From the NCBI GenBank assembly GCA_000091205.1, contig AP006487.2: a stretch of 64,000 nucleotides of DNA; one strand, 5' to 3'. This document shows positions 1-64,000 of this stretch, piece after piece; the first letter of the stretch is position 1; each line of letters opens with the position of its first letter. Source of the stretch: Cyanidioschyzon merolae (taxonomy: Eukaryota). A model generated the notes under the pieces. The model was not told where the DNA came from. It did not search any database and saw nothing but the letters and a program-made list of their open reading frames with translations. A program made the translations under genes and the position numbers.

Positions 1-111
1 CTTTCATTTGGCCGAAGGCCGAGTGTTTTGGGCTTCGTGCGGTTCGCGCGAAACCGCAGCGAGCTGAAGCTTCAGCCAACAAACAGCGCTCCGCGCTTTA
101 CCGACCTTGAC

Positions 112-3100
112 CTAAACCCGCTCGACGCCCAGGTGCTTGAGGGAACGCACGCAGCGCTCACATACTTGTGAATGCTCATGAAGTGCACCCACAGTTTCGG
201 AGAAATTCCAACAGCGAGCACATTTCGAACCGTACGCTTTTTGTACCTCGACGTGGGTCTCGCTAGCAGCGCCTGGAGACTCCCCATTCCCAGAGCAACG
301 GACGACGTCAACTTGGGACGTGATAAAGAAGTATCGCAAATCATCAACCCCATTTGAGGGATCAAAGCTTGTAAGCGCCTCCTCTACGTGCCGTGCATGC
401 GGATATATGATGACACGTGCCTCCAACGACGATCCTATTAGCCCGTTTGTGCGAGCTGTTTCAAGTGCCTTATTCACAAGTTCGCGAACTTCTCGAACGA
501 TGGTCCATTTTTTGTCCTCATACTCGTCTGAGAGAATCTGTGGCACATAAGAATACCAACCATTTTGGAAAATACTAATCGGCGCTCCAGAGGGCAACTT
601 GCCATCTTTGCGTAGGCATTGCCACAGGTCCTCGACGGTGTGCGGTAGAATGGGTGCCAACGCTCGTGCCATATCCATTAAGATCGCCCACATTGTTGCT
701 TGGCAAGTTTGGCGACGTGGTTCATCCGGAGCGGCAACGTAGCAGCGATCTTTGGCAATATCTAGATAGAAATTGCTCAAGTCAGCGACACAGAAACGCA
801 GGACGCTCTGAAATATTCTGTTGAACGTGAAGTTCTTGTACGCGTCCTCAATATCCTTCAACACTGCTGCAGCGCGACGCAGTATATAGCGGTCCAGTGA
901 AGGTAGATTTGCATCGTTCAAAGCATTCACGCTCACAGGGCACGTTTCATCCCATCGTGGAACGTTGCCGGCCAGGAAGCGCAGTGTATTTCGGATCTTC
1001 CTGTAAGCGTCAGCAGTTTGCTTCAAAATCGTTGGACCAATCAGCACATCACTCATGTAATCAACACTGGCGACCCAGAGGCGGAGCACGTCCGCGCCGA
1101 GGGCAGGTTGCTTTTTCTGGTTTTGCCCGCCGTTGATGATCTCCGAGGGATCGACCACATTACCAAGCGACTTGGACATCTTCAGCCCCTTCTCATCTAA
1201 AACGAATCCGTGCGTGAGAACCGCGCGAAACGGAGCATAGCCGCGAACTGCAACGGATGTCAAGAGCGAGGACTGGAACCATCCCCGATGCTGATCGCTG
1301 CCCTCGAGGTAAAGATCTGCGACCACAGACGGAAGCCAGCTCGAGCTGGAGCCTTCGCCATGAGATTTGGAGAGTGAGGCCCAGGAGCTCCCCGAATCAA
1401 ACCAGACATCCATGGTGTCTAAGCCACGACGCAGTCTCCGCCCCGTCTGAATGATACTCGCTGGAAGGAGCTGCTCAATTGGAAGCGTCCACCAAGCATC
1501 AGATCCGTGTTTTGCAAAAATTTCGCTCACGTACTGGATGATTTCCATACTGATGACGGCTTCGCCGGTGTCTTCATCATAAAAGACGGGTATTGGCACT
1601 CCCCACGGGCGCTGTCTCGATATACACCAATCATCACGAGACTCGATCATTCCCCGGATGCGATTCTCTCCGGCAGGTGGCACCCACTGGACGCTCTGGA
1701 GCGCTTCCAGTGCTTTGTCACGAAACTGACGCACGGAGGCGAACCATTGCTCTGTGGCACGAACGATAGTCGGCTCTCTCGTTCTCCAATCATACGGGTA
1801 CTTGTGCTCGTATTTTTCTTCGAGCAGCAGAGCATTACTCGATCGCAGCAATTCTAAAACCCGAGCATTACCTTCTTGAAGTACAGGGAGCCCCGCGAGC
1901 TCGGGACCAGCATCTGATGTGAATCTTCCGACATCATCGACAGGCGCAAAGACTTCGAGTGATTCGCGTAATCCAACGTTATAGTCCTCTAGGCCGTGCC
2001 CAGGTGCGGTGTGCACCAGGCCGGTCCCGCTCTCGGTCGTGATGTAGTCGCCACCGGCAACCACGCGGTATACCTCCATTGGATACAAAGGGTGCCTGTA
2101 GGTCATACCGACTAACTCAGAGCCAGGTACAATCTTCTTGTTAGAGAGAGGCCTATGCAACTTTTGTTCAAGAGTTTCCACAAGGTCTTGGGCTACTACA
2201 AGCAACGTGCAGGGCTTCCCTTGCTCATCCTCGAGAGCCACGATACTGTACGGCAGGTTTGGATTCACCGCTACAGCCCGATTCGCGGGAATCGTCCAGG
2301 GCGTGGTCGTCCAGATTGCAACTCTGAACGAATCGAATTCGAGCTCACTGATAATCCCACGCAGTTTCCCAGCGTCTACAACCTCGAAAGCAACGTACGC
2401 CGATCGCGAAACGTGCACGTCCGGATATTCAAGCTCCGCCTCTGCCAACGCTGTGCGAGAGCTTGGACTCCAGTACACAGGTTTTCTGCCACGATAAATG
2501 TAGCCTTTCAGAAACATCTCACCAAAAATACGGACCTGAGCGGCTTCGTACTGGTGGTCCAATGTTAAGTATGGCGCATTCCAGGTTCCCCAGACACCGT
2601 AGCGCTTGAAACCCTTCCGTTGTTCCTCGATGGCCTCCAGGGCAAACTTTCGCGCAAGCAGTCGAATCTGCAATGGATCAAGTGCTTCCCGATGATTAGA
2701 CCTAGCCGACTGCACGGCTTTTAGCTCGATGGGGAGGCCATGGCAATCCCAGCCGGGAACAAAGCGGACACGCTTCCCGCAGAGTATGAAATAGCGGTTG
2801 ATAATGTCCTTAAGTATCTTATTTAGAGCGTGCCCCATATGGAGGGACCCGTTCGCGTACGGTGGGCCGTCATGCAACAAAAATTCGGCGTTCCTGGAGT
2901 TATCTTCGTACAATCCTTCGTAAATGCGGTTTTCCTCCCAGAAGCGTTGGATCTGCGGCTCCCTCTCAGTTGAGTTTGCTCTCTGAGAGAAGCTGGTCTC
3001 AGGTAGGCTAACTGTATGCTTATACGGCGAGTCGTTTGCCTCCTTCACGCTCTTGTCTTTCGCAGTCCAAGGGGACTGCTCGCCCTGAGTAGTAACAGAT

Positions 3101-3351
3101 GCGTGCGAGACACGGAGCATGTACCTCGCCACTCGCTGATGCGCCTGAAAGGCTTTGTTCCGCACCAATCGACACGCACTCCTAACGCGGGCGTTCAGTC
3201 GCCACTGTGGCAACACACAAAAGCCCAACATATGCCTTGAAGTGCGCTGCAAAGTCAACCTTTGGTGCGCACCGTGTCCGAGGCTCACGGCCGTACAACA
3301 GCCTCCTGCTTGGTTCACAGGGACAAGGCATTGACCGAACCTGGTGTACAT
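112..3351 (-). CDS. Isoleucyl-tRNA synthetase, bacterial/organellar type, with N-terminal presequence-like extension
   Basis: 1079-aa uninterrupted ORF. It carries the class I HIGH motif (HMGHAL), KMSKS (KMSKSLGN) and the bacterial-type WCISRQRPWGVPIPVFY block. The C-terminal Zn-finger (CARCW...CERC) is typical of bacterial/mitochondrial IleRS. Homology to IleRS starts near ...FSQRANSTEREPQIQRFWEEN. The first 110-120 aa are R/S/T-rich with few acidic residues, consistent with an organellar targeting peptide. Confidence 0.9.
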   Translation of the reverse strand: MYTRFGQCLVPVNQAGGCCTAVSLGHGAHQRLTLQRTSRHMLGFCVLPQWRLNARVRSACRLVRNKAFQAHQRVARYMLRVSHASVTTQGEQSPWTAKDKSVKEANDSPYKHTVSLPETSFSQRANSTEREPQIQRFWEENRIYEGLYEDNSRNAEFLLHDGPPYANGSLHMGHALNKILKDIINRYFILCGKRVRFVPGWDCHGLPIELKAVQSARSNHREALDPLQIRLLARKFALEAIEEQRKGFKRYGVWGTWNAPYLTLDHQYEAAQVRIFGEMFLKGYIYRGRKPVYWSPSSRTALAEAELEYPDVHVSRSAYVAFEVVDAGKLRGIISELEFDSFRVAIWTTTPWTIPANRAVAVNPNLPYSIVALEDEQGKPCTLLVVAQDLVETLEQKLHRPLSNKKIVPGSELVGMTYRHPLYPMEVYRVVAGGDYITTESGTGLVHTAPGHGLEDYNVGLRESLEVFAPVDDVGRFTSDAGPELAGLPVLQEGNARVLELLRSSNALLLEEKYEHKYPYDWRTREPTIVRATEQWFASVRQFRDKALEALQSVQWVPPAGENRIRGMIESRDDWCISRQRPWGVPIPVFYDEDTGEAVISMEIIQYVSEIFAKHGSDAWWTLPIEQLLPASIIQTGRRLRRGLDTMDVWFDSGSSWASLSKSHGEGSSSSWLPSVVADLYLEGSDQHRGWFQSSLLTSVAVRGYAPFRAVLTHGFVLDEKGLKMSKSLGNVVDPSEIINGGQNQKKQPALGADVLRLWVASVDYMSDVLIGPTILKQTADAYRKIRNTLRFLAGNVPRWDETCPVSVNALNDANLPSLDRYILRRAAAVLKDIEDAYKNFTFNRIFQSVLRFCVADLSNFYLDIAKDRCYVAAPDEPRRQTCQATMWAILMDMARALAPILPHTVEDLWQCLRKDGKLPSGAPISIFQNGWYSYVPQILSDEYEDKKWTIVREVRELVNKALETARTNGLIGSSLEARVIIYPHARHVEEALTSFDPSNGVDDLRYFFITSQVDVVRCSGNGESPGAASETHVEVQKAYGSKCARCWNFSETVGALHEHSQVCERCVRSLKHLGVERV

Positions 3352-3763
3352 TCTGCCCGCTTACTGGGAAGTTGCGAGTACCTTGTCGTCTGTCGAGCGC
3401 AGCGCTGGTCCAATCACAGAGCCACTACGCGCTGAGCGTGCGGCGCGGTGCGCTCTTGCCACACCGGGCGTTTCGACGGCTAGTGTGGCGGTGCCGGCGC
3501 AACTGCCGTTCATCTGGTCGCACTAGAGGACGGGAGCACTACAGCTCGCGGTCTCATGGGGCGCTCGTCGCCAAATGCACAGACACAGCAACCGAACATT
3601 TGCTGACTCGTCCGAAGCTCGATTCCTGACCAACTGGATCGCCATGAGTTTCTGGAACGGAGAGGTGTACCTCGTGTAGCGGCGGTATCCTTGTAGGATA
3701 ACCACAGAAGCGCTAGTCCCGTTTGTCGACTCTGTTTCGATGTACCGTTTTCATATATCACAG

Positions 3764-5134
3764 TTAGAATAAAATGGAATGGGCCCACTTACCTTATTCT
3801 GGCGTGTAATCAAACTCTCTTGGTCTCTTCCAGTTGTGATCAACAACGGACTTTTCGGAGCCTCCTCAGCAACTGCTTCCTTTTCGTACCTCTTATCTCT
3901 TCCATTGAAAACACCAGCATCTCGTTTCCTCAAGCTCCGCTATTCACTGGCAAAGGGTGACGACGGCAGCGTGAGCGTCCTCATTTCGCAGCCTCCAGTT
4001 GTTTTCCCGTGCATTTCATGCGCAGGCGGTAGTTGCCATCTCCGCACCCCTAGCCATGAGCATCTTCTTCTCATACTGCCACGATGTGCCCTGTGCAGCG
4101 ATGGCGCTCGGCAGGGGTCGCATGACCCTGTGCGCTCACCCCACCCCTCTTTCGAGGATCGTCCTGTAGCGCGTGAAGGCTTCTTCCATCGTTCGTCACG
4201 TGTCCTTGACATGTAAACAGGGTTCCATGCGATGTCTTTCTCCGTTACAACGCGCCCGGCGCCGTTCCCGAATATCACGAGCTTCTTCTGGACGATCCTC
4301 ACCGCAAACACACCGTACGCACACACGTAGGAGTACGCTGTTCCGTTCGGTGGAGGATTTGTGGAGCGCTTCGTAGTTCACGGTGAAACAAGCACCAGAA
4401 GTCAAAAGCAGTCTGCAGAGCAAGTGGAGATATTTCGAGCCGTCTGCGCTCCCTTCGAGCAATGGAGTGACGCACTCTTTATCAGAGGCGATCGCTGCGA
4501 TGACTCGAGTCCGAGTCCAGGGCCATATCCCATCCTGGCAGAAGAGACGGGATCTTCCAGGGGCACGTCCCGTAAAGCATACCATGCCGCTGTAGAATGC
4601 CGTCTCGTCGGTGGCCGCAAAGAGACGGGGATCTGTCTCGCGGGTGGAATCGAAGATTAACTGGTATGAGAAATTCTGTGTTCTCGCAGAAGAAGCTTGT
4701 GATGGAGTCGCTATGCGGTGACGTCGAGGTTGTTTCTCGTAATCGATCCAGTGGCGCAGCGCGCTGCGTTCTCGAGTTGCACTGGGACAGATAAATCGAA
4801 CGTCTGCTGGCTGCTTGCATTCAGCCTGATACACGTAGGAGAGAGAGAAGAGCAGGGCATCGACGTGTGAATGGACAATAATATAGGTTGCTTTACGAAC
4901 GGTATTCGCGGGCGTTGCGTTCCATCTTGATACCGGTGAACTAGGGAAGAAAGCGGAAAGGCGTCGAAGGTGACACTCCGAATAAACTACCGAGAACTCC
5001 AGAATTAGATGTATATCTGTAAGCACTTTCTGTAGTACTTCGAGTTTAGAGTCTTTGCATCCTAAACAAATTCTAAAAGAATCGAAAAGCTGGAACACAG
5101 CAGACAGTTCACTGTTTGATATCCTTATCTGACA
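3764..5134 (+). mobile_element. Repeat family A copy A1, about 1.37 kb with imperfect terminal inverted repeats
   Basis: More than 95% identical to the copies at 8576-9943 (inverted) and 14351-15720. Left end TTAGAATAAAATGGAATGGGCCCAC. Right end ...CAGTTCACTG...TCTGACA, with the 100 bp just inside it diverged from A2 and A3. Long ORFs on both strands have no recognisable domain. Confidence 0.7.
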
Positions 5135-7174
5135 TGGGTATGAAATCAGAGGGAGGGCGACTGCCAGTGATGACGTTCTTGTTGTTTGCCAGCAACGCAT
5201 ATCCGTGCGGGGTACGGTGTAACGCAAGTCCAAGTTCTTGTGAAATTTATGATGCAAAACGCCAGCCGATCTGAGTTTTCAGGGTTTCAGTGTGTCCGCC
5301 ATGGTTTGTAAAGCTGTATCGATGGATGCATACCAAATGAGCCGTAAATCACGTGCGTGAAGAACTGGAGCATGCCGACAGTCTGGGCCGGGCGCTCCAG
5401 GCATTCTTGCACGGACGTTTTGGACGAATTCCAACCGCTGCTTTGTTGATGTTGACTATTCGTTGTTTTAAGGAGTCTCGTAATCGTCTTTTGGTATCGC
5501 GGCTGAACGCTCAGAGGTGCACTCTAGTATAGTGATCGGTCTTGCGAATGAAAGCCGCTGCGCGTTACGCGCAAAAACCATTAACTGGCGAGCAAATGCG
5601 CTCTAACAGCGGTCTCAAGTGCGATGCCTCGTATTCAATGGTAGCGACTAGGCACCCGAAGCAAATCTACAGTCTCGAAAGGGACATACGACAACCAGAC
5701 TTTGAGTCGTAGAACACGCGAGATATTCGATCGGCTTCTGAACGTTTCTGGGCAGGGGGCTCGCCAGTTCCTTAAGAGAACTGCTAGCATGCGGCGTATT
5801 CCGTGGAAATAACGGCCCTCGTTATCGGGGCGCCATTGATGCTTCAACTTGCAATCGAATAGAAGATATCTGTCCTGCTGTACACACACAGGCCAGCGAC
5901 CATTTATTTGAAATATGAATCCCTGCACTTCACGCTCCTTCGTCACTCGCGCGATTTTGTCTGCACCCTATCACAGGGTTTTCACATTCGAAATGTAGGC
6001 TAGCCCCATCTGGGTGCCACTCGGGCGCTTATTCATCTCTGAATCAACCCCTGACTTTCTTCGACTTCTTGCACTGTGGAGAGCTCATGCACGGACATCG
6101 GTGGGGCACTGGTGCAGAACCACTATATGAATTCCGGCTTCTCAGCATACAGACTCTGGCCAGCATCTCGTATGCGCTGCCTGACCATATTTTCAACGAA
6201 GGCAACGCGATCGCTGTGCATTGACGTTCAGAATCCAGGACCTCACTGGCGACGCTTATGCTCGCAACTACCGCGCTGCTGCTAAGCCTCCTGCGCAAGC
6301 ATAGTATCGACCTCAATGCCGCAGTCGCTACGTCACCAGTCCGTGCCGGTAGCGGCCTGACGCGCGTTGCTCGCCACCGCCAAACCTCTCCGTCAAGCAA
6401 TTTGGCCCTTTTCTGATACGGAGCTTGTTTAGCGCTTCCACGGGGACAGGGCGCGATCGTACAGCCAGAGCGTGTACTCTTCCAGGGACAACTGCGCCCC
6501 CTCTTTCCAAACTGCAGTGTGCTTTTCTGACCATCTCATGCGTCTCCTATCGAATCTGCTCTTTCATCTCATCATCAAGAAAATTCGCGGTCAAAGTCAC
6601 CGGAAAAAGAGAAAACTCGCACTGGAGCTACCGCTCCATATCCTAGTTCGGTTGCAATACAAGAGTAGAGGAACCTCGAGATATTTTCCTAAGCGGCGCG
6701 CGTTCCCTGCCACCACTGGCTGCAAGGCGGAGATTCTGGGGGCCTCGAGTTGCGTGGCGCGCGGGTGTGGCAACTGGTGGTTTACGTCTCCGTTAAGCGC
6801 TTATCTGACATAGCACTGCGTCGTGCTTCCCTTGTGTGTTCCTGGCGCGTGGAACAACGAACAGGGGACCAGCATAATGATTCAGGGAAAGAATTAGACG
6901 GAATTAGGACGACACTCAGGGAGGCACCCGCTGGTGCTTCGTTCAAGAGGCTTTGACACCTTTGAACGTTCAGAAGGCAGCTAGAACACTCCAGGCGCAA
7001 CCAGCATTGCTACCGCCTCGGGCGGCTGCGCCCCTTGTGTTGTGTGCTCTTAGTGAAGGTGCCTTTTTAGCTGGGCATCTGCTTTCCAAGATTGGCTTTC
7101 CTGACGGAAAACGCTGGCAGTGAAGGCTGAGGGAGCGTTTTCCTACGTGATTTGACACACAAACAGGTATACTA

Positions 7175-8497
7175 TTGTTCACGCACAGTCTATACTCAAA
7201 TATGTGCTCCAAGGGACAGAAAACTGAGAAGAAACTCCTTGCGAGCTCTACGGAACGACTCGCACAGCAAGGCGCACGAGCGGCTCGAGGTACACGAGCA
7301 GTGAACGCAGGAAAATATGCATCGGGTGGCAACCAACACAGCCAGAGCTGGAGTTTTATGTCACGCATGCGCTCATTTCTTCGTTTGGGAGCCCCTTCCG
7401 TAAGAAACCGAGATTCGAATTCTAAGAGCGCATGCGCTGGAACCTGCTTTGAATACGACAGAAACAATCGAGGCATGGAAACCAAAGGCGCCGAGAATCT
7501 CCGAAAAACAGTCCCACAAACCTCAACAGAGAGTTTGGGAAACCCGCAAATTTCCCTGAAACAGAAAATAACGGATCCAGGGAATGTTCGCGGAAGTGAC
7601 AGTGAGCAGCAGGCGCGCTCGGGCACTATTAAGAATCTCGACGCTCCCGTGGCCGAGACTGCTCCAACTTCTGAGGTGCAATGTGGCAGCCGGGAAGACG
7701 ATTTGTGCCGAAGTCGTCATTGCCCCGGATCAGACTCATATCCAGCAGAATTTTTCCCCGCAAGTAGTCTATGGCCTGATAGAGACGATGATCAATCCAA
7801 GCAAGCGACCTCCCTGCGCTCCACACAATTGCTCGAGGAACCACATAAGAGAGACTCTAATCCCAGCACGGGAACTCCGCTTTTACCTCCTCAGAAAGAT
7901 ATCCACAGGGGCTTGAAGACTCTGGTTTTAGATCTCGACGAGACCCTTGTTCACTCTGGCTTCGACAAAATTGACAGGCCTGACTATGTACTTCAAATTG
8001 AGGTTAACGGCATTCTTCGAACACTCTACGTGAAGAAACGTCCCGGCTGTGATCGGTTTCTGCGAGAAATGGCAGACTATTTCGAAATCGTGGTGTTTAC
8101 TGCGTCCCTAGCGAAGTATGCGGATGCGGTTTGTGATCTGCTGAATCAGTCTGTAGGCCGGGACGTAATATCGTACCGCTTGTTTCGAGACTCCTGCGAA
8201 TTCGACGTTGACGCCCTCTGTTTTGTGAAAAATTTGCACTATCTTGGTCGAGATATTCGAAAAATAGTGATTGTTGATAATTCGCCGAGTGCCTACTTGA
8301 AAAACGCTGAGAATGCGATTCCTGTTGTCTCGTGGTTTAACGATGAATCCGATAACACACTCGAAGCGCTCATACCGCTCCTCCAAGAAATTGCTGCTGC
8401 AGACGACGTGCGAGATGCTATCCAGAAATCCCCAATCGTTCAGAAACTTCGTGAGAACTTCGGCAGTATCGCAGGCGAGACGAGTTACGCGCAGTAA
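7175..8497 (+). CDS. NIF/FCP1-homology (CTD small phosphatase-like) phosphatase
   Basis: 440-aa ORF. The C-terminal half has the HAD-type DxDxT motif in LVLDLDETLVHS followed by a typical NIF domain (YVKKRPGCDRFL..., IVDNSP). The N-terminal roughly 240 aa are low complexity, so the true start may be an internal Met. Confidence 0.75.
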   Translation: MFTHSLYSNMCSKGQKTEKKLLASSTERLAQQGARAARGTRAVNAGKYASGGNQHSQSWSFMSRMRSFLRLGAPSVRNRDSNSKSACAGTCFEYDRNNRGMETKGAENLRKTVPQTSTESLGNPQISLKQKITDPGNVRGSDSEQQARSGTIKNLDAPVAETAPTSEVQCGSREDDLCRSRHCPGSDSYPAEFFPASSLWPDRDDDQSKQATSLRSTQLLEEPHKRDSNPSTGTPLLPPQKDIHRGLKTLVLDLDETLVHSGFDKIDRPDYVLQIEVNGILRTLYVKKRPGCDRFLREMADYFEIVVFTASLAKYADAVCDLLNQSVGRDVISYRLFRDSCEFDVDALCFVKNLHYLGRDIRKIVIVDNSPSAYLKNAENAIPVVSWFNDESDNTLEALIPLLQEIAAADDVRDAIQKSPIVQKLRENFGSIAGETSYAQ

Positions 8498-8575
8498 CAT
8501 TGATGTATTCTCTGACCATTGCGAATATAACCATGCTAGCCTCCTGATCAAGCAACAGTCATTCTGTACACTCAA

Positions 8576-9943
8576 GTCAAATTAAAATGGAACAGTGAAC
8601 TGCTCGCTTTCATCTTGCCATTCGATCCTTTTTCTGGAACTTTTGACATTGACCAACTCGGCGTTCGAAGTGCTACAGAAAGTGCTTACAGATATACATC
8701 TAATTCTGGAGTTCTCGGTAGTATATTCGGAGTGTCACCTTCGACGCCTTTCCGCTTTCTTCCCTAGTTCACCGGTATCAAGATGGAACGCAACGCCCGC
8801 GAATACCGTTCGTAAAGCAACCTATATTATTGTCCATTCACACGTCGATGCCCTGCTCTTCTCTCTCTCCTACGTGTATCAGGCTGAATGCAAGCAGCCA
8901 GCAGACGTTCGATTTATCTGTCCCAGTGCAACTCGAGAACGCAGCGCGCTGCGCCACTGGATCGATTACGAGAAACAACCTCGACGTCACCGCATAGCGA
9001 CTCCATCACACGCTTCTTCTGCGAGAACACAGAATTTCTCATACCAGTTAATCTTCGATTCCACCCGCGAGACAGATCCCCGTCTCTTTGCGGCCACCGA
9101 CGAGACGGCATTCTACAGCGGCATGGTATGCTTTACGGGACGTGCCCCTGGAAGATCCCGTCTCTTCTGCCAGGATGGGATATGGCCCTGGACTCGGACT
9201 CGAGTCATCGCAGCGATCGCCTCTGATAAAGAGTGCGTCACTCCATTGCTCGAAGGGAGCGCAGACGGCTCGAAATATCTCCACTTGCTCTGCAGACTGC
9301 TTTTGACTTCTGGTGCTTGTTTCACCGTGAACTACGAAGCGCTCCACAAATCCTCCACCGAACGGAACAGCGTACTCCTACGTGTGTGCGTACGGTGTGT
9401 TTGCGGTGAGGATCGTCCAGAAGAAGCTCGTGATATTCGGGAACGGCGCCGGGCGCGTTGTAACGGAGAAAGACATCGCATGGAACCCTGTTTACATGTC
9501 AAGGACACGTGACGAACGATGGAAGAAGCCTTCACGCGCTACAGGACGATCCTCGAAAGAGGGGTTGGGTGAGCGCACAGGGTCATGCGACCCCTGCCGA
9601 GCGCCATCGCTGCACAGGGCACATCGTGGCAGTATGAGAAGAAGATGCTCATGGCTAGGGGTGCGGAGATGGCAACTACCGCCTGCGCATGAAATGCACG
9701 GGAAAACAACTGGAGGCTGCGAAATGAGGACGCTCACGCTGCCGTCGTCACCCTTTGCCAGTGAATAGCGGAGCTTGAGGAAACGAGATGCTGGTGTTTT
9801 CAATGGAAGAGATAAGAGGTACGAAAAGGAAGCAGTTGCTGAGGAGGCTCCGAAAAGTCCGTTGTTGATCACAACTGGAAGAGACAAAAACAGAAAAAAG
9901 TAGGCCAAGTAAGGTCTATTGAGCTGCTCGATTTTATTTCGAC
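8576..9943 (-). mobile_element. Repeat family A copy A2, inverted relative to A1 and A3
   Basis: Reverse complement of A1/A3. Its 305-aa ORF is the same as the A3 ORF with 1-2 aa differences. One terminus (9780-9943) is diverged from A1/A3. It begins 80 bp after the phosphatase stop codon. Confidence 0.7.
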
Positions 9944-9967
9944 GTGGGCGTGGTGCGTGCGCACGAG

Positions 9968-10816
9968 TTAGCTGTCTTGATCCTTTCCATTGTGTTCCAA
10001 CATATGTAGAGAGACTTCCCTGCGTTGTGCACCGCAAGTTGGCTGAGGCCCGCGCAGGCTACCCACTACAATTGGTTCGTTGCCGGTATTCACCCTAAGT
10101 GCTGGCCCAGTTTCAATAATAATGCCGCACGGTGGCATTGGTGCACATCGAGAAATCCATGGCATTATTGGCATACTATTCGAGACGAGAACAATTGCAT
10201 TGTAGATGCAAGCCAGGGAGCGCAGCCGTAGCCCAGTCTCAATCAGCGGGTCGGGATCAGTGCCTGTTGCGGCGGCAACGAAACCACTGACAGCGTCAAA
10301 GATCAGCAGCAGGGGTTGCAAACTAGTGCCGCTGTGCTCATGCATTGTAAAGTGACAAAGTCGACGCTCCTCTTCAGCCTCCGTCTGGCGCAGTACGTCT
10401 AGCACGTCCTCTATACAAAAAACGGGGAAAAGCTGATAATACGAACTTGATGAGATTTGTGGCAACCTCGTTTGAACCAGATCCACGCACTGATGATTAT
10501 TTTCACTATCCAAGTATACGATTCGGAAAGTGTGAATATTTCGCGAGAGAACAGAGTTGCAGAGCAGGCTCTTGCCAGTCCCGCTTCGGCCCCGCAGCTC
10601 TATGTACTGGCCAGGACGCAGGCCACCGCCGAGGGCCACATCCAGCTCCTTCACCCCGCTTTTGGCGAAGTACTGGCCGTAAAGTGCTGATCGCTCGTGC
10701 ACGCTTGCGAGTTCCTCAAAAAGCGGTCGTCTCCAGGCACCTTGTCGGCCTGCTGCTCCAATCTCCACGGTGTGCACGAGCTCAGCGCCTGCTGAGACTC
10801 GGCTCGTTTCCTCCAT
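9968..10816 (-). CDS. RecA/Rad51-family ATPase, Rad51-paralog-like (XRCC2/XRCC3/RAD51C/D type)
   Basis: 282-aa ORF. KELDVALGGGLRPGQYIELRGRSGTGKSLLC matches the Rad51-family LDxxLGGG...GxxGxGKT/SQLC Walker A block. A Walker B-like RIVYLDS follows. There is no N-terminal HhH domain, so it looks like a paralog rather than Rad51/Dmc1. Confidence 0.55.
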   Translation of the reverse strand: MEETSRVSAGAELVHTVEIGAAGRQGAWRRPLFEELASVHERSALYGQYFAKSGVKELDVALGGGLRPGQYIELRGRSGTGKSLLCNSVLSRNIHTFRIVYLDSENNHQCVDLVQTRLPQISSSSYYQLFPVFCIEDVLDVLRQTEAEEERRLCHFTMHEHSGTSLQPLLLIFDAVSGFVAAATGTDPDPLIETGLRLRSLACIYNAIVLVSNSMPIMPWISRCAPMPPCGIIIETGPALRVNTGNEPIVVGSLRGPQPTCGAQRREVSLHMLEHNGKDQDS

Positions 10817-12626
10817 TTCTCAATAGCAAGCGCTCGGACTGCCGTCTATACCATTATTCTAATAGACGATTTCCAAAAACAAGTGGCAGCCACTTTGGAG
10901 CAGCCGCTCTCTATTTAGTACTATCGAGTAGACGATTAACAGTATTCTCCCCTGGTCGGCAATAACATTGTTCCTCGTGCACATTTGTCGCGCTTCTGCC
11001 TCGCTGGGTTGCCGACTATACCGTGGCAGTGCCTCGTTCTTTGAGGGCACCAGATCCAGTATCTTTCGGCCAGTGACTTCCTTTCGTCAGAAGTATTACG
11101 CTATTCTGCACGATTCCATCGCTGAATAAGAAACGATCCGCTCGAAATTTAGCTTAAAATAGAGCCGCTGAACTCTTCGGAAGCATGAGACATTTCTGTA
11201 TGTTAATTAAGGCATTTATGTCTGGATGATGAAAATGCTTGAGCGCATAGTTGCCGGTGGAATCACACCATAGCGAGCCTCCTAAATTCGAGTGCCCTGT
11301 TATCTGAAGATCGGCCAGCCTTCTGTACTGCATAGAGTGCATGCGGCTCTGTTGCAGTATCTGCTCTACTTGTTCTATGTGCATTTGTATTATTAATACG
11401 CACATATCGCACTGAATGCATCGATAAGGATGCTACAGCATCGATTCTTGCACTGGTTGCACGCTCTCGTCGAAAGGACGGGAGCTCGGCGTTTGCACGC
11501 TGAAGCACGTCCAGCGCCAAGGGCTACCACCGAACGACACGATCCGTAGCTTGTTCTCTTTTACGACTTTTTTTCAACAAGTTGCAAACGCATGCTTCTT
11601 CCCTCCGTCTATCCGAGACTCTCGTAAATTCAACGATATATCATGAACGCCTGCTAAGGATCGTCCGCATGATCCATTTTGACGGTCATGCACATCGTGC
11701 ATGAAACTGTACAAAGCATGTTCCTCGCTTCCATACGGCGCCTAGATATTTGAGAATGAGGTCATGACACAGTCGATCCACTTCTTCGGATTTATTTCCG
11801 CATTCAACACGCCCTGCTGTCGATCATACCAAGCTCTGTAAAAGCTGGGCAGCTTCACCTTCTTTCCGTTCTGATCTTTGGCTCCGTCCTGTTTGTTATG
11901 AGGTTCGTGCACGTGACGTTGTTTATTGAACAAGGATCCACACTCACAGAAAAATCTTCCTCTTCGTCCACCTTGAAAGCTTGAGTACCTGTCTCGCTGC
12001 ATGATTCAGGCCTAAGTTTCAAAAGGCACGTGCCGATTGATATCCCGCCGGTCTCCGCCTCCTGTGTGCGACATTCCATTGCCTCATTGTAAAAGAGAAC
12101 GCCTTAAATAACTCCGCAAATGCTGTTTGAGCATTCTTACGATTGCTTCATCCTCGCTGGCAGAGATTAGCCGAGGCTCACCGGGCGGGCCATAGGCTAC
12201 AGAGGACAAGCGTCTACCGTGACATAAAGGCCCTTGGTCTAAGAAAATCGGGAGCAAATCGAATAGAAGTTTGAGAGGGATAGGGCGCTCGCCGACAGGG
12301 CGCAAGTCTGCTGTCTTGCGCGCTGGAGGGCTGTGATTAGGAAAGCGTTCCAGCCCAAGATGCAAGACAAGCTGCTATCAGGTCTCAACTAGCCTTTGGA
12401 TACGAGACAATCGGTCCGAGGCCCAGAGCAGCTTAATATGCTTGGACTCTCCAAAGCGACTCATCCTCTCTGTTCGAGATCTCTGCCGAAGCCGCCGCCA
12501 GCTCGTCATTTGCCCCTTGCCAATGCCACAAGAATCCTTTCTGTGAGTCATTATCTCTCTGGTAAAGTAAGTTCAGCGTTCGTCGCTCAGAAGGTGCGTC
12601 TCCTGGTGCGCTCCGCTTTGATCCGT

Positions 12627-13436
12627 TTATGCATTGGAGATTGGATTGACAATTATTGGCAACCGTGCTGTAGATTCTCTTGATCCCAGACACCGTGACG
12701 TAGCAATGTATTCCGGGAACGGAATGTGCGTATTTCTGATCGTAACAGCGGGGCGTGTTGCACATCGTGTCCAGAGCACCAGTTCTGTTGTCGCTCGAAA
12801 GTTTAATCGATAATTTCTGAAGCACACTGGAGAGCTGGCATCCCAGCGTCCGGGAATCCTACGAAAAGTTGTTGCACGATGTGCGTCAAGGTAAGAGAGG
12901 CTGTGCAAGCCTTCACAGAGTAGAAGCAATGCGATGCTTAATGGAGTCTTGCATCTCACATTTCGTAAGATTCTTTGGTTTATATGGTTTTCTAGGGAGA
13001 TCCCGGCAAATGAATCAGAACCTTTTTTACAGCTCGTAGATTTTTGCGTTTGCGTCCCTCTCCATCCTCTTTTCGAAAGAATCATGCTCTTCTCGGTCGA
13101 GTTCTTTCTTCCCCTTTCTTTTCTTGGGCATTCAAACGCATTGATCGGAAGGAGACACTGAAGCTTAAGTTTTCTATGTGTGCGATTGCTGTGCCTTGAA
13201 TACATTTTATTCACCTTCTCCGTCGCGAGAATGCCCATGGACCGAAGAGCGACTTTCTGCTCTCTACTGCATACGAGCGGATAGGCAACGAAACTGGTAA
13301 GGACTGGAAACAGCAGAAAATACTTGTCATGAGCGGCGTCACCTGTACGAACTATACTTCTATTGGTCCGGAGGCGTAAAATTGACGCTGAACAACGGGA
13401 AAGTCGCATTCGATTCGACTTTACCCAGGAGGACAC
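12627..13436 (-). CDS. Hypothetical protein, no recognisable domain
   Basis: Only a 269-aa ORF with composition close to non-coding sequence. It may be spurious. Confidence 0.2.
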   Translation of the reverse strand: MSSWVKSNRMRLSRCSASILRLRTNRSIVRTGDAAHDKYFLLFPVLTSFVAYPLVCSREQKVALRSMGILATEKVNKMYSRHSNRTHRKLKLQCLLPINAFECPRKERGRKNSTEKSMILSKRGWRGTQTQKSTSCKKGSDSFAGISLENHINQRILRNVRCKTPLSIALLLLCEGLHSLSYLDAHRATTFRRIPGRWDASSPVCFRNYRLNFRATTELVLWTRCATRPAVTIRNTHIPFPEYIATSRCLGSRESTARLPIIVNPISNA

Positions 13437-14350
13437 GGTGGCATGATGATCAGCTCAACGCCACTCTCAGCTGAGCAGTCCTTGACAGATTTGTGTGATG
13501 GAAAGCGATGTCGTCTAATACCAGGAAAGGAGAATGTGGCAAGGAGAAGCCACAAGGAGAACTTCGATGAAGGATGAGATGTCGATCGATCCCATCCGTT
13601 TGACACTTTATAGGGGACCGCGCGAGTAAATCGTAGCAAGGGCTGGCGTTATCGACATTCTCGCTTTCCTCCTCTACACAAACAGTGTTCCGTCCGTGTT
13701 TGAAGGTCCATTTGAACGTCTACTATTTCCACTGAATAATTTCTCATCCAAAGAGGTGAGCACCCGTGCGTCCTGTGGCAAGCGTTCAAGTTCCAGGATG
13801 GAACCAATAAAGCGTTGTTCAACGCGCAACGGTCTCCCATGGGAGCTCGTCAGTTTCTTTGTCCTACCAGTTCCACTCTTCACTATTTTTGTTATACGTA
13901 CGAACTTTTTAAATTCTGTTGCTTGTTTGGTGGTATTTATCAACGAAAGTATGGAGCGCAATGAATAGACAACGAGGAATTCGTGTAAATAGAGTTTAAT
14001 TAGTACTGGTTTGAGTATATTATGCACAAAATAGAGAAAACGAGCAGGGCAGTCCAGCCACCTGCTGACGGTTGCGTAACGGAATTCTACAAATAAGACA
14101 GTCACATTCAGTACAGAGAAGTGACTGCGCACTGTCCTTCTGCAACCGTTCTTAAATCTTAAGGCATCATTCTAATATTAAATACCCACGAGAAATTCAT
14201 ACAAATGCAAAAAGGCCTGCTGGTAATCGCAATTCAGAATTCGCTTTCCTGAGAATAATTGCCACTAAGGTTGACAGCAGTGCGCTTCCTGGACAGAAGT
14301 TCGTCAGGCAGGCATATTGGTCACCAGCAAGCGTTTCGACCAAACCATTA

Positions 14351-15720
14351 TTAGAATAAAATGGAATGGGTCCACTTACCTTATTCTGGCATGTAATCAA
14401 ACTCTCTTGGTCTCTTCCAGTTGTGATCAACAACGGACTTTTCGGAGCCTCCTCAGCAACTGCTTCCTTTTCGTACCTCTTATCTCTTCCATTGAAAACA
14501 CCAGCATCTCGTTTCCTCAAGCTCCGCTATTCACTGGCAAAGGGTGACGACGGCAGCGTGAGCGTCCTCATTTCGCAGCCTCCAGTTGTTTTCCCGTGCA
14601 TTTCATGCGCAGGCGGTAGTTGCCATCTCCGCACCCCTAGCCATGAGCATCTTCTTCTCATACTGCCACGATGTGCCCTGTGCAGCGATGGCGCTCGGCA
14701 GGGGTCGCATGACCCTGTGCGCTCACCCCACCCCTCTTTCGAGGATCGTCCTGTAGCGCGTGAAGGCTTCTTCCATCGTTCGTCACGTGTCCTTGACATG
14801 TAAACAGGGTTCCATGCGATGTCTTTCTCCGTTACAACGCGCCCGGCGCCGTTCCCGAATATCACGAGCTTCTTCTGGACGATCCTCACCGCAAACACAC
14901 CGTACGCACACACGTAGGAGTACGCTGTTCCGTTCGGTGGAGGATTTGTGGAGCGCTTCGTAGTTCACGGTGAAACAAGCACCAGAAGTCAAAAGCAGTC
15001 TGCAGAGCAAGTGGAGATATTTCGAGCCGTCTGCGCTCCCTTCGAGCAATGGAGTGACGCACTCTTTATCAGAGGCGATCGCTGCGATGACTCGAGTCCG
15101 AGTCCAGGGCCATATCCCATCCTGGCAGAAGAGACGGGATCTTCCAGGGGCACGTCCCGTAAAGCATACCATGCCGCTGTAGAATGCCGTCTCGTCGGTG
15201 GCCGCAAAGAGACGGGGATCTGTCTCGCGGGTGGAATCGAAGATTAACTGGTATGAGAAATTCTGTGTTCTCGCAGAAGAAGCTTGTGATGGAGTCGCTA
15301 TGCGGTGACGTCGAGGTTGTTTCTCGTAATCGATCCAGTGGCGCAGCGCGCTGCGTTCTCGAGTTGCACTGGGACAGAAAAATCGAACGTCTGCTGGCTG
15401 CTTGCATTCAGCCTGATACACGTAGGAGAGAGAGAAGAGCAGGGCATCGACGTGTGAATGGACAATAATATAGGTTGCTTTACGAACGGTATTCGCGGGC
15501 GTTGCGTTCCATCTTGATACCGGTGAACTAGGGAAGAAAGCGGAAAGGCGTCGAAGGTGACACTCCGAATAAACTACCGAGAACTCCAGAATTAGATGTA
15601 TATCTGTAAGCACTTTCTGTAGCACTTCGAACGCCGAGTTGGTCAATGTCAAAAGTTCCAGAAAAAGGATCGAATGGCAAGATGAAAGCGAGCAGTTCAC
15701 TGTTCCATTTCATTCTGACA
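14351..15720 (+). mobile_element. Repeat family A copy A3, the best-preserved copy
   Basis: 1370 bp. Termini TTAGAATAAAATGGAATGGGTCCAC ... GTTCCATTTCATTCTGACA form an imperfect TIR of about 20 bp (TYAGAATRAAATGGAAY). The left terminus lies in a 35-nt imperfect palindrome centred on GGGCCC. No target-site duplication is visible. Confidence 0.7.
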
Positions 15721-16560
15721 AGGATTTGGGGCTGTTGGAGAAATATTCGCGAGTGCCACATCAACGGATAGGCATCGGGGTTCACCGCGTGGGAAACGTT
15801 TTCCTGGGACTCCCGAGCGTATACGTGCGGACAGAGCTAGTTTAAGCGTTCTGCTCGGCTGCTCAGTTAGTATGGTTTAACATGAACAAGCACGAGCCTG
15901 CATTATTGTGAGGTTCGACCGTGCAGGGTTACGCTGCCGCACTTGGCCCAAACCCCTCCATATTAAAGTGGCACTCAAACAGCACATGAAGTTACTGTGA
16001 GAGTCCTCAATCTTACGATTCAGAATCCAAAATGACTTGGCAGTAACCAGTAGAACGCTGGCGAGGGATTTAGCAGCTTCAAAGAAACTTAGTCGTCGAG
16101 ACGAGGTGCAGCATCACGGAGCCTGCGAACGGAGCTTTGAAGGATCACACAATATCTATGTTCGCGGGATCCTTAATTTTGCAGCGTAGGTTCTTGACGT
16201 GCTAGACGGAGCATCTGAGGGATATGCCCTCAGATACGAAACAGAGTGCGTTTACCGAGCGACGGCTCTGCCGCTTGAGCAGTGCGACCGGTCCACGAAG
16301 CACCCGGGCTTTATGATTGTAACAGGTATAATACGTTTACCAGAAGCGCATCTTTTTGTCTGCACTATTCAGAGACTTTACTTGTGCTGCCAACACTATT
16401 CTTGCAGTGCCGGGCACGAAAGGTTAGTACAATGAAGCGTGCTGTGGAACGCAGCACAGTAGTGCGCAGTAAAAGAGCATATCTTACCGCAACGCACATG
16501 TGCGTGTGTAGCGCCGTCAGGTCCATCATTAACAAAAACTACTCACTAACTACCAACTAG

Positions 16561-17125
16561 ATACCGAATTCGTTCCCCATCTACTGTAAGCGTTGAGAGG
16601 GGGAAAGCTTTCCGTATTTTCGAAAGTTTACCTTCCAGGCGGAGGATCACGCGAGAAGGACGAGTCTTCTGGGCTTGTGTTTCAAGCTCCTCCCAATGCT
16701 AGGTGATGTGGCGCGACTTGAGTGGCTCGTCCACAACGCAGTTTATTCTAGGACTAGGAGCGGGTATCCTGTGTCTGGACTTCGCCCTAGTCGCGGCGGT
16801 CTCCATGTGTATCACTTTGCACTGCCGCAGGCAGTAGGTCTCTCTGTACAGCTTGCGGGCTTCCAGAATGGTAATGAATCCCGATTCCGTTTCGAGTGGA
16901 CCACGCCTCGAGCCGATGCCCTTAACGGTATGGCAAAGCAGTTCTGTTTCTATGTTGCATCCGCACCTGCGCTATAGCCGCTAAGGCGGGTGCTCACGGC
17001 ATGCTCGGCGCACGATAGAACAACGAAACGACCAGTACATGCGAGAGGAATTATGGGTAATGGAACTTGAAGGTAAGGCGCATCATGGTGGACGCTTTCC
17101 CGAAAGCCAACATGGATCCCACAAT
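16561..17125 (+). repeat. Repeat family D copy D1, with a strongly conserved 3' module
   Basis: Homologous to 47925-48485. The 5' half is about 70-75% identical. The 3' roughly 210 nt (16895-17105) are about 95% identical, including CCGCTAAGGCGGGTGCTCACGGCATGCTCGGCGCACGATAGAACAACGAAACGACCAGTACATGCGAGAGGAATTATGGGTAATGGAACTTGAAGGTAAGG. Confidence 0.6.
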
Positions 17126-17601
17126 AAGCGATCCATGATCAATGTAAACCTTTTGTAAAACAAAAACTGAATGGAGCGTGAAAGAGAGCGCTTCGAACGT
17201 TTGGCCTTTACGAGCGGTTCATTGTCGGGTAGACTCTGCTGATGCCGCATGCGGGCGAACTTTGGTTGATAATCCGAACTAGTTATTTCGCCTGAAAGAA
17301 GTCTATTGCGAGAGTGCATATTCACGAGATCCTCTCGCTCAGAGTCTGTGAACACACAAGCAATCAGTTCCGAGGGAATAGTAACTTCACGTGAAACTCG
17401 ATCCCAGCCGATGGCCTTTTCGATTTGCGCGCAAGAGAGTGGAATCCCATACACTGATGCTAGCGACAAGCTTTTGACCGATACCACTGCCTTGTTTACG
17501 AGTAAGCGGCTGTGAACAATGCATAGCATCGATATTTGAATCCTATTGCAAGCTGATTTCGAAGACGCTTGGCGGCAACGCGGTTCCTGTGGATCCCGCA
17601 A
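17083..17601 (-). CDS. Hypothetical protein
   Basis: 172-aa ORF with no recognised motif. Its C-terminal end overlaps the tail of repeat D1. Confidence 0.2.
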   Translation of the reverse strand: MRDPQEPRCRQASSKSACNRIQISMLCIVHSRLLVNKAVVSVKSLSLASVYGIPLSCAQIEKAIGWDRVSREVTIPSELIACVFTDSEREDLVNMHSRNRLLSGEITSSDYQPKFARMRHQQSLPDNEPLVKAKRSKRSLSRSIQFLFYKRFTLIMDRLLWDPCWLSGKRPP

Positions 17602-18574
17602 CGCGCTATGCCCTGCGGTCGGTAATCAATCATGCGCTACGCTTAGGCAGGTGGGAGAATTTGCAGATTCTAGTGGGGGTTTTCGCTTTCATTATTCCTT
17701 TTCAAACGACTAATTGGGAAATCGCATGCTTCAGCACCTGAATTTGCACCAACTCTGCCCTTGGGCCTCGTTCCACAAGGACGTCCCGCATCGTAACTGG
17801 TGATTTGTTGACCTGTCATCGCGGAGCAAGCGCGAGCTTCCGTTGATCCTCTCGGACGCAATACTCCAAAGGAATCGATTTTCCCACATAAATCCATACA
17901 GGCTACAAATGGAAGAGGCAGCAGCGGCTAGCGTCGCGAAACGCCTGGCCGCAAATGGGATCCTCTCTGTGCGACCCGGAGCAACTGCAGTGCCTGGCCT
18001 ACATATCGCTATGTATCTGACCGACTTGGACGATTGCGTGTCTTCATCGTCGACCCCGAACATAATCCTCAACAAAAAGGATCCACGGCACCGCTTCAAG
18101 AACGCTTCTCATGCCTTTAAGTTTGCACGCTTTCTGGATCCGACACGAGGCAGCATCTCGTTTCGAGCGCAGTGTGTGCATGCAACTACGGGAACTTGTC
18201 CATATTGCACGAAGTGTACAGTGGACAGATGCAACACGCTCTGGCACTAGAGCTGCCGCATCTAAAACGGCGCTGCGCCATTTATGCAGAATTTACGAAA
18301 GCGTAGCATCTCTGTTCGAGATGCATTCTCGAGCCCTTTCGTCCTTCTGATTTTTAACAGGGTATTGGTGTGTAAACATGTGAGGGTTGCATATTCTTGA
18401 CCATGCCATCAAATGAGTCTTCTCGGGTCTCCGTGTTGTTAAAGCAACAGAGGAAGCGACGCTGCTGCAGCGCTCCCATCCTCACGGGTGGCTGCAGTGG
18501 GGCCCAGACATGAAATGATCTGTAGCAATATCCATGATTCTTGATGGCTTCCAAGATATAACCACGCTGGATAC

Positions 18575-19642
18575 CTATTCTTTGATTATGCGCTCCATGC
18601 CGGTACAGAAGCTCTGCTTTGCTTCTGCACTCACAGGCTTACTGCCGAGGAAAATATCATCAATCGCATAACATAGCGCTGGACACGATTCAACATAACC
18701 AACGAGTACGGAGTTCATTTCGATCATTAACGTATTACCTTCATCCAGGATCGCGAAGCGAATCTGCGAGTTTTCCGGAATCTGCCTGATGCCAAGCAAG
18801 TAGTTTTTCAGCTGAGCAAGCTTGGCGCGATCATCAGGCATCTGCAGCTTATTTTTGGCGTACCGCAGCCTTTTGGTCAATCCGCGCTCAAGACCTTGGA
18901 CAACGTGCTTCGCATCAACGCTTCGTATGACATGCATGACGACCGAGTGTCGGAAAGAACGGAATGCATCCCAGAATGCAGTATCAGCGCATATCATCTG
19001 GGCATCCTTGCCGTAGTAGTCCGAAAGCAGAACATTCCTTGCGCCAACTGGATCGACATAGAGGCCCACATAGTAGACCCGGACTAGTCCGAGCATCAGG
19101 CGCACTCCAGAGCCAACGAAAACCTCTTGCGAGGGTATCAGCGTACGCTTAAACAAATCCATCCCATGCGATGTCGACGGCGCCTCGCTTTGTTCATTAG
19201 TTTTAATTCCCCCCAGCTGCGTTTCGAGGGAGATACCCAGCACAGGGGAAGCAGCCGTTGCATCGGGAGCATCCTGGCGCTCGCAGTGCGCACTCGCAGT
19301 CAACAATGTGGCGAGTGTGGCTGAAACCCCCATAAGAGCCAACCAGGGTGCGCCTTGACGCCAAGTCCATACAGCGAATCCATAGGCCGTTGTACTCGTA
19401 GCATCGGCGAAACGGCTCCAGCTGGGTTGAGGCGCTCTTGCTCGCAAAGCTGTAGCTAGGTCTGAAGCCCCCTCCCTCAGTGCGTGCCAGAACCTGTGAT
19501 CATTTTCTTTTTCGCAACCTCGTTGAACAGAGTTTGATCTTACTGTCCAAGGTGCTCCGACAGTTCCCGACAAGCCTGCATTTCTCCGGCGAACGTAGTC
19601 ACGGAGGGGAGTCCATAAAGCCTTAGAGTTTTTGTTTAGCAT
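18575..19642 (-). CDS. Chalcone-isomerase-like (CHI-fold) domain protein, tentative
   Basis: 355-aa ORF. The segment VFVGSGVRLMLGLVRVYYVGLYVD resembles the conserved core of the CHI / fatty-acid-binding CHI-like fold (G.R...G.....Y.VG.Y). Nothing else is recognisable. The N-terminal part is Ala/Thr-rich and presequence-like. Confidence 0.4.
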   Translation of the reverse strand: MLNKNSKALWTPLRDYVRRRNAGLSGTVGAPWTVRSNSVQRGCEKENDHRFWHALREGASDLATALRARAPQPSWSRFADATSTTAYGFAVWTWRQGAPWLALMGVSATLATLLTASAHCERQDAPDATAASPVLGISLETQLGGIKTNEQSEAPSTSHGMDLFKRTLIPSQEVFVGSGVRLMLGLVRVYYVGLYVDPVGARNVLLSDYYGKDAQMICADTAFWDAFRSFRHSVVMHVIRSVDAKHVVQGLERGLTKRLRYAKNKLQMPDDRAKLAQLKNYLLGIRQIPENSQIRFAILDEGNTLMIEMNSVLVGYVESCPALCYAIDDIFLGSKPVSAEAKQSFCTGMERIIKE

Positions 19643-19867
19643 AGCGCGGAGCGATCAAGCTTCCACGAAAGAGAGGCTCACAGCACAAAGACTGCCGCTA
19701 CCAAGGAATCAATCCTTTGTGCCTCCTCCGGCGATAATACGCGATCCAGTGCAGGCCAGACAGCTCTGGGACCAAAACGAATACGACACAAAACTAAACG
19801 AGGGGAACGCTTCCTCTGCAGTGTCCAGCAAAGTTCACTGAAACGAAAATGTCTCACGACTGTAGAG

Positions 19868-21400
19868 TAATTTAGTACCGACGCGCAGGCGGCCCCTAGC
19901 CATCTAGAACAGGCCTCCTGCTAATGGTTCCATTTTCTCCTTGCACACTTCGAGCCTGAGATGCTGCCCCACTAATTTCGATTGCGTCAGCTTCTCGGGC
20001 CTCGTCTTCAGCGCCGTACGTGTCCTTATATCGATAGCAGCGCTGAGGTCTCGATTCACGAACTCTACACAGGCTCTGCTGCAGGTAGCACTTACTTGGG
20101 CAAGGCGTCCTGGAACTCTTGCCGTCTGAGTGGTTTGCTGGCCTGTCAGCTCACCGTGCCTTTCTATCACCGACGCGTTCCGCTGGCGCCTCTCCATCTC
20201 GAGGTTCTGAAGTGTGTACCCCAGGTAAGCTCTTGGGCTTTTTATTTCTTCAAAGTGAACGCACTTGTATATGACCTAAGACAAGTTCTTACCGGAGCGA
20301 CAAGAACTTCTGGAAGAAAGTGGAAGTGTGCGCTTGTGTCACCGTGTGCTGCAAGCTTCAGCGATTTGCTCAATGGAGCGATCTTTACGTTTTACGATAC
20401 TAAACCCTCGTTAGATACTGTTGAACCTCGAAAAGTGTGGAGGAATGAAAATCAGCTCTATCCCGATAGATTTCGCTAAAGCTCAAACGCAAAGGGAATG
20501 TTGAAGTACCACCATGTCCAATACAAGGACGACGCCGACATCAAGGAAAATCCTTCAATGATTAGACAAAGTGGGTGCTGTTGTTTGAGCCTTCCCTACG
20601 AGCGAAACTGATGCTGCCAAACGAATCCAGCGCAGATGGAGCATGCGATGATATCTTCATTCTGTACGAGTTCAATCGTTCATACAGAGGGCTCGCTCTC
20701 CGCGAATACCCATAAACGTTCCGACCGTTTCGTCTGAAGAAAGTCTCATCGACTGCGAAAAACAAACCGACGTCCGTGGATGTCATGCGGATGGCTGAGT
20801 TCCAGCAACGCGGTCGTTGCGATTTCGTTGGAAGATAACCGTACGTGAACTACGATTTTTTGCAATCGTATCCCAGTGTTTTCAGGACCACACGAACTAG
20901 CTGTTGAGAAAGAGAGATGTCAATTGTTGCTACGATTGTTGCTGTTGCCTTCTGTAAAACGTGATCAACGACTCGTTTCCCACCGTTGACCACAAACACG
21001 CTTTGAAAAGATCGGATCTTGGCGGGGGCACATGTTCTTGTTTCTTTCCGTAATACCCGACCATCTGCTTTCTGTGGTACGACTGACCTGTAAGAGGAAT
21101 GCAGTCCCCCTTGCTCTGTTCAGCAAAGAATCTGTCCTTTAAGCAACTCGTCCGCGATCTACAAGGTACATTGCATAGTGATTTCGAACTTCTTCTCTTT
21201 ACTGCGAAATCGCATTCCGTCACACTCAGCGGGAGTGGAAAAAATGAGTTGAAAGACCAATGTGCGGATGCGGATACGATTCGTCGTACATCTTGTGTCA
21301 GCCAGTAGAGCTTTCTTGAGGCTACGTTTTGAAACTGGGACTCCCCCAACGTCTGAGCAACCAGGCTAACTGAGCATAAGTCTGGCAAGAGCCGCTTTGC
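19868..21400 (-). mobile_element. Family F copy F1: decayed Tc1/mariner-like transposon with a TnpB/Fanzor-like C-terminal fragment at its 3' end
   Basis: Minus-strand fragments include ...FFAVDETFFRRNGRNVYGYSRR, the first Tc1 DDE block (compare SDESKF). At 19904-20100 the fragment reads ...TCSRACVEFVNRDLSAAIDI... (CxxC plus a RuvC-III-like D.NAA.NI motif). It ends ...EVCKEKMEPLAGG followed by ...TAAATTAC. It is homologous to F2-F6. Confidence 0.6.
19904..20197 (-). pseudogene. TnpB/Fanzor-like C-terminal fragment (CSRAC plus NRDLSAAIDI) within F1
   Basis: ...RLAQVSATCSRACVEFVNRDLSAAIDIRTRTALKTRPEKLTQSKLVGQHLRLEVCKEKMEPLAGG. A Cys pair immediately precedes the RuvC-III-like motif, as in TnpB (C..CG...DRDxNAAxNI). 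Confidence 0.5.
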
Positions 21401-21439
21401 AGCTTTTAGGGGCGGCTAACCTATGAAGCTCTGTTCAGG

Positions 21440-23113
21440 ATGAAGGCTACATGCGCTCGGAAAGCGCGAGCTTCCAGGGCGGAGCGAAACCCGGGCGCGG
21501 TGCCCAGCGCGGGGATGGCACGAAACTGCTCGGGAAAGAAGGGAAGTCTGCAATACTGCCTGTCTAGGCTGGCCATGGTGTTGTTGATTGCAACTATTGT
21601 CTTCGCACTGCTGTCACTGCGCCGCCGTACTGATTCGCGTCAAAAAGCGCTCGTGCCAGAAGAAGAGTTTCTAGACTTGCGGCATAAGATTGATCAGATC
21701 ATGAATAAGCGCTTCGACAAGAGTGCAGCGATCAATAGGCTTGGAAGAATATTGAGCTTCAAGACAGTATCAAGTAGAGAGAATCCCGATCACCTGGAGA
21801 ACCGTTCCAGTGTCGATAGTCTGCTTCAGTTTCTTCGTTCAGAGGATGGCTTCCCGCTGGGCTCGCGGAGGCTAAAATGGGAGCTTTTCAGCAGTAACCT
21901 CTCACTATTGCTCACTTGGGAGGGAAGTAATCAGAAATTGGATCCAATTTTACTCATATCGCACTTGGACGTCGTACCCGTCGCCACAAAAGAAAGATCC
22001 TCATGGGATTACGATCCGTTTGGCGGAATTTACGACAACGCTTCCGGATATCTTTATGGAAGAGGGGCTCTCGACACGAAATCGACTGCCGCTGGCCCGT
22101 TAGAAGCCATTGAATTGCTTTTGCGTGTTTTCGGGACAAATTATCGACCAATGCGCACGATCATTCTGGCGTTTGGGCACGACGAGGAAGTCGGGGGCAG
22201 CCTCGGCGCCGCAAAACTTGCGCAAACCCTGAAGGCGCGAAACATCAACCCCAAATTCTGCTTGGACGAAGGCGGCTCCGTGACGCGGGGTATCCTGCCA
22301 GGGCTGAAACAGCCAGTTGCACTCATCGGAGTGTCGGAAAAAGGATGGTGCGCCCTGAACATTACAGTATCGAGCCATGGAGGCCATTCCTCCGTTCCAT
22401 CCAAGTACGGGACGGTTGTGGATCACGCTTCGCGACTCATTTTGGCTATAAGAAAGGCTAAGCTTCCGCAAAACATTGACCCTCCGGTCTCCGATCTACT
22501 AGAATACCTAGCTCCACACCTTCCACAGCCAGTGCGTTTCCTGCTCTCGAACAAGAAAATATTTTCGGGTTTATTGCAACTTCTTGCTCGACAAAGGGAT
22601 GAACTCGCAGCCCAGATAGGGCCAACTTTTGCGACTACAATGATCCATGGTGGCGTCGCACTGAATGTGATTCCCGATTCTGTAGCTTTCATCCAGAGCT
22701 GGAGGACGAATAAGAACCTTATGAACGCGACCCATTTTGTGGAAAGAGTGATTCAGCAGACACCAAGCCTGCTGAATAAACTTTTTCGGATCGACGTGCG
22801 AGATATGGGCGAGGGATGCACGCCGCCATCGCCCATTTCTAAGCTTGATGCTTATTTTCGCAAAGTTCAGCGTTATATCAGCGTGGCATACGGCACAGAA
22901 ACGTTGAGTGCGCCATTCGAATGGCTTGGGGGCACGGACTCGAAGTGGTATATACATTACGGCGTCGGGGAACGGCACTATCGCTTCGGACCAATATTTC
23001 TCGATGGCAATGCGGACTTTCAACGCATCCATTCAACAAATGAGCGCCTTCATATCGATACGTATGAGAAGATGGTGCGTTTCTATCTGGCACTGATGGT
23101 GGATAGCGAATAG
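21440..23113 (+). CDS. M20-family metallopeptidase (carboxypeptidase S / PM20D-like), N-terminally membrane-anchored
   Basis: 557-aa ORF. M20 metal-binding and catalytic motifs are present: ISHLDVVPV (HxD), GRGALDTKS (D), GHDEEVGG (EE) and MIHGG. The N-terminal hydrophobic stretch MVLLIATIVFALLSL suggests a signal-anchor. Confidence 0.8.
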   Translation: MKATCARKARASRAERNPGAVPSAGMARNCSGKKGSLQYCLSRLAMVLLIATIVFALLSLRRRTDSRQKALVPEEEFLDLRHKIDQIMNKRFDKSAAINRLGRILSFKTVSSRENPDHLENRSSVDSLLQFLRSEDGFPLGSRRLKWELFSSNLSLLLTWEGSNQKLDPILLISHLDVVPVATKERSSWDYDPFGGIYDNASGYLYGRGALDTKSTAAGPLEAIELLLRVFGTNYRPMRTIILAFGHDEEVGGSLGAAKLAQTLKARNINPKFCLDEGGSVTRGILPGLKQPVALIGVSEKGWCALNITVSSHGGHSSVPSKYGTVVDHASRLILAIRKAKLPQNIDPPVSDLLEYLAPHLPQPVRFLLSNKKIFSGLLQLLARQRDELAAQIGPTFATTMIHGGVALNVIPDSVAFIQSWRTNKNLMNATHFVERVIQQTPSLLNKLFRIDVRDMGEGCTPPSPISKLDAYFRKVQRYISVAYGTETLSAPFEWLGGTDSKWYIHYGVGERHYRFGPIFLDGNADFQRIHSTNERLHIDTYEKMVRFYLALMVDSE

Positions 23114-25191
23114 AAAGGCCTGACGAAGCTACAGCCTGCTGCTTCTCGAATCTCAAGACGTTTGCTTCTGCGGAGTTTGGCTATTTTTACAAGGTAAGCT
23201 TCATCTTCTGGTTGTGACCAGTGCAATTGATGAGATCCTTGCTGTGGATGCTAAGTGCTGAATGTGCATGCCCGGTGATACCGGTTGAGAAGCTCTGCCT
23301 GAAGTTCGGTGAAATGCGGATATGCTTACGGGATCTCGCCACGTTGGAGTAGCGGATGATGAACTTTGTGTGCTGGATAAAGAGCTTCTAAATATGAATT
23401 GTTACATGCTTTGATTTTCGGAGCTCTTTAAATTCGTCCCCCAACGCTTCTTCGTTGTTTGCGACCGCTCCGTACCTTTAAGCAACCTTGATGAAGCGCT
23501 CCGGAGCCTGGGAACGATTCTGCGCTTTTACTCGCCTCGCAAACCGCTGCGACCGATCAGTACACCCGCGTAGATCAAAATGGAGCGTTGAAATGATCAC
23601 TGTGCTCTTGTCCATCAATTCCTCTTCCGAACTTATTTTCAGATGTACAGCTTCGAAATTCGATGTGTCGCATTATGGGCTTATGGATTCATGCGATGAT
23701 TTAAGGTTCTCGGTCAGTATTGCTGAGAGTCGCACTCGACGCTTTTCATATTGAATTCGTTACGTCACCGTCATCATGAACCAGCAGCGCGTACGTCGCT
23801 TAAGTGCAGAAACTGCGCAAGGAAAAATGGGCGGTACAAGCTACCGTCCCAAGAACAGGACGCAGCCGATTCTCAAATTGTCAGAGGCCTGGGCAGAACA
23901 AGTTTCCGACTCCAACTACGTCACTACGGCTACCAGGTTCATGCACGGTCTGCCGAGGGCGCTCACGCATATAATCGTCACCGACATTCCAGCTTAGATC
24001 CAGCATATTGCCAGCGAGTGCTCTGCGTCGCTTCCCGCTAAAGCTCAGCGGTTTGAAGCGGTGACAATATCCACAGCCCCAAAGCTTTTGTGTCTGCGTA
24101 CGGACGTATGACTGGGTGTCACTGTAGTGGCCACATTACCTTCAGTCTTGCTGACTCTCATGTCAGCGTGCGAACTCGGTGATCGCGTTTTACACGTAGG
24201 GCGCACTGCACTGTTCCTTTCGACACTCAAAATGTCGTAGCCGGTGTTCATCTGCCGACCACAGACGTGGGTGTTGTTTTCGATCAGGAGTTTATAGAGG
24301 GAAGCGACCTGCTGGGAAGATATCTAGATTGTACGGGTAAGACACTTGATGCAGCGACTACGCGCCTGAACCTCTCGTGCATAAGAAGCGAATATCGCTC
24401 AAGTCGACCTGCAAAGAGCGCACATAAAGTGCTCTCAGCCAGTCAGCTTGACGCCCCATTGCAAATAATGACGCGAGCGCCACACTGGTGGCGCAGACAT
24501 TCAATGAAGAGTCACGAATGCGTCAAAGTTCTTGTCCGAGCTTTGGAGTGCGCTGCCGAATTGTTACCTGGGACGTCGCGTGCTGCGGTGATCAGCACCA
24601 ACGACAGCCACTGAAAATGTCGATGAGTAGCACGAAGGATACAACGAGCCGTCATGCTGGTCGGTTCGAGGTCGTCGGCAGCAGCGAGCACCACGAACTG
24701 CGAATGCCGCCCCAGGGCGACGGTCGGCGAGCCACTGACGCTGGACGCTTCCGAGCTCAACCGCAAGGACCTCCTGGCAGGCAGGACGCGCATCGCGCAG
24801 CACCTTTGGGGCATACGCACTGGCTAGGTTTTCCTGAGAGCAACACAACGCATTCGACAGCGACGCCAATTAGCCACCAACTGCATGTTCGCGTTCTCAG
24901 TTAGACCGCTCCGTCGCCACATTGTACGGAAGTAGTCCCGGAGATGTCCTTGTGTCTGCCGCAGCTCTTGCGGGACGAAGCACAGGTCATGCCACCGCCG
25001 CCCCCCACGTATAGACATGACTGATATCGTGTCAACTCCTGCGTCTTCCGGTTGTCGTTACTACGTGCTGGCCGAGAATGTCGCAACTCTCCAAATGACA
25101 AGAGGTCCGGTATGAACTTCACCAAGATTTTGCGCATCTTCTTATCCGCGGACAAACTTAATCGCCACTCATGGTCGGTTGTCGTCCACGA

Positions 25192-25647
25192 TCAGCTCAC
25201 CAACTGAGCTGCCGTTGCGCTCTCATACTTCCATGTCGGTGGCAGAGCCCCCGTTCGGCGATAATACCGCGCTAGACGATGAATCCTCGACTCCACCAAA
25301 ATCAACCGAAACTTGGCGTCCTTGTCCTGGCGGTTGCGCTCGAGATGCTTCCGAATATTCACGGCCTTCTTCACGAGAAAGTACATATCCTCGGGGATTT
25401 CAGGCGCAAGGCCGTGTGCACGTAGGACACGTACAATCGTGTTCCCCGTAATAGGTTTACTCAGCGGTACGCCGTGCTGGTCACGCAATTGCACACCAAT
25501 CTGGGAGGGCGTCATACCCTTTCGTGCAAGTCGCACGATCAAGTCCACGCATTCCTTCCGCGAGGTTTTGCACCAGGACGGTGCCGCTCGTCGATACGGG
25601 ATCGCAGAGCTTGAGATTCCTTTACCCTTTGAGTGCAAGCGACCCAT
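25192..25647 (-). CDS. RPS13: 40S ribosomal protein S13 (uS15)
   Basis: [20 protein letters not shown] ... [40 protein letters not shown] aligns along its whole length with eukaryotic RPS13. The tracked ORF begins 5 codons upstream (MLSLV), so the start is taken at the MGR Met. The gene is uninterrupted. Confidence 0.9.
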
Positions 25648-28131
25648 GACTAGGGAGAGCACGGACCGTGAAGTTTCCCGGGAACCTCTAACGCAGCCAG
25701 CGCTGAAACAACGTTCGACGTCGACCTATACGTCACAAGCAACGTTCATGTGTTCTATTGCGCACCGCGGCGGAGGCGACGACTACGCCCGCTCCCATTG
25801 TACCAAAGTGTCCCTTAGATCTAATATAGTACATAAATATTAAGGCTCAGATTCGGATGCATGCGTCGATCGCTGCGGAGCGATCAAACCGGTCGATATT
25901 TCTTATCGATCGGACAAGTTTACATTGGCAGGGGATCCCGCCTGCTGCATTGAGGTCGGCAACTAAGATAGCGTCCATTTTTCCACGCCGTGCCTACAAG
26001 TTGCCTCAGCCAATGTACATATATCACCTGTGTGATACTGGTCATTTGCGCGCATCACCGTGCGACATGCCAGCCGTAAATGCCCCTCAAACCGCCTGTT
26101 GCGCGGGCAGAGATACCGCACGGCTACAGTACGGATTTGCTCTACGTTTGAGGGCGCCATCATGAGGCGCGGTTCATCTGACGCGGGCACAGGTTTGCTG
26201 TGGTGCCGGGATCCATGAGGCCGCTCGGGAAGGCCTACAGAAGGCGTTAGCGTGAATCGACACACTGGTTGACCACGGCTTCCATAGCGGCACCGAGACA
26301 TAGGCCGCACACTTCGACTTCCGGATAAAGTATGTTGCGGAACAGCCGGTCAGGCCTCGCCAAAGCACCTACCACTGGGCCAGAGGAGGCGCACGGTTTA
26401 CGAGCTCCCTGTGGACTCGTCCTGTTCTTGGGAACTTCCGTTGACAACATAAAGTTGCGATCATACGGAAAACGTTCTCATCTTTGAACTCTTGACGTGG
26501 ACGAGGAAGCCGTTATCATGTTGCTCGTTAGAGATCATTTAAAGTTCTTTGGGAAATTTTCAACTAGTTAATGGTATGTTTGCGCACCGATGACGATGCA
26601 TACTGCCACGCCATCGGGCTCGAGACAATGCAATGTGAATCCTGGCTGCGTTGGGACCCTCCCGTTCCTGCCGTTTTCCCTCTCGCACCTTTCTTTTGAC
26701 TCCTTTGCATACCGTTCATGCAGCTTTTTACGAGTGCTTTCGAATCTTCAGGCGGAAATTGCGTAGTTCGCTAAATGAGCTCCAATTCAGCGATCAAGAC
26801 CACTTCTTCGAGGCTCATGTCCTGTAGGCGCTTCTGTCCCGCCTTCGTACTGGTGCACCCTCCAAAACAGAAAAAAGCACGAACGGAAGCGCCGGTACAT
26901 GAGAGCGAGATACGCGATCGCAGAAGACGAAAGATTCTTCCCTCTAGAGAATCTCTGGAGCCGCGCTCTGTATGCAAGGCTACCGTCGCTTTCGTGGGCG
27001 AGTTACTCGCTGATGGTAGGTCCACCTTTTCCTCGGCGTCTTCATCTTTGAGGAATATTCAGTGAATGTTCATCCCGCTTTGTCTCCTCCGAGCCCACAA
27101 GCTTCAAAAAGCGCGCAGTATGAAGCGCTCCTTCATGCCGCGCATGCTGGTATCCTAGTCGTCGCTGTTTCATCATCACGTCATCGAATCCAAAACGCGC
27201 TGGTGGGGCTAAACGCTGACATGGTTCATGGCCGCCGCGGGTAGTTTTCCGCCCACGTACTTCTTTATACTATCCAGACCACTTTTACCCACCATGCGAG
27301 TGATGCCCTCGTCTTCCGAGAATTCGTTCACTGGGGAACTGATGAGCGCACTGCCTCGATCAAAGCAAGGACCAGATGAGGATTGTTCGATTTGTATTCG
27401 AGAAGAGTGAGGATATGGTGGGCCGTCCCTGCCAACAACGCCTCTAACAATTTCCTCCCTTGTGTAAGGTCACCAACGCATTGGATTTACGGTGTCTTGA
27501 GCATAAGGTACGCGCATCGCTGAAGCTTTCTACAAAGAAGTGCGTATTTCCAGACGTGGACTACAATTTCTGGTAAGCGCATATGTGTTTCGAGGCATCT
27601 CCTAAGACAGTAGAGTAGAGTGGCGATAAGTGCAGATGCGTATCCAGAAGGGTTCCCGGGAAATGAGCTTTCTGGTGGAAGGCGCTACGTCCATTAGTGG
27701 CGAATTTCTTGGGTCGCAATACACACCTCTTTTCCAAACACTTCGAGATATCCTTTTTGCCCTTTCAGCGTTGTTTCGCTGTCATACATGGAGTGTTGTG
27801 GCTGTGCACCTCCTCTGAAAACAAAATATATGTATTTTTTATAATTTTCGTATTCTCTTTTCTTGATGCCCCTTTGAGAAGGCGCGATCAGCAAACTTCT
27901 ATAGACTCGGCAAAATAATCTCCAGCGAGCTGGGCGGCTGTAATCACTGCGGGAAGAGCAAGGAGCGCCAGTTCGTTTAGTAGAAGATCCGAGGCACAGA
28001 AACGTCCATTTGCTTCCCTGAAGATGTTCTTCAGCGCCTGAGGATATTCTTAATCCCGTTGATCCATGGAGAATAAATCGAAGTGTGTAAGATGAACAAT
28101 GCTCTCTTCTGGGGGTTTTCCGACCAGGAGA

Positions 28132-28913
28132 GGATTTATCTAACGCGTGGCTGTGTATGATGGAACAAGTTCCTACAGAAACATCTCGGCTGGAGAGCAG
28201 CTCGAGAAAATTCGGTCCGTCTTCGCTGCCCTCCTGCGTAGCGGCGACGCACTCTCCGTGGGAATCGATAGCTGCAATGCCTGAAGTCGGAGTCCAAGAT
28301 CATTATCCATGGATACAGAGACGACGCGAGCCTCTGCATCCATGTTCTGTTCGAGGGATCATGCTGCCATCGATTACCTCTTCGTCAATGGCCGCAAGGA
28401 GAGGAAATTTTGCCTCCCGAGAGAAAAAGAGATCATCTGAAGTGACGTTTTCAGTGAACTTCCGACATAGGATTGTGAAGAAGGCCTTTGGGGCTATTGT
28501 CGAGCATGATTCCTCTTCAATCCAGCGGCGCACGCTGCGGCGCCCGGGAGTCGCCTTGGAACAGAAAGATCGAAAACTTGAAGACCGCATGATTCGCGCA
28601 TGCCACAAGTGAGGAAAACAGAATCGTGGATGCTTGAAAGTACAAATCGGGTAACTGTATCGGAAGCTTTACGAGCCATTAGTCGAAGGTGCTACGAATC
28701 ACCTTGATTCCTGTGACATACCGAAATCCAGAGGCAGAGCGCCGATGGAGCGCCTCCGAGCCTACGACCAAGAATCCTACGAATACGTATGAATCCGTGC
28801 CCCCTCATTGCTGGCCGTCGAATGTCGGGGCTATTCACTTACCAAAATTTTGGGAAAACGATCAAAAGGCAGGTGCAGTGCGATTAGTATTGTGTTCCAC
28901 AGTGATATGAAAC
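28132..28913 (+). repeat. Repeat B1: a 782-bp segment about 99% identical to 44043-44824, related to family A
   Basis: Five ORFs of identical length occur in both copies, with 1 aa difference each. The internal segment ...SSLPSCVAATHSPWESIAAMPEVGVQDHYPWIQRRREPL is homologous, at about 50% aa in that frame, to family A (...SALPSSNGVTHSLSEAIAAMTRVRVQGHIPSWQKRRDLP). The 5' flank differs from the B2 copy. Confidence 0.7.
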
Positions 28914-29116
28914 AGGTGTGGTGGAATTACGAACCATTGTTCCTGGTTCCGATGCGCACAGCTGCTGAATCAATCCGTTCGATCTCTGAGGGCGTGTTGT
29001 GAAAGTCCGGACACCGCTTTGTTCTGTTGCGCTGGTCTGCCATTCATCGTACACTGCTGAGAAGCGGCGTACTTGCGCCCACAAGCTGATACAGCGGACT
29101 GACCAATGATTACCTC

Positions 29117-31879
29117 ATGAAAGGTTACGCGCCTTCGAGCTACCGATTTCTTCATTACATCGTAGGTCGTGTCGGAGGATCGACTGGGAGGCGATTCTGT
29201 AACTGGGAATGGAAAGCGTTGTTGACGCCTGGTTCCGCGGTTCAGACCCCAGTGCTGGGCCGGAAATCTTTGCCTTCCTGCGTGGCGTTGCTCAGTACTT
29301 ACCGTGGACTGATCAGAAGTGTAGCATGCAGCGAGCACTTGCAACAAAATGCTGGAATTCTGTCTGGAATGCTCGGGTATCGGGGCTTCGGTCGCTTTGA
29401 GCGAGGGGCTACTCCGAGTCGCAACGCACCAGAGGAAGATATTCATCCCGGCAAGCAGTCCACAAAGAGCTCGTCCTCTAGTTCAGGAAGCACCTCAGAT
29501 TCAAAATCCCAAACTAATGCTCAAGGTGAAAACTGGAAGGGTAGAAAGCCAGAGTCAAACGGCGGCGAGCCACAGCAACCTTTCGATATCGGTTGGCTGT
29601 TCCAGTTGCTGCTGGCGGGTGGAATCTTTTACGCACTCAACTCGGGCGAGGGAAACGATTCGTCAGGCAGCGGCACAGGTATGCGACGTGAGATTAACTT
29701 TCAGCAGTTTGTGCGAGATTTGTTAGAGCCTGGTCTTGTCGATCACTTGGAAATCGTGAATCGCCAGACAGCATACGTTTACGTGAAACAAACTTATCAA
29801 GGCGAACCGTCGAAGCGTAGTGCCGGAAGTCGACAAACAGCTGAAGATGTTGTGCTTGATACCGGGGTGGATCAACCCCAGCGAGACGCCCTATGGGAGA
29901 CAAGCGCGCAACCACAGCTCACTGGCGAGGATTACTCTGGCTCAGAATCACCACCAGCTGCCATCCGCCGGCCACGAGGAGATGGAGTTAGCGACTCCAA
30001 GAGACTCAACAGGCCAACTGTCATGTATTACTTCACGTTAGGTTCTGTGGAATCGTTTGAAAGAAAGTTGGAACAGGCGGAGAAATCCCTAGGAATCGAT
30101 CCAATACCAGTCGTGTATCGGTCCGAAAATGCGGGCATGTTCGGAGAGCTACTGAGATTACTACCAACGCTGATCATTCTGGGACTTGGATATGCGCTGT
30201 TTCGCAACTCTTTCTCAGCGTTATCGGGACCCGGAGGTGCTGCAAGAAACATCTTCCAAGTAGGGAAAGCGAATCCCACGGTGATCAAAAAAGGTGCCAA
30301 AGGCAGCGAGCGTGTAACCTTTGCAGAAGTTGCTGGCCTTGATGAGGCTAAGATGGAGGTCATGGAGCTTGTCGATTTTCTGCGGGATCCCAAGAAGTAC
30401 AAGGATCTGGGAGCAAAGATTCCGAAAGGTGCGCTTCTGGTGGGCCCACCTGGAACAGGTAAGACGCTTTTAGCAAAGGCGGTTGCCGGTGAGGCAGATG
30501 TACCGTTCTTCTCTATGTCCGGTTCAGATTTCATTGAGATGTTTGTCGGCATAGGGCCGTCGCGTGTGCGTGATTTGTTTGCGCAGGCTCGACAGAACGC
30601 ACCCTGCATCGTCTTTATAGACGAGATAGACGCAGTGGGAAGAGCGCGCGGTCGCGGTGGTTTCGGTGGTGGCAATGATGAACGGGAGAACACGTTAAAT
30701 GCGCTTCTAGTCGAGATGGACGGCTTTTCTTCGCAGGAGGGCATCGTCGTTCTCGCGGGGACAAATCGGGTCGATATCCTCGACAAAGCACTGCTGCGCC
30801 CGGGGCGCTTCGATCGTCGTATCAATATAGACAAACCCGACATCAAAGGTCGCTTCGAAATTTACAAGGTACACCTGCGGAAGATCCGCATCGCATCCAG
30901 TGCTGGCGGTGTCGAAAACGTTGCTAAGAGACTCGCAGCCTTGACACCTGGCTTCTCCGGTGCAGATATTGCGAATTCGTGCAATGAGGCTGCATTAATC
31001 GCCGCTAGAGCGAACAAAGACAGTGTGGAACTTGCTGACTTTGAGTCCGCTATCGACCGAGTCATTGGCGGTCTCGAGAAGAAAAATTTAGTAGTTCTTC
31101 CTGAGGAGCGAGAGATAGTTGCTCACCACGAGGCGGGACACGCAGTCGCATCTTGGTTCACGAAGCACGCTGATCCATTGTTGAAGGTGTCGATTGTGCC
31201 CAGAGGATCCGCAGCGCTGGGTTTTGCGCAATATCTTCCAAGGGATCGGTTTCTGCAAACCCGTGAAGAGCTTGAAGATTTTCTGGTTGTCGCCCTCGGC
31301 GGGAGAGCGGCGGAAAAATTGGTCTTTGGCCGAATTACGACTGGCGCTCAAGATGATCTTGAAAGGGTCACGCGGCTGGTCTACGCTGCCATTACTCGCT
31401 TCGGTATGTCCAAAAGAGTGGGCACGATATCGTTCAACACAGAGATGGATAGCGATGCACAGTTTCAGAAACCCTTCTCTGAAGAAACGGCAGAAATCAT
31501 CGATACAGAAGCCCGAACGATGGTGGACAAGGCCTATTCGCGCTGTGAAGAACTTCTTCAAGCACATTTGAATGAGTTGAAGGCGTTGGCAAGGCTGCTT
31601 CTTGAGAAAGAAGTTGTCCGTGAGGATGATCTGATCCAAATCTTGGGGTCAAAGCCGTTTAGAAAGGCAGTGGATTACGATTCTATCGTTTCTGCGTTTG
31701 AGAAAGCTCGAGCACAGCGAGCTCCGACAGGAACAGATCATAACAGGAGTCCGTCGGTCAGTAATGACAGCAGAGACGGATCTGGCCCTACCTCCCATGG
31801 TTCAACGAACCCTGACAGGGAAGATCACCCAGACAATTCTGATGGGATTCCGCCCGGACTTATGCCAGAGCTTGCATGA
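29117..31879 (+). CDS. ATP-dependent zinc metalloprotease FtsH (m-AAA protease, AFG3/YTA12-like)
   Basis: 920-aa ORF. AAA Walker [21 protein letters not shown], pore motif MFVG, Walker [11 protein letters not shown], second region of homology, and the zinc-protease HEAGHAV motif are present. An N-terminal TM/acidic linker region is typical of mitochondrial FtsH. The start may lie at an internal Met. Confidence 0.9.
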
Positions 31880-32147
31880 GAGTCACAAATCTTGTGCGAG
31901 ATTGCCTTGCCGAGACCAATAAAATGACTCTGATAAGACTGTCGACTGAACGCCAGAGCGTCAGATCCTGGTGAAATCCTGGTTATGAACAGGTCAATGC
32001 CGAATTGATGTGGCACTCAAAATAACAGAAGCAGGGGCATGCGCATGATGAATATGAGCCCACCGAGTCTGCAGCCCATACTGGTGATCGTGTAAGCTGG
32101 AACAATTGTATTCCACGCTCAATGGAGCGAGAAAGTTTCGCGACCGA

Positions 32148-33450
32148 TGGGTAATTATATATCTACCCGCAGACGCCTCCCAGTCTTTTTTGACTGGCCC
32201 CCTGTTATCGGTTTCAGCTTCTTCTTGTACACCTCGAGCGTCAAAGGCTGCCCCACGAAGCAGGATTGCGTCAGCTCCTCGTGTCTCGTCTTCAACAACA
32301 CACACCATCTGATATTGACGACGGCGTCGAAATCTTGCTTCACAAACTCCTTGCGTTTGTTGCCTCTGATTGGACTCATCAATGCAAGGATTGCTAGAAC
32401 TCGTGCCTCTGTGCCACTACAGTCACGTCATTGTCCCCTAGACTAGACACCCTCTCTCGCCCATATCCCTTCTTCTTCGTCAATCGCTCTTCTCCGCTCT
32501 ATGGTCGGCGAGAAGAGGATATTTTCGTTGTTTCTCCGACAGCTGGCCACGACGGTCCTCCGGGATCGTCGAATTCCATTTCCATACCTTTGCCATGGAT
32601 ATTTTATTTCTTCAAAATGATCGCACTTCTTCATGCCCTCAAGTGAAAACCATTTCTCAGGGAAGAGCACTTGCTCAAGGAAGGCATAATGTGCCCCGGT
32701 ACAACCGTGTGCTGCAAGCTTCAGCGATTCCCCGAGTGGAGCGATCTCCACGTTTCACGATAGGAAACACATTCCTACGATGGGCTTGAACCACGGAGCG
32801 TATGGAGGAATGAAAAGCAGGTCTGCCCCTATAGCATCCGCAAAAGCCCAAACGCAAGGAGAATGGAAAAATACCACAATTTCCAGTAAAAAAGATATCG
32901 CCAGACGTTGGGAAAAGCCTTCAATGGCTCATTGAATTGGGTGCTGTTGTATGAGTCTTCTATAGGTGCGAAACTGATACCGCCAAACGAATCCACTGCA
33001 GCTGGAACAGATGATGTCGTCGTTCTCTTCGAGTTCGATCATATGTACATCGGGCGCCGTGCACTGCGAATACTCACACACGCTTCGATAGTTTCGCCCA
33101 AAGAAAGTCTCATCGACTACAACAAACGAACCGACGTGCGTGGACGTCATAATGATCGCTTATTTCCTGCAAAGCTTTCATTGTGATTTCGGTGGAAAAT
33201 CGCCGCACTTGAACTAGGACCTTTTTTCAATTGTATTCCAATGTTCACAGGAGCTCACGAGCTAGCTGTCGAGAAAGAGAGATGCCCATTCTGGCTACTA
33301 TCATAGCTTTTGCGTTCCGTAAGCTGATAAACGTACCGTTTTTGTACTATAGACCGAGATCAGTTTTTAGAAATATCTGCTATTGGCGCGGAGCGCATCT
33401 ACTTGTTTCTTTCAGTGTTCCTCAACTATCTGCGTACTGCGGTATACCTG
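32148..33450 (-). mobile_element. Family F copy F2: Tc1-like relic with a TnpB/Fanzor-like 3' fragment
   Basis: Minus strand: MTSTHVGSFVVVDETFFGRNYRSV (first D block) ... QDFDAVVNIRWC ... GQPLTLEVYKKKLKPITGGQSKKTGRRLRVDI, then ...TAATTACCC at 32148. The 5' region at 33380-33430 is homologous to F6 at 40290-40330. Confidence 0.55.
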
Positions 33451-33599
33451 ACCAGTAAGACGAGTACAGCCCGCCTTGCACCGTTCAGTACAGTATGTAT
33501 ACCCTACACGCAATTCGTTTACGAAATTTACGGCCTACTGGATACTGATTTCTGTTTCTTTCTCTTTTCTGTCAAATAGCATTCTGTTACACTCAGCTC

Positions 33600-34400
33600 G
33601 GGTGGAACAAAATTAAGCTAATACCTATGAAGAAACATACTCCGCGGACTCAACTCTTTTCTGTGTTGTTTACGTGGAAAAGTCTATTGGATGCAGACTT
33701 GAGTCATCCGGGGGATATCGTTAAGTGGTGAGCGGGTCAGCGTTTTGCACGAGGGGAGCGTTGACGGATCGCGATTTCTCGTATTGATATCTTACCTGGG
33801 GGTTCCGTACAGTACTTTATCGCATTCCACAAATATTCTATCGAATGCAACAACGAGCACTTGCACTTGTGGCGAACAGAGTGCTCTCCGAAGCGGTCGA
33901 TGAAAAGAAACATGGTCTTAAGATACGTCGCCAGGCGCGAATACGGAGGAATGCACAAGTGGGACCTTCCTGTACATGTTGAGAGTATGTTTTGAGCAAT
34001 GAAGTTCACGTTCACGAATTGAGGTATGAGACGCAGAGGAGTTAGTGTGGGGTTTGTAAGGCACTATAGCATCACGGCTACGTGTCACAGCAATGAAAAG
34101 TGCATCTCTGGTATATGCGCAGAAGATGAATAACGCGAAGCACTCGTTGGTCGCATGGCCTGCATGAGCATGAATTCCCTGGCGAATAGTCGGAAGCAGC
34201 GAAATCGGGAGTTTAACGCTGCCATCAACGTTCTCAGACAGCTGACAAGAGAGCTGGAGGTACAATAGAGACCGGCGTATTCGAAACAAGAAATATGAGA
34301 GAAGAAAAGGAAGCGGTCGCACGAAGTACCCGTCAGGCCACTGTGTATAACAGTGAGAAGGAAGCCAAAGCAAAGAGGTAACACCTACGGTAGGGAACCT
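33600..34400 (-). mobile_element. Second, more degenerate Tc1-like transposase remnant adjacent to F2
   Basis: The minus-strand ORF contains ...FIDRFGEHS...LLHSIEYLWNAIK, reminiscent of the Tc1 DNDPKH and NPIEnLW motifs. Heavy decay makes this a tentative call. Confidence 0.3.
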
Positions 34401-34517
34401 GTCCGATTTTTATCTGACATGATGTAAATTACGCCACAGTTCCAACAAATTTTTAGTATCTCTGCTCGACTTTAGGATACGGGTTTTCGAAAAGTTTTTA
34501 GAAAACCTTTACTTTTA

Positions 34518-35606
34518 GTGTCTTTAAACCTACCAGCGTTTCTCATGGTTGATTTTCACTTGCTGCTCTCGCGACTTTGGGAAAAGCTCGTGCTGACAGG
34601 ACCGGTCACACTCTGCGTAGGTTTGCAGCTGCTGACAACTTTTCGCTCATTTCGGCAGAGTGAAGGTGACCTACTGCTTCGAATTCTTCGCCTGGCCACA
34701 TATGAGCTGCCTTTCTTTATGAATCTCGTCTTTTGGACTTGTACTGCGCTTGCTGCCACGTTGAGCTCCTCGAGCTACACAGATCGCGGCAACTTTCACA
34801 GATCCTCCGTCGCGAGCTTCTCTCTTGGTCTTTTCGTTTTCGTGGATTCTACAAGGTTCATTTTCGAGCACTTGGAAGGGAGTATTTTTCAGAAACGACG
34901 CCTAGCGAGGCCCGTTCAACCCGCGAATGACCCGCACGCTGTTTATATTCACCTAGCATGTATAGCTGTATGTTTAGTATACATCTTCACTTCATTCTGG
35001 AAGAAATGGGGAGTTTTATCGAGTGATGTTACTTTTGTGAACTTTTTCACAGCGCTGATTGTTATCTATGTCAATCGCATCTCATTGGAATTGGCTTGCA
35101 CTGCGCAACAAGCAAACAGTGTCGAGTTTTTCGCCGGATGCGAACTAGCAACAAAACGAGTCCTATTACATGGAATGATATCAGCGATTCTCGGTTTTGC
35201 TGTCATGTGGTTTAATATGCTGCCGATTCTCATGGTAGTCCCTTCAAAACGAACCACGAGACTTGAAATAGCGATCAAGCGTGTCGCAGCACTTCCGGGG
35301 TGCCGTAGAATCATTAGCGCGCTCCTCTGGCGTAACTTAGAGGGGCACTGGGAGGCAGCTGTTTCCATGGCAGTTTGTGATGAACTCAGTCAGCACTTGG
35401 TAGCATCATTGGCAAGGGGTTGCATGAAATCATGCGCAGACGATGTGACATCCATGGCGGTTCTAGAAAGAGAGAACGCTGTGCCCGTCCGTGAAAGTCG
35501 CCAAACTTGTGAGCGCTCTTTCGGTACAGAGCACTTTTTAGATATTGAGCAAGCAAAATCAATTCCGACCGCCTCAACGTGTCTCATGCATAATCATGCG
35601 GAGTAG
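34518..35606 (+). CDS. Hypothetical multi-pass membrane protein
   Basis: 362-aa ORF with several hydrophobic segments (LVFWTCTALAATL, FSLGLFVFV, CIAVCLVYIFTSFW, FFTALIVIYV, ISAILGFAVMWFNMLPILMVV). No family was recognised. Confidence 0.35.
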   Translation: MSLNLPAFLMVDFHLLLSRLWEKLVLTGPVTLCVGLQLLTTFRSFRQSEGDLLLRILRLATYELPFFMNLVFWTCTALAATLSSSSYTDRGNFHRSSVASFSLGLFVFVDSTRFIFEHLEGSIFQKRRLARPVQPANDPHAVYIHLACIAVCLVYIFTSFWKKWGVLSSDVTFVNFFTALIVIYVNRISLELACTAQQANSVEFFAGCELATKRVLLHGMISAILGFAVMWFNMLPILMVVPSKRTTRLEIAIKRVAALPGCRRIISALLWRNLEGHWEAAVSMAVCDELSQHLVASLARGCMKSCADDVTSMAVLERENAVPVRESRQTCERSFGTEHFLDIEQAKSIPTASTCLMHNHAE

Positions 35607-36214
35607 AGAACGAATCTTGCTGCCAGCTCATCGATTTCGTGTCCGGGTCTAAAAGAACACAATTATTTGCGCGATCCAAAAGTCTAATACACGGTACGAA
35701 TTAAATTGTGCGCGCTGCGAGAAAACTAGGCGAGTTTTTCGATTTTTACAGTTACCATCCGGGTGATTTCCATGTATTGAACAGAGTCGCTGGCTATCGA
35801 ATATATAGGGAATCATGCAAGTAACAAGTGAACATTAGACAGAATGCCTATCCCTTAAATGGTTTACCAAATGTCGCGATGGCGCTTCTCAAATCTTCTG
35901 TGATCTTTGGAGTGGAAAGCAAACAGGTCTTTTTTACTTTTGCGAAAGGTTTTCCATGTTTCGCAGCTGCTTGTTTAGCGCATTTACTCGTATTTTGTGG
36001 ATTTTTAAGTTTTCTCTTCTCTGAAGCCTTTTGAGGACCCTGTTTACGGATTGCACGAGTTCTAGCAGTTCGATTATTCGTGCAAGATTTGCTTGGACAT
36101 CGTGCTTCGTATATTCCTTTCTTGGTGCCCAAAAACTCAGCTGACCTCTATACTGTTTAGAATTTTTCCGCGATGGCTTGAATCCTCAAAATCCAGAGAG
36201 GGCGCTACTGGTTT

Positions 36215-37171
36215 GTGAATTTCGTTCCTAAATTTACGGCGGTTATTTGTTGTTCTGAAGCCGTGAGGCCTCTCCTATATACTTTCGGACGCACCAAGTT
36301 TCTGCACTTTCGAACTTTCTGTCGAGACTCCGTTGGGGTTGGAATTGCAAAGCCTTCGAACTGTAGCGAAGCATACTTGAATACCGTGGGTGAGTCGGCG
36401 GAGATGTTTACTAACTTACTCGTATCTTCAAGAGTTTTTGTCAAAGGTCACGCACAGATCGAGCGCGGGAGGCCGGAAAAGCTGCTGCTTAGACGCCCAT
36501 ACGGGACGAAAGCACCTCATAAAGGTTCTCTCTTGTTTCTATTGAGTGAAGTTGCAGATGAGAAACCCAACCGAGATAGTGAGGAAAAATTCTCTTTTGG
36601 TTACCTTCGCTCGTCGGAGGAGGACCCGAAGCCAGAGAGTCAATTGGCGGAAATCCGAGACTTTCTGCCACCAACGCTACGGGAATATGTCGATTTCACA
36701 AACTCAGAAGCGAAACGAAACCTAGACTTAACAGAAAAGAATCTTGATATGAAAGCTATTTTGAAACCCAAGTCTCGACCGCCTGACACGAGGCAATTTG
36801 ACATTTCGTTGTATTCCATCGCAGAACTCGCGGAGGACTATCATGTGCCACCCGAGTGGCTGATCGAAGTCCTTGTGGATATTGGTCTTGATCTTCCAAT
36901 ACGGCTCTCTGATACTCTTACTGACTTGGGCGCCTCAGACGACGATATCCAAGAGCTTATCAATCGATTGCATGGAGTGAGCCGCGAAGATGTTCTTGAC
37001 TGGTATACAGATGAGACTCTTGAGGAGTATGCCACAGAGTACGGAGTCGATCTCGACGAAATGCTTGCAGCAGCAGCCGAGGTGGGAATTTTATTATCGA
37101 TGGGCCCTTTGACGAGAATTCGGCGTGAGCAGCGGACACAGCTTTTTAAACGACTTGGCATATTCACATGA
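36215..37171 (+). CDS. Hypothetical acidic protein
   Basis: 318-aa ORF with an Asp/Glu-rich C-terminal half (DYHVPPEWLIEVLVDIGLDLP...DDDIQELINRLHG...). No family was recognised. Its stop lies 25 bp from the stop of the convergent WD40 gene. Confidence 0.35.
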   Translation: MNFVPKFTAVICCSEAVRPLLYTFGRTKFLHFRTFCRDSVGVGIAKPSNCSEAYLNTVGESAEMFTNLLVSSRVFVKGHAQIERGRPEKLLLRRPYGTKAPHKGSLLFLLSEVADEKPNRDSEEKFSFGYLRSSEEDPKPESQLAEIRDFLPPTLREYVDFTNSEAKRNLDLTEKNLDMKAILKPKSRPPDTRQFDISLYSIAELAEDYHVPPEWLIEVLVDIGLDLPIRLSDTLTDLGASDDDIQELINRLHGVSREDVLDWYTDETLEEYATEYGVDLDEMLAAAAEVGILLSMGPLTRIRREQRTQLFKRLGIFT

Positions 37172-37195
37172 CCAAAAAAGATAGAGACTGCAAAA

Positions 37196-39043
37196 TCACC
37201 AGGCAATTCTCTGGACGGTTCCATCTGCTCCTCCTGTTAGAAGGGACCCATTCTTTTCTAACGGAGAACATCTAAGGACTGCTTTCCCTGCATGAGCATC
37301 GGGCTTTTCCCAAAGCATAGCCGCAGCACGATTCTGAAACTGGGACTCTGTTGGTATGCACCGCAGGTCCCATGCCCGAACTGCGCCATCGTAACCAACC
37401 GAAAAAATCGCCTCCGTTCCCTGGTAATGCCCAGACTCTGGAATCCGGGTAAGCAAAGCAACATCTGAAATGAATGTTTTCCCGTGAGCTGCTCTAAGAG
37501 TCGCGCCCTTCGTTTTTCCCACAGGGGCTTCTCTTGGATCCAGCAAACGTATGCTTCCGTCTACGCAACCAACGATAAGCAAGTTATCGTAAGAGTTTTC
37601 AGCATTTGCGGCTTTCCATGATACGAAACAATTTGGCCTAGTTCCAGCAAGGAGCATCTCGTGCACGCAAGCGCACTGCTCTACGTCCCAGATACGAACG
37701 GAACCATCCCAGGAGGCGCTGCAGACTAAAGCAGCGCTCCCCTGGCTCGACGATAACCAGCGTACACAACGTATAGGGCTGCCAGACCCATGGCCTTGTA
37801 AGCCGACGATCGATGTAACGGTTGCTTTCGCACCTCGGCTCTCAAAACCGTTGGCAGGGCCTTTTGCCAGAATTATCGTCTCAGCGGCGTCGGTTGACGC
37901 AGTGATATCCCAGCGGAATGCAGCGACGCTGCCTCTAGAATCTCCATAGGTGACCCAGCTACCTGCAGTCTCCACATCAATGGATTCGATTGAGGCTCTC
38001 TGACGCACTAGAGCGGAGGTGCTCGAATCCCGAAGGAGAGTTTGCGAAAAGGCTAGAGGCGTGCACTGTGCCGCCTCTTGCTCGAACGAAAAGATTACGA
38101 TATTTCCTGACAGGGTCCCTGCTGCGAGATATTCCGAACCTGTTAGAAATGAGCCTTTCTGTTGTAGCCTTGGATAGTCGGAAGAAACGAGACCCGCTGG
38201 CTGCTTCAAGCGCCCACCAGTCGCGTGTGTCATCCGTTCGGAAAAACCGATTGTCCGTGAATCCTTGCTCGCGAGCCCTGCCCTTTCGTCAGCTTCGCCT
38301 CTGGAAGGACTCGTTCGTTTCGATTCATCTTTGTCAACGGGTTTCATGGATGCCACAGTCAAATGCCTTGACATGTTTCGCTGTTTCGGATCCGGCTTTG
38401 CTTCCGGATCCTCCCAAGCAAAGGCCACCTCGGGTCGGGTGAACCATGCGAGCGCTCGAACCTGTTCTTGCAAGTGCGACTCGTCAAGCGTCAGTCGCCG
38501 CATGACCTCAACTGAGGGGCCGAAGAGCTCCAGGAGGCCACCTTTTCCACCGAGGCCGTAGTAGGCGACGATTTCAACGTCATCCGAGCGGGAACCCTGT
38601 CTTTTCAAGCATGACAAGCTCCAAACCCAGTTATTATTGCCGTCTATTTCGGCTAAAGTTTCTTCTTGTCGGGGTTCCGCGTGGCAGAGAAAGTATTCTA
38701 CGTGTAGCGTTGTCTCAAGCGGGATACCTCTGCGTTCGCAAAACTTCCCCAACGGGGCCCTTAGTAGGCTCCCTGTCAGCCTGGAGCTCAAGCTAGACTC
38801 CCTCTGTACACGCTGTCGTACTGGTGGCTCCCCGTAAACAACGAAATCGAAAAGGAGCCTGTCATCGCCGCTCTCTAACACCGGAATACCAAAAAGCTCT
38901 CTAAGAATGTTCTCTAAACCCTTGCGTCCGAAAGAGACAGGGACTCTTATCTCCAGCCCATCAGCATGCGCATACTTTGCCACCCCGGAGACGTCATAGA
39001 AACGAAGTTGAACACTATCTGGGACCATAGCGTTCGAGGACAC
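37196..39043 (-). CDS. WD40-repeat protein
   Basis: 615-aa ORF with several WD-like repeats (SWDGSVRIWD, GYDGAVRAWD, GCVDGSIRLLD) and a C-terminal GADGTVQRIAW. The specific orthology is unknown. Confidence 0.65.
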   Translation of the reverse strand: MSSNAMVPDSVQLRFYDVSGVAKYAHADGLEIRVPVSFGRKGLENILRELFGIPVLESGDDRLLFDFVVYGEPPVRQRVQRESSLSSRLTGSLLRAPLGKFCERRGIPLETTLHVEYFLCHAEPRQEETLAEIDGNNNWVWSLSCLKRQGSRSDDVEIVAYYGLGGKGGLLELFGPSVEVMRRLTLDESHLQEQVRALAWFTRPEVAFAWEDPEAKPDPKQRNMSRHLTVASMKPVDKDESKRTSPSRGEADERAGLASKDSRTIGFSERMTHATGGRLKQPAGLVSSDYPRLQQKGSFLTGSEYLAAGTLSGNIVIFSFEQEAAQCTPLAFSQTLLRDSSTSALVRQRASIESIDVETAGSWVTYGDSRGSVAAFRWDITASTDAAETIILAKGPANGFESRGAKATVTSIVGLQGHGSGSPIRCVRWLSSSQGSAALVCSASWDGSVRIWDVEQCACVHEMLLAGTRPNCFVSWKAANAENSYDNLLIVGCVDGSIRLLDPREAPVGKTKGATLRAAHGKTFISDVALLTRIPESGHYQGTEAIFSVGYDGAVRAWDLRCIPTESQFQNRAAAMLWEKPDAHAGKAVLRCSPLEKNGSLLTGGADGTVQRIAW

Positions 39044-39134
39044 CGACTGCTATCGGGACGCCAAACGGCGCCATCAAATTTCAGACTGAGACTGCATTTA
39101 CAGATCACTGGTGGAGCGAAATAGTTTCTGTTCT

Positions 39135-40340
39135 TTCTAGGATAGACTAATATCCACCCGCGGACGCCTCCCGCCCTTTTTTGGTCGCTCCCCTACTACC
39201 GATTCCAGCTTCTCCTTGCACATGTAAACCCTAAGAGGCTATCCCACGTGGTTTGGTCGCTTCAGCTCCTTGGGTCTCGTCTTCAGCACCGCACATCGTC
39301 TGATGCTGCTAGCGGCATTGGAGTCCCTGCTCACGAACTCCAAGCTTGCTCTACCTCTGATGGAAGTCATTCACTGAAGGATTCTTCGAACTCGCGCCGT
39401 CAGTGCTACTTCCTGCTCTGTCAGCTCTCCGTGCTTTTCTATCGCAGAAGCGCTCCGCTGGGTTCTCTCCATCTCGACCTTCTGAAGCGTACACCACAGA
39501 GCATCCCCTCGATTTTTAAAACGAACACAGTTGTTTCTGACCTTATAAACGGACATTTCCGGAGGGAGAAGCACTTGCACAAGGAAGACGGGAATTGCCA
39601 CGGTGTCATCGTGTGCTGAACGCCTCAGTGATTTGCCCGGTGGAGCGATCATTACGTTACGCGACCGAAAATCTTTCTCCGATAGGCTTGAACCATAGAG
39701 CGTACGTAGGACTCAACCAGCTCTTCTCCCCGATAGCATCGGCAAAAGACAAAACGCAAGGTGAATGGTGAAATGCCATGTTTCCAGTAGAAAGACATCG
39801 CCAGACGTCAGGGGAAAGTCTTGAATGATTCAAGGAATTGGGCGCTTTCGTATGAGCTTTCTCTACGAGCGAAGCTGATAGCGCCAAATGAATCCACTGC
39901 AGCTAGAACAGTTGGTAAGCTCGTTCTCTACGAGCTCGCTCGTACACCGAACGGACTCCATCTCCGCGAATAACCAAAAACGCTCTCACCGTTCCGTCTG
40001 AAGAAGCCTTATCGACTGGAAAAACAAACCATCGTCCCTCTGCTTCATATCGATCGCCGAGTTCCGAGAAAGCTGTCGTTGCGATTTTGATGGAAGATGG
40101 CCGTGCGTTGACTAGGACTTTTGTTGCGACTGCATTCCAGTGTTTCCACGGCCACACAAATAAGCTGGTGAGAAACAGTGACGCCCCTGGGAGCCTTCCA
40201 TCGTCGCTTTTGCTCTCCATCAGGTGGTCAGCGGGTCGTTTTCTACCATCGACCGCAAGCACGCTTTGAGGGTATCTGTTTTTGCAGAGCAGCGCATCTA
40301 TTTCTTTCTTTCAGTGTTCCTCAATAATCTGAATACTGTG
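39135..40340 (-). mobile_element. Family F copy F6: Tc1-like relic with a degraded TnpB/Fanzor-like 3' region
   Basis: Minus strand: ...WFVFPVDKASSDGTVRAFLVIRGDGVRSVYER (first D block, D to K variant). Its 3' terminus, read on the minus strand, is ...AAGGAGAAGCTGGAATCGGTAG...AAAAAAGGGCGGGAGGCGTCCGCGGGTGGATATTAGTCTA. This matches the conserved F terminal module. Confidence 0.5.
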
Positions 40341-41248
40341 CCATGACTGGCACGAAGGAGGATTGCAGTGCTCTGTGCACTGTACAGTCAAGATATATAT
40401 CCTACAGGCAATTCTTCTACGAGATATGCGGTACACTGCATCAATAGTTCGATCTCCAGTTATCCACCGCTGTAGCGGTGGTACAAAATGGATTTAAAAG
40501 ACTACAAGTGCAAGCTGCGCGCCATTTACCCGCTCGGTAATCCCTTTAGCATTTGTTCTGACATCGCTGAACGATGGCAGGTTTGCGCGAAAACCGACTC
40601 GTGTCGAGTATATTCCGCGGCGCACATCTAGTCAATGTGGCTTTCTATTCGCTTGCTTAATTCTGAGGAGCGTGTTGCGGAATCCGCATAGAATCCCTCC
40701 CAAGACAAACCCGATGCTTCACATACCGTTGAAGCAGACAGGGACCTCGTACTGCCTTGCTTACTCGATACCACCGAAGGAAAGCCCTCTTTGCAGACAG
40801 TTAATGATCGTCATATCTGTTGCCAATGAGTTGTTCTGCTTGCATGTATAGAACAGTGTCCGCAAATAGTTGTTTGATCGTGACAGGTACGGAGTCGTTG
40901 ATTGTAATGTGACGCTTTACTTCGGCCCCAAACTTCCGCTTCAATAGCCCCTTTGAGATGTTTCAACTCTAAAGGTGCACAGCTTAGAGGGGCTGCCTGC
41001 TTCCATTTTTCCATAGGGTACACTTTCTTCGCCGTACTATTGCCGGAGAATCTTCCGCGCTCGCCGCAACTCGTCGACTTGATTGCAACCAACACAGCAG
41101 CACCCCCAGCACTTTCAGCACTCCCAGCACAGAAGGTTCAGCGCGACGTCTTGCTATTAATGGAAATCGGATAAATGTCACCAGATGCCTATTTTGTTTA
41201 GAGAGACATTTTTATGAACGATGGAAAAATTTTGCGTCCGCGGAGTTA

Positions 41249-43096
41249 TTAGCCCTTAATGACAGCCACAGGTCGCAATTTCACACATTTGCAGCTTATT
41301 CCCGCTGCATGGCACGTATTGACAACTTCTGTGACGTCCTTGTAACTCTCCGGCGCCTCTTCTGAAACGAGCTTTGGTGAAGCAACTCGAATGCTGATGC
41401 CTTTCCGCTCCAGGTTTTCAAGCACTTGGTGATAGTCGAGTTTTCGACGGCTCTCGTTCCTCGATCGTGCGCGCCCTGCACCGTGACAGGTGGAACCGAA
41501 CGTCTCAGCCATCGCTCGCTCCGTTCCCGTGAGTACGTAACTGCAAGTGCCCATCGTTCCACCCACTAACACGGGTTGTCCAGTTTCCTGGTAGGAGATC
41601 GGCATCAACGGGTGATATGGAGGAAAGGCACGCGTTGCTCCCTTGCGGTGAACAAGCAGCTCCACTGGGCGTCCATCAACTAGATGCTCCTCAAATTTCG
41701 CGATGTTGTGAGAAACGTCATATACAACATGCATATCCAGATCATCAGGAGATGAGTTAAACGTTTTTGCGAAGGCTTGGCGAGCAAGGAACGTCATTGA
41801 GGATCGATTCACCCACGCAAAGTTCGCTGCTGCCGCCATAGCAGCGATATAATCCTGACCTTCTCTTGAATTAATTCGAGCGCAAGCCAGTTGCCGGTCA
41901 TTCACCTGTATCCGATCACGATTCATCGCTCGTTCCATTTCAACTAGAGCATCAGTTGCCACCTGGTGGCCAAGCCCGCGGCTCCCCGAATGTATCATTA
42001 CCACAACCTGACAAAGCTCTTCAATTCCCATTTTTTTCGCAGCAGCCTGATCAAAAATTTCATCAACAATCTGTATTTCTGCATAGTGATTTCCTGCTCC
42101 AAGAGTGCCGAGTTGGGGCAAGCCTCTCTTTTTCGCCCGAGCGCTTACCTTTTCCGGATTTGCCCGAAGCATACGCCCATACTCCTCGCAGTGCTCTTTG
42201 TCTTCCGCCCATGAATAGCCTTCGCGTAGTGACCAATCCATGCCGCTGGCCAGCGCCTCCTCGAGGTCTCGAGACGTTGTTGGAATAATACCACGAGAGC
42301 CGACACCCACTGGAAGGTGATCGAAAAGTGCCTGAGCTACTTGCTCTCGCACAGGTTGTAGATCGTTCTCGAAGAGATTCGTGCGCAGAAGCCTCACTCC
42401 GCAGTTGATATCGAACCCGACGCCGCCGGGAGAAACGACTGCCTCAGGATCATCAGTGCGAAACGCAGCGACGTTGCCAATGGCGAATCCATAGCCACTG
42501 TGCAAGTCCGGCATCGCAAGGGAGTAGCCAACTATTCCGGGGAGGCTAGCTACGTTAGCGACTTGTTTAACGGCCGGAAGGAAACTGCCCGCACTGCCTC
42601 TTCCGCACGCAACCCGGAGCTCCTCGAAAACGAGTTCTTCTAAACTTTCATTCACGTAAAACGCCCCGTCGACTCTCATGTTCGGCACAAAACCCTTTTC
42701 GATTTCGTACCGTGTCTCTGAAACTTTTCGAATGTACTTCTTTTCTTCCTCATAATCGCGGAAACGCATTCTATGGAGGATCTTTGCGTTGTACGAGTCT
42801 AGACAGGAATGTAGTACAACTCGTGTATCGAATATCGCCATTTCATGCCGGTTGTCGGCTGCTGCAAATGTCCTGTGCAACCTCATCAGCTCGGCATGCC
42901 CCCGGAAGTCGTACATGGCTGGCACGCTTTCGCTCCTCGACAAGGTGATTTTGTTCTTCGGGAAAACGCATCTCAGTGAGAGTGGCTGAACTGGTGTTTT
43001 TGGAGCTCGAAACAGACGCAGCCTGGAAAGGTCTTGCTGCTGGTGGGCTTGGGCTGCCCCGTGTTCAGGCGCCGGCAACAGTTCGTTGCGGTCCAA
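41249..43096 (-). CDS. RTCB: RNA-splicing ligase RtcB (tRNA-splicing ligase HSPC117 homolog) with an N-terminal extension of about 120 aa
   Basis: 615-aa ORF. From ...[31 protein letters not shown] it aligns to eukaryotic RtcB. Conserved blocks are present: [61 protein letters not shown] and CHGAGR. Confidence 0.9.
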
Positions 43097-43639
43097 GCGG
43101 CAGACTCATCAGTTGTGCTTGACTGCCGGACTTTAGCAGCTCTGGCCACTATGGCCGGACTCACAAAGGGTGGATCTGATCAAAGATCATAGTCAAGGCG
43201 AACGCTTTTGCGAGCCAACCTGTTAACAGTTCCAAGGCCTGAACAGAGCGGCGCTCTGCACGGAGTTCGTCTGCAGATGCGGGCATTCGACTCACTGCGC
43301 TTACTTAGGTCTTGTTTAAAACTATTGAACGTGAGGAGAACATGAAATGCGAGACTCGCTTGGCAAGAGAGGATGCAGAAGCGTACTACTGCCCGATACC
43401 ACGCACAGGAGCCATCGAGGAAACGAACATGGTCCTAGCAACCGCTGCAAGCACTTACATTCATATCGGAGTCAAATGAAAACGGCCTGCTTTGCTGACC
43501 TGGGCGTCAAGTTAGAGTCATTTCCAACTGTCACCGAAACCTGGCTATGTGAACGTTTTGGGACGCAGCCCTTTTCATCTCTATTAATTCTGGTTTAAGA
43601 TACGCTAGTCTCCCCCGTCCCTCCCGCTTTGTTATAAGC

Positions 43640-44824
43640 GGTCGAAATTTGAGGTTGGCAGTATTCAAGTCTCGATTTCGCAGTTTCCCGCTTCTGTCGA
43701 CGCATTGATGCACATGCGAAAGTTGCGATCTACGCATCTCTTGCTAATTGCATCTTCTTTGTATACAGTCTCGCTGCGTTTTCGCAGCCGTGACATTTGA
43801 TTGCGATCAGATGGTCCGATGTGCTACTCACATTTCCTTCATCGAGTGCCGCAGCATGGCGCGAGAAGGCTTCCTTCATCGCTCAGTACATGGCTTTGAC
43901 GAGCGCAGAAGTATTCCCGCGTTGCACTCCTCCGATTCCGCGGCCGGTACGGTATCCTTCGATCACGGTTTCTTCTGAGCTATCCTTTCAGTGATAAACC
44001 TGTCCGCTGCACACGCAAGCGCACGCTGGTCAGTTCGATCGGGGATTTATCTAACGCGTGGCTGTGTATGATGGAACAAGTTCCTACAGAAACATCTCGG
44101 CTGGAGAGCAGCTCGAGAAAATTCGGTCCGTCTTCGCTGCCCTCCTGCGTAGCGGCGACGCACTCTCCGTGGGAATCGATAGCTGCAATGCCTGAAGTCG
44201 GAGTCCAAGATCATTATCCATGGATACAGAGACGACGCGAGCCTCTGCATCCATGTTCTGTTCGAGGGATCATGCTGCCATCGATTAACTCTTCGTCAAT
44301 GGCCGCAAGGAGAGGAAATTTTGCCTCCCGAGAGAAAAAGAGATCATCTGAAGTGACGTTTTCAGTGAACTTCCGACATAGGATTGTGAAGAAGGCCTTT
44401 GGGGCTATTGTCGAGCATGATTCCTCTTCAATCCAGCGGCGCACGCTGCGGCGCCCGGGAGTCGCCTTGGAACAGAAAGATCGAAAACTTGAAGACCGCA
44501 TGATTCGCGCATGCCACAAGTGAGGAAAACAGAATCGTGGATGCTTGAAAGTACAAATCGGGTAACTGTATCGGAAGCTTTACGAGCCATTAGTCGAAGG
44601 TGCTACGAATCACCTTGATTCCTGTGACATACCGAAATCCAGAGGCAGAGCGCCGATGGAGCGCCTCCGAGCCTACGACCAAGAATCCTACGAATACGTA
44701 TGAATCCGTGCCCCCTCATTGCTGGCCGTCGAATGTCGGGGCTATTCACTTACCAAAATTTTGGGAAAACGATCAAAAGGCAGGTGCAGTGCGATTAGTA
44801 TTGTGTTCCACAGTGATATGAAAC
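43640..44824 (+). repeat. Composite A/B-superfamily member AB2: a diverged A-like 5' part followed by the B segment
   Basis: 43640-44040 is a diverged homolog of the A-family 5' region (GTCTCGATTTCGCAG...GTCGACGCAT...; MAREGFLHRS versus the family A VAREGFFHRS). 44043-44824 is 99% identical to B1. It is followed immediately by the F3 fragment. Confidence 0.6.
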
Positions 44825-44959
44825 CGGTTCGGAATGAGGAGCACGTGCTCGCGCAGTCTGGATCCCCGGATCGAAAGACGGCTTGATGCAGGTGATGACG
44901 CCTTTCGCCTCAATCGTGTTCCACAATCAGATGCGTGTAACCACATGGGTTTTCGCGTT

Positions 44960-45475
44960 GTATGGCAGATGGGTTAGAAGTGCGTTCATTTTCGAAAACA
45001 AAAAAAAATCCAAGGGAAAGGTATGGACGTGAAATTCGGAGGTCCTGAACCGCCGTCATCGCCAGGTTCGAAGACGAAACGAAACAATCCTCTTCTCGTC
45101 GACCATGAACCGAACAAGAGCAAGTAGTGACCACGATGAAGACGAGAGGATATAAGCGAGAAAAAAGTTTTGCCCAACGGGACGACGACGAGACTGTAAC
45201 GACACAGAGGGCGCGGGTTCGAGGAATCCTCGCACTTATGAGATCAACCAGAAGCAATAAACACATGGCGTTCGTGAACCGAGACTTCGACGCCGCCATC
45301 AATATTGAACGATGTGTTGCGCTGAGGAAAAGACCCGAGGAGCTCGCGCAATCTATCATTGTGGGACAGCCTTTCAGGCTCGAAGTGTGAAGGAGAAGTT
45401 GAAGCCCATAGCAGTCGGTCGGTCAAAAAAGGCTGGACAGCGTCTGCGCATGGGTATTAATTTACCCTGCATGGT
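44960..45475 (+). mobile_element. Family F copy F3: solo 3' fragment carrying only the TnpB/Fanzor-like piece and terminal module
   Basis: ...QRDDDETVTTQRARVRGILALMRSTRSNKHMAFVNRDFDAAINIERCVALRKRPEELAQSIIVGQPFRLEV, then AAGGAGAAGTTGAAGCCCATAGCAG...AAAAAAGGCTGGACAGCGTCTGCGCATGGGTATTAATTTACCCTG. The transposase part is missing. Confidence 0.55.
45127..45390 (+). pseudogene. TnpB/Fanzor-like C-terminal fragment (RuvC-III-like NRDFDAAINI) within F3
   Basis: 87-aa ORF ...HMAFVNRDFDAAINIERCVALRKRPEELAQSIIVGQPFRLEV. The D.NAA.NI pattern is the hallmark RuvC-III motif of TnpB, IscB, Cas12 and Fanzor. The upstream zinc-finger cysteines are mutated (STRSNKH). Confidence 0.5.
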
Positions 45476-46589
45476 CGTCGGACATTTTTTGTTCCGCTGA
45501 TCTTGCGTATGCTCTAAATCGGGTACAGCGCCTAAGCGTGTCGGATCGTGATCCCCTACAGACATCGCGCGCGAAGGTACCCCGAATGCAATTACCGCGT
45601 CATCGATTGGGATTCTCCATTCTGATACGGATTGTTCAGCGAATCAGAACAGCATGGTCGTGAAAAAAAACATACGGGCTCTCGGTGCAGAGCTGCGCAT
45701 GCAAATTTCCCCTGGTCGGAAGTCGCACTCGCATGCGGAATGATACAAGATGCCTGAAAACGGAGTTCTTTGGTGTACCACGCATAGCGGACATCTCGTC
45801 CGAGAGCGTCCATGCATACTTACATTCCATTCTTGTCGTATATCGTGGAGATGATGCAGGCGATACAATTTCCGGCCCTGGAAGACGTTGACAAATTGAC
45901 TTGGAGCTTGCCTGGGAGGGCTTCAAGCAGAGCTTGTCTGTTCCGCGGGCGATAGCAGCCTCGTACGATATTCTTGAGGACCGCTTCATACGGTGGTGCC
46001 TTCCGCTATATCGAAACGGAAATCGGCACTGAGCTTGCTTCCGTTTGTTGAGAAATGAACGAGAAAATAAACGAAACTATAAAGCAGGTAGAAGAACAAG
46101 AGCGCGAAGCAGCCCAGTTTCACTTGGCTTTGCCTCCTCGCCAGCGGAAGCACATTGAACGCACTCGTGCTTTCGAAAACGTGTCGATGCTGCATCCAAC
46201 GTTTGACGTTAAGGTACACCAGAGGGGCTAGCGTTAAACCTACGATCCAGTGGCCGCCAACCAGCAAGACCGCGCACAGTAGTCCCTCTGCAGAATATTC
46301 AGGGACAACGAGCTTGTTCAAGTTTTCTGTAAACTCTATCGGATTTACATAGTCTTGTTCCAAATCTTTGCAAAGAATCAAAAACATAATATTTATGAAC
46401 AAAATCCCAACCGTAAGCGTGAAACTTATGAGCCAATACAATATCTGAAAAGCTATAGACATTGCTTCGATTCAACAAGCGAAATTCAATCCTTTACATT
46501 TGGTTGCGCTGTGTACCAAGTAGTCGAAATCAATATGCGATCCATCCTCTGGATCGAAGGCGAATTGCCTGTAGGATATATGTTTTAAT

Positions 46590-47885
46590 GAAAAGTGCAA
46601 GGATAACTGTATTCCTCCTTCAGGTCAGCGATACCACAGTACCTAGATGGTTGAGGAACACTGAAAGAAACAAGTAGATGCGCTCGACGCTAAAAATCGA
46701 TATTCACAAAGCGTACTTAAAGTCAATTTTAGAACAAGACCCGTTGGTAACCTTATGGGACGCAAACGCGACGATAGCAGCCTCAATGGGCGTCTCTTTT
46801 TCTCAACCGCTTATTCGTGTGCGCCTGATAACACTGAGATTCGCTCGCCAAGAAGAGTCCTAGTTCAACCAAAGCTATCTTCCACTGGAATCGCAACGAC
46901 AGCGTTCCTGGAACGTCGCTATCGGTGGGAAGCGCAGGGACATCGGTTTGGTTCACTCGATGTAACTTTGATCTGACCAGATGTTCGGACCGTATATAGG
47001 TATTCGCCGAGCAGGACTCCCATTGTATGCACGATCGAACACGAAGAGAACGACAACATCATCTGTTCTAGCTGTCTTGGACACATTTGGCGGCCTCAGT
47101 TTCGCTCGTCGCGAAGGCTCATACAACAGCACCTACCACTTTGTCGAATCGTTGAAGGCCTTTTCGTTTGCATCCGAGCTTTTGCCAAGTCTATCGGGGA
47201 GAACTACCGTTCATTCCTGCGTACACTCCGTGGTTCAACCTCACAGAAAGAAGTGATTTCTATCGTGAAAAGTAATGAGCGCTCCACTGGGTGAATCGCT
47301 GAAGTCTTCAGCGCGGTGACACACAGGGACATATTTCATCTCTCATTGGCAAATCCGTGTCGCTCAGAGAAGGTCCTGACCTAAGGGCATCAACAATTGC
47401 GTTCATTTGAAGAAAGAAAAAGTCCAAGGGAAAGGTGTGGACATTGAAGTCGAGGATCCTGGAGCCCGGTCATCGCCAGCTGCCGGGAGAAGAAAAATCT
47501 CTTCGCGCGGACCATCGAGCGAAGAAGATCAAGCGACGAAGAAGAGGAAGGAGATAGGCGAGAAAAGGTTACGCCTGACGGGACGATGACGAGACTGTGG
47601 TGGTACAGAAGGCACGATTTCTAGGATTCCTACGAGTCCTGCATCCCAACAACGACAATGCACACAGTGAGCTCATAGGCCGAGACGTCAACGCCGTCAT
47701 CAATATCAGACGATGTGCGGTGCTGGACATGAGATTCGGCGAGCTGACGCAATCCAACTTTGTGGGGCAGTTTCTCAGGCTCGAAGTGTAAGGAGAAGCT
47801 GAAGCCGATAGAAGAGAGCCGTTCGAAACAGACTGGGAGGCGTCTGCAGGTGGATATTAATTTACGCTGGACTGCAAGAACCAAA
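46590..47885 (+). mobile_element. Family F copy F4: Tc1-like relic plus a TnpB/Fanzor-like fragment
   Basis: An HTH-like region (ATIAASMGVSFSQPLIRVRL) is followed by transposase remnants, then a K/R-rich segment (KGKGVDIEVEDPGARSS...KKRKEIGEKR). After a frameshift comes RDDDETVVVQKARFLGFLRVLHPNNDNAHSELIGRDVNAVINIRRCAVLDMRFGELTQSNFVGQFLRLEV. The terminus is AAGGAGAAGCTGAAGCCGATAG...GGTGGATATTAATTTACGCTGG. Confidence 0.6.
47597..47791 (+). pseudogene. TnpB/Fanzor-like C-terminal fragment (GRDVNAVINI) within F4
   Basis: ...NAHSELIGRDVNAVINIRRCAVLDMRFGELTQSNFVGQFLRLEV. It is colinear with the F3, F1 and F5 fragments. Confidence 0.5.
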
Positions 47886-47924
47886 TCTAACCGCTTATTA
47901 GCAACTCCATAACAATGCCGTTCG

Positions 47925-48485
47925 ACCTGTATGTTAAGAGTTGAAAGGGGGAAAAAGTTTCCATATTTTCGAAAGTTTGCCCTCCAGGCACATGGCCCCG
48001 CAAGCCCGACGAGTATGCCGGCGAATGCTTCAAGCTCTCCCTGGTGGCAGGTGCTTTAATGAGATCTAACCAGCTAGTCCGATACGCAGTTTATTTTGGG
48101 ACTAGGAGAGGATATGATATGTCTGAGCGGCGGCCTGGCCGCAGTGGACTCCTAGTATATCGCTTTCCGCTGCCGCAGACAGTACGTCTGTCTGCACAGC
48201 TCTCAGACTCCCAGAATGAATACGCACTTCGAGTCCGTGTCAGATGCACCACGCCTCGAGCCGACGCCCTTAACGGTATGGCAATGCTGTTCTGCCTCTA
48301 TGTTGCATCCGCACCCGCGCTATAGCCGCTAAGGCGGGTGCTCATGGCATGCTCGGCGCACGATAGAACAACGAAACGACCAGTACATCCGAGAGTTAGT
48401 ACGGGGAATGGAACTTGAAGGTAAGGTGCATCATGATGGACGCTTTCCCCGAAGCGAATATCCATCCCGCAATCTGGGATCCATT
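47925..48485 (+). repeat. Repeat family D copy D2
   Basis: Homolog of D1, immediately downstream of the F4 terminus. The 3' roughly 210 nt (48250-48462) are about 95% identical to D1. Confidence 0.6.
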
Positions 48486-48563
48486 GTCAATCTAAAGGTT
48501 TTGTCAAAAACAATTGCTGCGCGGATCGGCCGTGAACATACACGCGTGCCATAGAGCTTATCT

Positions 48564-49352
48564 ATGGATTATCACAGGAGAAAAGTCGTTTGTTTTGTCC
48601 AGACACTTGCAGGGACCAGAAGAACTTACAGGTCAGGACTAGCAGTATCAGAGCGAACGAGAACAGCGATCAAACACTTTGTGTCGTTTCCACAAAAGTT
48701 TAATCGAGTGGAAAGCAGGTTGCACGAGATTTCAGCTGTTGCAGGTGTCCTTATGACTTCGCACAAAGTAAACGCCAATAAAAACGAACCTGGAACACAA
48801 AAAAAGTTTTGTATCTTAACCGTCTGCCTGGGAAACCTTTGCCGTTCGCCTGCAGCAGAGGCCATTCTAAAAAAGAAGATCGCGGAACAGGGGCTCGAAA
48901 ACTTGTTCTATGTGGACTCCTGTGGCACGGGCGGCGGGAACCCCGACTGGTACATAGAGAACGGCTGGAGCTATCACGAAGGTGACCGAGCTGATCCGCG
49001 AATGGTTCGAATCGCTTCAGAAAGAAATATCAAGGTTGATTCGATATCCCGGCCCATGAAACCGGATGATCTAGAAAAATTCGACCTTATCGTTGTCATG
49101 GATGCTGAAAACGAGAGGGAGGTCCGCAAAGCTGCTGCGTACTGGGGGAAGAAATATGTCGAACTTGCAAAAAGCAAAGTGGAACAAATTACCAAGTACT
49201 GCCGGCACAGGAAAGATATCCGGGAGGTTCCCGACCCCTGGTATCATGGAGGTGACAGCATGCGCCTCGTGCTCGATATTCTTGAAGATGCATGTGAGGG
49301 GCTGCTTCAGTCCGTCACAAAGCAGCTTAATCTGGAGGAGCAGAGGAAGTGA
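48564..49352 (+). CDS. Low-molecular-weight protein tyrosine phosphatase (LMW-PTP) with an N-terminal extension of about 90 aa
   Basis: 262-aa ORF. It has the P-loop CLGNLCRSPAAEA (CX4CR(S/T) signature) and a DP-loop EVPDPWYHGG. The length of the extension suggests targeting or an internal start (MTSHKVN...). Confidence 0.85.
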   Translation: MDYHRRKVVCFVQTLAGTRRTYRSGLAVSERTRTAIKHFVSFPQKFNRVESRLHEISAVAGVLMTSHKVNANKNEPGTQKKFCILTVCLGNLCRSPAAEAILKKKIAEQGLENLFYVDSCGTGGGNPDWYIENGWSYHEGDRADPRMVRIASERNIKVDSISRPMKPDDLEKFDLIVVMDAENEREVRKAAAYWGKKYVELAKSKVEQITKYCRHRKDIREVPDPWYHGGDSMRLVLDILEDACEGLLQSVTKQLNLEEQRK

Positions 49353-50030
49353 AGAGTTCCAAGGATGTTTGAATCTAAGCGGGGCACCAAACGAGTGAGA
49401 TGTGCATCCGCTGTTGTATAACTGGCGATTCTTGGAGACGGTTTCCTCCGCGCACACGTTGAGAGGCCACCACGAGTAAAGGATTCGGATGTGGGCGCTT
49501 CTTGGTAGAGCAGCTATATTGTCCACTGAAGAAAAACAAAGAAAATTCGCCTTCCATCAAAGCCTTAGTATACTAGTGCTTCACACGACGGGGGCGTTTC
49601 AGAATGGGCCCAGCCCTATTGGCAGCAACCTTCGCTAGGATCGCCCTGGGCGCCTTATTCGAAACCGGTATTCCGAAGACTCGCAGCGACTGACCCTAGA
49701 ATACGTCATCTTCTCTCGGTAACCTGAGCCCCTCGCCTCAATTCCAATATCGACCTTAACAGTGCTGAAATGGTGAAGTCCGCAGACCAGATATGTGCTG
49801 AACCAAACGTCCTCTTTGCTGCCCGTGCGCGACCATCCGCCATTACATTAGTGAATTCGGCGCTAAATGTGTGTCCTCACTCGAATGCATGCAAATTTCA
49901 TGCTGAGCTGCCTCTTGGGACTAAATAATTATCAGCCATTGCTGAACAGAGCGCGCTTTTGCCGTTTGCTGCTCTCCGTCGCCGACTCCAACTGCGTCCA
50001 TGAGTACATCGCTTCGGATATGGAGGTGTT

Positions 50031-52031
50031 TCACTGCTTCGTTTCATTTTTGTCTCTAGCCGGCTCAATCTGCACAAAATCTGGCTCCATGTCATCTTCA
50101 TTGGCATCTTCATGGTCTAGAGAGTCTTCTTCATCCTCCAAGTCGATTATTGCATCCGCTAATAGGTCGATGTCGCGCTGAAACAGCTGAACCTCTTCCG
50201 TTCGATCGCTACCTGCAGCGGTGGCGGGGTCCTGCTTCTTGCTCAGCACTCGCATCGATCGACGGGTTGCGGCTTCCACAAATGTGTCTGGAGCATTCGT
50301 TAGTCGGCGACCACTGCGTACACTTGCCCCGAAATCGGTGGCCTGCGAGTTTCGCGCGTGCGAGTGCCGGAATCCGTAGAAAATATAAATGCATAAGCCG
50401 ATAAGGGTCCAAAACAAGAGTAGCAACAGCCCAGTACGACTGAGCTGAAACAGAAGCACAATCGAAAAGAATGCACCTAATGCCGGCGTCCATGGCATAA
50501 GTGGGCAAAGAAAACGTGGAGGGTCCGATTCGCTGGCCAAAGGTACTCGGGCGAGCAGCAAAAGCGGGACTCCCGCAATGAAGCCGCCACCGAGCATCGA
50601 TGCCGCGCTTTCGTTTCCCACTCTCCAGATCAATGCGCACAAAACGAAGCTCACAGATAAAAGAGTTAGGAGGCCACCAGAGTCGCGGCCGTGACCACTG
50701 ACGATAAGTCGAGTGCGAATCAACGCAAGGCAGACCGCCGCATAGGCAACAAGGGTACCGGCGCTGATCATATCGGATAGGCTGTGAAGCGGGAATAGCA
50801 GCGCAATAATCGCCAATCCTACTCCACACAGAATCGTGGCCGCTCGTGGTGTATTCCCGGATCCACTGAGTTCTCCAAAAATTTCCGGAAGAAGTCCATC
50901 TCTGGACATTGCCATGAAGAGTCGTGGTTGAGCTAACAGGGCAATCATCGCTGTATTTTGAAGACCAATAACTGTCCCAATTGCGACGATTTTCGCGAAG
51001 AATGTGCTCCCAGCGTACTCAAAAGCGCCTGCAAACGGCGCAGTATCGGATAATTGTGAATACGGTTGTATTCCGGTCACAATGATTGAGGCGATTATAC
51101 AAACACTAGCCACGATGCCAAGACTAGCCAACATGGCGAACGGTACATTGCGAGTGGGAGCGTGCGATTCTTCCGCCACAGTAGCTACCTCGTCAAAGCC
51201 CACATATGCGAAAAACAAGGATGCTGATCCGGTTAAAACCGAACGCCACCCGTAAGGCAGAAATGGAGCCCAATTCCGCGGACGGATAAGGTGCAATCCG
51301 AAGAAGAAGACTGCGAGCAGCACTCCACCGAAAACCAGCGTTGAGAACCCAACGATGTAGCGCCCCTCGCGAAGACCAGAGGCAAGCAAAAGGGTAAGCA
51401 CAAGTATCAAAAGCGGAGCCAGCAATGATATGTTGTGCTCACCAACTTCTATCGATGCTGTTTGCGAGAACCCGTGCCTTACATAGGCAGCCCATGAGCG
51501 CGCTATCGCAGCACTAGCCACGCCATACTCCAGAGAGAGGCACCAGCCTACGAGAAACGCTGCCAGCTCCCCCAAGGTTGCATAGGCAAAAGAGTAAGCG
51601 CCACCGCACGATGGTATACGTGAAGACATCTCCGCATACGATAACCCTACAAGCGCGCAGACTCCTGCAGCAAGAAGGAAGGAGATGCTCACTCCTGGCC
51701 CAACAGCAGTGCGCGCAGCCCTTCCAAGAAGAAAAAAAAGGCCAGCACCCAATGTACCGGAAACGCCGACAACAACGAGGTCAGCTAGCGTAAGCACACG
51801 TGCGCTTTCTGGGTGACAGCGACTCGTCTCCGCATTAAGCTGGTCTATAGGTTTTATCCGAAAGGATGATTGATAGAACTCTTTGCTTAACCTCTTGAAG
51901 CCGCCAAAACGATCGGAACTCGAGCTCTCAACGGGCTCCATCCTAGTCAAGTAGGCGAAAACGGCTCTCGAGAGACCTTTCTCGGTGCCTTGCGCTGCCA
52001 GCCGGCGAGTTGTGCCTGGGCGCCACGCCAA
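50031..52031 (-). CDS. Amino-acid permease, APC superfamily (cationic amino-acid transporter-like)
   Basis: 666-aa ORF with about 12 hydrophobic segments. An N-terminal block GVSGTLGAGLFFLLG and further blocks (FAYATLGELAAF, EYAGSTFFAKIVAIGTVIGLQNTAMIALLAQPRLFMAMSRDGLLP) are typical of AA_permease_2/CAT-like transporters. The C-terminal tail is acidic. Confidence 0.8.
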   Translation of the reverse strand: MAWRPGTTRRLAAQGTEKGLSRAVFAYLTRMEPVESSSSDRFGGFKRLSKEFYQSSFRIKPIDQLNAETSRCHPESARVLTLADLVVVGVSGTLGAGLFFLLGRAARTAVGPGVSISFLLAAGVCALVGLSYAEMSSRIPSCGGAYSFAYATLGELAAFLVGWCLSLEYGVASAAIARSWAAYVRHGFSQTASIEVGEHNISLLAPLLILVLTLLLASGLREGRYIVGFSTLVFGGVLLAVFFFGLHLIRPRNWAPFLPYGWRSVLTGSASLFFAYVGFDEVATVAEESHAPTRNVPFAMLASLGIVASVCIIASIIVTGIQPYSQLSDTAPFAGAFEYAGSTFFAKIVAIGTVIGLQNTAMIALLAQPRLFMAMSRDGLLPEIFGELSGSGNTPRAATILCGVGLAIIALLFPLHSLSDMISAGTLVAYAAVCLALIRTRLIVSGHGRDSGGLLTLLSVSFVLCALIWRVGNESAASMLGGGFIAGVPLLLLARVPLASESDPPRFLCPLMPWTPALGAFFSIVLLFQLSRTGLLLLLFWTLIGLCIYIFYGFRHSHARNSQATDFGASVRSGRRLTNAPDTFVEAATRRSMRVLSKKQDPATAAGSDRTEEVQLFQRDIDLLADAIIDLEDEEDSLDHEDANEDDMEPDFVQIEPARDKNETKQ

Positions 52032-52263
52032 CGCAACCGGCCATCATGCGGCTACTGTTCGTATTCCCGCTTCTGTGGATAGCGAGTCTGCGGGGAAATC
52101 GAGAGATAAGAGGGGGTTGAAGTACGCAGGACCATTTTTTGAGGAACTAAAGTCTCGTTCCTGGTCACCGGCAGCACTCGCAGGCTGCGGTGAAACTGAA
52201 CAAATTCGCCGATCGTACTCTTCCAGAGCGATCGGGGTGGTCCTCCGACCTGCCGCACAACTT

Positions 52264-52662
52264 ATGAACGGCTCTGGGCTGAGGCGCGCTCCAACAGTTC
52301 CAGAGGCGGACGGTATTGCAGCATACTCTCTTGCAACTCGAAGCCTCAACAACCCAGATCAGACTGTTTTCGTCTCTGGCTTTGTTGCAGCCGACGAGTC
52401 GCTTAATAGCGGAGAAGGTGCTGCTGTCACGGATTCACCCGAACGGCTTCTAGCAGAACTTTTTACTCAGTTTGCGCCAGTGCGTCGAGTGTCGATTCCC
52501 AGAGATCGCATTACAGGCAAAATTCTAGGAAACTATGCCTTTGTCGAGTTTTTTTCAACGGAGGATGCGAGCTATGCAGCAAAGGTGGTGGACGGCGTGA
52601 GGTTCAACGGTCGCCGTTTGCTTGCGAGAGGGCCGTCAGTGCAGCAGCTCTCAGAGAAGTGA
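52264..52662 (+). CDS. Small RRM-domain RNA-binding protein
   Basis: RNP-1-like NYAFVEFF and RNP-2-like VFVSGF lie within an RRM of about 80 aa. The tracked ORF (51985-52662) overlaps the permease N-terminus, so the start is taken at the internal ATG at 52264. Confidence 0.5.
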   Translation: MNGSGLRRAPTVPEADGIAAYSLATRSLNNPDQTVFVSGFVAADESLNSGEGAAVTDSPERLLAELFTQFAPVRRVSIPRDRITGKILGNYAFVEFFSTEDASYAAKVVDGVRFNGRRLLARGPSVQQLSEK

Positions 52663-55600
52663 AACCGCTGCGAGTCGCGAGAGCACCAATGTTGGCCCCT
52701 TCTTTCCATGGAGACCGGCAGGATGCAGTGCTGGTTGCGGGCGCGGTTTGTAGCCAGATGACGTGCTGTTCGGGCAATACAGTCTTTGGAGTTGCAAAAA
52801 GCAGTCCGCTGTACTCTTGCAGGTGACTTTTAATGCTGTATTAAGATGCACGGGAAGTGGACCCATCTTAAATGCCTCATCCCTGCTGCGAAGAACAAAG
52901 AACGGCATCGTGTGCACTCGTTGAGGCGATGCAGCTTCGCAGATTCTAGCGAGAATATGATTGTTCTTGAGACGATCGCGAGCTCCTCATAGAGCCCTTC
53001 AGAGCTCGAGTTTCTCTTGAGACTTGCTGTATTCTAATATATCGCTGTGACGCCTATTGCGAGCTGAGATGTGGAAGCGAGCGAGTATATACTTAATAAT
53101 ATTGACTAATGGAACTCCAATCTTGTTTTTCAATTGCCAAGAATAATCATCCGCAGTGTGTATATACGATGCGTGAATCTTGCTGTGTCGATGAGCATTA
53201 GCGTAAAAATGCCTTGCCCCAGGTGAGTATCCAATACTCTCTCTTCTGCATACTGATGTTTTTACCGGAATTCTTCTGCGTATCAGCACGATGCTCGCTC
53301 TGAGTACGAAACGATTACGTCGAAACCTCGTCCGCCACAAAAGCCGCTGAAACCTCCCGAAGCACGTGCCATTTCCGGTAAACGACCGTGGCGTTAATGC
53401 CGCGGGGCATAAAGAGCTCGCGTGCATTTTTGCTCGAGGAAAGACTCCATCGCGAGCCTACCCGCCTCGATATCCCCGCCATCTGATGCTCGGTCAGCTT
53501 CCCGTACACCATCTCGAGCGCCCGGCTCTGTTTCACGCTTTACTTCTCTACCAGTATCAGCGTGCACCCGTGCTCGCCATGCACGTGTGTCGCCCTGAGC
53601 GCATCGGTAGGACTCGCACAGAATCCATTCCTGTACTCGTTCTACGCGCTCATCGAAGGCGCAGGTGTGCAGTCTTTCCATGCATAGCATGTCCAGCGCT
53701 ATCGGCTTGCGCCCAGCAACTCTACCTATGGTTCATTTCCTTGACCATTTCGATGAAGAGTTTCTCGAAAGCGCGATTATTCCTTCTGTAGACACGAAAA
53801 TGTTGGTGATCCCGACACGGTCTCATGTAAACCTGCGAAAGCTCTTTCGCATGAGCCATATTATGGATGAGTAATATCTGGATGCAGCGCACAAAGCATC
53901 CGCCTCTATTCGAGGCTGCCACCACTGCGTCTATGTGGGTCTTGGCGCCATTCTTGTACTTAATCGCGTCTCCTGGTGACCTTCATACCTGACTCCAGAT
54001 AATATCGAGCCTTGAGGAAGCTTAGCAGGGGCGCTTGTGTTCCTTTTGAGGTCTTTGGTTGCCTCCTCTTGAATTGGAGAAACGGCTATGGCCATGACAC
54101 CCTTCAAACAGGGAACAAAGCTTACCACGAAGTCTTTCTCATCATTTGTCTTGAACGGTTGAGAATGGGGCAACTTGGTCAGTTCCGGCAAAGGTATCTT
54201 GAAGTACATGCAAGCGAATATTCAGGGAGTCTCCATTGTCACAGTAAACTTGCGTACATTTTCCCTGTAGACGAGAAACCTTGAACGAGCTCGGCCAGCG
54301 CTCTTCTCGAAGTCATTTGAATGCTTCTTGCTTACAGAGACCAGCAGCAACTAACTACTCGGGCCATGCAATTTAGTAAATAAGTGTCCACCGTGGTATA
54401 CTGGGTCTTTACGTGACGTGCGTGGACCCCATCCAGTAGGCGCTGTATCTCACTTTTAAGAACAGTCTCCCCGATAATGTGTTCCAGTAGGTAGCCCATG
54501 AAAACGGTCCCAGCATTACCTTTCCGCTCCGCGAGTACCTCATTCCTGTCCTTCGTCGTCCTCTTTTCGGAAGTATCTTTCTCATATTGGTCCGGGAGAT
54601 TCTTCTTCTTCCCTTTTCCTTTGGGTTGCTTCAAGGATTTTGTAACTGTACCCCATATCCGTTTTCATCTCGAGACTAGATCATACTCGGTGGACGCTCG
54701 GACTGCATCTCGCCTGTTCTACACATGTGCATAATATTTCTCATGCACCTGTTCGTCGTGATCTCGGTTAAGAGCACGCGCATGGACCGAAGCACGCTTT
54801 TCCGGTCTCTGTTGCGCGCGGATAGAGAAGCAACACATCAGTCCACGGCTGGCAAACGTTAAGAGCAACCGGTCGACGAAAGATTTGTGGAAAACGTTTG
54901 GTGAAAAGGGTGCAAACGACTCGTCTTTTGATCCGTGAGCGTGAAACTGGCTTTAGACAACGGAGGCGAATCCTTCGCCTGGATGGAGCTGCGTAAGAGA
55001 GGCTGGCACGAAGAGCAGCCCCTTGCGCATCCCACCTGCGCACTTGATGAGCGCTTGAGTGCTGTTGGAGCTTGCGTTGACTGGGAGCAAAAAAGAGGAA
55101 TTTTAAAAGAAAAGCCACGAATTTCTTCGAAGAAGAATTTGGTATAGAACAATGCTGTCTGTTTGGCGAGCAGTAGGCGAACGTATGATTGAATCGCCGC
55201 CATGGCTGCATTCGTCGCAAAGCTCGCTTGTCTTGTTATACCGAACAGCGATTTGCTCTTCTTTGACCATCCATATATTGCCCAACAACTTCTCCAACAC
55301 AAATTCCCATCAACTGAAACGCACAATTGTGCCTCAAGTAACATGCGTTCACGTTTCAGTACGAAATTGATTATACGTGTTGTTCAGTGCGTGACGGTCT
55401 CCCATTGAAGTCTGCCATTTCTCCTCTGTCCGTGGCTCTTCATCACTATTCGTATCAACGGTAAGGAAATTTCGCATCCAGTGGCTCCTTTGATAGCACT
55501 TCTCAGAGAACGTATAGAAAGGAATGGAGTGACGAGGAGACTGCTGCGAACACAGAGTTCAATAATTTCTGTTTTGGGAGCACCATGTTGAGGATTCTTA

Positions 55601-55944
55601 CTGCGAGAAGGGTGGTTCTTCAACCTGCTGACCGAAGAATCACTGAACTGCACATGTGAATCCGTTTCTTTCAAGCTTGCATTGAGTGTATAAAGCCCTT
55701 CCGTAACCGTTCCCCTATCTGCAGGATGTACACCTTATGCCGAATGCCTGAAAAAACAAAAACCAAACGGGTGCGTGTTGGTGCATGTGTTCTAGAATTC
55801 TCTGTTCTGTATCTAACGCCGCACATATACCAAAACGTTCAAGCGGAGACTCAGTGCGGCACGCGGAATGCAGAGAGGCTCTGAAAATGAAGCGCATCTT
55901 CAATTTAACTCCAATCCTGGATTCGAATTTCTGAATGAAATTAC

Positions 55945-57279
55945 TCAGGCGCTTGGCCACCATCGTTGGCCATCTTTTCCGAGATCGTGAAGAACTGTTC
56001 CGGCCGGAGCCGGAGGTCCCAGAGGGTTCGGTGCCGTTGATGGATCAATAGGAAGCAGCGAACACTGGGCAATCTGTTGAAGCAAGTGATCAACAAGAAC
56101 GAGCGCGACCATGGCTTCTACCATCGGAACAGCACGAGGCAACACACAGGGATCGTGTCTGCCCTTCGCGCGAAGGACTACTTGCTCACCGGCACGCGTC
56201 ACTGTATTCTGTTCGCGTGATATCGTAGAGGTCGGTTTGAAGGCGACGCGACATACAATGTTCTCTCCGTTCGAGATGCCTCCTTGAATACCTCCGGAAC
56301 GGTTCTCCCTCGCTCGCGTCCTACCATTGCTATCTATATAGAAGGGATCGTTGTGCTCTACACCCGTTAGCAAAGTGCCCCCGAAACCCGAGCCTACTTC
56401 AAAGCCTTTCGATGCTGGAAGCGACATGAGGGCTTTTGCGAGTTCAGCTTCGAGCTTGTCAAACACCGGTGATCCTAGCCCGGCAGGGACGTTCCTTGCA
56501 ACGCATTCAACAACACCGCCGACACTGTTACCTGTTCGGCGAATTTCATCGATAAGCTGGATCATTTGAGATGCTGCCTCTGAATCAGGGCAGCGAACGA
56601 TGTTCGATTCGATTTGCTCGTACGAAACCACGTTGGGATCAATATTCGCTGCCTCGATATGCTTCACGCTTTTCACGTAGGCAAGAATTTGTGTTCCCGC
56701 ATATGTCCGAAGGATCTTTTTGGCAATGGCGCCTGCAGCAACACGTCCTATTGTTTCCCGAGCTGATGAACGTCCACCGCCAGCGACGGCGCGTATGCCG
56801 TACTTTGCATCATAGGTTGCATCCGCGTGCGATGGTCGATAGCTTACCTTCATTGCCTCATAATCCTGAGACCTTTGGTCTGTGTTTCGAACAACGATAG
56901 CTATAGGTGTACCCATAGTGACACCGTCGACGACGCCAGAGAGGATCTCCGCTTCATCTGCTTCGTTCCGTGGTGTCGTGAGCCTAGACTGTCCCGGTCT
57001 ACGCCTGTTTAACTCAATCTGAACGTCTTCTATAGTAAGTGGCAGCCGTGGTGGGCAACCATCAATGACAACTCCGACTCCACCACCGTGGGATTCACCA
57101 AAAGTCGTTATTCGAAATATCCTCCCAAAAGAGTTGCCGAGACCCATGAACAACTCACGAGCGCAAACCAGCTTCCCCGGAAGCGATCTTCCATTTCTGT
57201 GGAGAGGAACTCGGTAGTCTGTTGCTGTCGCCGCTGCTGCAGGCCGCCCAGGGCAGGCAAGAGGGGAAAGAACGAACAT
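55945..57279 (-). CDS. Chorismate synthase, with a possible 44-aa N-terminal extension (alternative start at 57147)
   Basis: From [33 protein letters not shown] the ORF aligns with chorismate synthase along its length ([65 protein letters not shown]). The 44 aa upstream (A/R/P-rich, no acidic residues) could be a transit or presequence, or may be untranslated. Confidence 0.9.
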
Positions 57280-57659
57280 GGAAGCAGCGGGGCGTCGGTA
57301 CTGTCTACTAGAATGCCTCAGCTCGGGAGACGCCTTCCTTCCACCACGAGCGACTTATTGGACCAGTCAACGACTTTGGCCTATGCGTGGCACAGATTGC
57401 TTGTCTGAAAATCCTCTCACGAATACCCTGACACACGAAACTTCGCTTTGGAAAGAGTGGTATGACCAAACACATTGCGAGAAACATTTTATGTCCGTCC
57501 GCAGTTCGGCGGCGATGACTACACCCATATCAGATTAAAATATGACGGGTCCCCGCGCGCAGGCGTGTCTGCTGAAGCTTCAGTTTGTTATGCGCGTCAC
57601 AAACAGCTGCATTCGACGGCTTTTTCTGTGCCTGATGCCTTTTACCCGTCACCTCAGCG

Positions 57660-58810
57660 GCTTTAAATATGCCAGACTCCTTTCAGATCCGTTGTCAGCA
57701 AGCGAAGGAGTTGATGGCAGCGTGAAAGTCTCGATTTCGCTGCTTCCGGCTGTTGTCGACGCATCTCATGTATAGCTAGTGTTTGCGATCCACGCTTCGC
57801 TTATGATGCTCATGTACTTTGTATACAACCTCGTTGCGTTCGTCGTAGTAGAGGCACTTGGTTGTGGTTGTCTAATCCCCTAGGTATACCACATCTCGTT
57901 CTCTGAGGTCCGTCGTGTGACGCATGCACGCATGCTGCATCGCTCGACATATGCCTGTCACCGGTGCATCGGAAGGCTGGCCACGACATCATCCTTCGTT
58001 CCCGTGACAGGCACCGTACTCTAGAACCATGTTCTTCTTCTCGGACACGCCTTGGCGAGTACTCCGCCCACCGCAAACTCGAGTGCACGCTTTCCCATTC
58101 GATCAAAGGCTCGGTCAACGGGATTTTGCAGTCGATGAATCAAACACCGCAAGGAAAATCTAGCTTGGAGATCAAGTCGTGAACTCTGGATCCATCGACT
58201 CGCACATCGTGGAAAGCTGTGGCGTTCTTTGCAATGGAATCGATCCCTGCGATGACTTAGTCCCGACTCCAAGGCTCTTTTCTGTATAAACAGAAGCATC
58301 GGGAGCCTCTGGAAGCATACTGCGTTGCAGCAATCACGATGCTGCTGTCGAATCTTATTTTATGGATAACCAGGAAGAGAGAAGAACTTATCTTTCGAAC
58401 GTCAACGGTACTTGATTGACGTGAAAATTTCTGTTAGCTTCCGGTATGCGCTTGTGAAGAATTTGCCAGGGGAAGATTTCGAGTAGTTTTGTTCATCGAT
58501 CCAACGAAGCGAGGTGCCGCGTACAGGCGTTGCCAAGAAGCACGAAGATCGTGAACATGAAGAATGCGTGATTTGAGCATGGTACACGTAAAGAACGGAG
58601 ACTAATAGATGCTTGTACTTACTTATGGAACGGATACTGTTATCGGTTAGTTTCCAAAACTATTTTTTACGGCATGAAAAAATCATCTGGGTTCCGGGCA
58701 TGTTACGATTTGCACCCGCTGGGAGTCGAAAGAGCCATTTTGAGAAGACGACCCAGAATCCTAAAAGTACTTATGAATGCGTAAGCCGTTTTGATGCACT
58801 TATAATATAG
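57660..58810 (+). repeat. Diverged A/B-superfamily member (copy C)
   Basis: 57690-57760 (AGTCTCGATTTCGCTGCTTCCGGCTGTTGTCGACGCAT) is homologous to the AB2 and A 5' regions. The minus-strand ORF 58402-58587 (MYHAQITHSSCSRSSCFLATPVRGTSLRWIDEQNYSKSSPGKFFTSAYRKLTE) is homologous to the B ORF (MWHARIMRSSSFRSFCSKATPGRRSVRRWIEEESCSTIAPKAFFTILCRKFTE). Confidence 0.5.
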
Positions 58811-59185
58811 AGGTATTACAAGAAAGTTCCGACAAAGAAAAGAAACGCAGGAACCAGGTAATCAGTTCAGTGATCCATTTTAAACTGACACGAGTGTACG
58901 GACCCTCTCGGTGCAGTACTTACTGCTTGCGCTTGCTGCGAAGCATTATACGCCAAACACATCGGTTTCCCTATAGATACAGAAAGAACTTGTCATAAAC
59001 GTTCTGCATTCGGTTCGAATGTGGTTTTACTGAGACGGAGCCGGGTCTCATCGTCATCATGGAATTCGGCAGGCTGCTTGCATGGCAGCTTTGCCATAAG
59101 CGGTGTGGAACCTTGAAGGCGCACGTAGTGCTGCATCTTTTTATCGAGTAGTCGTGCTCACGGGAGCAAGCCTTGCTTGTAACCC

Positions 59186-60193
59186 ATGCCTACGAGCGTT
59201 TCTGTTCAGAACTCCTTGGTAACTGCGGGTGAACTTAGACCTACGCTACCCGCTCTTGAAGCTTGGAGAACTGTTCCGCTCGAGACACTAGTTCGAGCTG
59301 CGAGCGATCGGCTGTGCCTCTGGGACTACCAGAGGCATGCCCCGGCGCTTACTTTCTTCCAAGTCTGGCAAACAAGACTCTTACTGCAAAATGTTTACAT
59401 GAATCGGGACCCCTACGTTTTGCCTCTTCGCGGAGCTGCGGTTCTTAGTCTTAGGCGGCTCTGGGGACAGAACAGCTCGGATACGCCACGACTGCGACTT
59501 TCTGCGCGCCTGCGGCTGCATCCCACCGAAGGTGCCTGCGATGGCGAGGCTGCGGATCAGGACAGTGGCAACGACTTTGGTTGGAGTGGAAGCAAACAGA
59601 CTTGGAGACAAAGATGGCTGCCGCCTTTTCTCAACTGGCACCGTGCAGGCGAACGTAGGTCTGTAGGAGGAGACTGGGACAGCAACCGCAAGAGCTCCTT
59701 AGTAAACACGGAGCAATTTAGGCTGCCTGGGCGGCTGTATTTGAAGCTAGGAACAACGATTGACCTGCCGGGTCTCATGCTTTGGGAAAGTGCTGCAGAG
59801 CGAAATCGGCGGCGTTTGTATTCCACAGCTCTACGAGAACGTTCATCGACCTGGTGGGGCTTCGAATGGGACTTCATGCGATGTCTTGGAGCGTTCCAAG
59901 GATGCGCTGCTAGTGCAAATCGAAAATGGATGAACTCTAACGCCCAGCTCTCGCATTGGTTCCTACACGCTTCTTGGATTCCTACGAATTCGGATGCACC
60001 GTGGCACCTTGTTGCTGGTGTACAGCACAGATTTCGCGTTGCGAAACCGAGAAAATCGCATCGTAGGAGTCGCCGATCGTATTCCGCCCCAACGAAGGAG
60101 ACTGGTTTCTTTCAACTCACACTCAGGCTAGGATTTGACCTAATGCGCAGTGAAATATACCTGACTCCGGTCGCTGATGGCACGTACTTCTAG
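59186..60193 (+). CDS. Hypothetical protein, ending in an aromatic residue with alternating hydrophobic pattern (possible beta-barrel-type C-terminus)
   Basis: 335-aa ORF with no recognised family. The C-terminus ...RLGFDLMRSEIYLTPVADGTYF resembles a beta-signal. This is speculative. Confidence 0.3.
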   Translation: MPTSVSVQNSLVTAGELRPTLPALEAWRTVPLETLVRAASDRLCLWDYQRHAPALTFFQVWQTRLLLQNVYMNRDPYVLPLRGAAVLSLRRLWGQNSSDTPRLRLSARLRLHPTEGACDGEAADQDSGNDFGWSGSKQTWRQRWLPPFLNWHRAGERRSVGGDWDSNRKSSLVNTEQFRLPGRLYLKLGTTIDLPGLMLWESAAERNRRRLYSTALRERSSTWWGFEWDFMRCLGAFQGCAASANRKWMNSNAQLSHWFLHASWIPTNSDAPWHLVAGVQHRFRVAKPRKSHRRSRRSYSAPTKETGFFQLTLRLGFDLMRSEIYLTPVADGTYF

Positions 60194-60900
60194 ACGGAGC
60201 AAACTGCTTCAAATATCGGCTCAGATTCTGGGACTTTTCCAGCACATCGGGAATCTATTTCTTAGGGAAGCTCTGTTCCCTCTTTGCGATGTGGTATACT
60301 TGTTTTGCACATCCAAGGAGCAGCGTCGCTTCATACGCGCAAGACCGCATTATGGAGCCGTGATGTCATGTTGCCCGGCAGCGTCCACGTCTCATACCGT
60401 CGCTGAATGGAAACGCGCCGTCGAAGGCCAATGTAAAGCGCTTCTTGTAACTGTGCGGAGGAGTATTGCCTTTTCTTTGATAGGATCGAATCGCTGAATG
60501 CACCCTTTCTCCGTCGAATGCGCAGATGCTGTTGAGATCAGAGTGTGGTATAGTACCCGTAGCCTGGCGCCGCGCTCCGGGCAACGATGCTGCAAAACCA
60601 CCGCTGACTCCATTTTTGCAGAGCTCCGCGAGTGTTGGTGACGAGCTTTCATGCAACTATGATAGGTGCTTGTTGCATTGGGACTGCGAACTAATCAGCC
60701 GTAGCCAGGGCAGGTTGCGTATGCTCTGGCGGCTGCCGTGCATACTAACCAAGGCTTCAGCAACGGGATCATGGTGCGCTTTCTGGCAAATATGGAGAGT
60801 TTTCGGTGGTTTGCCTGGGAAACCCGATTCGACCAGACAGCAGCGAAGAGAAGTCTAGTGAGCATGCGCGGAAGTGACCCGCTTGTGTTATGCACCAAGG

Positions 60901-61317
60901 CTACCATTTCTTCGCTGCGAGATAAAGTTCGCTTTCTTTTATGGTTCTGATAAGCTCTCGAAATGCGGGGAAGCCAAAGAGAAGAACGAAAGCTGCCCAT
61001 CCCGCTGCTCGGAGTCCCGCGCCACTATCCCAACGACAACGTCGACGAATGTAGGAAAAAGCAGCTATACTCTCGATGAAGTGCGCAATGAGGGCGCCCC
61101 AAAAAACCGTCCCAACCAGAACAGGTGATCTGAGAGTCCGTATACAGATGAAGGAAGCTAGGCGTTTCAGTGTCCGAAAACGTCCAGCTGCGACTGAGCT
61201 GGGCTGTGGAGCTGACAAACTATAATAGCCTACCGTGAGCAGGAGCAAGCCCGCAACAAGCAACCATGGCAACACGCCTCTTGGAGGGTGCGGTCGAGGC
61301 ACAGTTGGTTGGGTCAT
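60901..61317 (-). CDS. Hypothetical small membrane protein
   Basis: 138-aa ORF with 3-4 hydrophobic segments (LPWLLVAGLLLLTV, VLVGTVFWGALIAHFI, AAGWAAFVLLFGF). Confidence 0.3.
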   Translation of the reverse strand: MTQPTVPRPHPPRGVLPWLLVAGLLLLTVGYYSLSAPQPSSVAAGRFRTLKRLASFICIRTLRSPVLVGTVFWGALIAHFIESIAAFSYIRRRCRWDSGAGLRAAGWAAFVLLFGFPAFRELIRTIKESELYLAAKKW

Positions 61318-61849
61318 ATTTGCTAGAAGCGAAAACGTCGCTAAACAAGAAGAAAGCTATCGCAAGTGCGCAGACGATTGAATCGCAAGAAGTAACGACT
61401 CTTGACGATCTTTTCCACCAGCTGAGCTTCTTTTCCTCAAGAAATAGAGCCTAGCTTGCTCAAGGTAGTGGAGGCGTTGTCTAGGGCGCTTTCTGCTTGC
61501 GCCAGACGCACCGCTCAGTTGGGATTATTGCCGCCGCAGGTACACCTCCGTTCCTTTTCCGAGGATATGCAAAATGCCACTACGGTTTGTAGTCGTCCAC
61601 GAACCGGTTGCATGGAAGCGCTAGGCTTTTGCGCAGTACGCACAGAAGACGGTAGTGTTGTCCGCTCTGACTGGCTCAGTCTCAGCGAATCATAGGCATA
61701 TGGCGCGCAGGAGAGAGCATTACCACTTGTAAGTTGCTATAGTCATTCAAATCAATTGTTTTCACCCGAGCTGCGATGTATAGCCGGAGATCGTAATCAT
61801 GATGCAGTGTAGAGTACAGACTATAGACGAGCTGCCTGGTGGATCTGTT

Positions 61850-63200
61850 CTTCACTGAAAAGTGCATGGAGGTCTGCATTCCTCCTTCAGCTCAGTTATG
61901 CAACAGGACTCAGATGGCTGAGGAACTCTGAAACAACCAAGAATACGCGCTCCGCGCCAAAAGCCGATATTCTCGAAGACTGGATGCGGTCAATGGTAGA
62001 AAACCACCCGTTGATCACCTGTTCTGGAAGGAAATAGCGACGATAGTAGCCACCATGGGCGACTCTGTTTCCCACCAGCTTGTTCGTGTGGTGCTGAAAA
62101 CTCTAGGGTACAGTCGCTAAAGAGAGTCCGGGTCCACGCATGGCCATCTTCCACCGGCACCAAAATGGCAGCGTTCCTGGAACTCAGCGATCAGTATGAC
62201 GTCCACGGACGTCGGTTTGTTTTTTCCCAGTCGATGCGGCTTCCTTCGGACGAGGCGGTCGGTGCGTTTATGGGTATCCTCGGAGATGGCGTCTGTGCTA
62301 TGTACGAACGAACTTGTAGAGAACGAGCATGTCATCAACTGTTCGAGCTGCAGTGGATTCTTTTGGCGGCCTCAGTTTCGCTCATAGACAAGACACATAC
62401 AAGAGCAGCAACGAATTCGTCGAATCACTGAAGACGGTTCTCTGACGTCTTCTGACAACCCTCTGTTGGACAACGTGACATTTCACGATTCTTCTTGCGT
62501 TCGAGTCTCTGCAGATTCTGTTGGAATAGAGCCGCTTTTCATTCCTCCGTACGCGCCGTAGTTTAACGCCATCGAAGAAGTCTTTCTTATCGTCGAACGT
62601 GGTGATCGCTCCACTGGGCGAACCGCTGAAGCTTTGAGCATATGCTGACACAGGAGCATACTCCTTCGTTGTTTTTCAAATCCTTCTGCCATCGGGAAGG
62701 TCCTCAACTGAGCTCAAAAAACAAGTGCGTTCATTTTAAAAAATAAATAATCCAAGGAACAGTTATGGACATTGAAGTCGAGGATTCTAGAGGCCTGGTG
62801 TCGCCAGGTTCGAAAAAGAAACGAAAAATCCTCTTCTCGCCGACCATCGAGCGAAGGACAGCATATGCTGAAAAAAAAGAGAAAATGAGGTGAGATAGGC
62901 GAGAAAAAGTGTATACCCGACGGGACGATGACGAGACTGTAGTGGCACAGAGGGCGCGAGTTCGAGGACTCCTTGCACAAATGAGCTCCACCAGCTGCAG
63001 TAAATGCTTGGAGTCCGTGAACCGAGATTATAAGGCTGGCACCACTATCAGACGATGTCTGGTGCTATAGACGAGACCCGCGGAGCTGACGCGAGCCAAA
63101 TTTGTGGCGCAGCCTCGTAGGGTCAAGGTATACAAGTAGACGCTGACGCCGACAGTAGGGAGCGGGTCCAAAATGTCTGGAAAGCGTCTACGAATGGATA
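61850..63200 (+). mobile_element. Family F copy F5: Tc1/mariner DD34E relic plus a TnpB/Fanzor-like fragment (CxxC plus a degraded RuvC-III-like motif)
   Basis: Transposase N-terminus ...RQKPIFSKT (compare Tc1 RRKPLLSKK). Second D in LLDNVTFH (compare lvlDNasiH). Exactly 34 residues later comes PPYAP*FNAIEEVF (compare PPYSPDLNPIE), so it is DD34E with an in-frame stop. Downstream: K-rich KKKRK, then RDDDETVVAQRARVRGLLAQMSSTSCSKCLESVNRDYKAGTTI. Confidence 0.65.
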
Positions 63201-63447
63201 TGTACATATCTTGTATTGTAGCGGAGCATTTCCTCTTCCACTGACGATGTATGTGTAAGAACTGTGTTCGCACGTTGCTGTTCATCACAACATCCCGTGC
63301 AAGAGTCGTAGGCCGCAAATGAGGTGATCGCAGTTGTATACAAATTTGTGTAATATCCACAAAAGGTCGCCTGCGCACGCACCCGACTGGGAATTTGAAC
63401 GTCGCGCTTCGTTTCCTGTAATACACCAGGATCGTTTCGAACTTTTC

Positions 63448-64000
63448 ATGGGTATTCAAGGCCTCTTGCCCATCATAAAACCAGTCTGCTTCCGCAGACA
63501 CATATCCGACTTTGCTCAGAAGCGGGTCGGCGTAGATGGCTACAGCTGGTTGCACAAGAGTCTCGCTGGCTGTTGTATAGCGTTGGACCGGAGTAATGGC
63601 ACGACAGCTCCACGCGTAGAGCGTACAGAACGTTTTGTTGAAAATTTTCTGGGTCGCGTGCGTATGCTGCAACACTACGGCGTCTCGCCTTTGATTGTTT
63701 TCGACGGGGGAAGAATACCTGCTAAAAGTGAGACGGAAAAACGTCGAGCAACGCTCAGAGCAAAGAATCTGGAGCTTGCTACGCAAGCGCTGGCTCGTGG
63801 TGAAATAGAACTCGCTCAGAGCTTTTTGCAACGCTCTATCGACGTGACCCCTGAAATGGCTTACGAAGTTATTAAAGCTCTTCGGAAAGAAAATTTTGAT
63901 TTTCTCGTCGCGCCGTATGAAGCAGACGCTCAGCTGGCGATGCTTTCTAGAGAAAATCTCATCGACCTCGTTATCACTGAAGACTCAGATTTAATCGTCT
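63448..64000 (+). CDS. EXO1: Exonuclease 1 (EXO1), N-terminal XPG-N/XPG-I domains; partial, continues beyond the window
   Basis: Translation from the ATG at 63448: MGIQGLLPIIKPV...VGVDGYSWLHK...PLIVFDGGRIPAKSETEKRR...FDFLVAPYEADAQLAMLSRENLIDLVITEDSDLIV. The MGIQGLL start, the VFDG...P.K block and the APYEADAQLA / ITEDSDL XPG-I signature are diagnostic of the EXO1/FEN1 family, closest to EXO1. It is not in the ORF track because it has no stop within the window. Confidence 0.85.
   Translation, partial: MGIQGLLPIIKPVCFRRHISDFAQKRVGVDGYSWLHKSLAGCCIALDRSNGTTAPRVERTERFVENFLGRVRMLQHYGVSPLIVFDGGRIPAKSETEKRRATLRAKNLELATQALARGEIELAQSFLQRSIDVTPEMAYEVIKALRKENFDFLVAPYEADAQLAMLSRENLIDLVITEDSDLIV

Follow-up and report, generated by a model that had tools for sequence, protein, structure and literature searches.

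A conserved block beside a decayed TnpB-like gene is probably the 3′ end of an internally deleted Fanzor1-type nuclease gene in an old DNA transposon family

The module that begins at position 47790 of a 64,000-nt window (the whole stretch of DNA analysed here) most probably forms the 3′ end of a Fanzor1-type gene that is dead and internally deleted and that occupies the right end of elements in an old DNA transposon family; we put the probability of this reading at about 0.8. With its coding status, homology, element boundaries and decay all observed, the segment in this copy of the family, F4, is an ordinary repeat fossil composed of a decayed nuclease tail and the start of the right end. 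The host is an intron-poor eukaryote, and genes in the window include those for a NIF/CTD-like phosphatase, a WD40 protein, a CAT-type permease and a chalcone-isomerase-like protein. F4, truncated at its right end, comprises a left end, a pseudogene for a Tc1/IS630-type transposase and a Fanzor gene with an internal deletion. The features in and beside it are as follows.

46456–47878, + strand: F4, a long-form (‘A’) copy of the element (blastn against the family consensus; left-end alignment; motif coordinates)
46558–47312, + strand: DDE_3 (Tc1/IS630-like) transposase pseudogene (tblastn of the consensus translation)
47437–47789, + strand: internally deleted Fanzor1-type pseudo-ORF (ORF translations; consensus translation; profile match to SpuFz1)
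47681–47707, + strand: RuvC-III motif GRDVNAVINI (ORF translation)
47790–47848, + strand: first part of the module, the C-terminal coding tail KEKLKPIEESRSKQTGRRL, consensus KEKLKPIAGGRSKKAGRRL (alignments; translations of relatives; codon-position conservation)
47852–47867, + strand: hairpin 1 region GGATATTAATTTACGC, consensus GGGTA-TTTATT-TACCC (pairing against slid controls; downstream indels)
47868–47878, + strand: spacer remnant of the right end (folding; covariance model; alignment with 16500–16612)
47879–48513, − strand: an unrelated adjoining repeat, ‘U’, 76.6% identical to 16531–17163

The original prediction placed the module directly after the stop-equivalent of a TnpB-like fragment. 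The string is indeed present at 47790–47868, and six copies in the window (F1, F2, Fx, F3, F4 and F6) are colinear in one alignment. The TAA in F4, however, is the product of a 2-nt deletion at 47788/9, which throws the tail out of frame, and the restored frame stays open. At this site F4 reads GTGT--AAGG and F3 reads GTGTG-AAGG, compared with GTGT(G/A)CAAGG in the four other window copies and in more than 25 metagenome copies. Within the family consensus and dozens of metagenome relatives the frame continues as ...EV(C/Y)KEKLKPIAGGRSKKAGRRL, and continuity through the module holds for the consensus and four of the window copies. Since the frame is open in the consensus and in relatives, positions 47790–47848 encode the C-terminal tail of a Fanzor1-type nuclease and are the last ~20 codons of its gene.

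The pattern of conservation was assessed in 60 non-redundant copies. Values at codon positions 1, 2 and 3 are 0.84/0.87/0.74 in the RuvC-III region and 0.65/0.85/0.65 in the first part of the tail (EVYKEKLKPIA); beyond RRL the profile is flat at ~0.55. All 81 relatives from the database are short ORF fragments, and the same tail is translated in many of them; a stop is fixed after ...GRRLHVSWRRFV in one subfamily, and indels that cause frameshifts between lineages lie downstream of hairpin 1. The tail is basic and lineage-specific, and it may be nuclear-localisation-like. Most third codon positions are kept in GGC CGG TCN AAA AAG NCN GGG AGG CGT CTG (mean 0.78), and distant relatives (~30% identity) terminate ~15–25 codons earlier. 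On these two grounds the tail could be read-through into former 3′ non-coding or omega-RNA sequence, which could leave room for an overlapping RNA constraint.

Recognition of the upstream fragment as TnpB/Fanzor-like has been borne out, both by its RuvC-III motif, (R/N)RD(F/V)NAAINI, and by a profile match of full-length relatives to Fanzor1. The motif is NRDFNAAINI in the consensus, and RDxNAAxNI is nearly invariant across 32 relatives. A profile built from 15 full-length relatives (A6) matches SpuFz1 (8GKH) with E=3.5e-9 at profile positions 252–602 (~350 positions), and Guillardia GtFz1 (9CER) with E=4e-4; a near-threshold match to PF07282 occurs in a distant relative. Neither single sequences nor the window fragment by itself gave a PDB or Pfam match, and when that fragment or a chimeric full-length protein served as query the outcome was nothing or sub-threshold PF07282; SpuFz1 was reached by the profile only. 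The pseudo-ORF of F4 joins a start region with homology to the N-terminus of the nuclease (M..E/KV/FEDPGG, compared with MNTKFEDPGG in the near-full-length relative L053:4614) to the last ~85 codons. None of the window copies has a complete ORF with RuvC-I, RuvC-II and RuvC-III; ~45 N-terminal and ~85 C-terminal codons are left, interrupted by frameshifts and stops.

Full-length versions of the nuclease come from metagenome relatives alone, L053:4614-6896 and P0083 (752 aa) among them. The family is a Fanzor1 lineage with three element forms: one with a full-length nuclease, one with a transposase and a deleted nuclease, and a short ghost. Full-length copies have the homologous tail and no transposase within 4 kb upstream, and every transposase-carrying copy seen has an internally deleted Fanzor gene. 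Long and short forms have both ends in common. The conserved region of the full-length copies exceeds that of the transposase-bearing form by ~145 nt on the 5′ side and ~50 nt on the 3′ side; the end sequences of the long and short elements are internal there, as GTA|CAGTC ... CCACTACTG|TA.

A sharp boundary at TAATTTAC had also been proposed for the module. Homology in fact runs on for ~35 nt, to ...CGTTTCACTGA, in F1, F2, Fx, F3 and F6, and the same continuation, through a second hairpin to ...CACTGA, is present in ~20 metagenome copies. In intact copies the right end is ...CACTGA, with the module ~10–65 nt away. Homology in F4 stops at ~47878 because repeat ‘U’ starts there; this repeat, which in reverse orientation matches L074:1031-1625, takes up the final bases (47879–47885) of the interval first delimited. 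Hairpin 2 and the CACTGA terminus are absent from F4, the equivalent stretch has a folding MFE of 0, and F4 has the lowest score of the right-end covariance model (19.4 bits).

The other window copies were located by alignment, motif coordinates and the right-end model, with comparison of element ends for F3.

44901–45500, + strand: F3, a complete short-form (‘S’) element
61740–63244, + strand: F6, whole copy; 3′ part 63134–63244, with module 63134–63192, hairpin 1 63196–63211, hairpin 2 and terminus 63221–63244
33627–32119, − strand: F2, whole copy; 3′ part 32119–32226, with module 32226–32168, hairpin 1 32168–32149, hairpin 2 and terminus 32141–32119
40504–39108, − strand: Fx, whole copy; 3′ part 39108–39217, with module 39217–39159, hairpin 1 39155–39140, hairpin 2 region 39130–39108
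21258–19835, − strand: F1, whole copy; 3′ part 19835–19942, with module 19942–19884, hairpin 1 19879–19866, hairpin 2 and terminus 19857–19835

F3 had been described as a solo fragment that keeps the module. It is instead a complete short element, of a form that recurs at at least eight independent metagenome loci, with a left end of ~85 nt shared with the long form, a deleted Fanzor gene with an ATG at 45023, the module at 45390–45448, hairpin 1 at 45452–45467, and hairpin 2 at 45477–45500 with the terminus CGCTGA; it is the best match to the right-end covariance model (66.5 bits). All window copies are pseudogenes with ~70% mutual identity, and the nuclease gene is internally deleted in each. 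This high divergence is the one point in favour of chance resemblance or an alignment artefact, an explanation whose probability is negligible. A search of the window with the 17-mer AAGGAGAAGCTGAAGCC gave six matches at up to three mismatches, compared with 0.2 expected by chance, blastn comparisons between copies gave E-values of 1e-16 to 1e-151, and tblastn confirmed 306 relatives in metagenomes. Five of the 17-mer matches lie in F copies (F2 32210–32226, Fx 39201–39217, F3 45390–45406, F4 47790–47806 and F6 63134–63150) and the sixth, at 13149, is probably due to chance; F1 is too diverged for this search, yet can be aligned with the other copies. Special conservation of the module was not seen, its identity being no higher than elsewhere in the element: averaged over pairs of window copies, identity is 0.65 in 47782–47839 and 0.53 in 47840–47889, compared with 0.66–0.77 across the transposase part. 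The six copies are alike because they descend from one element, and not because of special constraint on the module in this genome.

A different explanation would make the module the transposase-binding right TIR of a Tc1/IS630-like transposon, unrelated to the nuclease. The long form does encode a DDE_3 transposase (PF13358, E=7e-18, a match of the family consensus translation and not of F4 itself), the end bases (C/T)AGT...ACTG are reminiscent of Tc1 termini, and on the left the flank is often ..TTA ahead of (C/T)AGTC, with TA directly before it in about half of the copies. However, the left and right ends have only (C/T)AGT...ACTG in common, and they are not significantly similar in either orientation. 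An inverted-repeat search inside each copy found nothing convincing; local alignment scores between left and right ends were reached by 11 to 300 of 300 shuffles for single copies, and by 716–1248 of 2000 for consensus ends, whether inverted or direct. A match seen by eye between TAAATTAATATCCACCCGCAG and TAAATTCATTTTTTCCACCCGAG failed shuffle-controlled alignment tests, and a fuzzy motif scan for paired ends returned only noise. Next to CACTG at the right end come an A and a variable base, with TA never consistent, so that the TA duplication is not present there; no target-site duplication was recognised at the element flanks, and no ‘empty’ sites (flanks of full-length elements joined without the element) occurred among the loci examined. 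Furthermore, the module is translated in relatives and is common to full-length Fanzor elements without a transposase, and is thus not the TIR-proximal end of Tc1 relatives without a TnpB-like part that the original prediction had named as the competing case. With no TIR, no TA duplication, and the module in transposase-free Fanzor copies, the Tc1 inverted-repeat reading was rejected as highly improbable.

The candidate role first suggested for the module was that of an omega-RNA-like scaffold. In characterised Fanzors the omega-RNA is encoded at the 3′ end of the nuclease gene, by the right end, with the scaffold between the ORF end and the right end (PMC10432273; PMC10530073). The position of the module, at a 3′ gene end and close to the right end, fits this arrangement; covariation inside the module, by contrast, is nil. 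On such a reading, the module and the following ~55 nt would be a scaffold template overlapping the last nuclease codons, with long and short ‘ghost’ carriers served in trans by full-length Fanzors elsewhere in the genome. We consider this unlikely. Deletion derivatives at at least eight independent loci keep the last ~85 codons and the 3′ end, as the proposal would have it, but the A and S copies all come from a single deletion event, and this retention therefore counts as one observation.

Structural tests give a mixed picture. Both hairpins are more stable than shuffles, with mean z of −1.05 for hairpin 2 and −0.72 for hairpin 1, compared with −0.13 for the flank. Hairpin 1 (GGATATTAATTTAC..) has 66–71% of cells paired, compared with 29–52% in slid controls, and no covariation (observed score reached by 231/500 shuffles). 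The consensus of terminal hairpin 2 is a perfect 8 bp, GTGAAACG-TTTTT-CGTTTCAC. Its covariation score is reached by 47–66/500 shuffles in a MAFFT alignment, with 17 double-change cells where 11.3 are expected (47/500), and by 12–21/500 in a model-fitted alignment, with 24 where 14.6 are expected (12/500). This covariation is weak and non-robust, and the hairpin lies beyond TAATTTAC and is the part missing from F4. Shuffle controls did not uphold the numerous ‘compensatory’ changes that counting by eye had suggested for hairpins 1 and 2. Within the coding part of the module the sole possible helix, CCGGTC/GGCTGG, has no two-sided change in 53 sequences. RNAalifold on untrimmed alignments gave 0 pairs for A-type elements and 13 for full-length (B-type) relatives, none covarying. 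The MFE z of the whole 3′ region (−0.5) is no better than that of a coding control (−1.7), and such whole-region z-scores are uninformative because the control is equally low. With Rfam 15, which may be without Fanzor omega-RNA families, nothing in the whole window reached gathering score, and neither 44900–48000 nor five relatives had a match at E<=1.

The clearest structural signal comes from the full-length relatives, which have a ~70-nt conserved region after the stop with a terminal hairpin. Its cells are 84.4% paired, compared with 78.9+-0.9, and 18 double-change cells are seen against 6.2, a result reached by 0/500 shuffles. The sense strand of this hairpin is more stable in 25/26 copies, a comparison confounded by the G/U-rich composition of coding tails; A-type hairpins have no strand asymmetry. 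The B-type hairpin counts in favour of the omega-RNA reading, but it is absent from A and S elements, and its covariance model (R1) has no match in the window.

A further proposal is that the long and short elements are guide-RNA ‘ghost’ carriers whose spread would depend, in part at least, on RNA-guided cleavage and on copying into related targets, rather than on the DDE transposase, with the tail codons being read-through into an omega-RNA template; this we regard as distinctly improbable. Inverted repeats and target duplication are lacking in these elements, which carry subterminal hairpins and have biased bases (TCTTAY | ... | YCAT) just outside both ends.

Under the preferred reading, as the end of a dead Fanzor1-type gene, 47790–47848 are the nuclease’s last ~20 codons, coding for its basic lineage-specific tail, and 47849–47878 are the beginning of a ~55-nt non-coding right-end segment. 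The order in an intact right end is hairpin 1, spacer, 8-bp terminal hairpin, TGA and then flank. In F4 the false stop comes from a 2-nt deletion, and the other repeat stands in place of the terminal ~25 nt. The 3′ end in the active ancestor would have been the end of the transposon and probably, by analogy with other Fanzors, the omega-RNA template too.

These findings illustrate that where a TnpB-like gene has decayed, what looks like a conserved block beyond its stop can be coding sequence thrown out of frame by a small deletion, and that colinearity of repeat copies is not evidence of constraint. They document a Fanzor1 lineage in an intron-poor eukaryote that is abundant across a set of JGI metagenomes. 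In full-length members of this lineage the 3′ non-coding sequence contains a structured, covarying hairpin. If the omega-RNA proposal were true, the short and long derivatives would be natural guide-RNA carriers split from their nuclease.

Mariner/Tc1-associated Fanzor1 elements were reportedly described by Bao and Jurka in 2013. The window family resembles such elements in having a Tc1/IS630-type DDE transposase and a Fanzor gene in one element on the same strand (Jiang et al. 2023, PMC10530073), and differs in that the Fanzor gene is deleted wherever the transposase is present, full-length Fanzors are transposase-free, and no TIR or TA duplication was found. SpuFz1 belongs to the same nuclease family and, like the gene here, lies at the right end of a mobile element with multiple decayed copies; its ghost Spu-1 likewise comprises short derivatives with both ends and the right-end-adjacent region (Saito et al. 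2023, PMC10432273). Differences are the 30-nt inverted repeats of SpuFz1, its stop before a 75-nt scaffold and its omega-RNA proven by RNA-seq (PMC10432273), whereas the window family has no detectable inverted repeat and has an ORF with a ~20–40-codon extra tail relative to SpuFz1 and distant relatives. At 134 SpuFz1 ghost loci the ends and scaffold are kept and the ORF is gone, and the GtFz1 scaffold overlaps the last 17 codons (PMC10432273; PMC10530073); the derivatives described here, in contrast to the ORF-free ghosts, keep ~130 gene codons. GtFz1 is also a Fanzor1, and its omega-RNA template over the last 17 codons is the arrangement originally proposed for the module, but that overlap was established by sequencing protein-bound RNA, whereas the overlapping part here has a coding signature only and no covariation. 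ISDra2 TnpB, of the bacterial IS200/IS605 group, had no sequence match in PDB searches and is moved by a Y1 transposase in bacteria, whereas the present family has a eukaryotic host and a DDE-type partner transposase. In layout the two are nevertheless alike, ISDra2 having a guide-RNA scaffold over the ORF 3′ end that ends at the right end, together with subterminal hairpins in place of inverted repeats.

The interval in which a candidate transposon right end or omega-RNA-like scaffold had been proposed (47792-47885) is composed of the C-terminal coding tail, out of frame, of a dead Fanzor1 gene with an internal deletion (47790-47848), the first 30 nt of the element's non-coding right end, and 7 nt that belong to an unrelated repeat. 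The repeat feature itself is real, but the original description of it was incorrect. The window has a G + C content of ∼50% and is dense in genes, with long, uninterrupted ORFs that include eukaryote-type proteins such as an NIF/CTD-like phosphatase, a WD40 protein, a CAT-type amino-acid permease, and a chalcone-isomerase-like protein. The string reported for the module is located at 47790-47868, and its first 17 bases find six matches in the window at up to 3 mismatches, compared with 0.2 expected. Searches with blastn identified a single repeat with six copies of ∼65-75% mutual identity:

21258-19835, minus strand: F1
33627-32119, minus strand: F2
40504-39108, minus strand: Fx, a copy left unnumbered in the original prediction
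44901-45500, plus strand: F3
46456-47878, plus strand: F4, in which the module was reported
61740-63244, plus strand: F6

Just upstream of F3 is one copy of a 786-nt duplication (44043-44828 and 28132-28917, 99.7% identical) that is far younger than the F copies, has weaker relatives (∼64%) at 4169-4519, 9189-9539 (minus strand), and 14756-15106, and may be a recently active repeat. A much more diverged DDE_3-like transposase relic (55111-55695, minus strand; tblastn with the F transposase consensus, 24% identity) lies outside every F copy.

An alignment of the six copies bears out that the module is colinear in all of them, as any portion of the repeat family would be. Its placement after a stop codon does not hold: the sequence reads GTGT--AAGG in F4, GTGTG-AAGG in F3, and GTGT(G/A)CAAGG in the other four, and in the six-copy consensus the open frame continues as ...NRDFNAAINIRRCAVLKTRPEELTQSNFVGQPLRLEVCKEKLKPIAGGRSKKAGRRLRV.... 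Nor is the module especially conserved, with mean pairwise identities of 0.65 and 0.53 in the two 60-nt bins spanning it compared with 0.66-0.77 across the transposase part. The sharp boundary at TAATTTAC is peculiar to F4; the other five copies extend ∼35 nt more, up to ...CGTTTCACTGA, and homology breaks off in F4 because a different repeat starts at ∼47878. This second repeat, which overruns the F4 right end, has two copies in the window (47879-48513 and 16531-17163, both minus strand, ∼76% identical). Reversed, it also matches a fetched metagenome locus (L074:1031-1625), and some full-length Fanzor copies are preceded, at a distance of a few hundred nt, by sequence of this type, which occurs 17-25 times in the fetched loci.

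For analysis of coding signal, 80 metagenome loci were fetched and 60 non-redundant copies of the region taken, anchored on the RuvC-III motif.

Codon-position conservation in 60 copies (positions 1, 2, 3)
RuvC-III region: 0.84, 0.87, 0.74
EVYKEKLKPIA: 0.65, 0.85, 0.65
GGRSKKAGRRL: 0.84, 0.85, 0.78
Past RRL: ∼0.55, flat

The pattern in EVYKEKLKPIA is a clear protein signature. Downstream of RRL, indels between lineages are not multiples of three and the predicted C-termini are all different. Together, these observations identify 47790-47848 as coding and the remainder of the interval as non-coding.

The consensus C-terminal fragment finds 81 relatives in a large protein collection, all of them short ORF fragments and nearly all from a handful of JGI metagenomes; the same tail is translated in many of them, and one subfamily, B, uniformly terminates at ...KVELYEKKLEAVVGGRSKKTGRRLHVSWRRFV*. 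Longer fragments contain a RuvC-II segment (IDEFRTSY), and RuvC-I (GADSGN) was obtained from a contig. A second search with the assembled full-length sequence identified relatives of 580-750 aa, along with more distant proteins at ∼30% identity. The profile of 15 full-length-type relatives matches Spizellomyces punctatus Fanzor1 (8GKH) over ∼350 positions (E=3.5e-9) and Guillardia theta Fanzor1 (E=4e-4), and one distant relative falls just short of the threshold for Pfam Cas12f1-like TNB; these similarities assign the family to the Fanzor1-type nucleases. In SpuFz1 and the distant relatives, the protein stops soon after an RP..LTR motif (in the latter as ...IGKIIKR*, aligned to KEKLK), whereas the family described here runs further, which makes the peptide PIAGGRSKKAGRRL... 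a lineage-specific extension. The window also encodes an FtsH protease (29117-31879, plus strand, 920 aa) that is identical to a protein on contigs of JGI 3300050361 and ENA ERZ27247228, indicating that the window's organism is the contributor of the Fanzor loci in those metagenomes.

Besides the full-length Fanzor copies, the element occurs in two forms. The long form (A) carries a Tc1/IS630-type transposase (PF13358, E=7e-18) in its left part and, downstream on the same strand, a Fanzor gene in which ∼45 N-terminal codons (M..FEDPGG, as in the near-full-length copy L053:4614) are joined to the last ∼85. The short form (S, ∼0.6 kb) joins the ∼85-nt left end shared with the long form straight to the deleted gene, without transposase, and has identical internal junctions in at least 8 independent loci (F3 at 44901-45500 in the window, and L016, L019, L025, L035, L041, L050, and L084). 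No transposase was found within 4 kb upstream of full-length Fanzor copies. In these, conserved sequence reaches ∼145 nt further 5' and ∼50 nt further 3', and the A/S termini correspond to internal GTA|CAGTC and CCACTACTG|TA. The left and right A/S ends have only (C/T)AGT...ACTG in common; the module was also considered as a Tc1 TIR, and this reading was rejected, as the ends show no significant inverted or direct similarity and no target duplication is visible. Outside the 5' end, T-C-T-T-(A/C)-(T/C) precedes AGTC.. in 12-17 of 21 copies, and at the 3' end CACTGA is followed by one variable pyrimidine and then (C/G)-A-(T/C) in 13-14 of 24 (for example, 61734-61739 and 63245-63248 flanking F6); these biases may reflect a target/TAM-like preference or bear on where the element truly ends. 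The near-full-length copy L053:4614-6896 (also L037 and L061) has a 532-aa ORF and a frameshifted C-terminal part. Its tail is closer to the A-type than to the B-type, so that this copy may belong to the lineage from which the deleted gene of the window copies arose.

In order, the non-coding stretch of the A-type consensus comprises hairpin 1 (GGGTA-TTTATT-TACCC), a spacer, and the terminal hairpin 2 (GTGAAACG-TTTTT-CGTTTCAC), then TGA. Within the coding part, the sole possible helix (CCGGTC/GGCTGG) pairs at 77-84% and shows zero both-side changes in 53 sequences. Hairpin 1 pairs at 66-71% compared with 29-52% for slid partners, and it does not covary (50/500 and 231/500 shuffles). Hairpin 2 pairs at 73% compared with 33-50%, and its double-change cells number 17 against 11.3 expected in a plain MAFFT alignment (47/500 shuffles) and 24 against 14.6 when fitted to a covariance model (12/500), a suggestive signal within the tool's stated false-positive range. 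Per-copy folding against dinucleotide shuffles gives modestly low mean z-scores (hairpin 2, −1.05; hairpin 1, −0.72; flank, −0.13), which mainly indicate hairpins in the ancestor since the copies are non-independent. Hairpin 2 lies beyond the proposed interval and is deleted in F4 (MFE 0), which has the lowest score of all copies with the right-end model (19.4 bits). RNAalifold found nothing in the A-type alignment, whole-region z-scores were no improvement over the coding control, and Rfam gave no match. Within the proposed coordinates, the stretch behaves as coding sequence plus one unremarkable hairpin, and the chance that the module itself was under RNA-level selection is put at roughly one in five.

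The best omega-RNA candidate of the family is found instead in subfamily B, full-length Fanzor relatives with ∼70 nt of conserved non-coding sequence 3' of the stop (carriers include L040, L047, L048, L056, L063, L065, and L078). Its final part is a 9-11-bp hairpin, 84.4% paired compared with 78.9±0.9 in shuffles, with 18 double-change cells compared with 6.2; the observed values were reached by 0/500 shuffles. The mean folding z is −1.68, and the sense strand is more stable in 25 of 26 copies. Two sequence variants occur, with stems in different register (CGTCGTTCGA/TCGAACGGCG and CAGCGTTTTTC/GAAAGGCGTTG). The hairpin has no equivalent in the A-type end, and a model search of the window gave no match.

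The positional part of the omega-RNA proposal, which drew on the 3' end of a Fanzor gene lying at the right end, is sound in light of published systems. Overlap of Fanzor RNAs with the right inverted repeat is documented, as are links with Mariner/Tc1 transposases (PMC10530073); in GtFz1, the overlap with the scaffold covers the gene's last 17 codons (PMC10432273). By analogy, it is plausible that in active ancestors the 3' end served as an omega-RNA. Ghost-like derivatives also have precedent: the short form is reminiscent of a MITE or of the 'ghost' loci of SpuFz1, 134 of which in the Spizellomyces punctatus genome have ends and scaffold with the ORF missing (PMC10432273).

Follow-up and report, generated by a model that had tools for sequence, protein, structure and literature searches.

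Six relics of a Fanzor1 family in Cyanidioschyzon merolae as probable deletion derivatives of a two-gene DNA transposon

The closest described relatives of the repeats analysed here are CMe-1 and CMe-1A, the Fanzor1 of Cyanidioschyzon merolae (Bao & Jurka 2013, Mob DNA 4:12; PMC3627910). CMe-1A was reported to lack terminal inverted repeats (TIRs), and its class was given as unknown (PMC3627910). Fanzor1 inside autonomous Mariner/Tc1 elements has also been described (PMC3627910, PMC10530073). PUl-1 and PUl-2 of Pythium ultimum and PGv-1 are Mariner elements that carry a Mariner transposase together with a Fanzor1 (PMC3627910), and the Fanzor1 group associated with Mariner/Tc1 is known as 'Fanzor1c' (PMC10530073). 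In addition, a guide RNA overlapping the right TIR has been described for Fanzor systems (PMC3627910, PMC10530073).

We analysed a 64-kb stretch of C. merolae DNA (the window), which contains six copies of one repeat family at ~70% mutual identity. A first-pass annotation of this DNA had overstated the novelty of these repeats, since the family was already published as CMe-1/CMe-1A (PMC3627910).

Copies of the repeat family and their ends

When the segment 61701-63400 was compared with the window by blastn, the other five copies were recovered at 69-71% identity (E 1e-16 to 1e-171), and the pairwise identity among all six, F1 to F6, is 67-72% throughout. The flanks are unrelated from copy to copy. 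The six dispersed copies of the first-pass annotation are therefore real, and its coordinates fall 30-150 bp inside the refined boundaries. It had described one architecture for all copies, which does not hold: F4 has no transposase and the deletions in the Fanzor remnant stop at two different points, giving three derivative types (b, c and d), as follows.

19829-21257, minus strand: F1, type b, transposase followed by Fanzor codons ~613-717
32114-33624, minus strand: F2, type c
39101-40502, minus strand: F3, type b, transposase followed by Fanzor codons ~613-728, with the Fanzor ATG and N-terminus deleted and TA at both flanks
~44900-45507, plus strand: F4, type d, a MITE-like copy of ~0.6 kb with two deletions and no transposase, with TA at the right flank
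~46453/46524-47870, plus strand: F5, type c, left boundary uncertain (46453 or 46524)
61742-63249, plus strand: F6, type c, with left end, decayed DD34E transposase, Fanzor pieces and right end, and TA at both flanks

In F6, the Fanzor start codon and ~55 N-terminal codons (62765-62944) are joined in frame to codons ~640-728 (62933-63196). The corresponding junction, ...DDDETVV(A/T/V)Q(R/K)ARV/F..., is open in one frame in F4, F5 and F6, and F2 is degraded there. In F4, ~70 nt of the left end are fused straight to the spacer preceding the Fanzor ATG, a junction identical to that of published CMe-1A, and the copy additionally bears the type-c Fanzor deletion. F4 was thus rejected as a 5'-truncated copy, because it carries the CMe-1A-type transposase deletion. 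The right tip of F5 has been replaced by a TE-N2_CMe-like repeat (47876-48506, minus strand), and a right end derived for this copy from the Mafft alignment was discarded as spurious since it consisted of that repeat.

Elements of the family start 75 nt before the transposase ATG and extend on the right beyond the Fanzor stump. TA is found on both sides of F3 and F6 only, on one side of F2, F4 and four metagenome copies (L032, L052, L023 and L072), and on neither side of F1. These patchy TA flanks fit ~17% per-site decay in few copies. A search for TIRs, both inside the individual copies and by comparing the two consensus ends, revealed no inverted or direct similarity above that of shuffles. 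By eye, a ~10-nt G(T/C)CTTTCAA sequence at the left end matches the reverse complement of the CMe-1A right end at 8 of 10 positions.

All copies in the window are dead, and none is now able to make transposase or nuclease. In genome annotation, F1-F6 should be treated as remains of transposons and masked, not listed as genes. On related contigs, public gene calls bear labels like 'adenine-specific DNA glycosylase' and 'transposase'.

The transposase and the Fanzor remnant

Five of the six copies, all except F4, encode a decayed DD34E Tc1/IS630-type transposase. The stitched transposase consensus matched Pfam PF13358 DDE_3 with an E-value of 1.1e-18 and 67.9 bits (curated cut-off 28.6), and it aligned with aa 1-272 of the intact 302-aa transposase of metagenome contig L004, which is likewise annotated DDE_3, at 47% identity (E=4e-53). 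Direct counting gave 34 residues between the second D and the E both in F6 (LLDNVTFH...FNAIEE) and in the intact L004 transposase (LLDNVAFH...YNPVEG). The Tc1-type transposase and the DD34E spacing proposed in the first-pass annotation are thus confirmed. Matches of the consensus to HTH families were below the curated cut-offs (HTH_Tnp_Tc3_2, E=6e-4; HTH_23/HTH_33, E=0.02-0.1), and the L004 transposase gave a faint HTH_Tnp_Tc3_2 match.

All six copies end in a Fanzor1 C-terminal fragment. When the published CMe-1 Fanzor1 was compared with the window by tblastn, every copy matched, with E-values from 1e-11 to 1e-28 and identities of up to 56%. All the Fanzor left in F1-F6 corresponds to CMe-1 residues 1-55 and/or ~613-734, at 40-56% identity. 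The RuvC-I D (GxDPG), the RuvC-II E and WED/REC are absent from F1-F6 by deletion, in agreement with the earlier observation that WED/REC/RuvC-I/II are missing in every copy, and the full RuvC active site and WED/REC are retained in the relatives CMe-1, P0088 and L083. Since F1-F6 have neither a complete RuvC site nor WED/REC, they are Fanzor remnants and not Fanzor genes.

Pfam was unable to settle the identity of the tail. The tail alone and its 220-270-aa relatives showed only an 11-residue sub-threshold Cas12f1-like_TNB match, and the best E-value for Cas12f1-like_TNB/OrfB_Zn_ribbon, 5e-4, was sub-threshold and was reached by full-length relatives. Profile chaining was therefore needed. 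The tail consensus gave 81 matches in a 5.8-billion-protein database, and a profile built from these pulled in proteins of 590-705 aa. A profile of 37 full-length relatives then matched Fanzor1 structures in the PDB (9cf0, E=5e-17; 8gkh, E=2e-9; 9cer, E=1e-3), and hhalign aligned the window tail consensus with this 37-member profile at RuvC-III with a probability of 98.5% (E=2e-15). Shorter routes to the PDB were uninformative: phmmer/hmmsearch with the tail and with the short-fragment profile A1 returned nothing relevant, and phmmer with the single protein P0088 returned spurious dehydrogenase matches only. The tail contains the C-terminal RuvC-III motif (N)RDxNAAxNI and shows homology to bona fide Fanzor1. 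Based on this chain and on the CMe-1 tblastn matches, the tail is indeed a TnpB/Fanzor C-terminal fragment, as first proposed.

Other details of the first description have to be revised. A Cys pair 4-5 residues upstream of RuvC-III is limited to F1 and F6 and is decay noise; the other copies and intact CMe-1 read S-T-(T/R)-x-(D/G)-(N/G)-K at this position. When we looked for a C4 zinc finger between the [TS][TS] motif and RD, no CxxC was found beside RuvC-III except in F1 and F6, and the finger of the CMe-1 lineage appears to be degenerate (THHELGC...EKC). The supposed Lys-rich stretch comprises the A-rich spacer before the Fanzor start codon and the N-terminal Lys-rich (KKKRK, NLS-like) region of Fanzor itself. 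KCVHFEEIK was considered as the Fanzor 'IDEFRTS' motif and was rejected, because it is translated from the non-coding spacer upstream of the Fanzor ATG.

Origin from a two-gene transposon

Very probably, F1-F6 are dead, neutrally decaying insertions that descend by deletion from a DNA transposon with two genes, a transposase and a Fanzor1. The ancestor would have been ~3.3-3.9 kb long and would have begun with a short left end (TA followed by G(T/C)CTTTCAA...) and a ~300-aa DD34E Tc1/IS630-type transposase. Next would have come a ~50-nt A-rich spacer, a CMe-1-type Fanzor1 of 734 aa in the same orientation and, at most ~60 nt after the Fanzor stop, a right end. Internal deletions would then have given rise to derivatives, each transposing as a unit. 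The deletion map shows that type b (F1 and F3) lacks the segment from just before the Fanzor ATG through codon ~612, type c (F2, F5 and F6) codons ~56 to ~640 in frame, and type d (F4) the transposase in addition to the type-c segment; CMe-1A would be the reciprocal form, which kept Fanzor and lost the transposase. Types b and c may once have moved by cut-and-paste with their own transposase, and the last ~95-120 Fanzor codons, found in all derivatives, were presumably kept because right-end sequences required in cis lie next to or within them.

Undeleted relatives are consistent with this origin. On metagenome contig L083, a decayed element has a transposase followed by a full-length Fanzor, with 78% DNA identity to the window consensus, and on L004 both ORFs are intact (302 aa and 699 aa). 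Hot-spring-type JGI metagenomes contain at least 352 stretches of CMe-1-type Fanzor. Two further relics lie in the window itself.

11160-14141, minus strand: G1, an older, heavily decayed relic of a different family, with a Tc1-like transposase and, behind it, a near full-length Fanzor1
53354-55731, minus strand: G2, a divergent relic with a transposase and the C-terminal ~200 Fanzor codons, a third deletion end-point

G1 matches aa 6-229 of the L004 transposase (E=1e-12) and aa 21-161 and 293-678 of P0088 (E=2e-16), and the G2 insertion is shared with three related metagenome contigs. Longer nuclease-encoding relatives had been predicted and do exist (L083, L004 and the metagenome Fanzor stretches), and the undeleted layout in L083, L004 and G1 supports the proposal of an internally deleted Fanzor-carrying Tc1 element.

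Here, we need to consider that the transposase and the Fanzor might never have belonged to one mobile unit, an independent Tc1 having inserted in or beside the Fanzor-only CMe-1A. CMe-1A-type copies far outnumber composites in related metagenomes, where a transposase lies directly upstream of a full-length Fanzor in only one of 80 loci (L083; L052 is a deleted composite copy), and the left boundary of CMe-1A copies differs from, and is longer than, that of the composite. However, the outer boundaries are common to the six window copies and to L006, L052, L023, L072 and L032 despite their unrelated flanks, indicating that the composite moved as one unit. Moreover, the segment missing from CMe-1A corresponds approximately to the transposase ORF alone and leaves no space for TIRs of its own, the first 75 nt of the composite left end are found inside CMe-1A, and the two-gene layout is repeated in the distant L004, G1 and PUl-1. 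Such a nested insertion is consequently very unlikely. The reverse direction, in which a Fanzor element captured a transposase ORF, could in principle also apply; we favour deletion over capture because the two-gene layout recurs in L004, G1 and PUl-1, the sole pointer on this question.

The first description had also offered a fusion in which the Fanzor tail would be a working C-terminal domain of the transposase, and a metagenome ORF (P0048, locus L006) does continue unbroken into the Fanzor tail from a stretch that overlaps the transposase 3' end. However, the N-terminal part of P0048 is an alternative frame across the transposase 3' end, and the consensus transposase stays in its own frame to an L004-like C-terminus (BLAST HSPs reach aa 272-297 of 302), so that the tail motif is not the native C-terminus of the transposase. 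The Fanzor tail does not share the transposase frame, type-c copies retain the Fanzor ATG and N-terminus between both genes, and the spacer is A-rich non-coding sequence in front of the Fanzor ATG, present in CMe-1A too. Based on these observations, a fusion is almost certainly wrong and was rejected.

The retained Fanzor 3' region and comparison with known systems

By analogy with characterised Fanzor/TnpB, the retained Fanzor 3' region would be where the scaffold of the guide RNA (omega-RNA/fRNA) is encoded. The Fanzor 3' segment might then have been kept for its omega-RNA, which would be loaded by Fanzor protein supplied in trans from CMe-1A copies. At least three independent deletions (types b, c and G2) all leave the Fanzor 3' end and the right end, and the guide RNA overlaps the Fanzor 3' region in characterised systems (PMC10530073). 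The 3' 255 nt of CMe-1A fold with a modest z-score of -2.6 relative to shuffles and have a terminal hairpin at the end, and third-codon-position divergence dips over the last 180 nt of the Fanzor ORF. However, an internal deletion of a still-mobile DNA transposon must spare both ends, so that the retention needs no RNA function. Covariation of the consensus MFE structure over 38 copies was no better than in shuffles (46 of 500 reached the observed score), RNAalifold predicted 8 pairs in the retained 3' region with essentially no covariation, and an Rfam scan of the window gave no matches. Conservation along CMe-1A copies is flat at 0.86-0.89 with no 3' peak (non-coding tail, 0.81), and the window subfamily is without the sub-terminal GCCGCC/GGCGGC hairpin of CMe-1A.

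Retention for the omega-RNA is thus highly improbable, and so is its proposed outcome, RNA-guided homing or retention of Fanzor-less elements, which we rate equally low. That the retained ~100-200 codons and the right end form a self-contained guide-RNA module, with which Fanzor-less elements and the F4-type MITE would borrow Fanzor in trans, is very unlikely as well. If true, it would imply a division of labour between reciprocal deletion derivatives, one giving the transposase and the other the RNA-guided nuclease.

Among solved Fanzor1 proteins, those of Parasitella parasitica (9cf0), Spizellomyces punctatus (8gkh) and Guillardia theta (9cer) are matched by the profile of the full-length tail relatives across the RuvC-I GxDPG region, the (D/E)EFRT(S/T) motif and the NRDxNAAxN(I) ... 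RP..L.R tail. The identity is low, and the CMe-1 lineage differs in its degenerate zinc finger. Unlike in the solved proteins, just the last ~95-120 residues are left in the window copies, which cannot act as nucleases.

The PUl-1 type shares the layout of the proposed ancestor, with a DDE transposase of ~300 aa ahead of a Fanzor1 in the same orientation, both inside one TA-flanked unit, and the PUl-1 transposase is homologous (27% identity; E=1.7e-16 with L004 and 3e-12 with the window). PUl-1 has clear 24-bp TIRs, while ~10 nt are proposed for the window family. In contrast to PUl-1, PUl-2 and PGv-1, the window copies are without most of Fanzor, and their host is a red alga rather than an oomycete or a virus. 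Since Mariner/Tc1-borne Fanzors are established and the C. merolae Fanzor family has been known since 2013, no new category is needed, and the window family is a real but essentially ordinary relic.

CMe-1A encodes a full 734-aa Fanzor and no transposase, and the window copies are the converse, with the transposase kept and Fanzor gutted. They have in common with the CMe-1A consensus ~75 nt of left-end sequence and the spacer that precedes the ATG, and they differ by a shorter left boundary and by TA flanks in several copies. CMe-1A-type copies are followed by TT(T/G)G-like flanks, not TA, and most of them reach ~140 nt further leftward than the Tc1-type left end, so that their mobilisation may differ. 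The repeat TE-N2_CMe, which makes up the CMe-1A 5' end, occurs in the window as well, at 81-82% identity, in keeping with a Cyanidioschyzon-like red alga as host. CMe-1A looks like a derivative that lost the transposase from a two-gene element of the DD34E Tc1-like, TA-targeting kind; this offers a classification for CMe-1A, with L083 and the window copies as its transposase-bearing relatives. Codon-position analysis showed that the Fanzor ORF remained under purifying selection in many copies, while the transposase-only derivatives simply died. Within one lineage, the complete set of reciprocal deletion forms is represented, with both genes, with only the transposase, with only Fanzor and with neither gene, which provides a natural system for the contribution of Fanzor to transposon persistence.

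A decayed repeat family with a Fanzor1 tail

When the window was searched by blastn with positions 61701-63400, five more copies were found at 69-71% identity (E 1e-16 to 1e-171), and the six copies, F1-F6, showed 67-72% identity to each other in all pairs, indicating that the family is real and old. Outer boundaries were determined from a multiple alignment including extra copies on other contigs. The flanks outside these boundaries are unrelated from copy to copy, indicating that the unit was inserted repeatedly and as a whole.

Family copies in the window (types b, c and d are deletion derivatives)
19829-21257, minus strand: F1, type b
32114-33624, minus strand: F2, type c
39101-40502, minus strand: F3, type b
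~44900-45507, plus strand: F4, type d
~46453/46524-47870, plus strand: F5, type c
61742-63249, plus strand: F6, the target copy, type c

No long ORF was found in any copy; the longest on the element's own strand in F6 has 88 aa, and protein matches to each copy spread across several frames. The pairwise divergence of ~30% corresponds to ~15-20% decay per copy, and all window copies are dead. An XPG/EXO1-type nuclease gene (MGIQGLLPIIKP...; 63440-64000, plus strand) begins about 190 bp past the right end of F6 and is cut off by the window edge, leaving only its 5' part inside.

The first-pass annotation had read the tail as the C-terminus of TnpB/Fanzor. The tail alone gave no significant match to Pfam or PDB, but staged profiles reached Fanzor1 structures. 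The 155-aa tail consensus matched 81 short proteins in a collection of 5.8 billion, the longer of which reach upstream via ...LVVAYGAGRW...IDEFRTSYTHHELGC...RMEFVNRDFNAAINI. A profile built from six of these proteins gave 816 matches among 1.84 billion representative proteins, many of them 590-705 aa long and matched at the C-terminus, and 37 full-length proteins taken from these formed the family profile. This profile matched the Fanzor1 structures of Parasitella parasitica (9cf0, E=5e-17), Spizellomyces punctatus (8gkh, E=2e-9) and Guillardia theta (9cer, E=1e-3) in alignments spanning the GxDPG, EFRT and NRDxNAAxN motifs, and the window tail aligned with it at the RuvC-III position (probability 98.5%, E=2e-15). 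CMe-1, the 734-aa Cyanidioschyzon merolae Fanzor1 published together with its 3169-bp element consensus CMe-1A (Bao & Jurka 2013, supplement; PMC3627910), matches 6/6 window copies at 40-56% identity (E=1e-11 to 1e-28). Judged by these sequence matches, the tail is Fanzor1, specifically of the CMe-1 family, and the earlier identification is borne out.

The public gene calls P0004 and P0072, on related contigs, are decayed Fanzor-tail fragments labelled, for example, 'adenine-specific DNA glycosylase' or 'transposase', and P0084 is a chimeric call in which a signal peptidase S26 domain is joined to a Fanzor tail. All of them are annotation artefacts arising from relics. The repeat TE-N2_CMe corresponds to the first 635 bp of CMe-1A. 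It often lies beside the ends of Fanzor elements in metagenome loci, which hints at a target preference. Together with the CMe-1 matches, the window copies of this repeat mark the host as a Cyanidioschyzon-like red alga; long housekeeping ORFs without introns agree with this, as do exact protein matches confined to JGI metagenomes.

TE-N2_CMe copies in the window
16531-17156, minus strand: 81-82% identity
47876-48506, minus strand: 81-82% identity, adjoining the right tip of F5 and replacing it
26119-26531, plus strand: weak copy

Transposase and undeleted relatives

The frame-stitched window consensus matched Pfam DDE_3 (E=1.1e-18), with weak support for an N-terminal HTH domain, and aligned over residues 1-272 with the intact 302-aa transposase of L004, a 3.7-kb brine-metagenome contig (47% identity, E=4e-53). 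The DD34E spacing claimed earlier was confirmed by residue count, since 34 residues separate the D of LLDN from the E of IEE/VEG in both F6 and the L004 protein. A transposase-TnpB C-terminal fusion had been offered as an alternative. The transposase keeps its own frame up to a C-terminus that shares homology with that of the L004 protein, and the Fanzor tail lies in a different frame, which rules out a fusion protein. P0048, the sole public ORF seeming to cross the junction, was rejected as a fusion, since it reads the 3' end of the transposase in the alternative frame.

Longer nuclease-encoding relatives had been predicted, and these were found. L004 carries its transposase, 157 nt and then an intact 699-aa Fanzor on the same strand. 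CMe-1-type Fanzor stretches numbered at least 352 in a scan of metagenome contigs; most of the 80 loci retrieved hold a full-length, often broken Fanzor without transposase, as in CMe-1A. L083 has a full-length decayed Fanzor with a transposase directly upstream, and this transposase half shows 78% DNA identity to the window consensus. L005:3-2045 encodes an almost complete Fanzor of CMe-1 type, interrupted by a single stop codon; GAGPG stands in place of GADPG at RuvC-I, so that the catalytic Asp is gone and the copy is likely inactive. In L011, L022, L025, L039, L048, L051, L053 and L082, a partial Fanzor (C-half residues ~17-150 plus N-half residues ~370-436) lies inverted and head-to-head directly upstream of a full one, an arrangement recurring across contigs.

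Divergent transposase-Fanzor relics in the window
11160-14141, minus strand: G1, heavily decayed, undeleted layout, of a different, older and more distant family
53354-55731, minus strand: G2, Tc1-like transposase matched over aa 1-273 (E=3e-23), with Fanzor reduced to its ~200 C-terminal codons (E=6e-11)

In G1, a Tc1-like part matching aa 6-229 of the L004 transposase (E=1e-12) is followed by a near full-length Fanzor1 matching aa 21-161 and 293-678 of protein P0088 (E=2e-16) and ending in ...SLWCDST...HPDINALINIQKCLMLP. G1 had gone unnoticed in the first-pass annotation. G2 represents a third, independent internal-deletion end-point. Three metagenome contigs, L001 (99.9%), L002 (97.4%) and L003 (96.8%), carry the same insertion beside chorismate synthase, and it is thus shared among related strains.

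Deletion derivatives, element ends and the 3' stump

When every copy was aligned to L083 and CMe-1A, three derivative types were distinguished, rather than the single architecture described for the six copies at first. Type b (F1, F3 and, elsewhere, L006) retains the transposase and lacks the segment from ~8 nt upstream of the Fanzor ATG to ~codon 612; its tail continues ...LGYTLQNLEMERRQRN..., corresponding to CMe-1 ...LGCTLQRVEMEKCQRS.... Type c (F2, F5, F6) also retains the transposase, and the Fanzor ATG and first ~55 codons (MDIEVED..PGSKKKRK...DDDETVV) are fused to codons ~640-734. The junction ...ETVV(A/T/V)Q(R/K)ARV/F... is one open frame in F4, F5 and F6 and degraded in F2, and the N- and C-terminal CMe-1 matches of F6 are 168 nt, or 56 codons, apart; as read from the sequence, the type c deletion is in frame. 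Type d (F4) combines the type-c Fanzor deletion with loss of the transposase, and its gap lies at the exact CMe-1A junction, where ~70-75 nt of left end abut the spacer preceding the ATG. From this map, the 'Lys-rich stretch' noted earlier consists of an A-rich non-coding spacer read as protein plus the Lys-rich (KKKRK, NLS-like) Fanzor N-terminus. The first-pass observation was correct, and so, probably, was its main interpretation, an internally deleted Fanzor-carrying Tc1 element, which the map and the L083 and L004 layouts support.

Most copies have TA / G(T/C)CTTTCAAC... at the left boundary, and several have ...TTCC(A/G)CTGA(N5-7) / TA at the right. TA is present on both sides of F3 and F6, and on one side of F2, F4, L032, L052, L023 and L072. 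No TIR was detectable statistically at the element ends; read by eye, the left G(T/C)CTTTCAA recurs inverted in the CMe-1A right end ...TTTGAAAGGC, agreeing at 8/10 positions. A TIR and TA duplication are likely. In CMe-1A-type elements the left boundary lies ~140 nt further out or takes in TE-N2_CMe, and in ~30/37 distinct copies the right end ...TTTGAAAGGCG (L007-L086) runs into TT(T/G)G / TTGNTG-like sequence instead of TA. Two terminal hairpin variants occur there in different registers, CGTTTTTC-TTTT-GAAAGGCG and CGTTCGA-CTT-TCGAACG. These flanks and hairpins suggest a few extra element bases or a sequence-specific target.

Types b and c were probably once autonomous cut-and-paste Tc1-like elements that shed their Fanzor passenger; F4 and CMe-1A would have depended on transposase in trans. 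The right end lies at most ~60 nt from the Fanzor stop codon, and survival of the 3' stump is most simply explained by the need for an intact right end, because transposition-compatible deletions must spare it. In characterised systems the guide RNA overlaps the Fanzor/TnpB 3' region (PMC10530073). The 3' 255 nt of CMe-1A folded somewhat better than shuffles (z=-2.6). RNAalifold found no covariation in the 3' region, covariation by pair count in 38 copies was not above chance (46/500 shuffles equally good), and the 3' end showed no extra conservation over the remaining ORF among CMe-1A copies. The position-3 to position-1/2 divergence ratio reaches 4.5 among Fanzor copies, and the protein is clearly under purifying selection among them. 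Over the final 180 nt the ratio drops to 1.4, and third positions diverge slightly less there; as a pointer to a guide RNA this is suggestive only.

Comparison with published elements

CMe-1A was reported without TIRs and with class unknown (PMC3627910). What has apparently not been stated before is that a left-end stub from a DD34E Tc1-like element lies within CMe-1A, and that CMe-1A has transposase-bearing relatives. The result is incremental: the window Fanzor is the published CMe-1, and the layout is that of the published Mariner-Fanzor1 elements PUl-1 and PGv-1 (PMC3627910) and likewise of the Fanzor1c-Mariner/Tc1 association (PMC10530073). PUl-1, from Pythium ultimum, encodes a Mariner-type transposase that matches the window consensus at 27% identity (E=3e-12) and the L004 transposase at E=1.7e-16.
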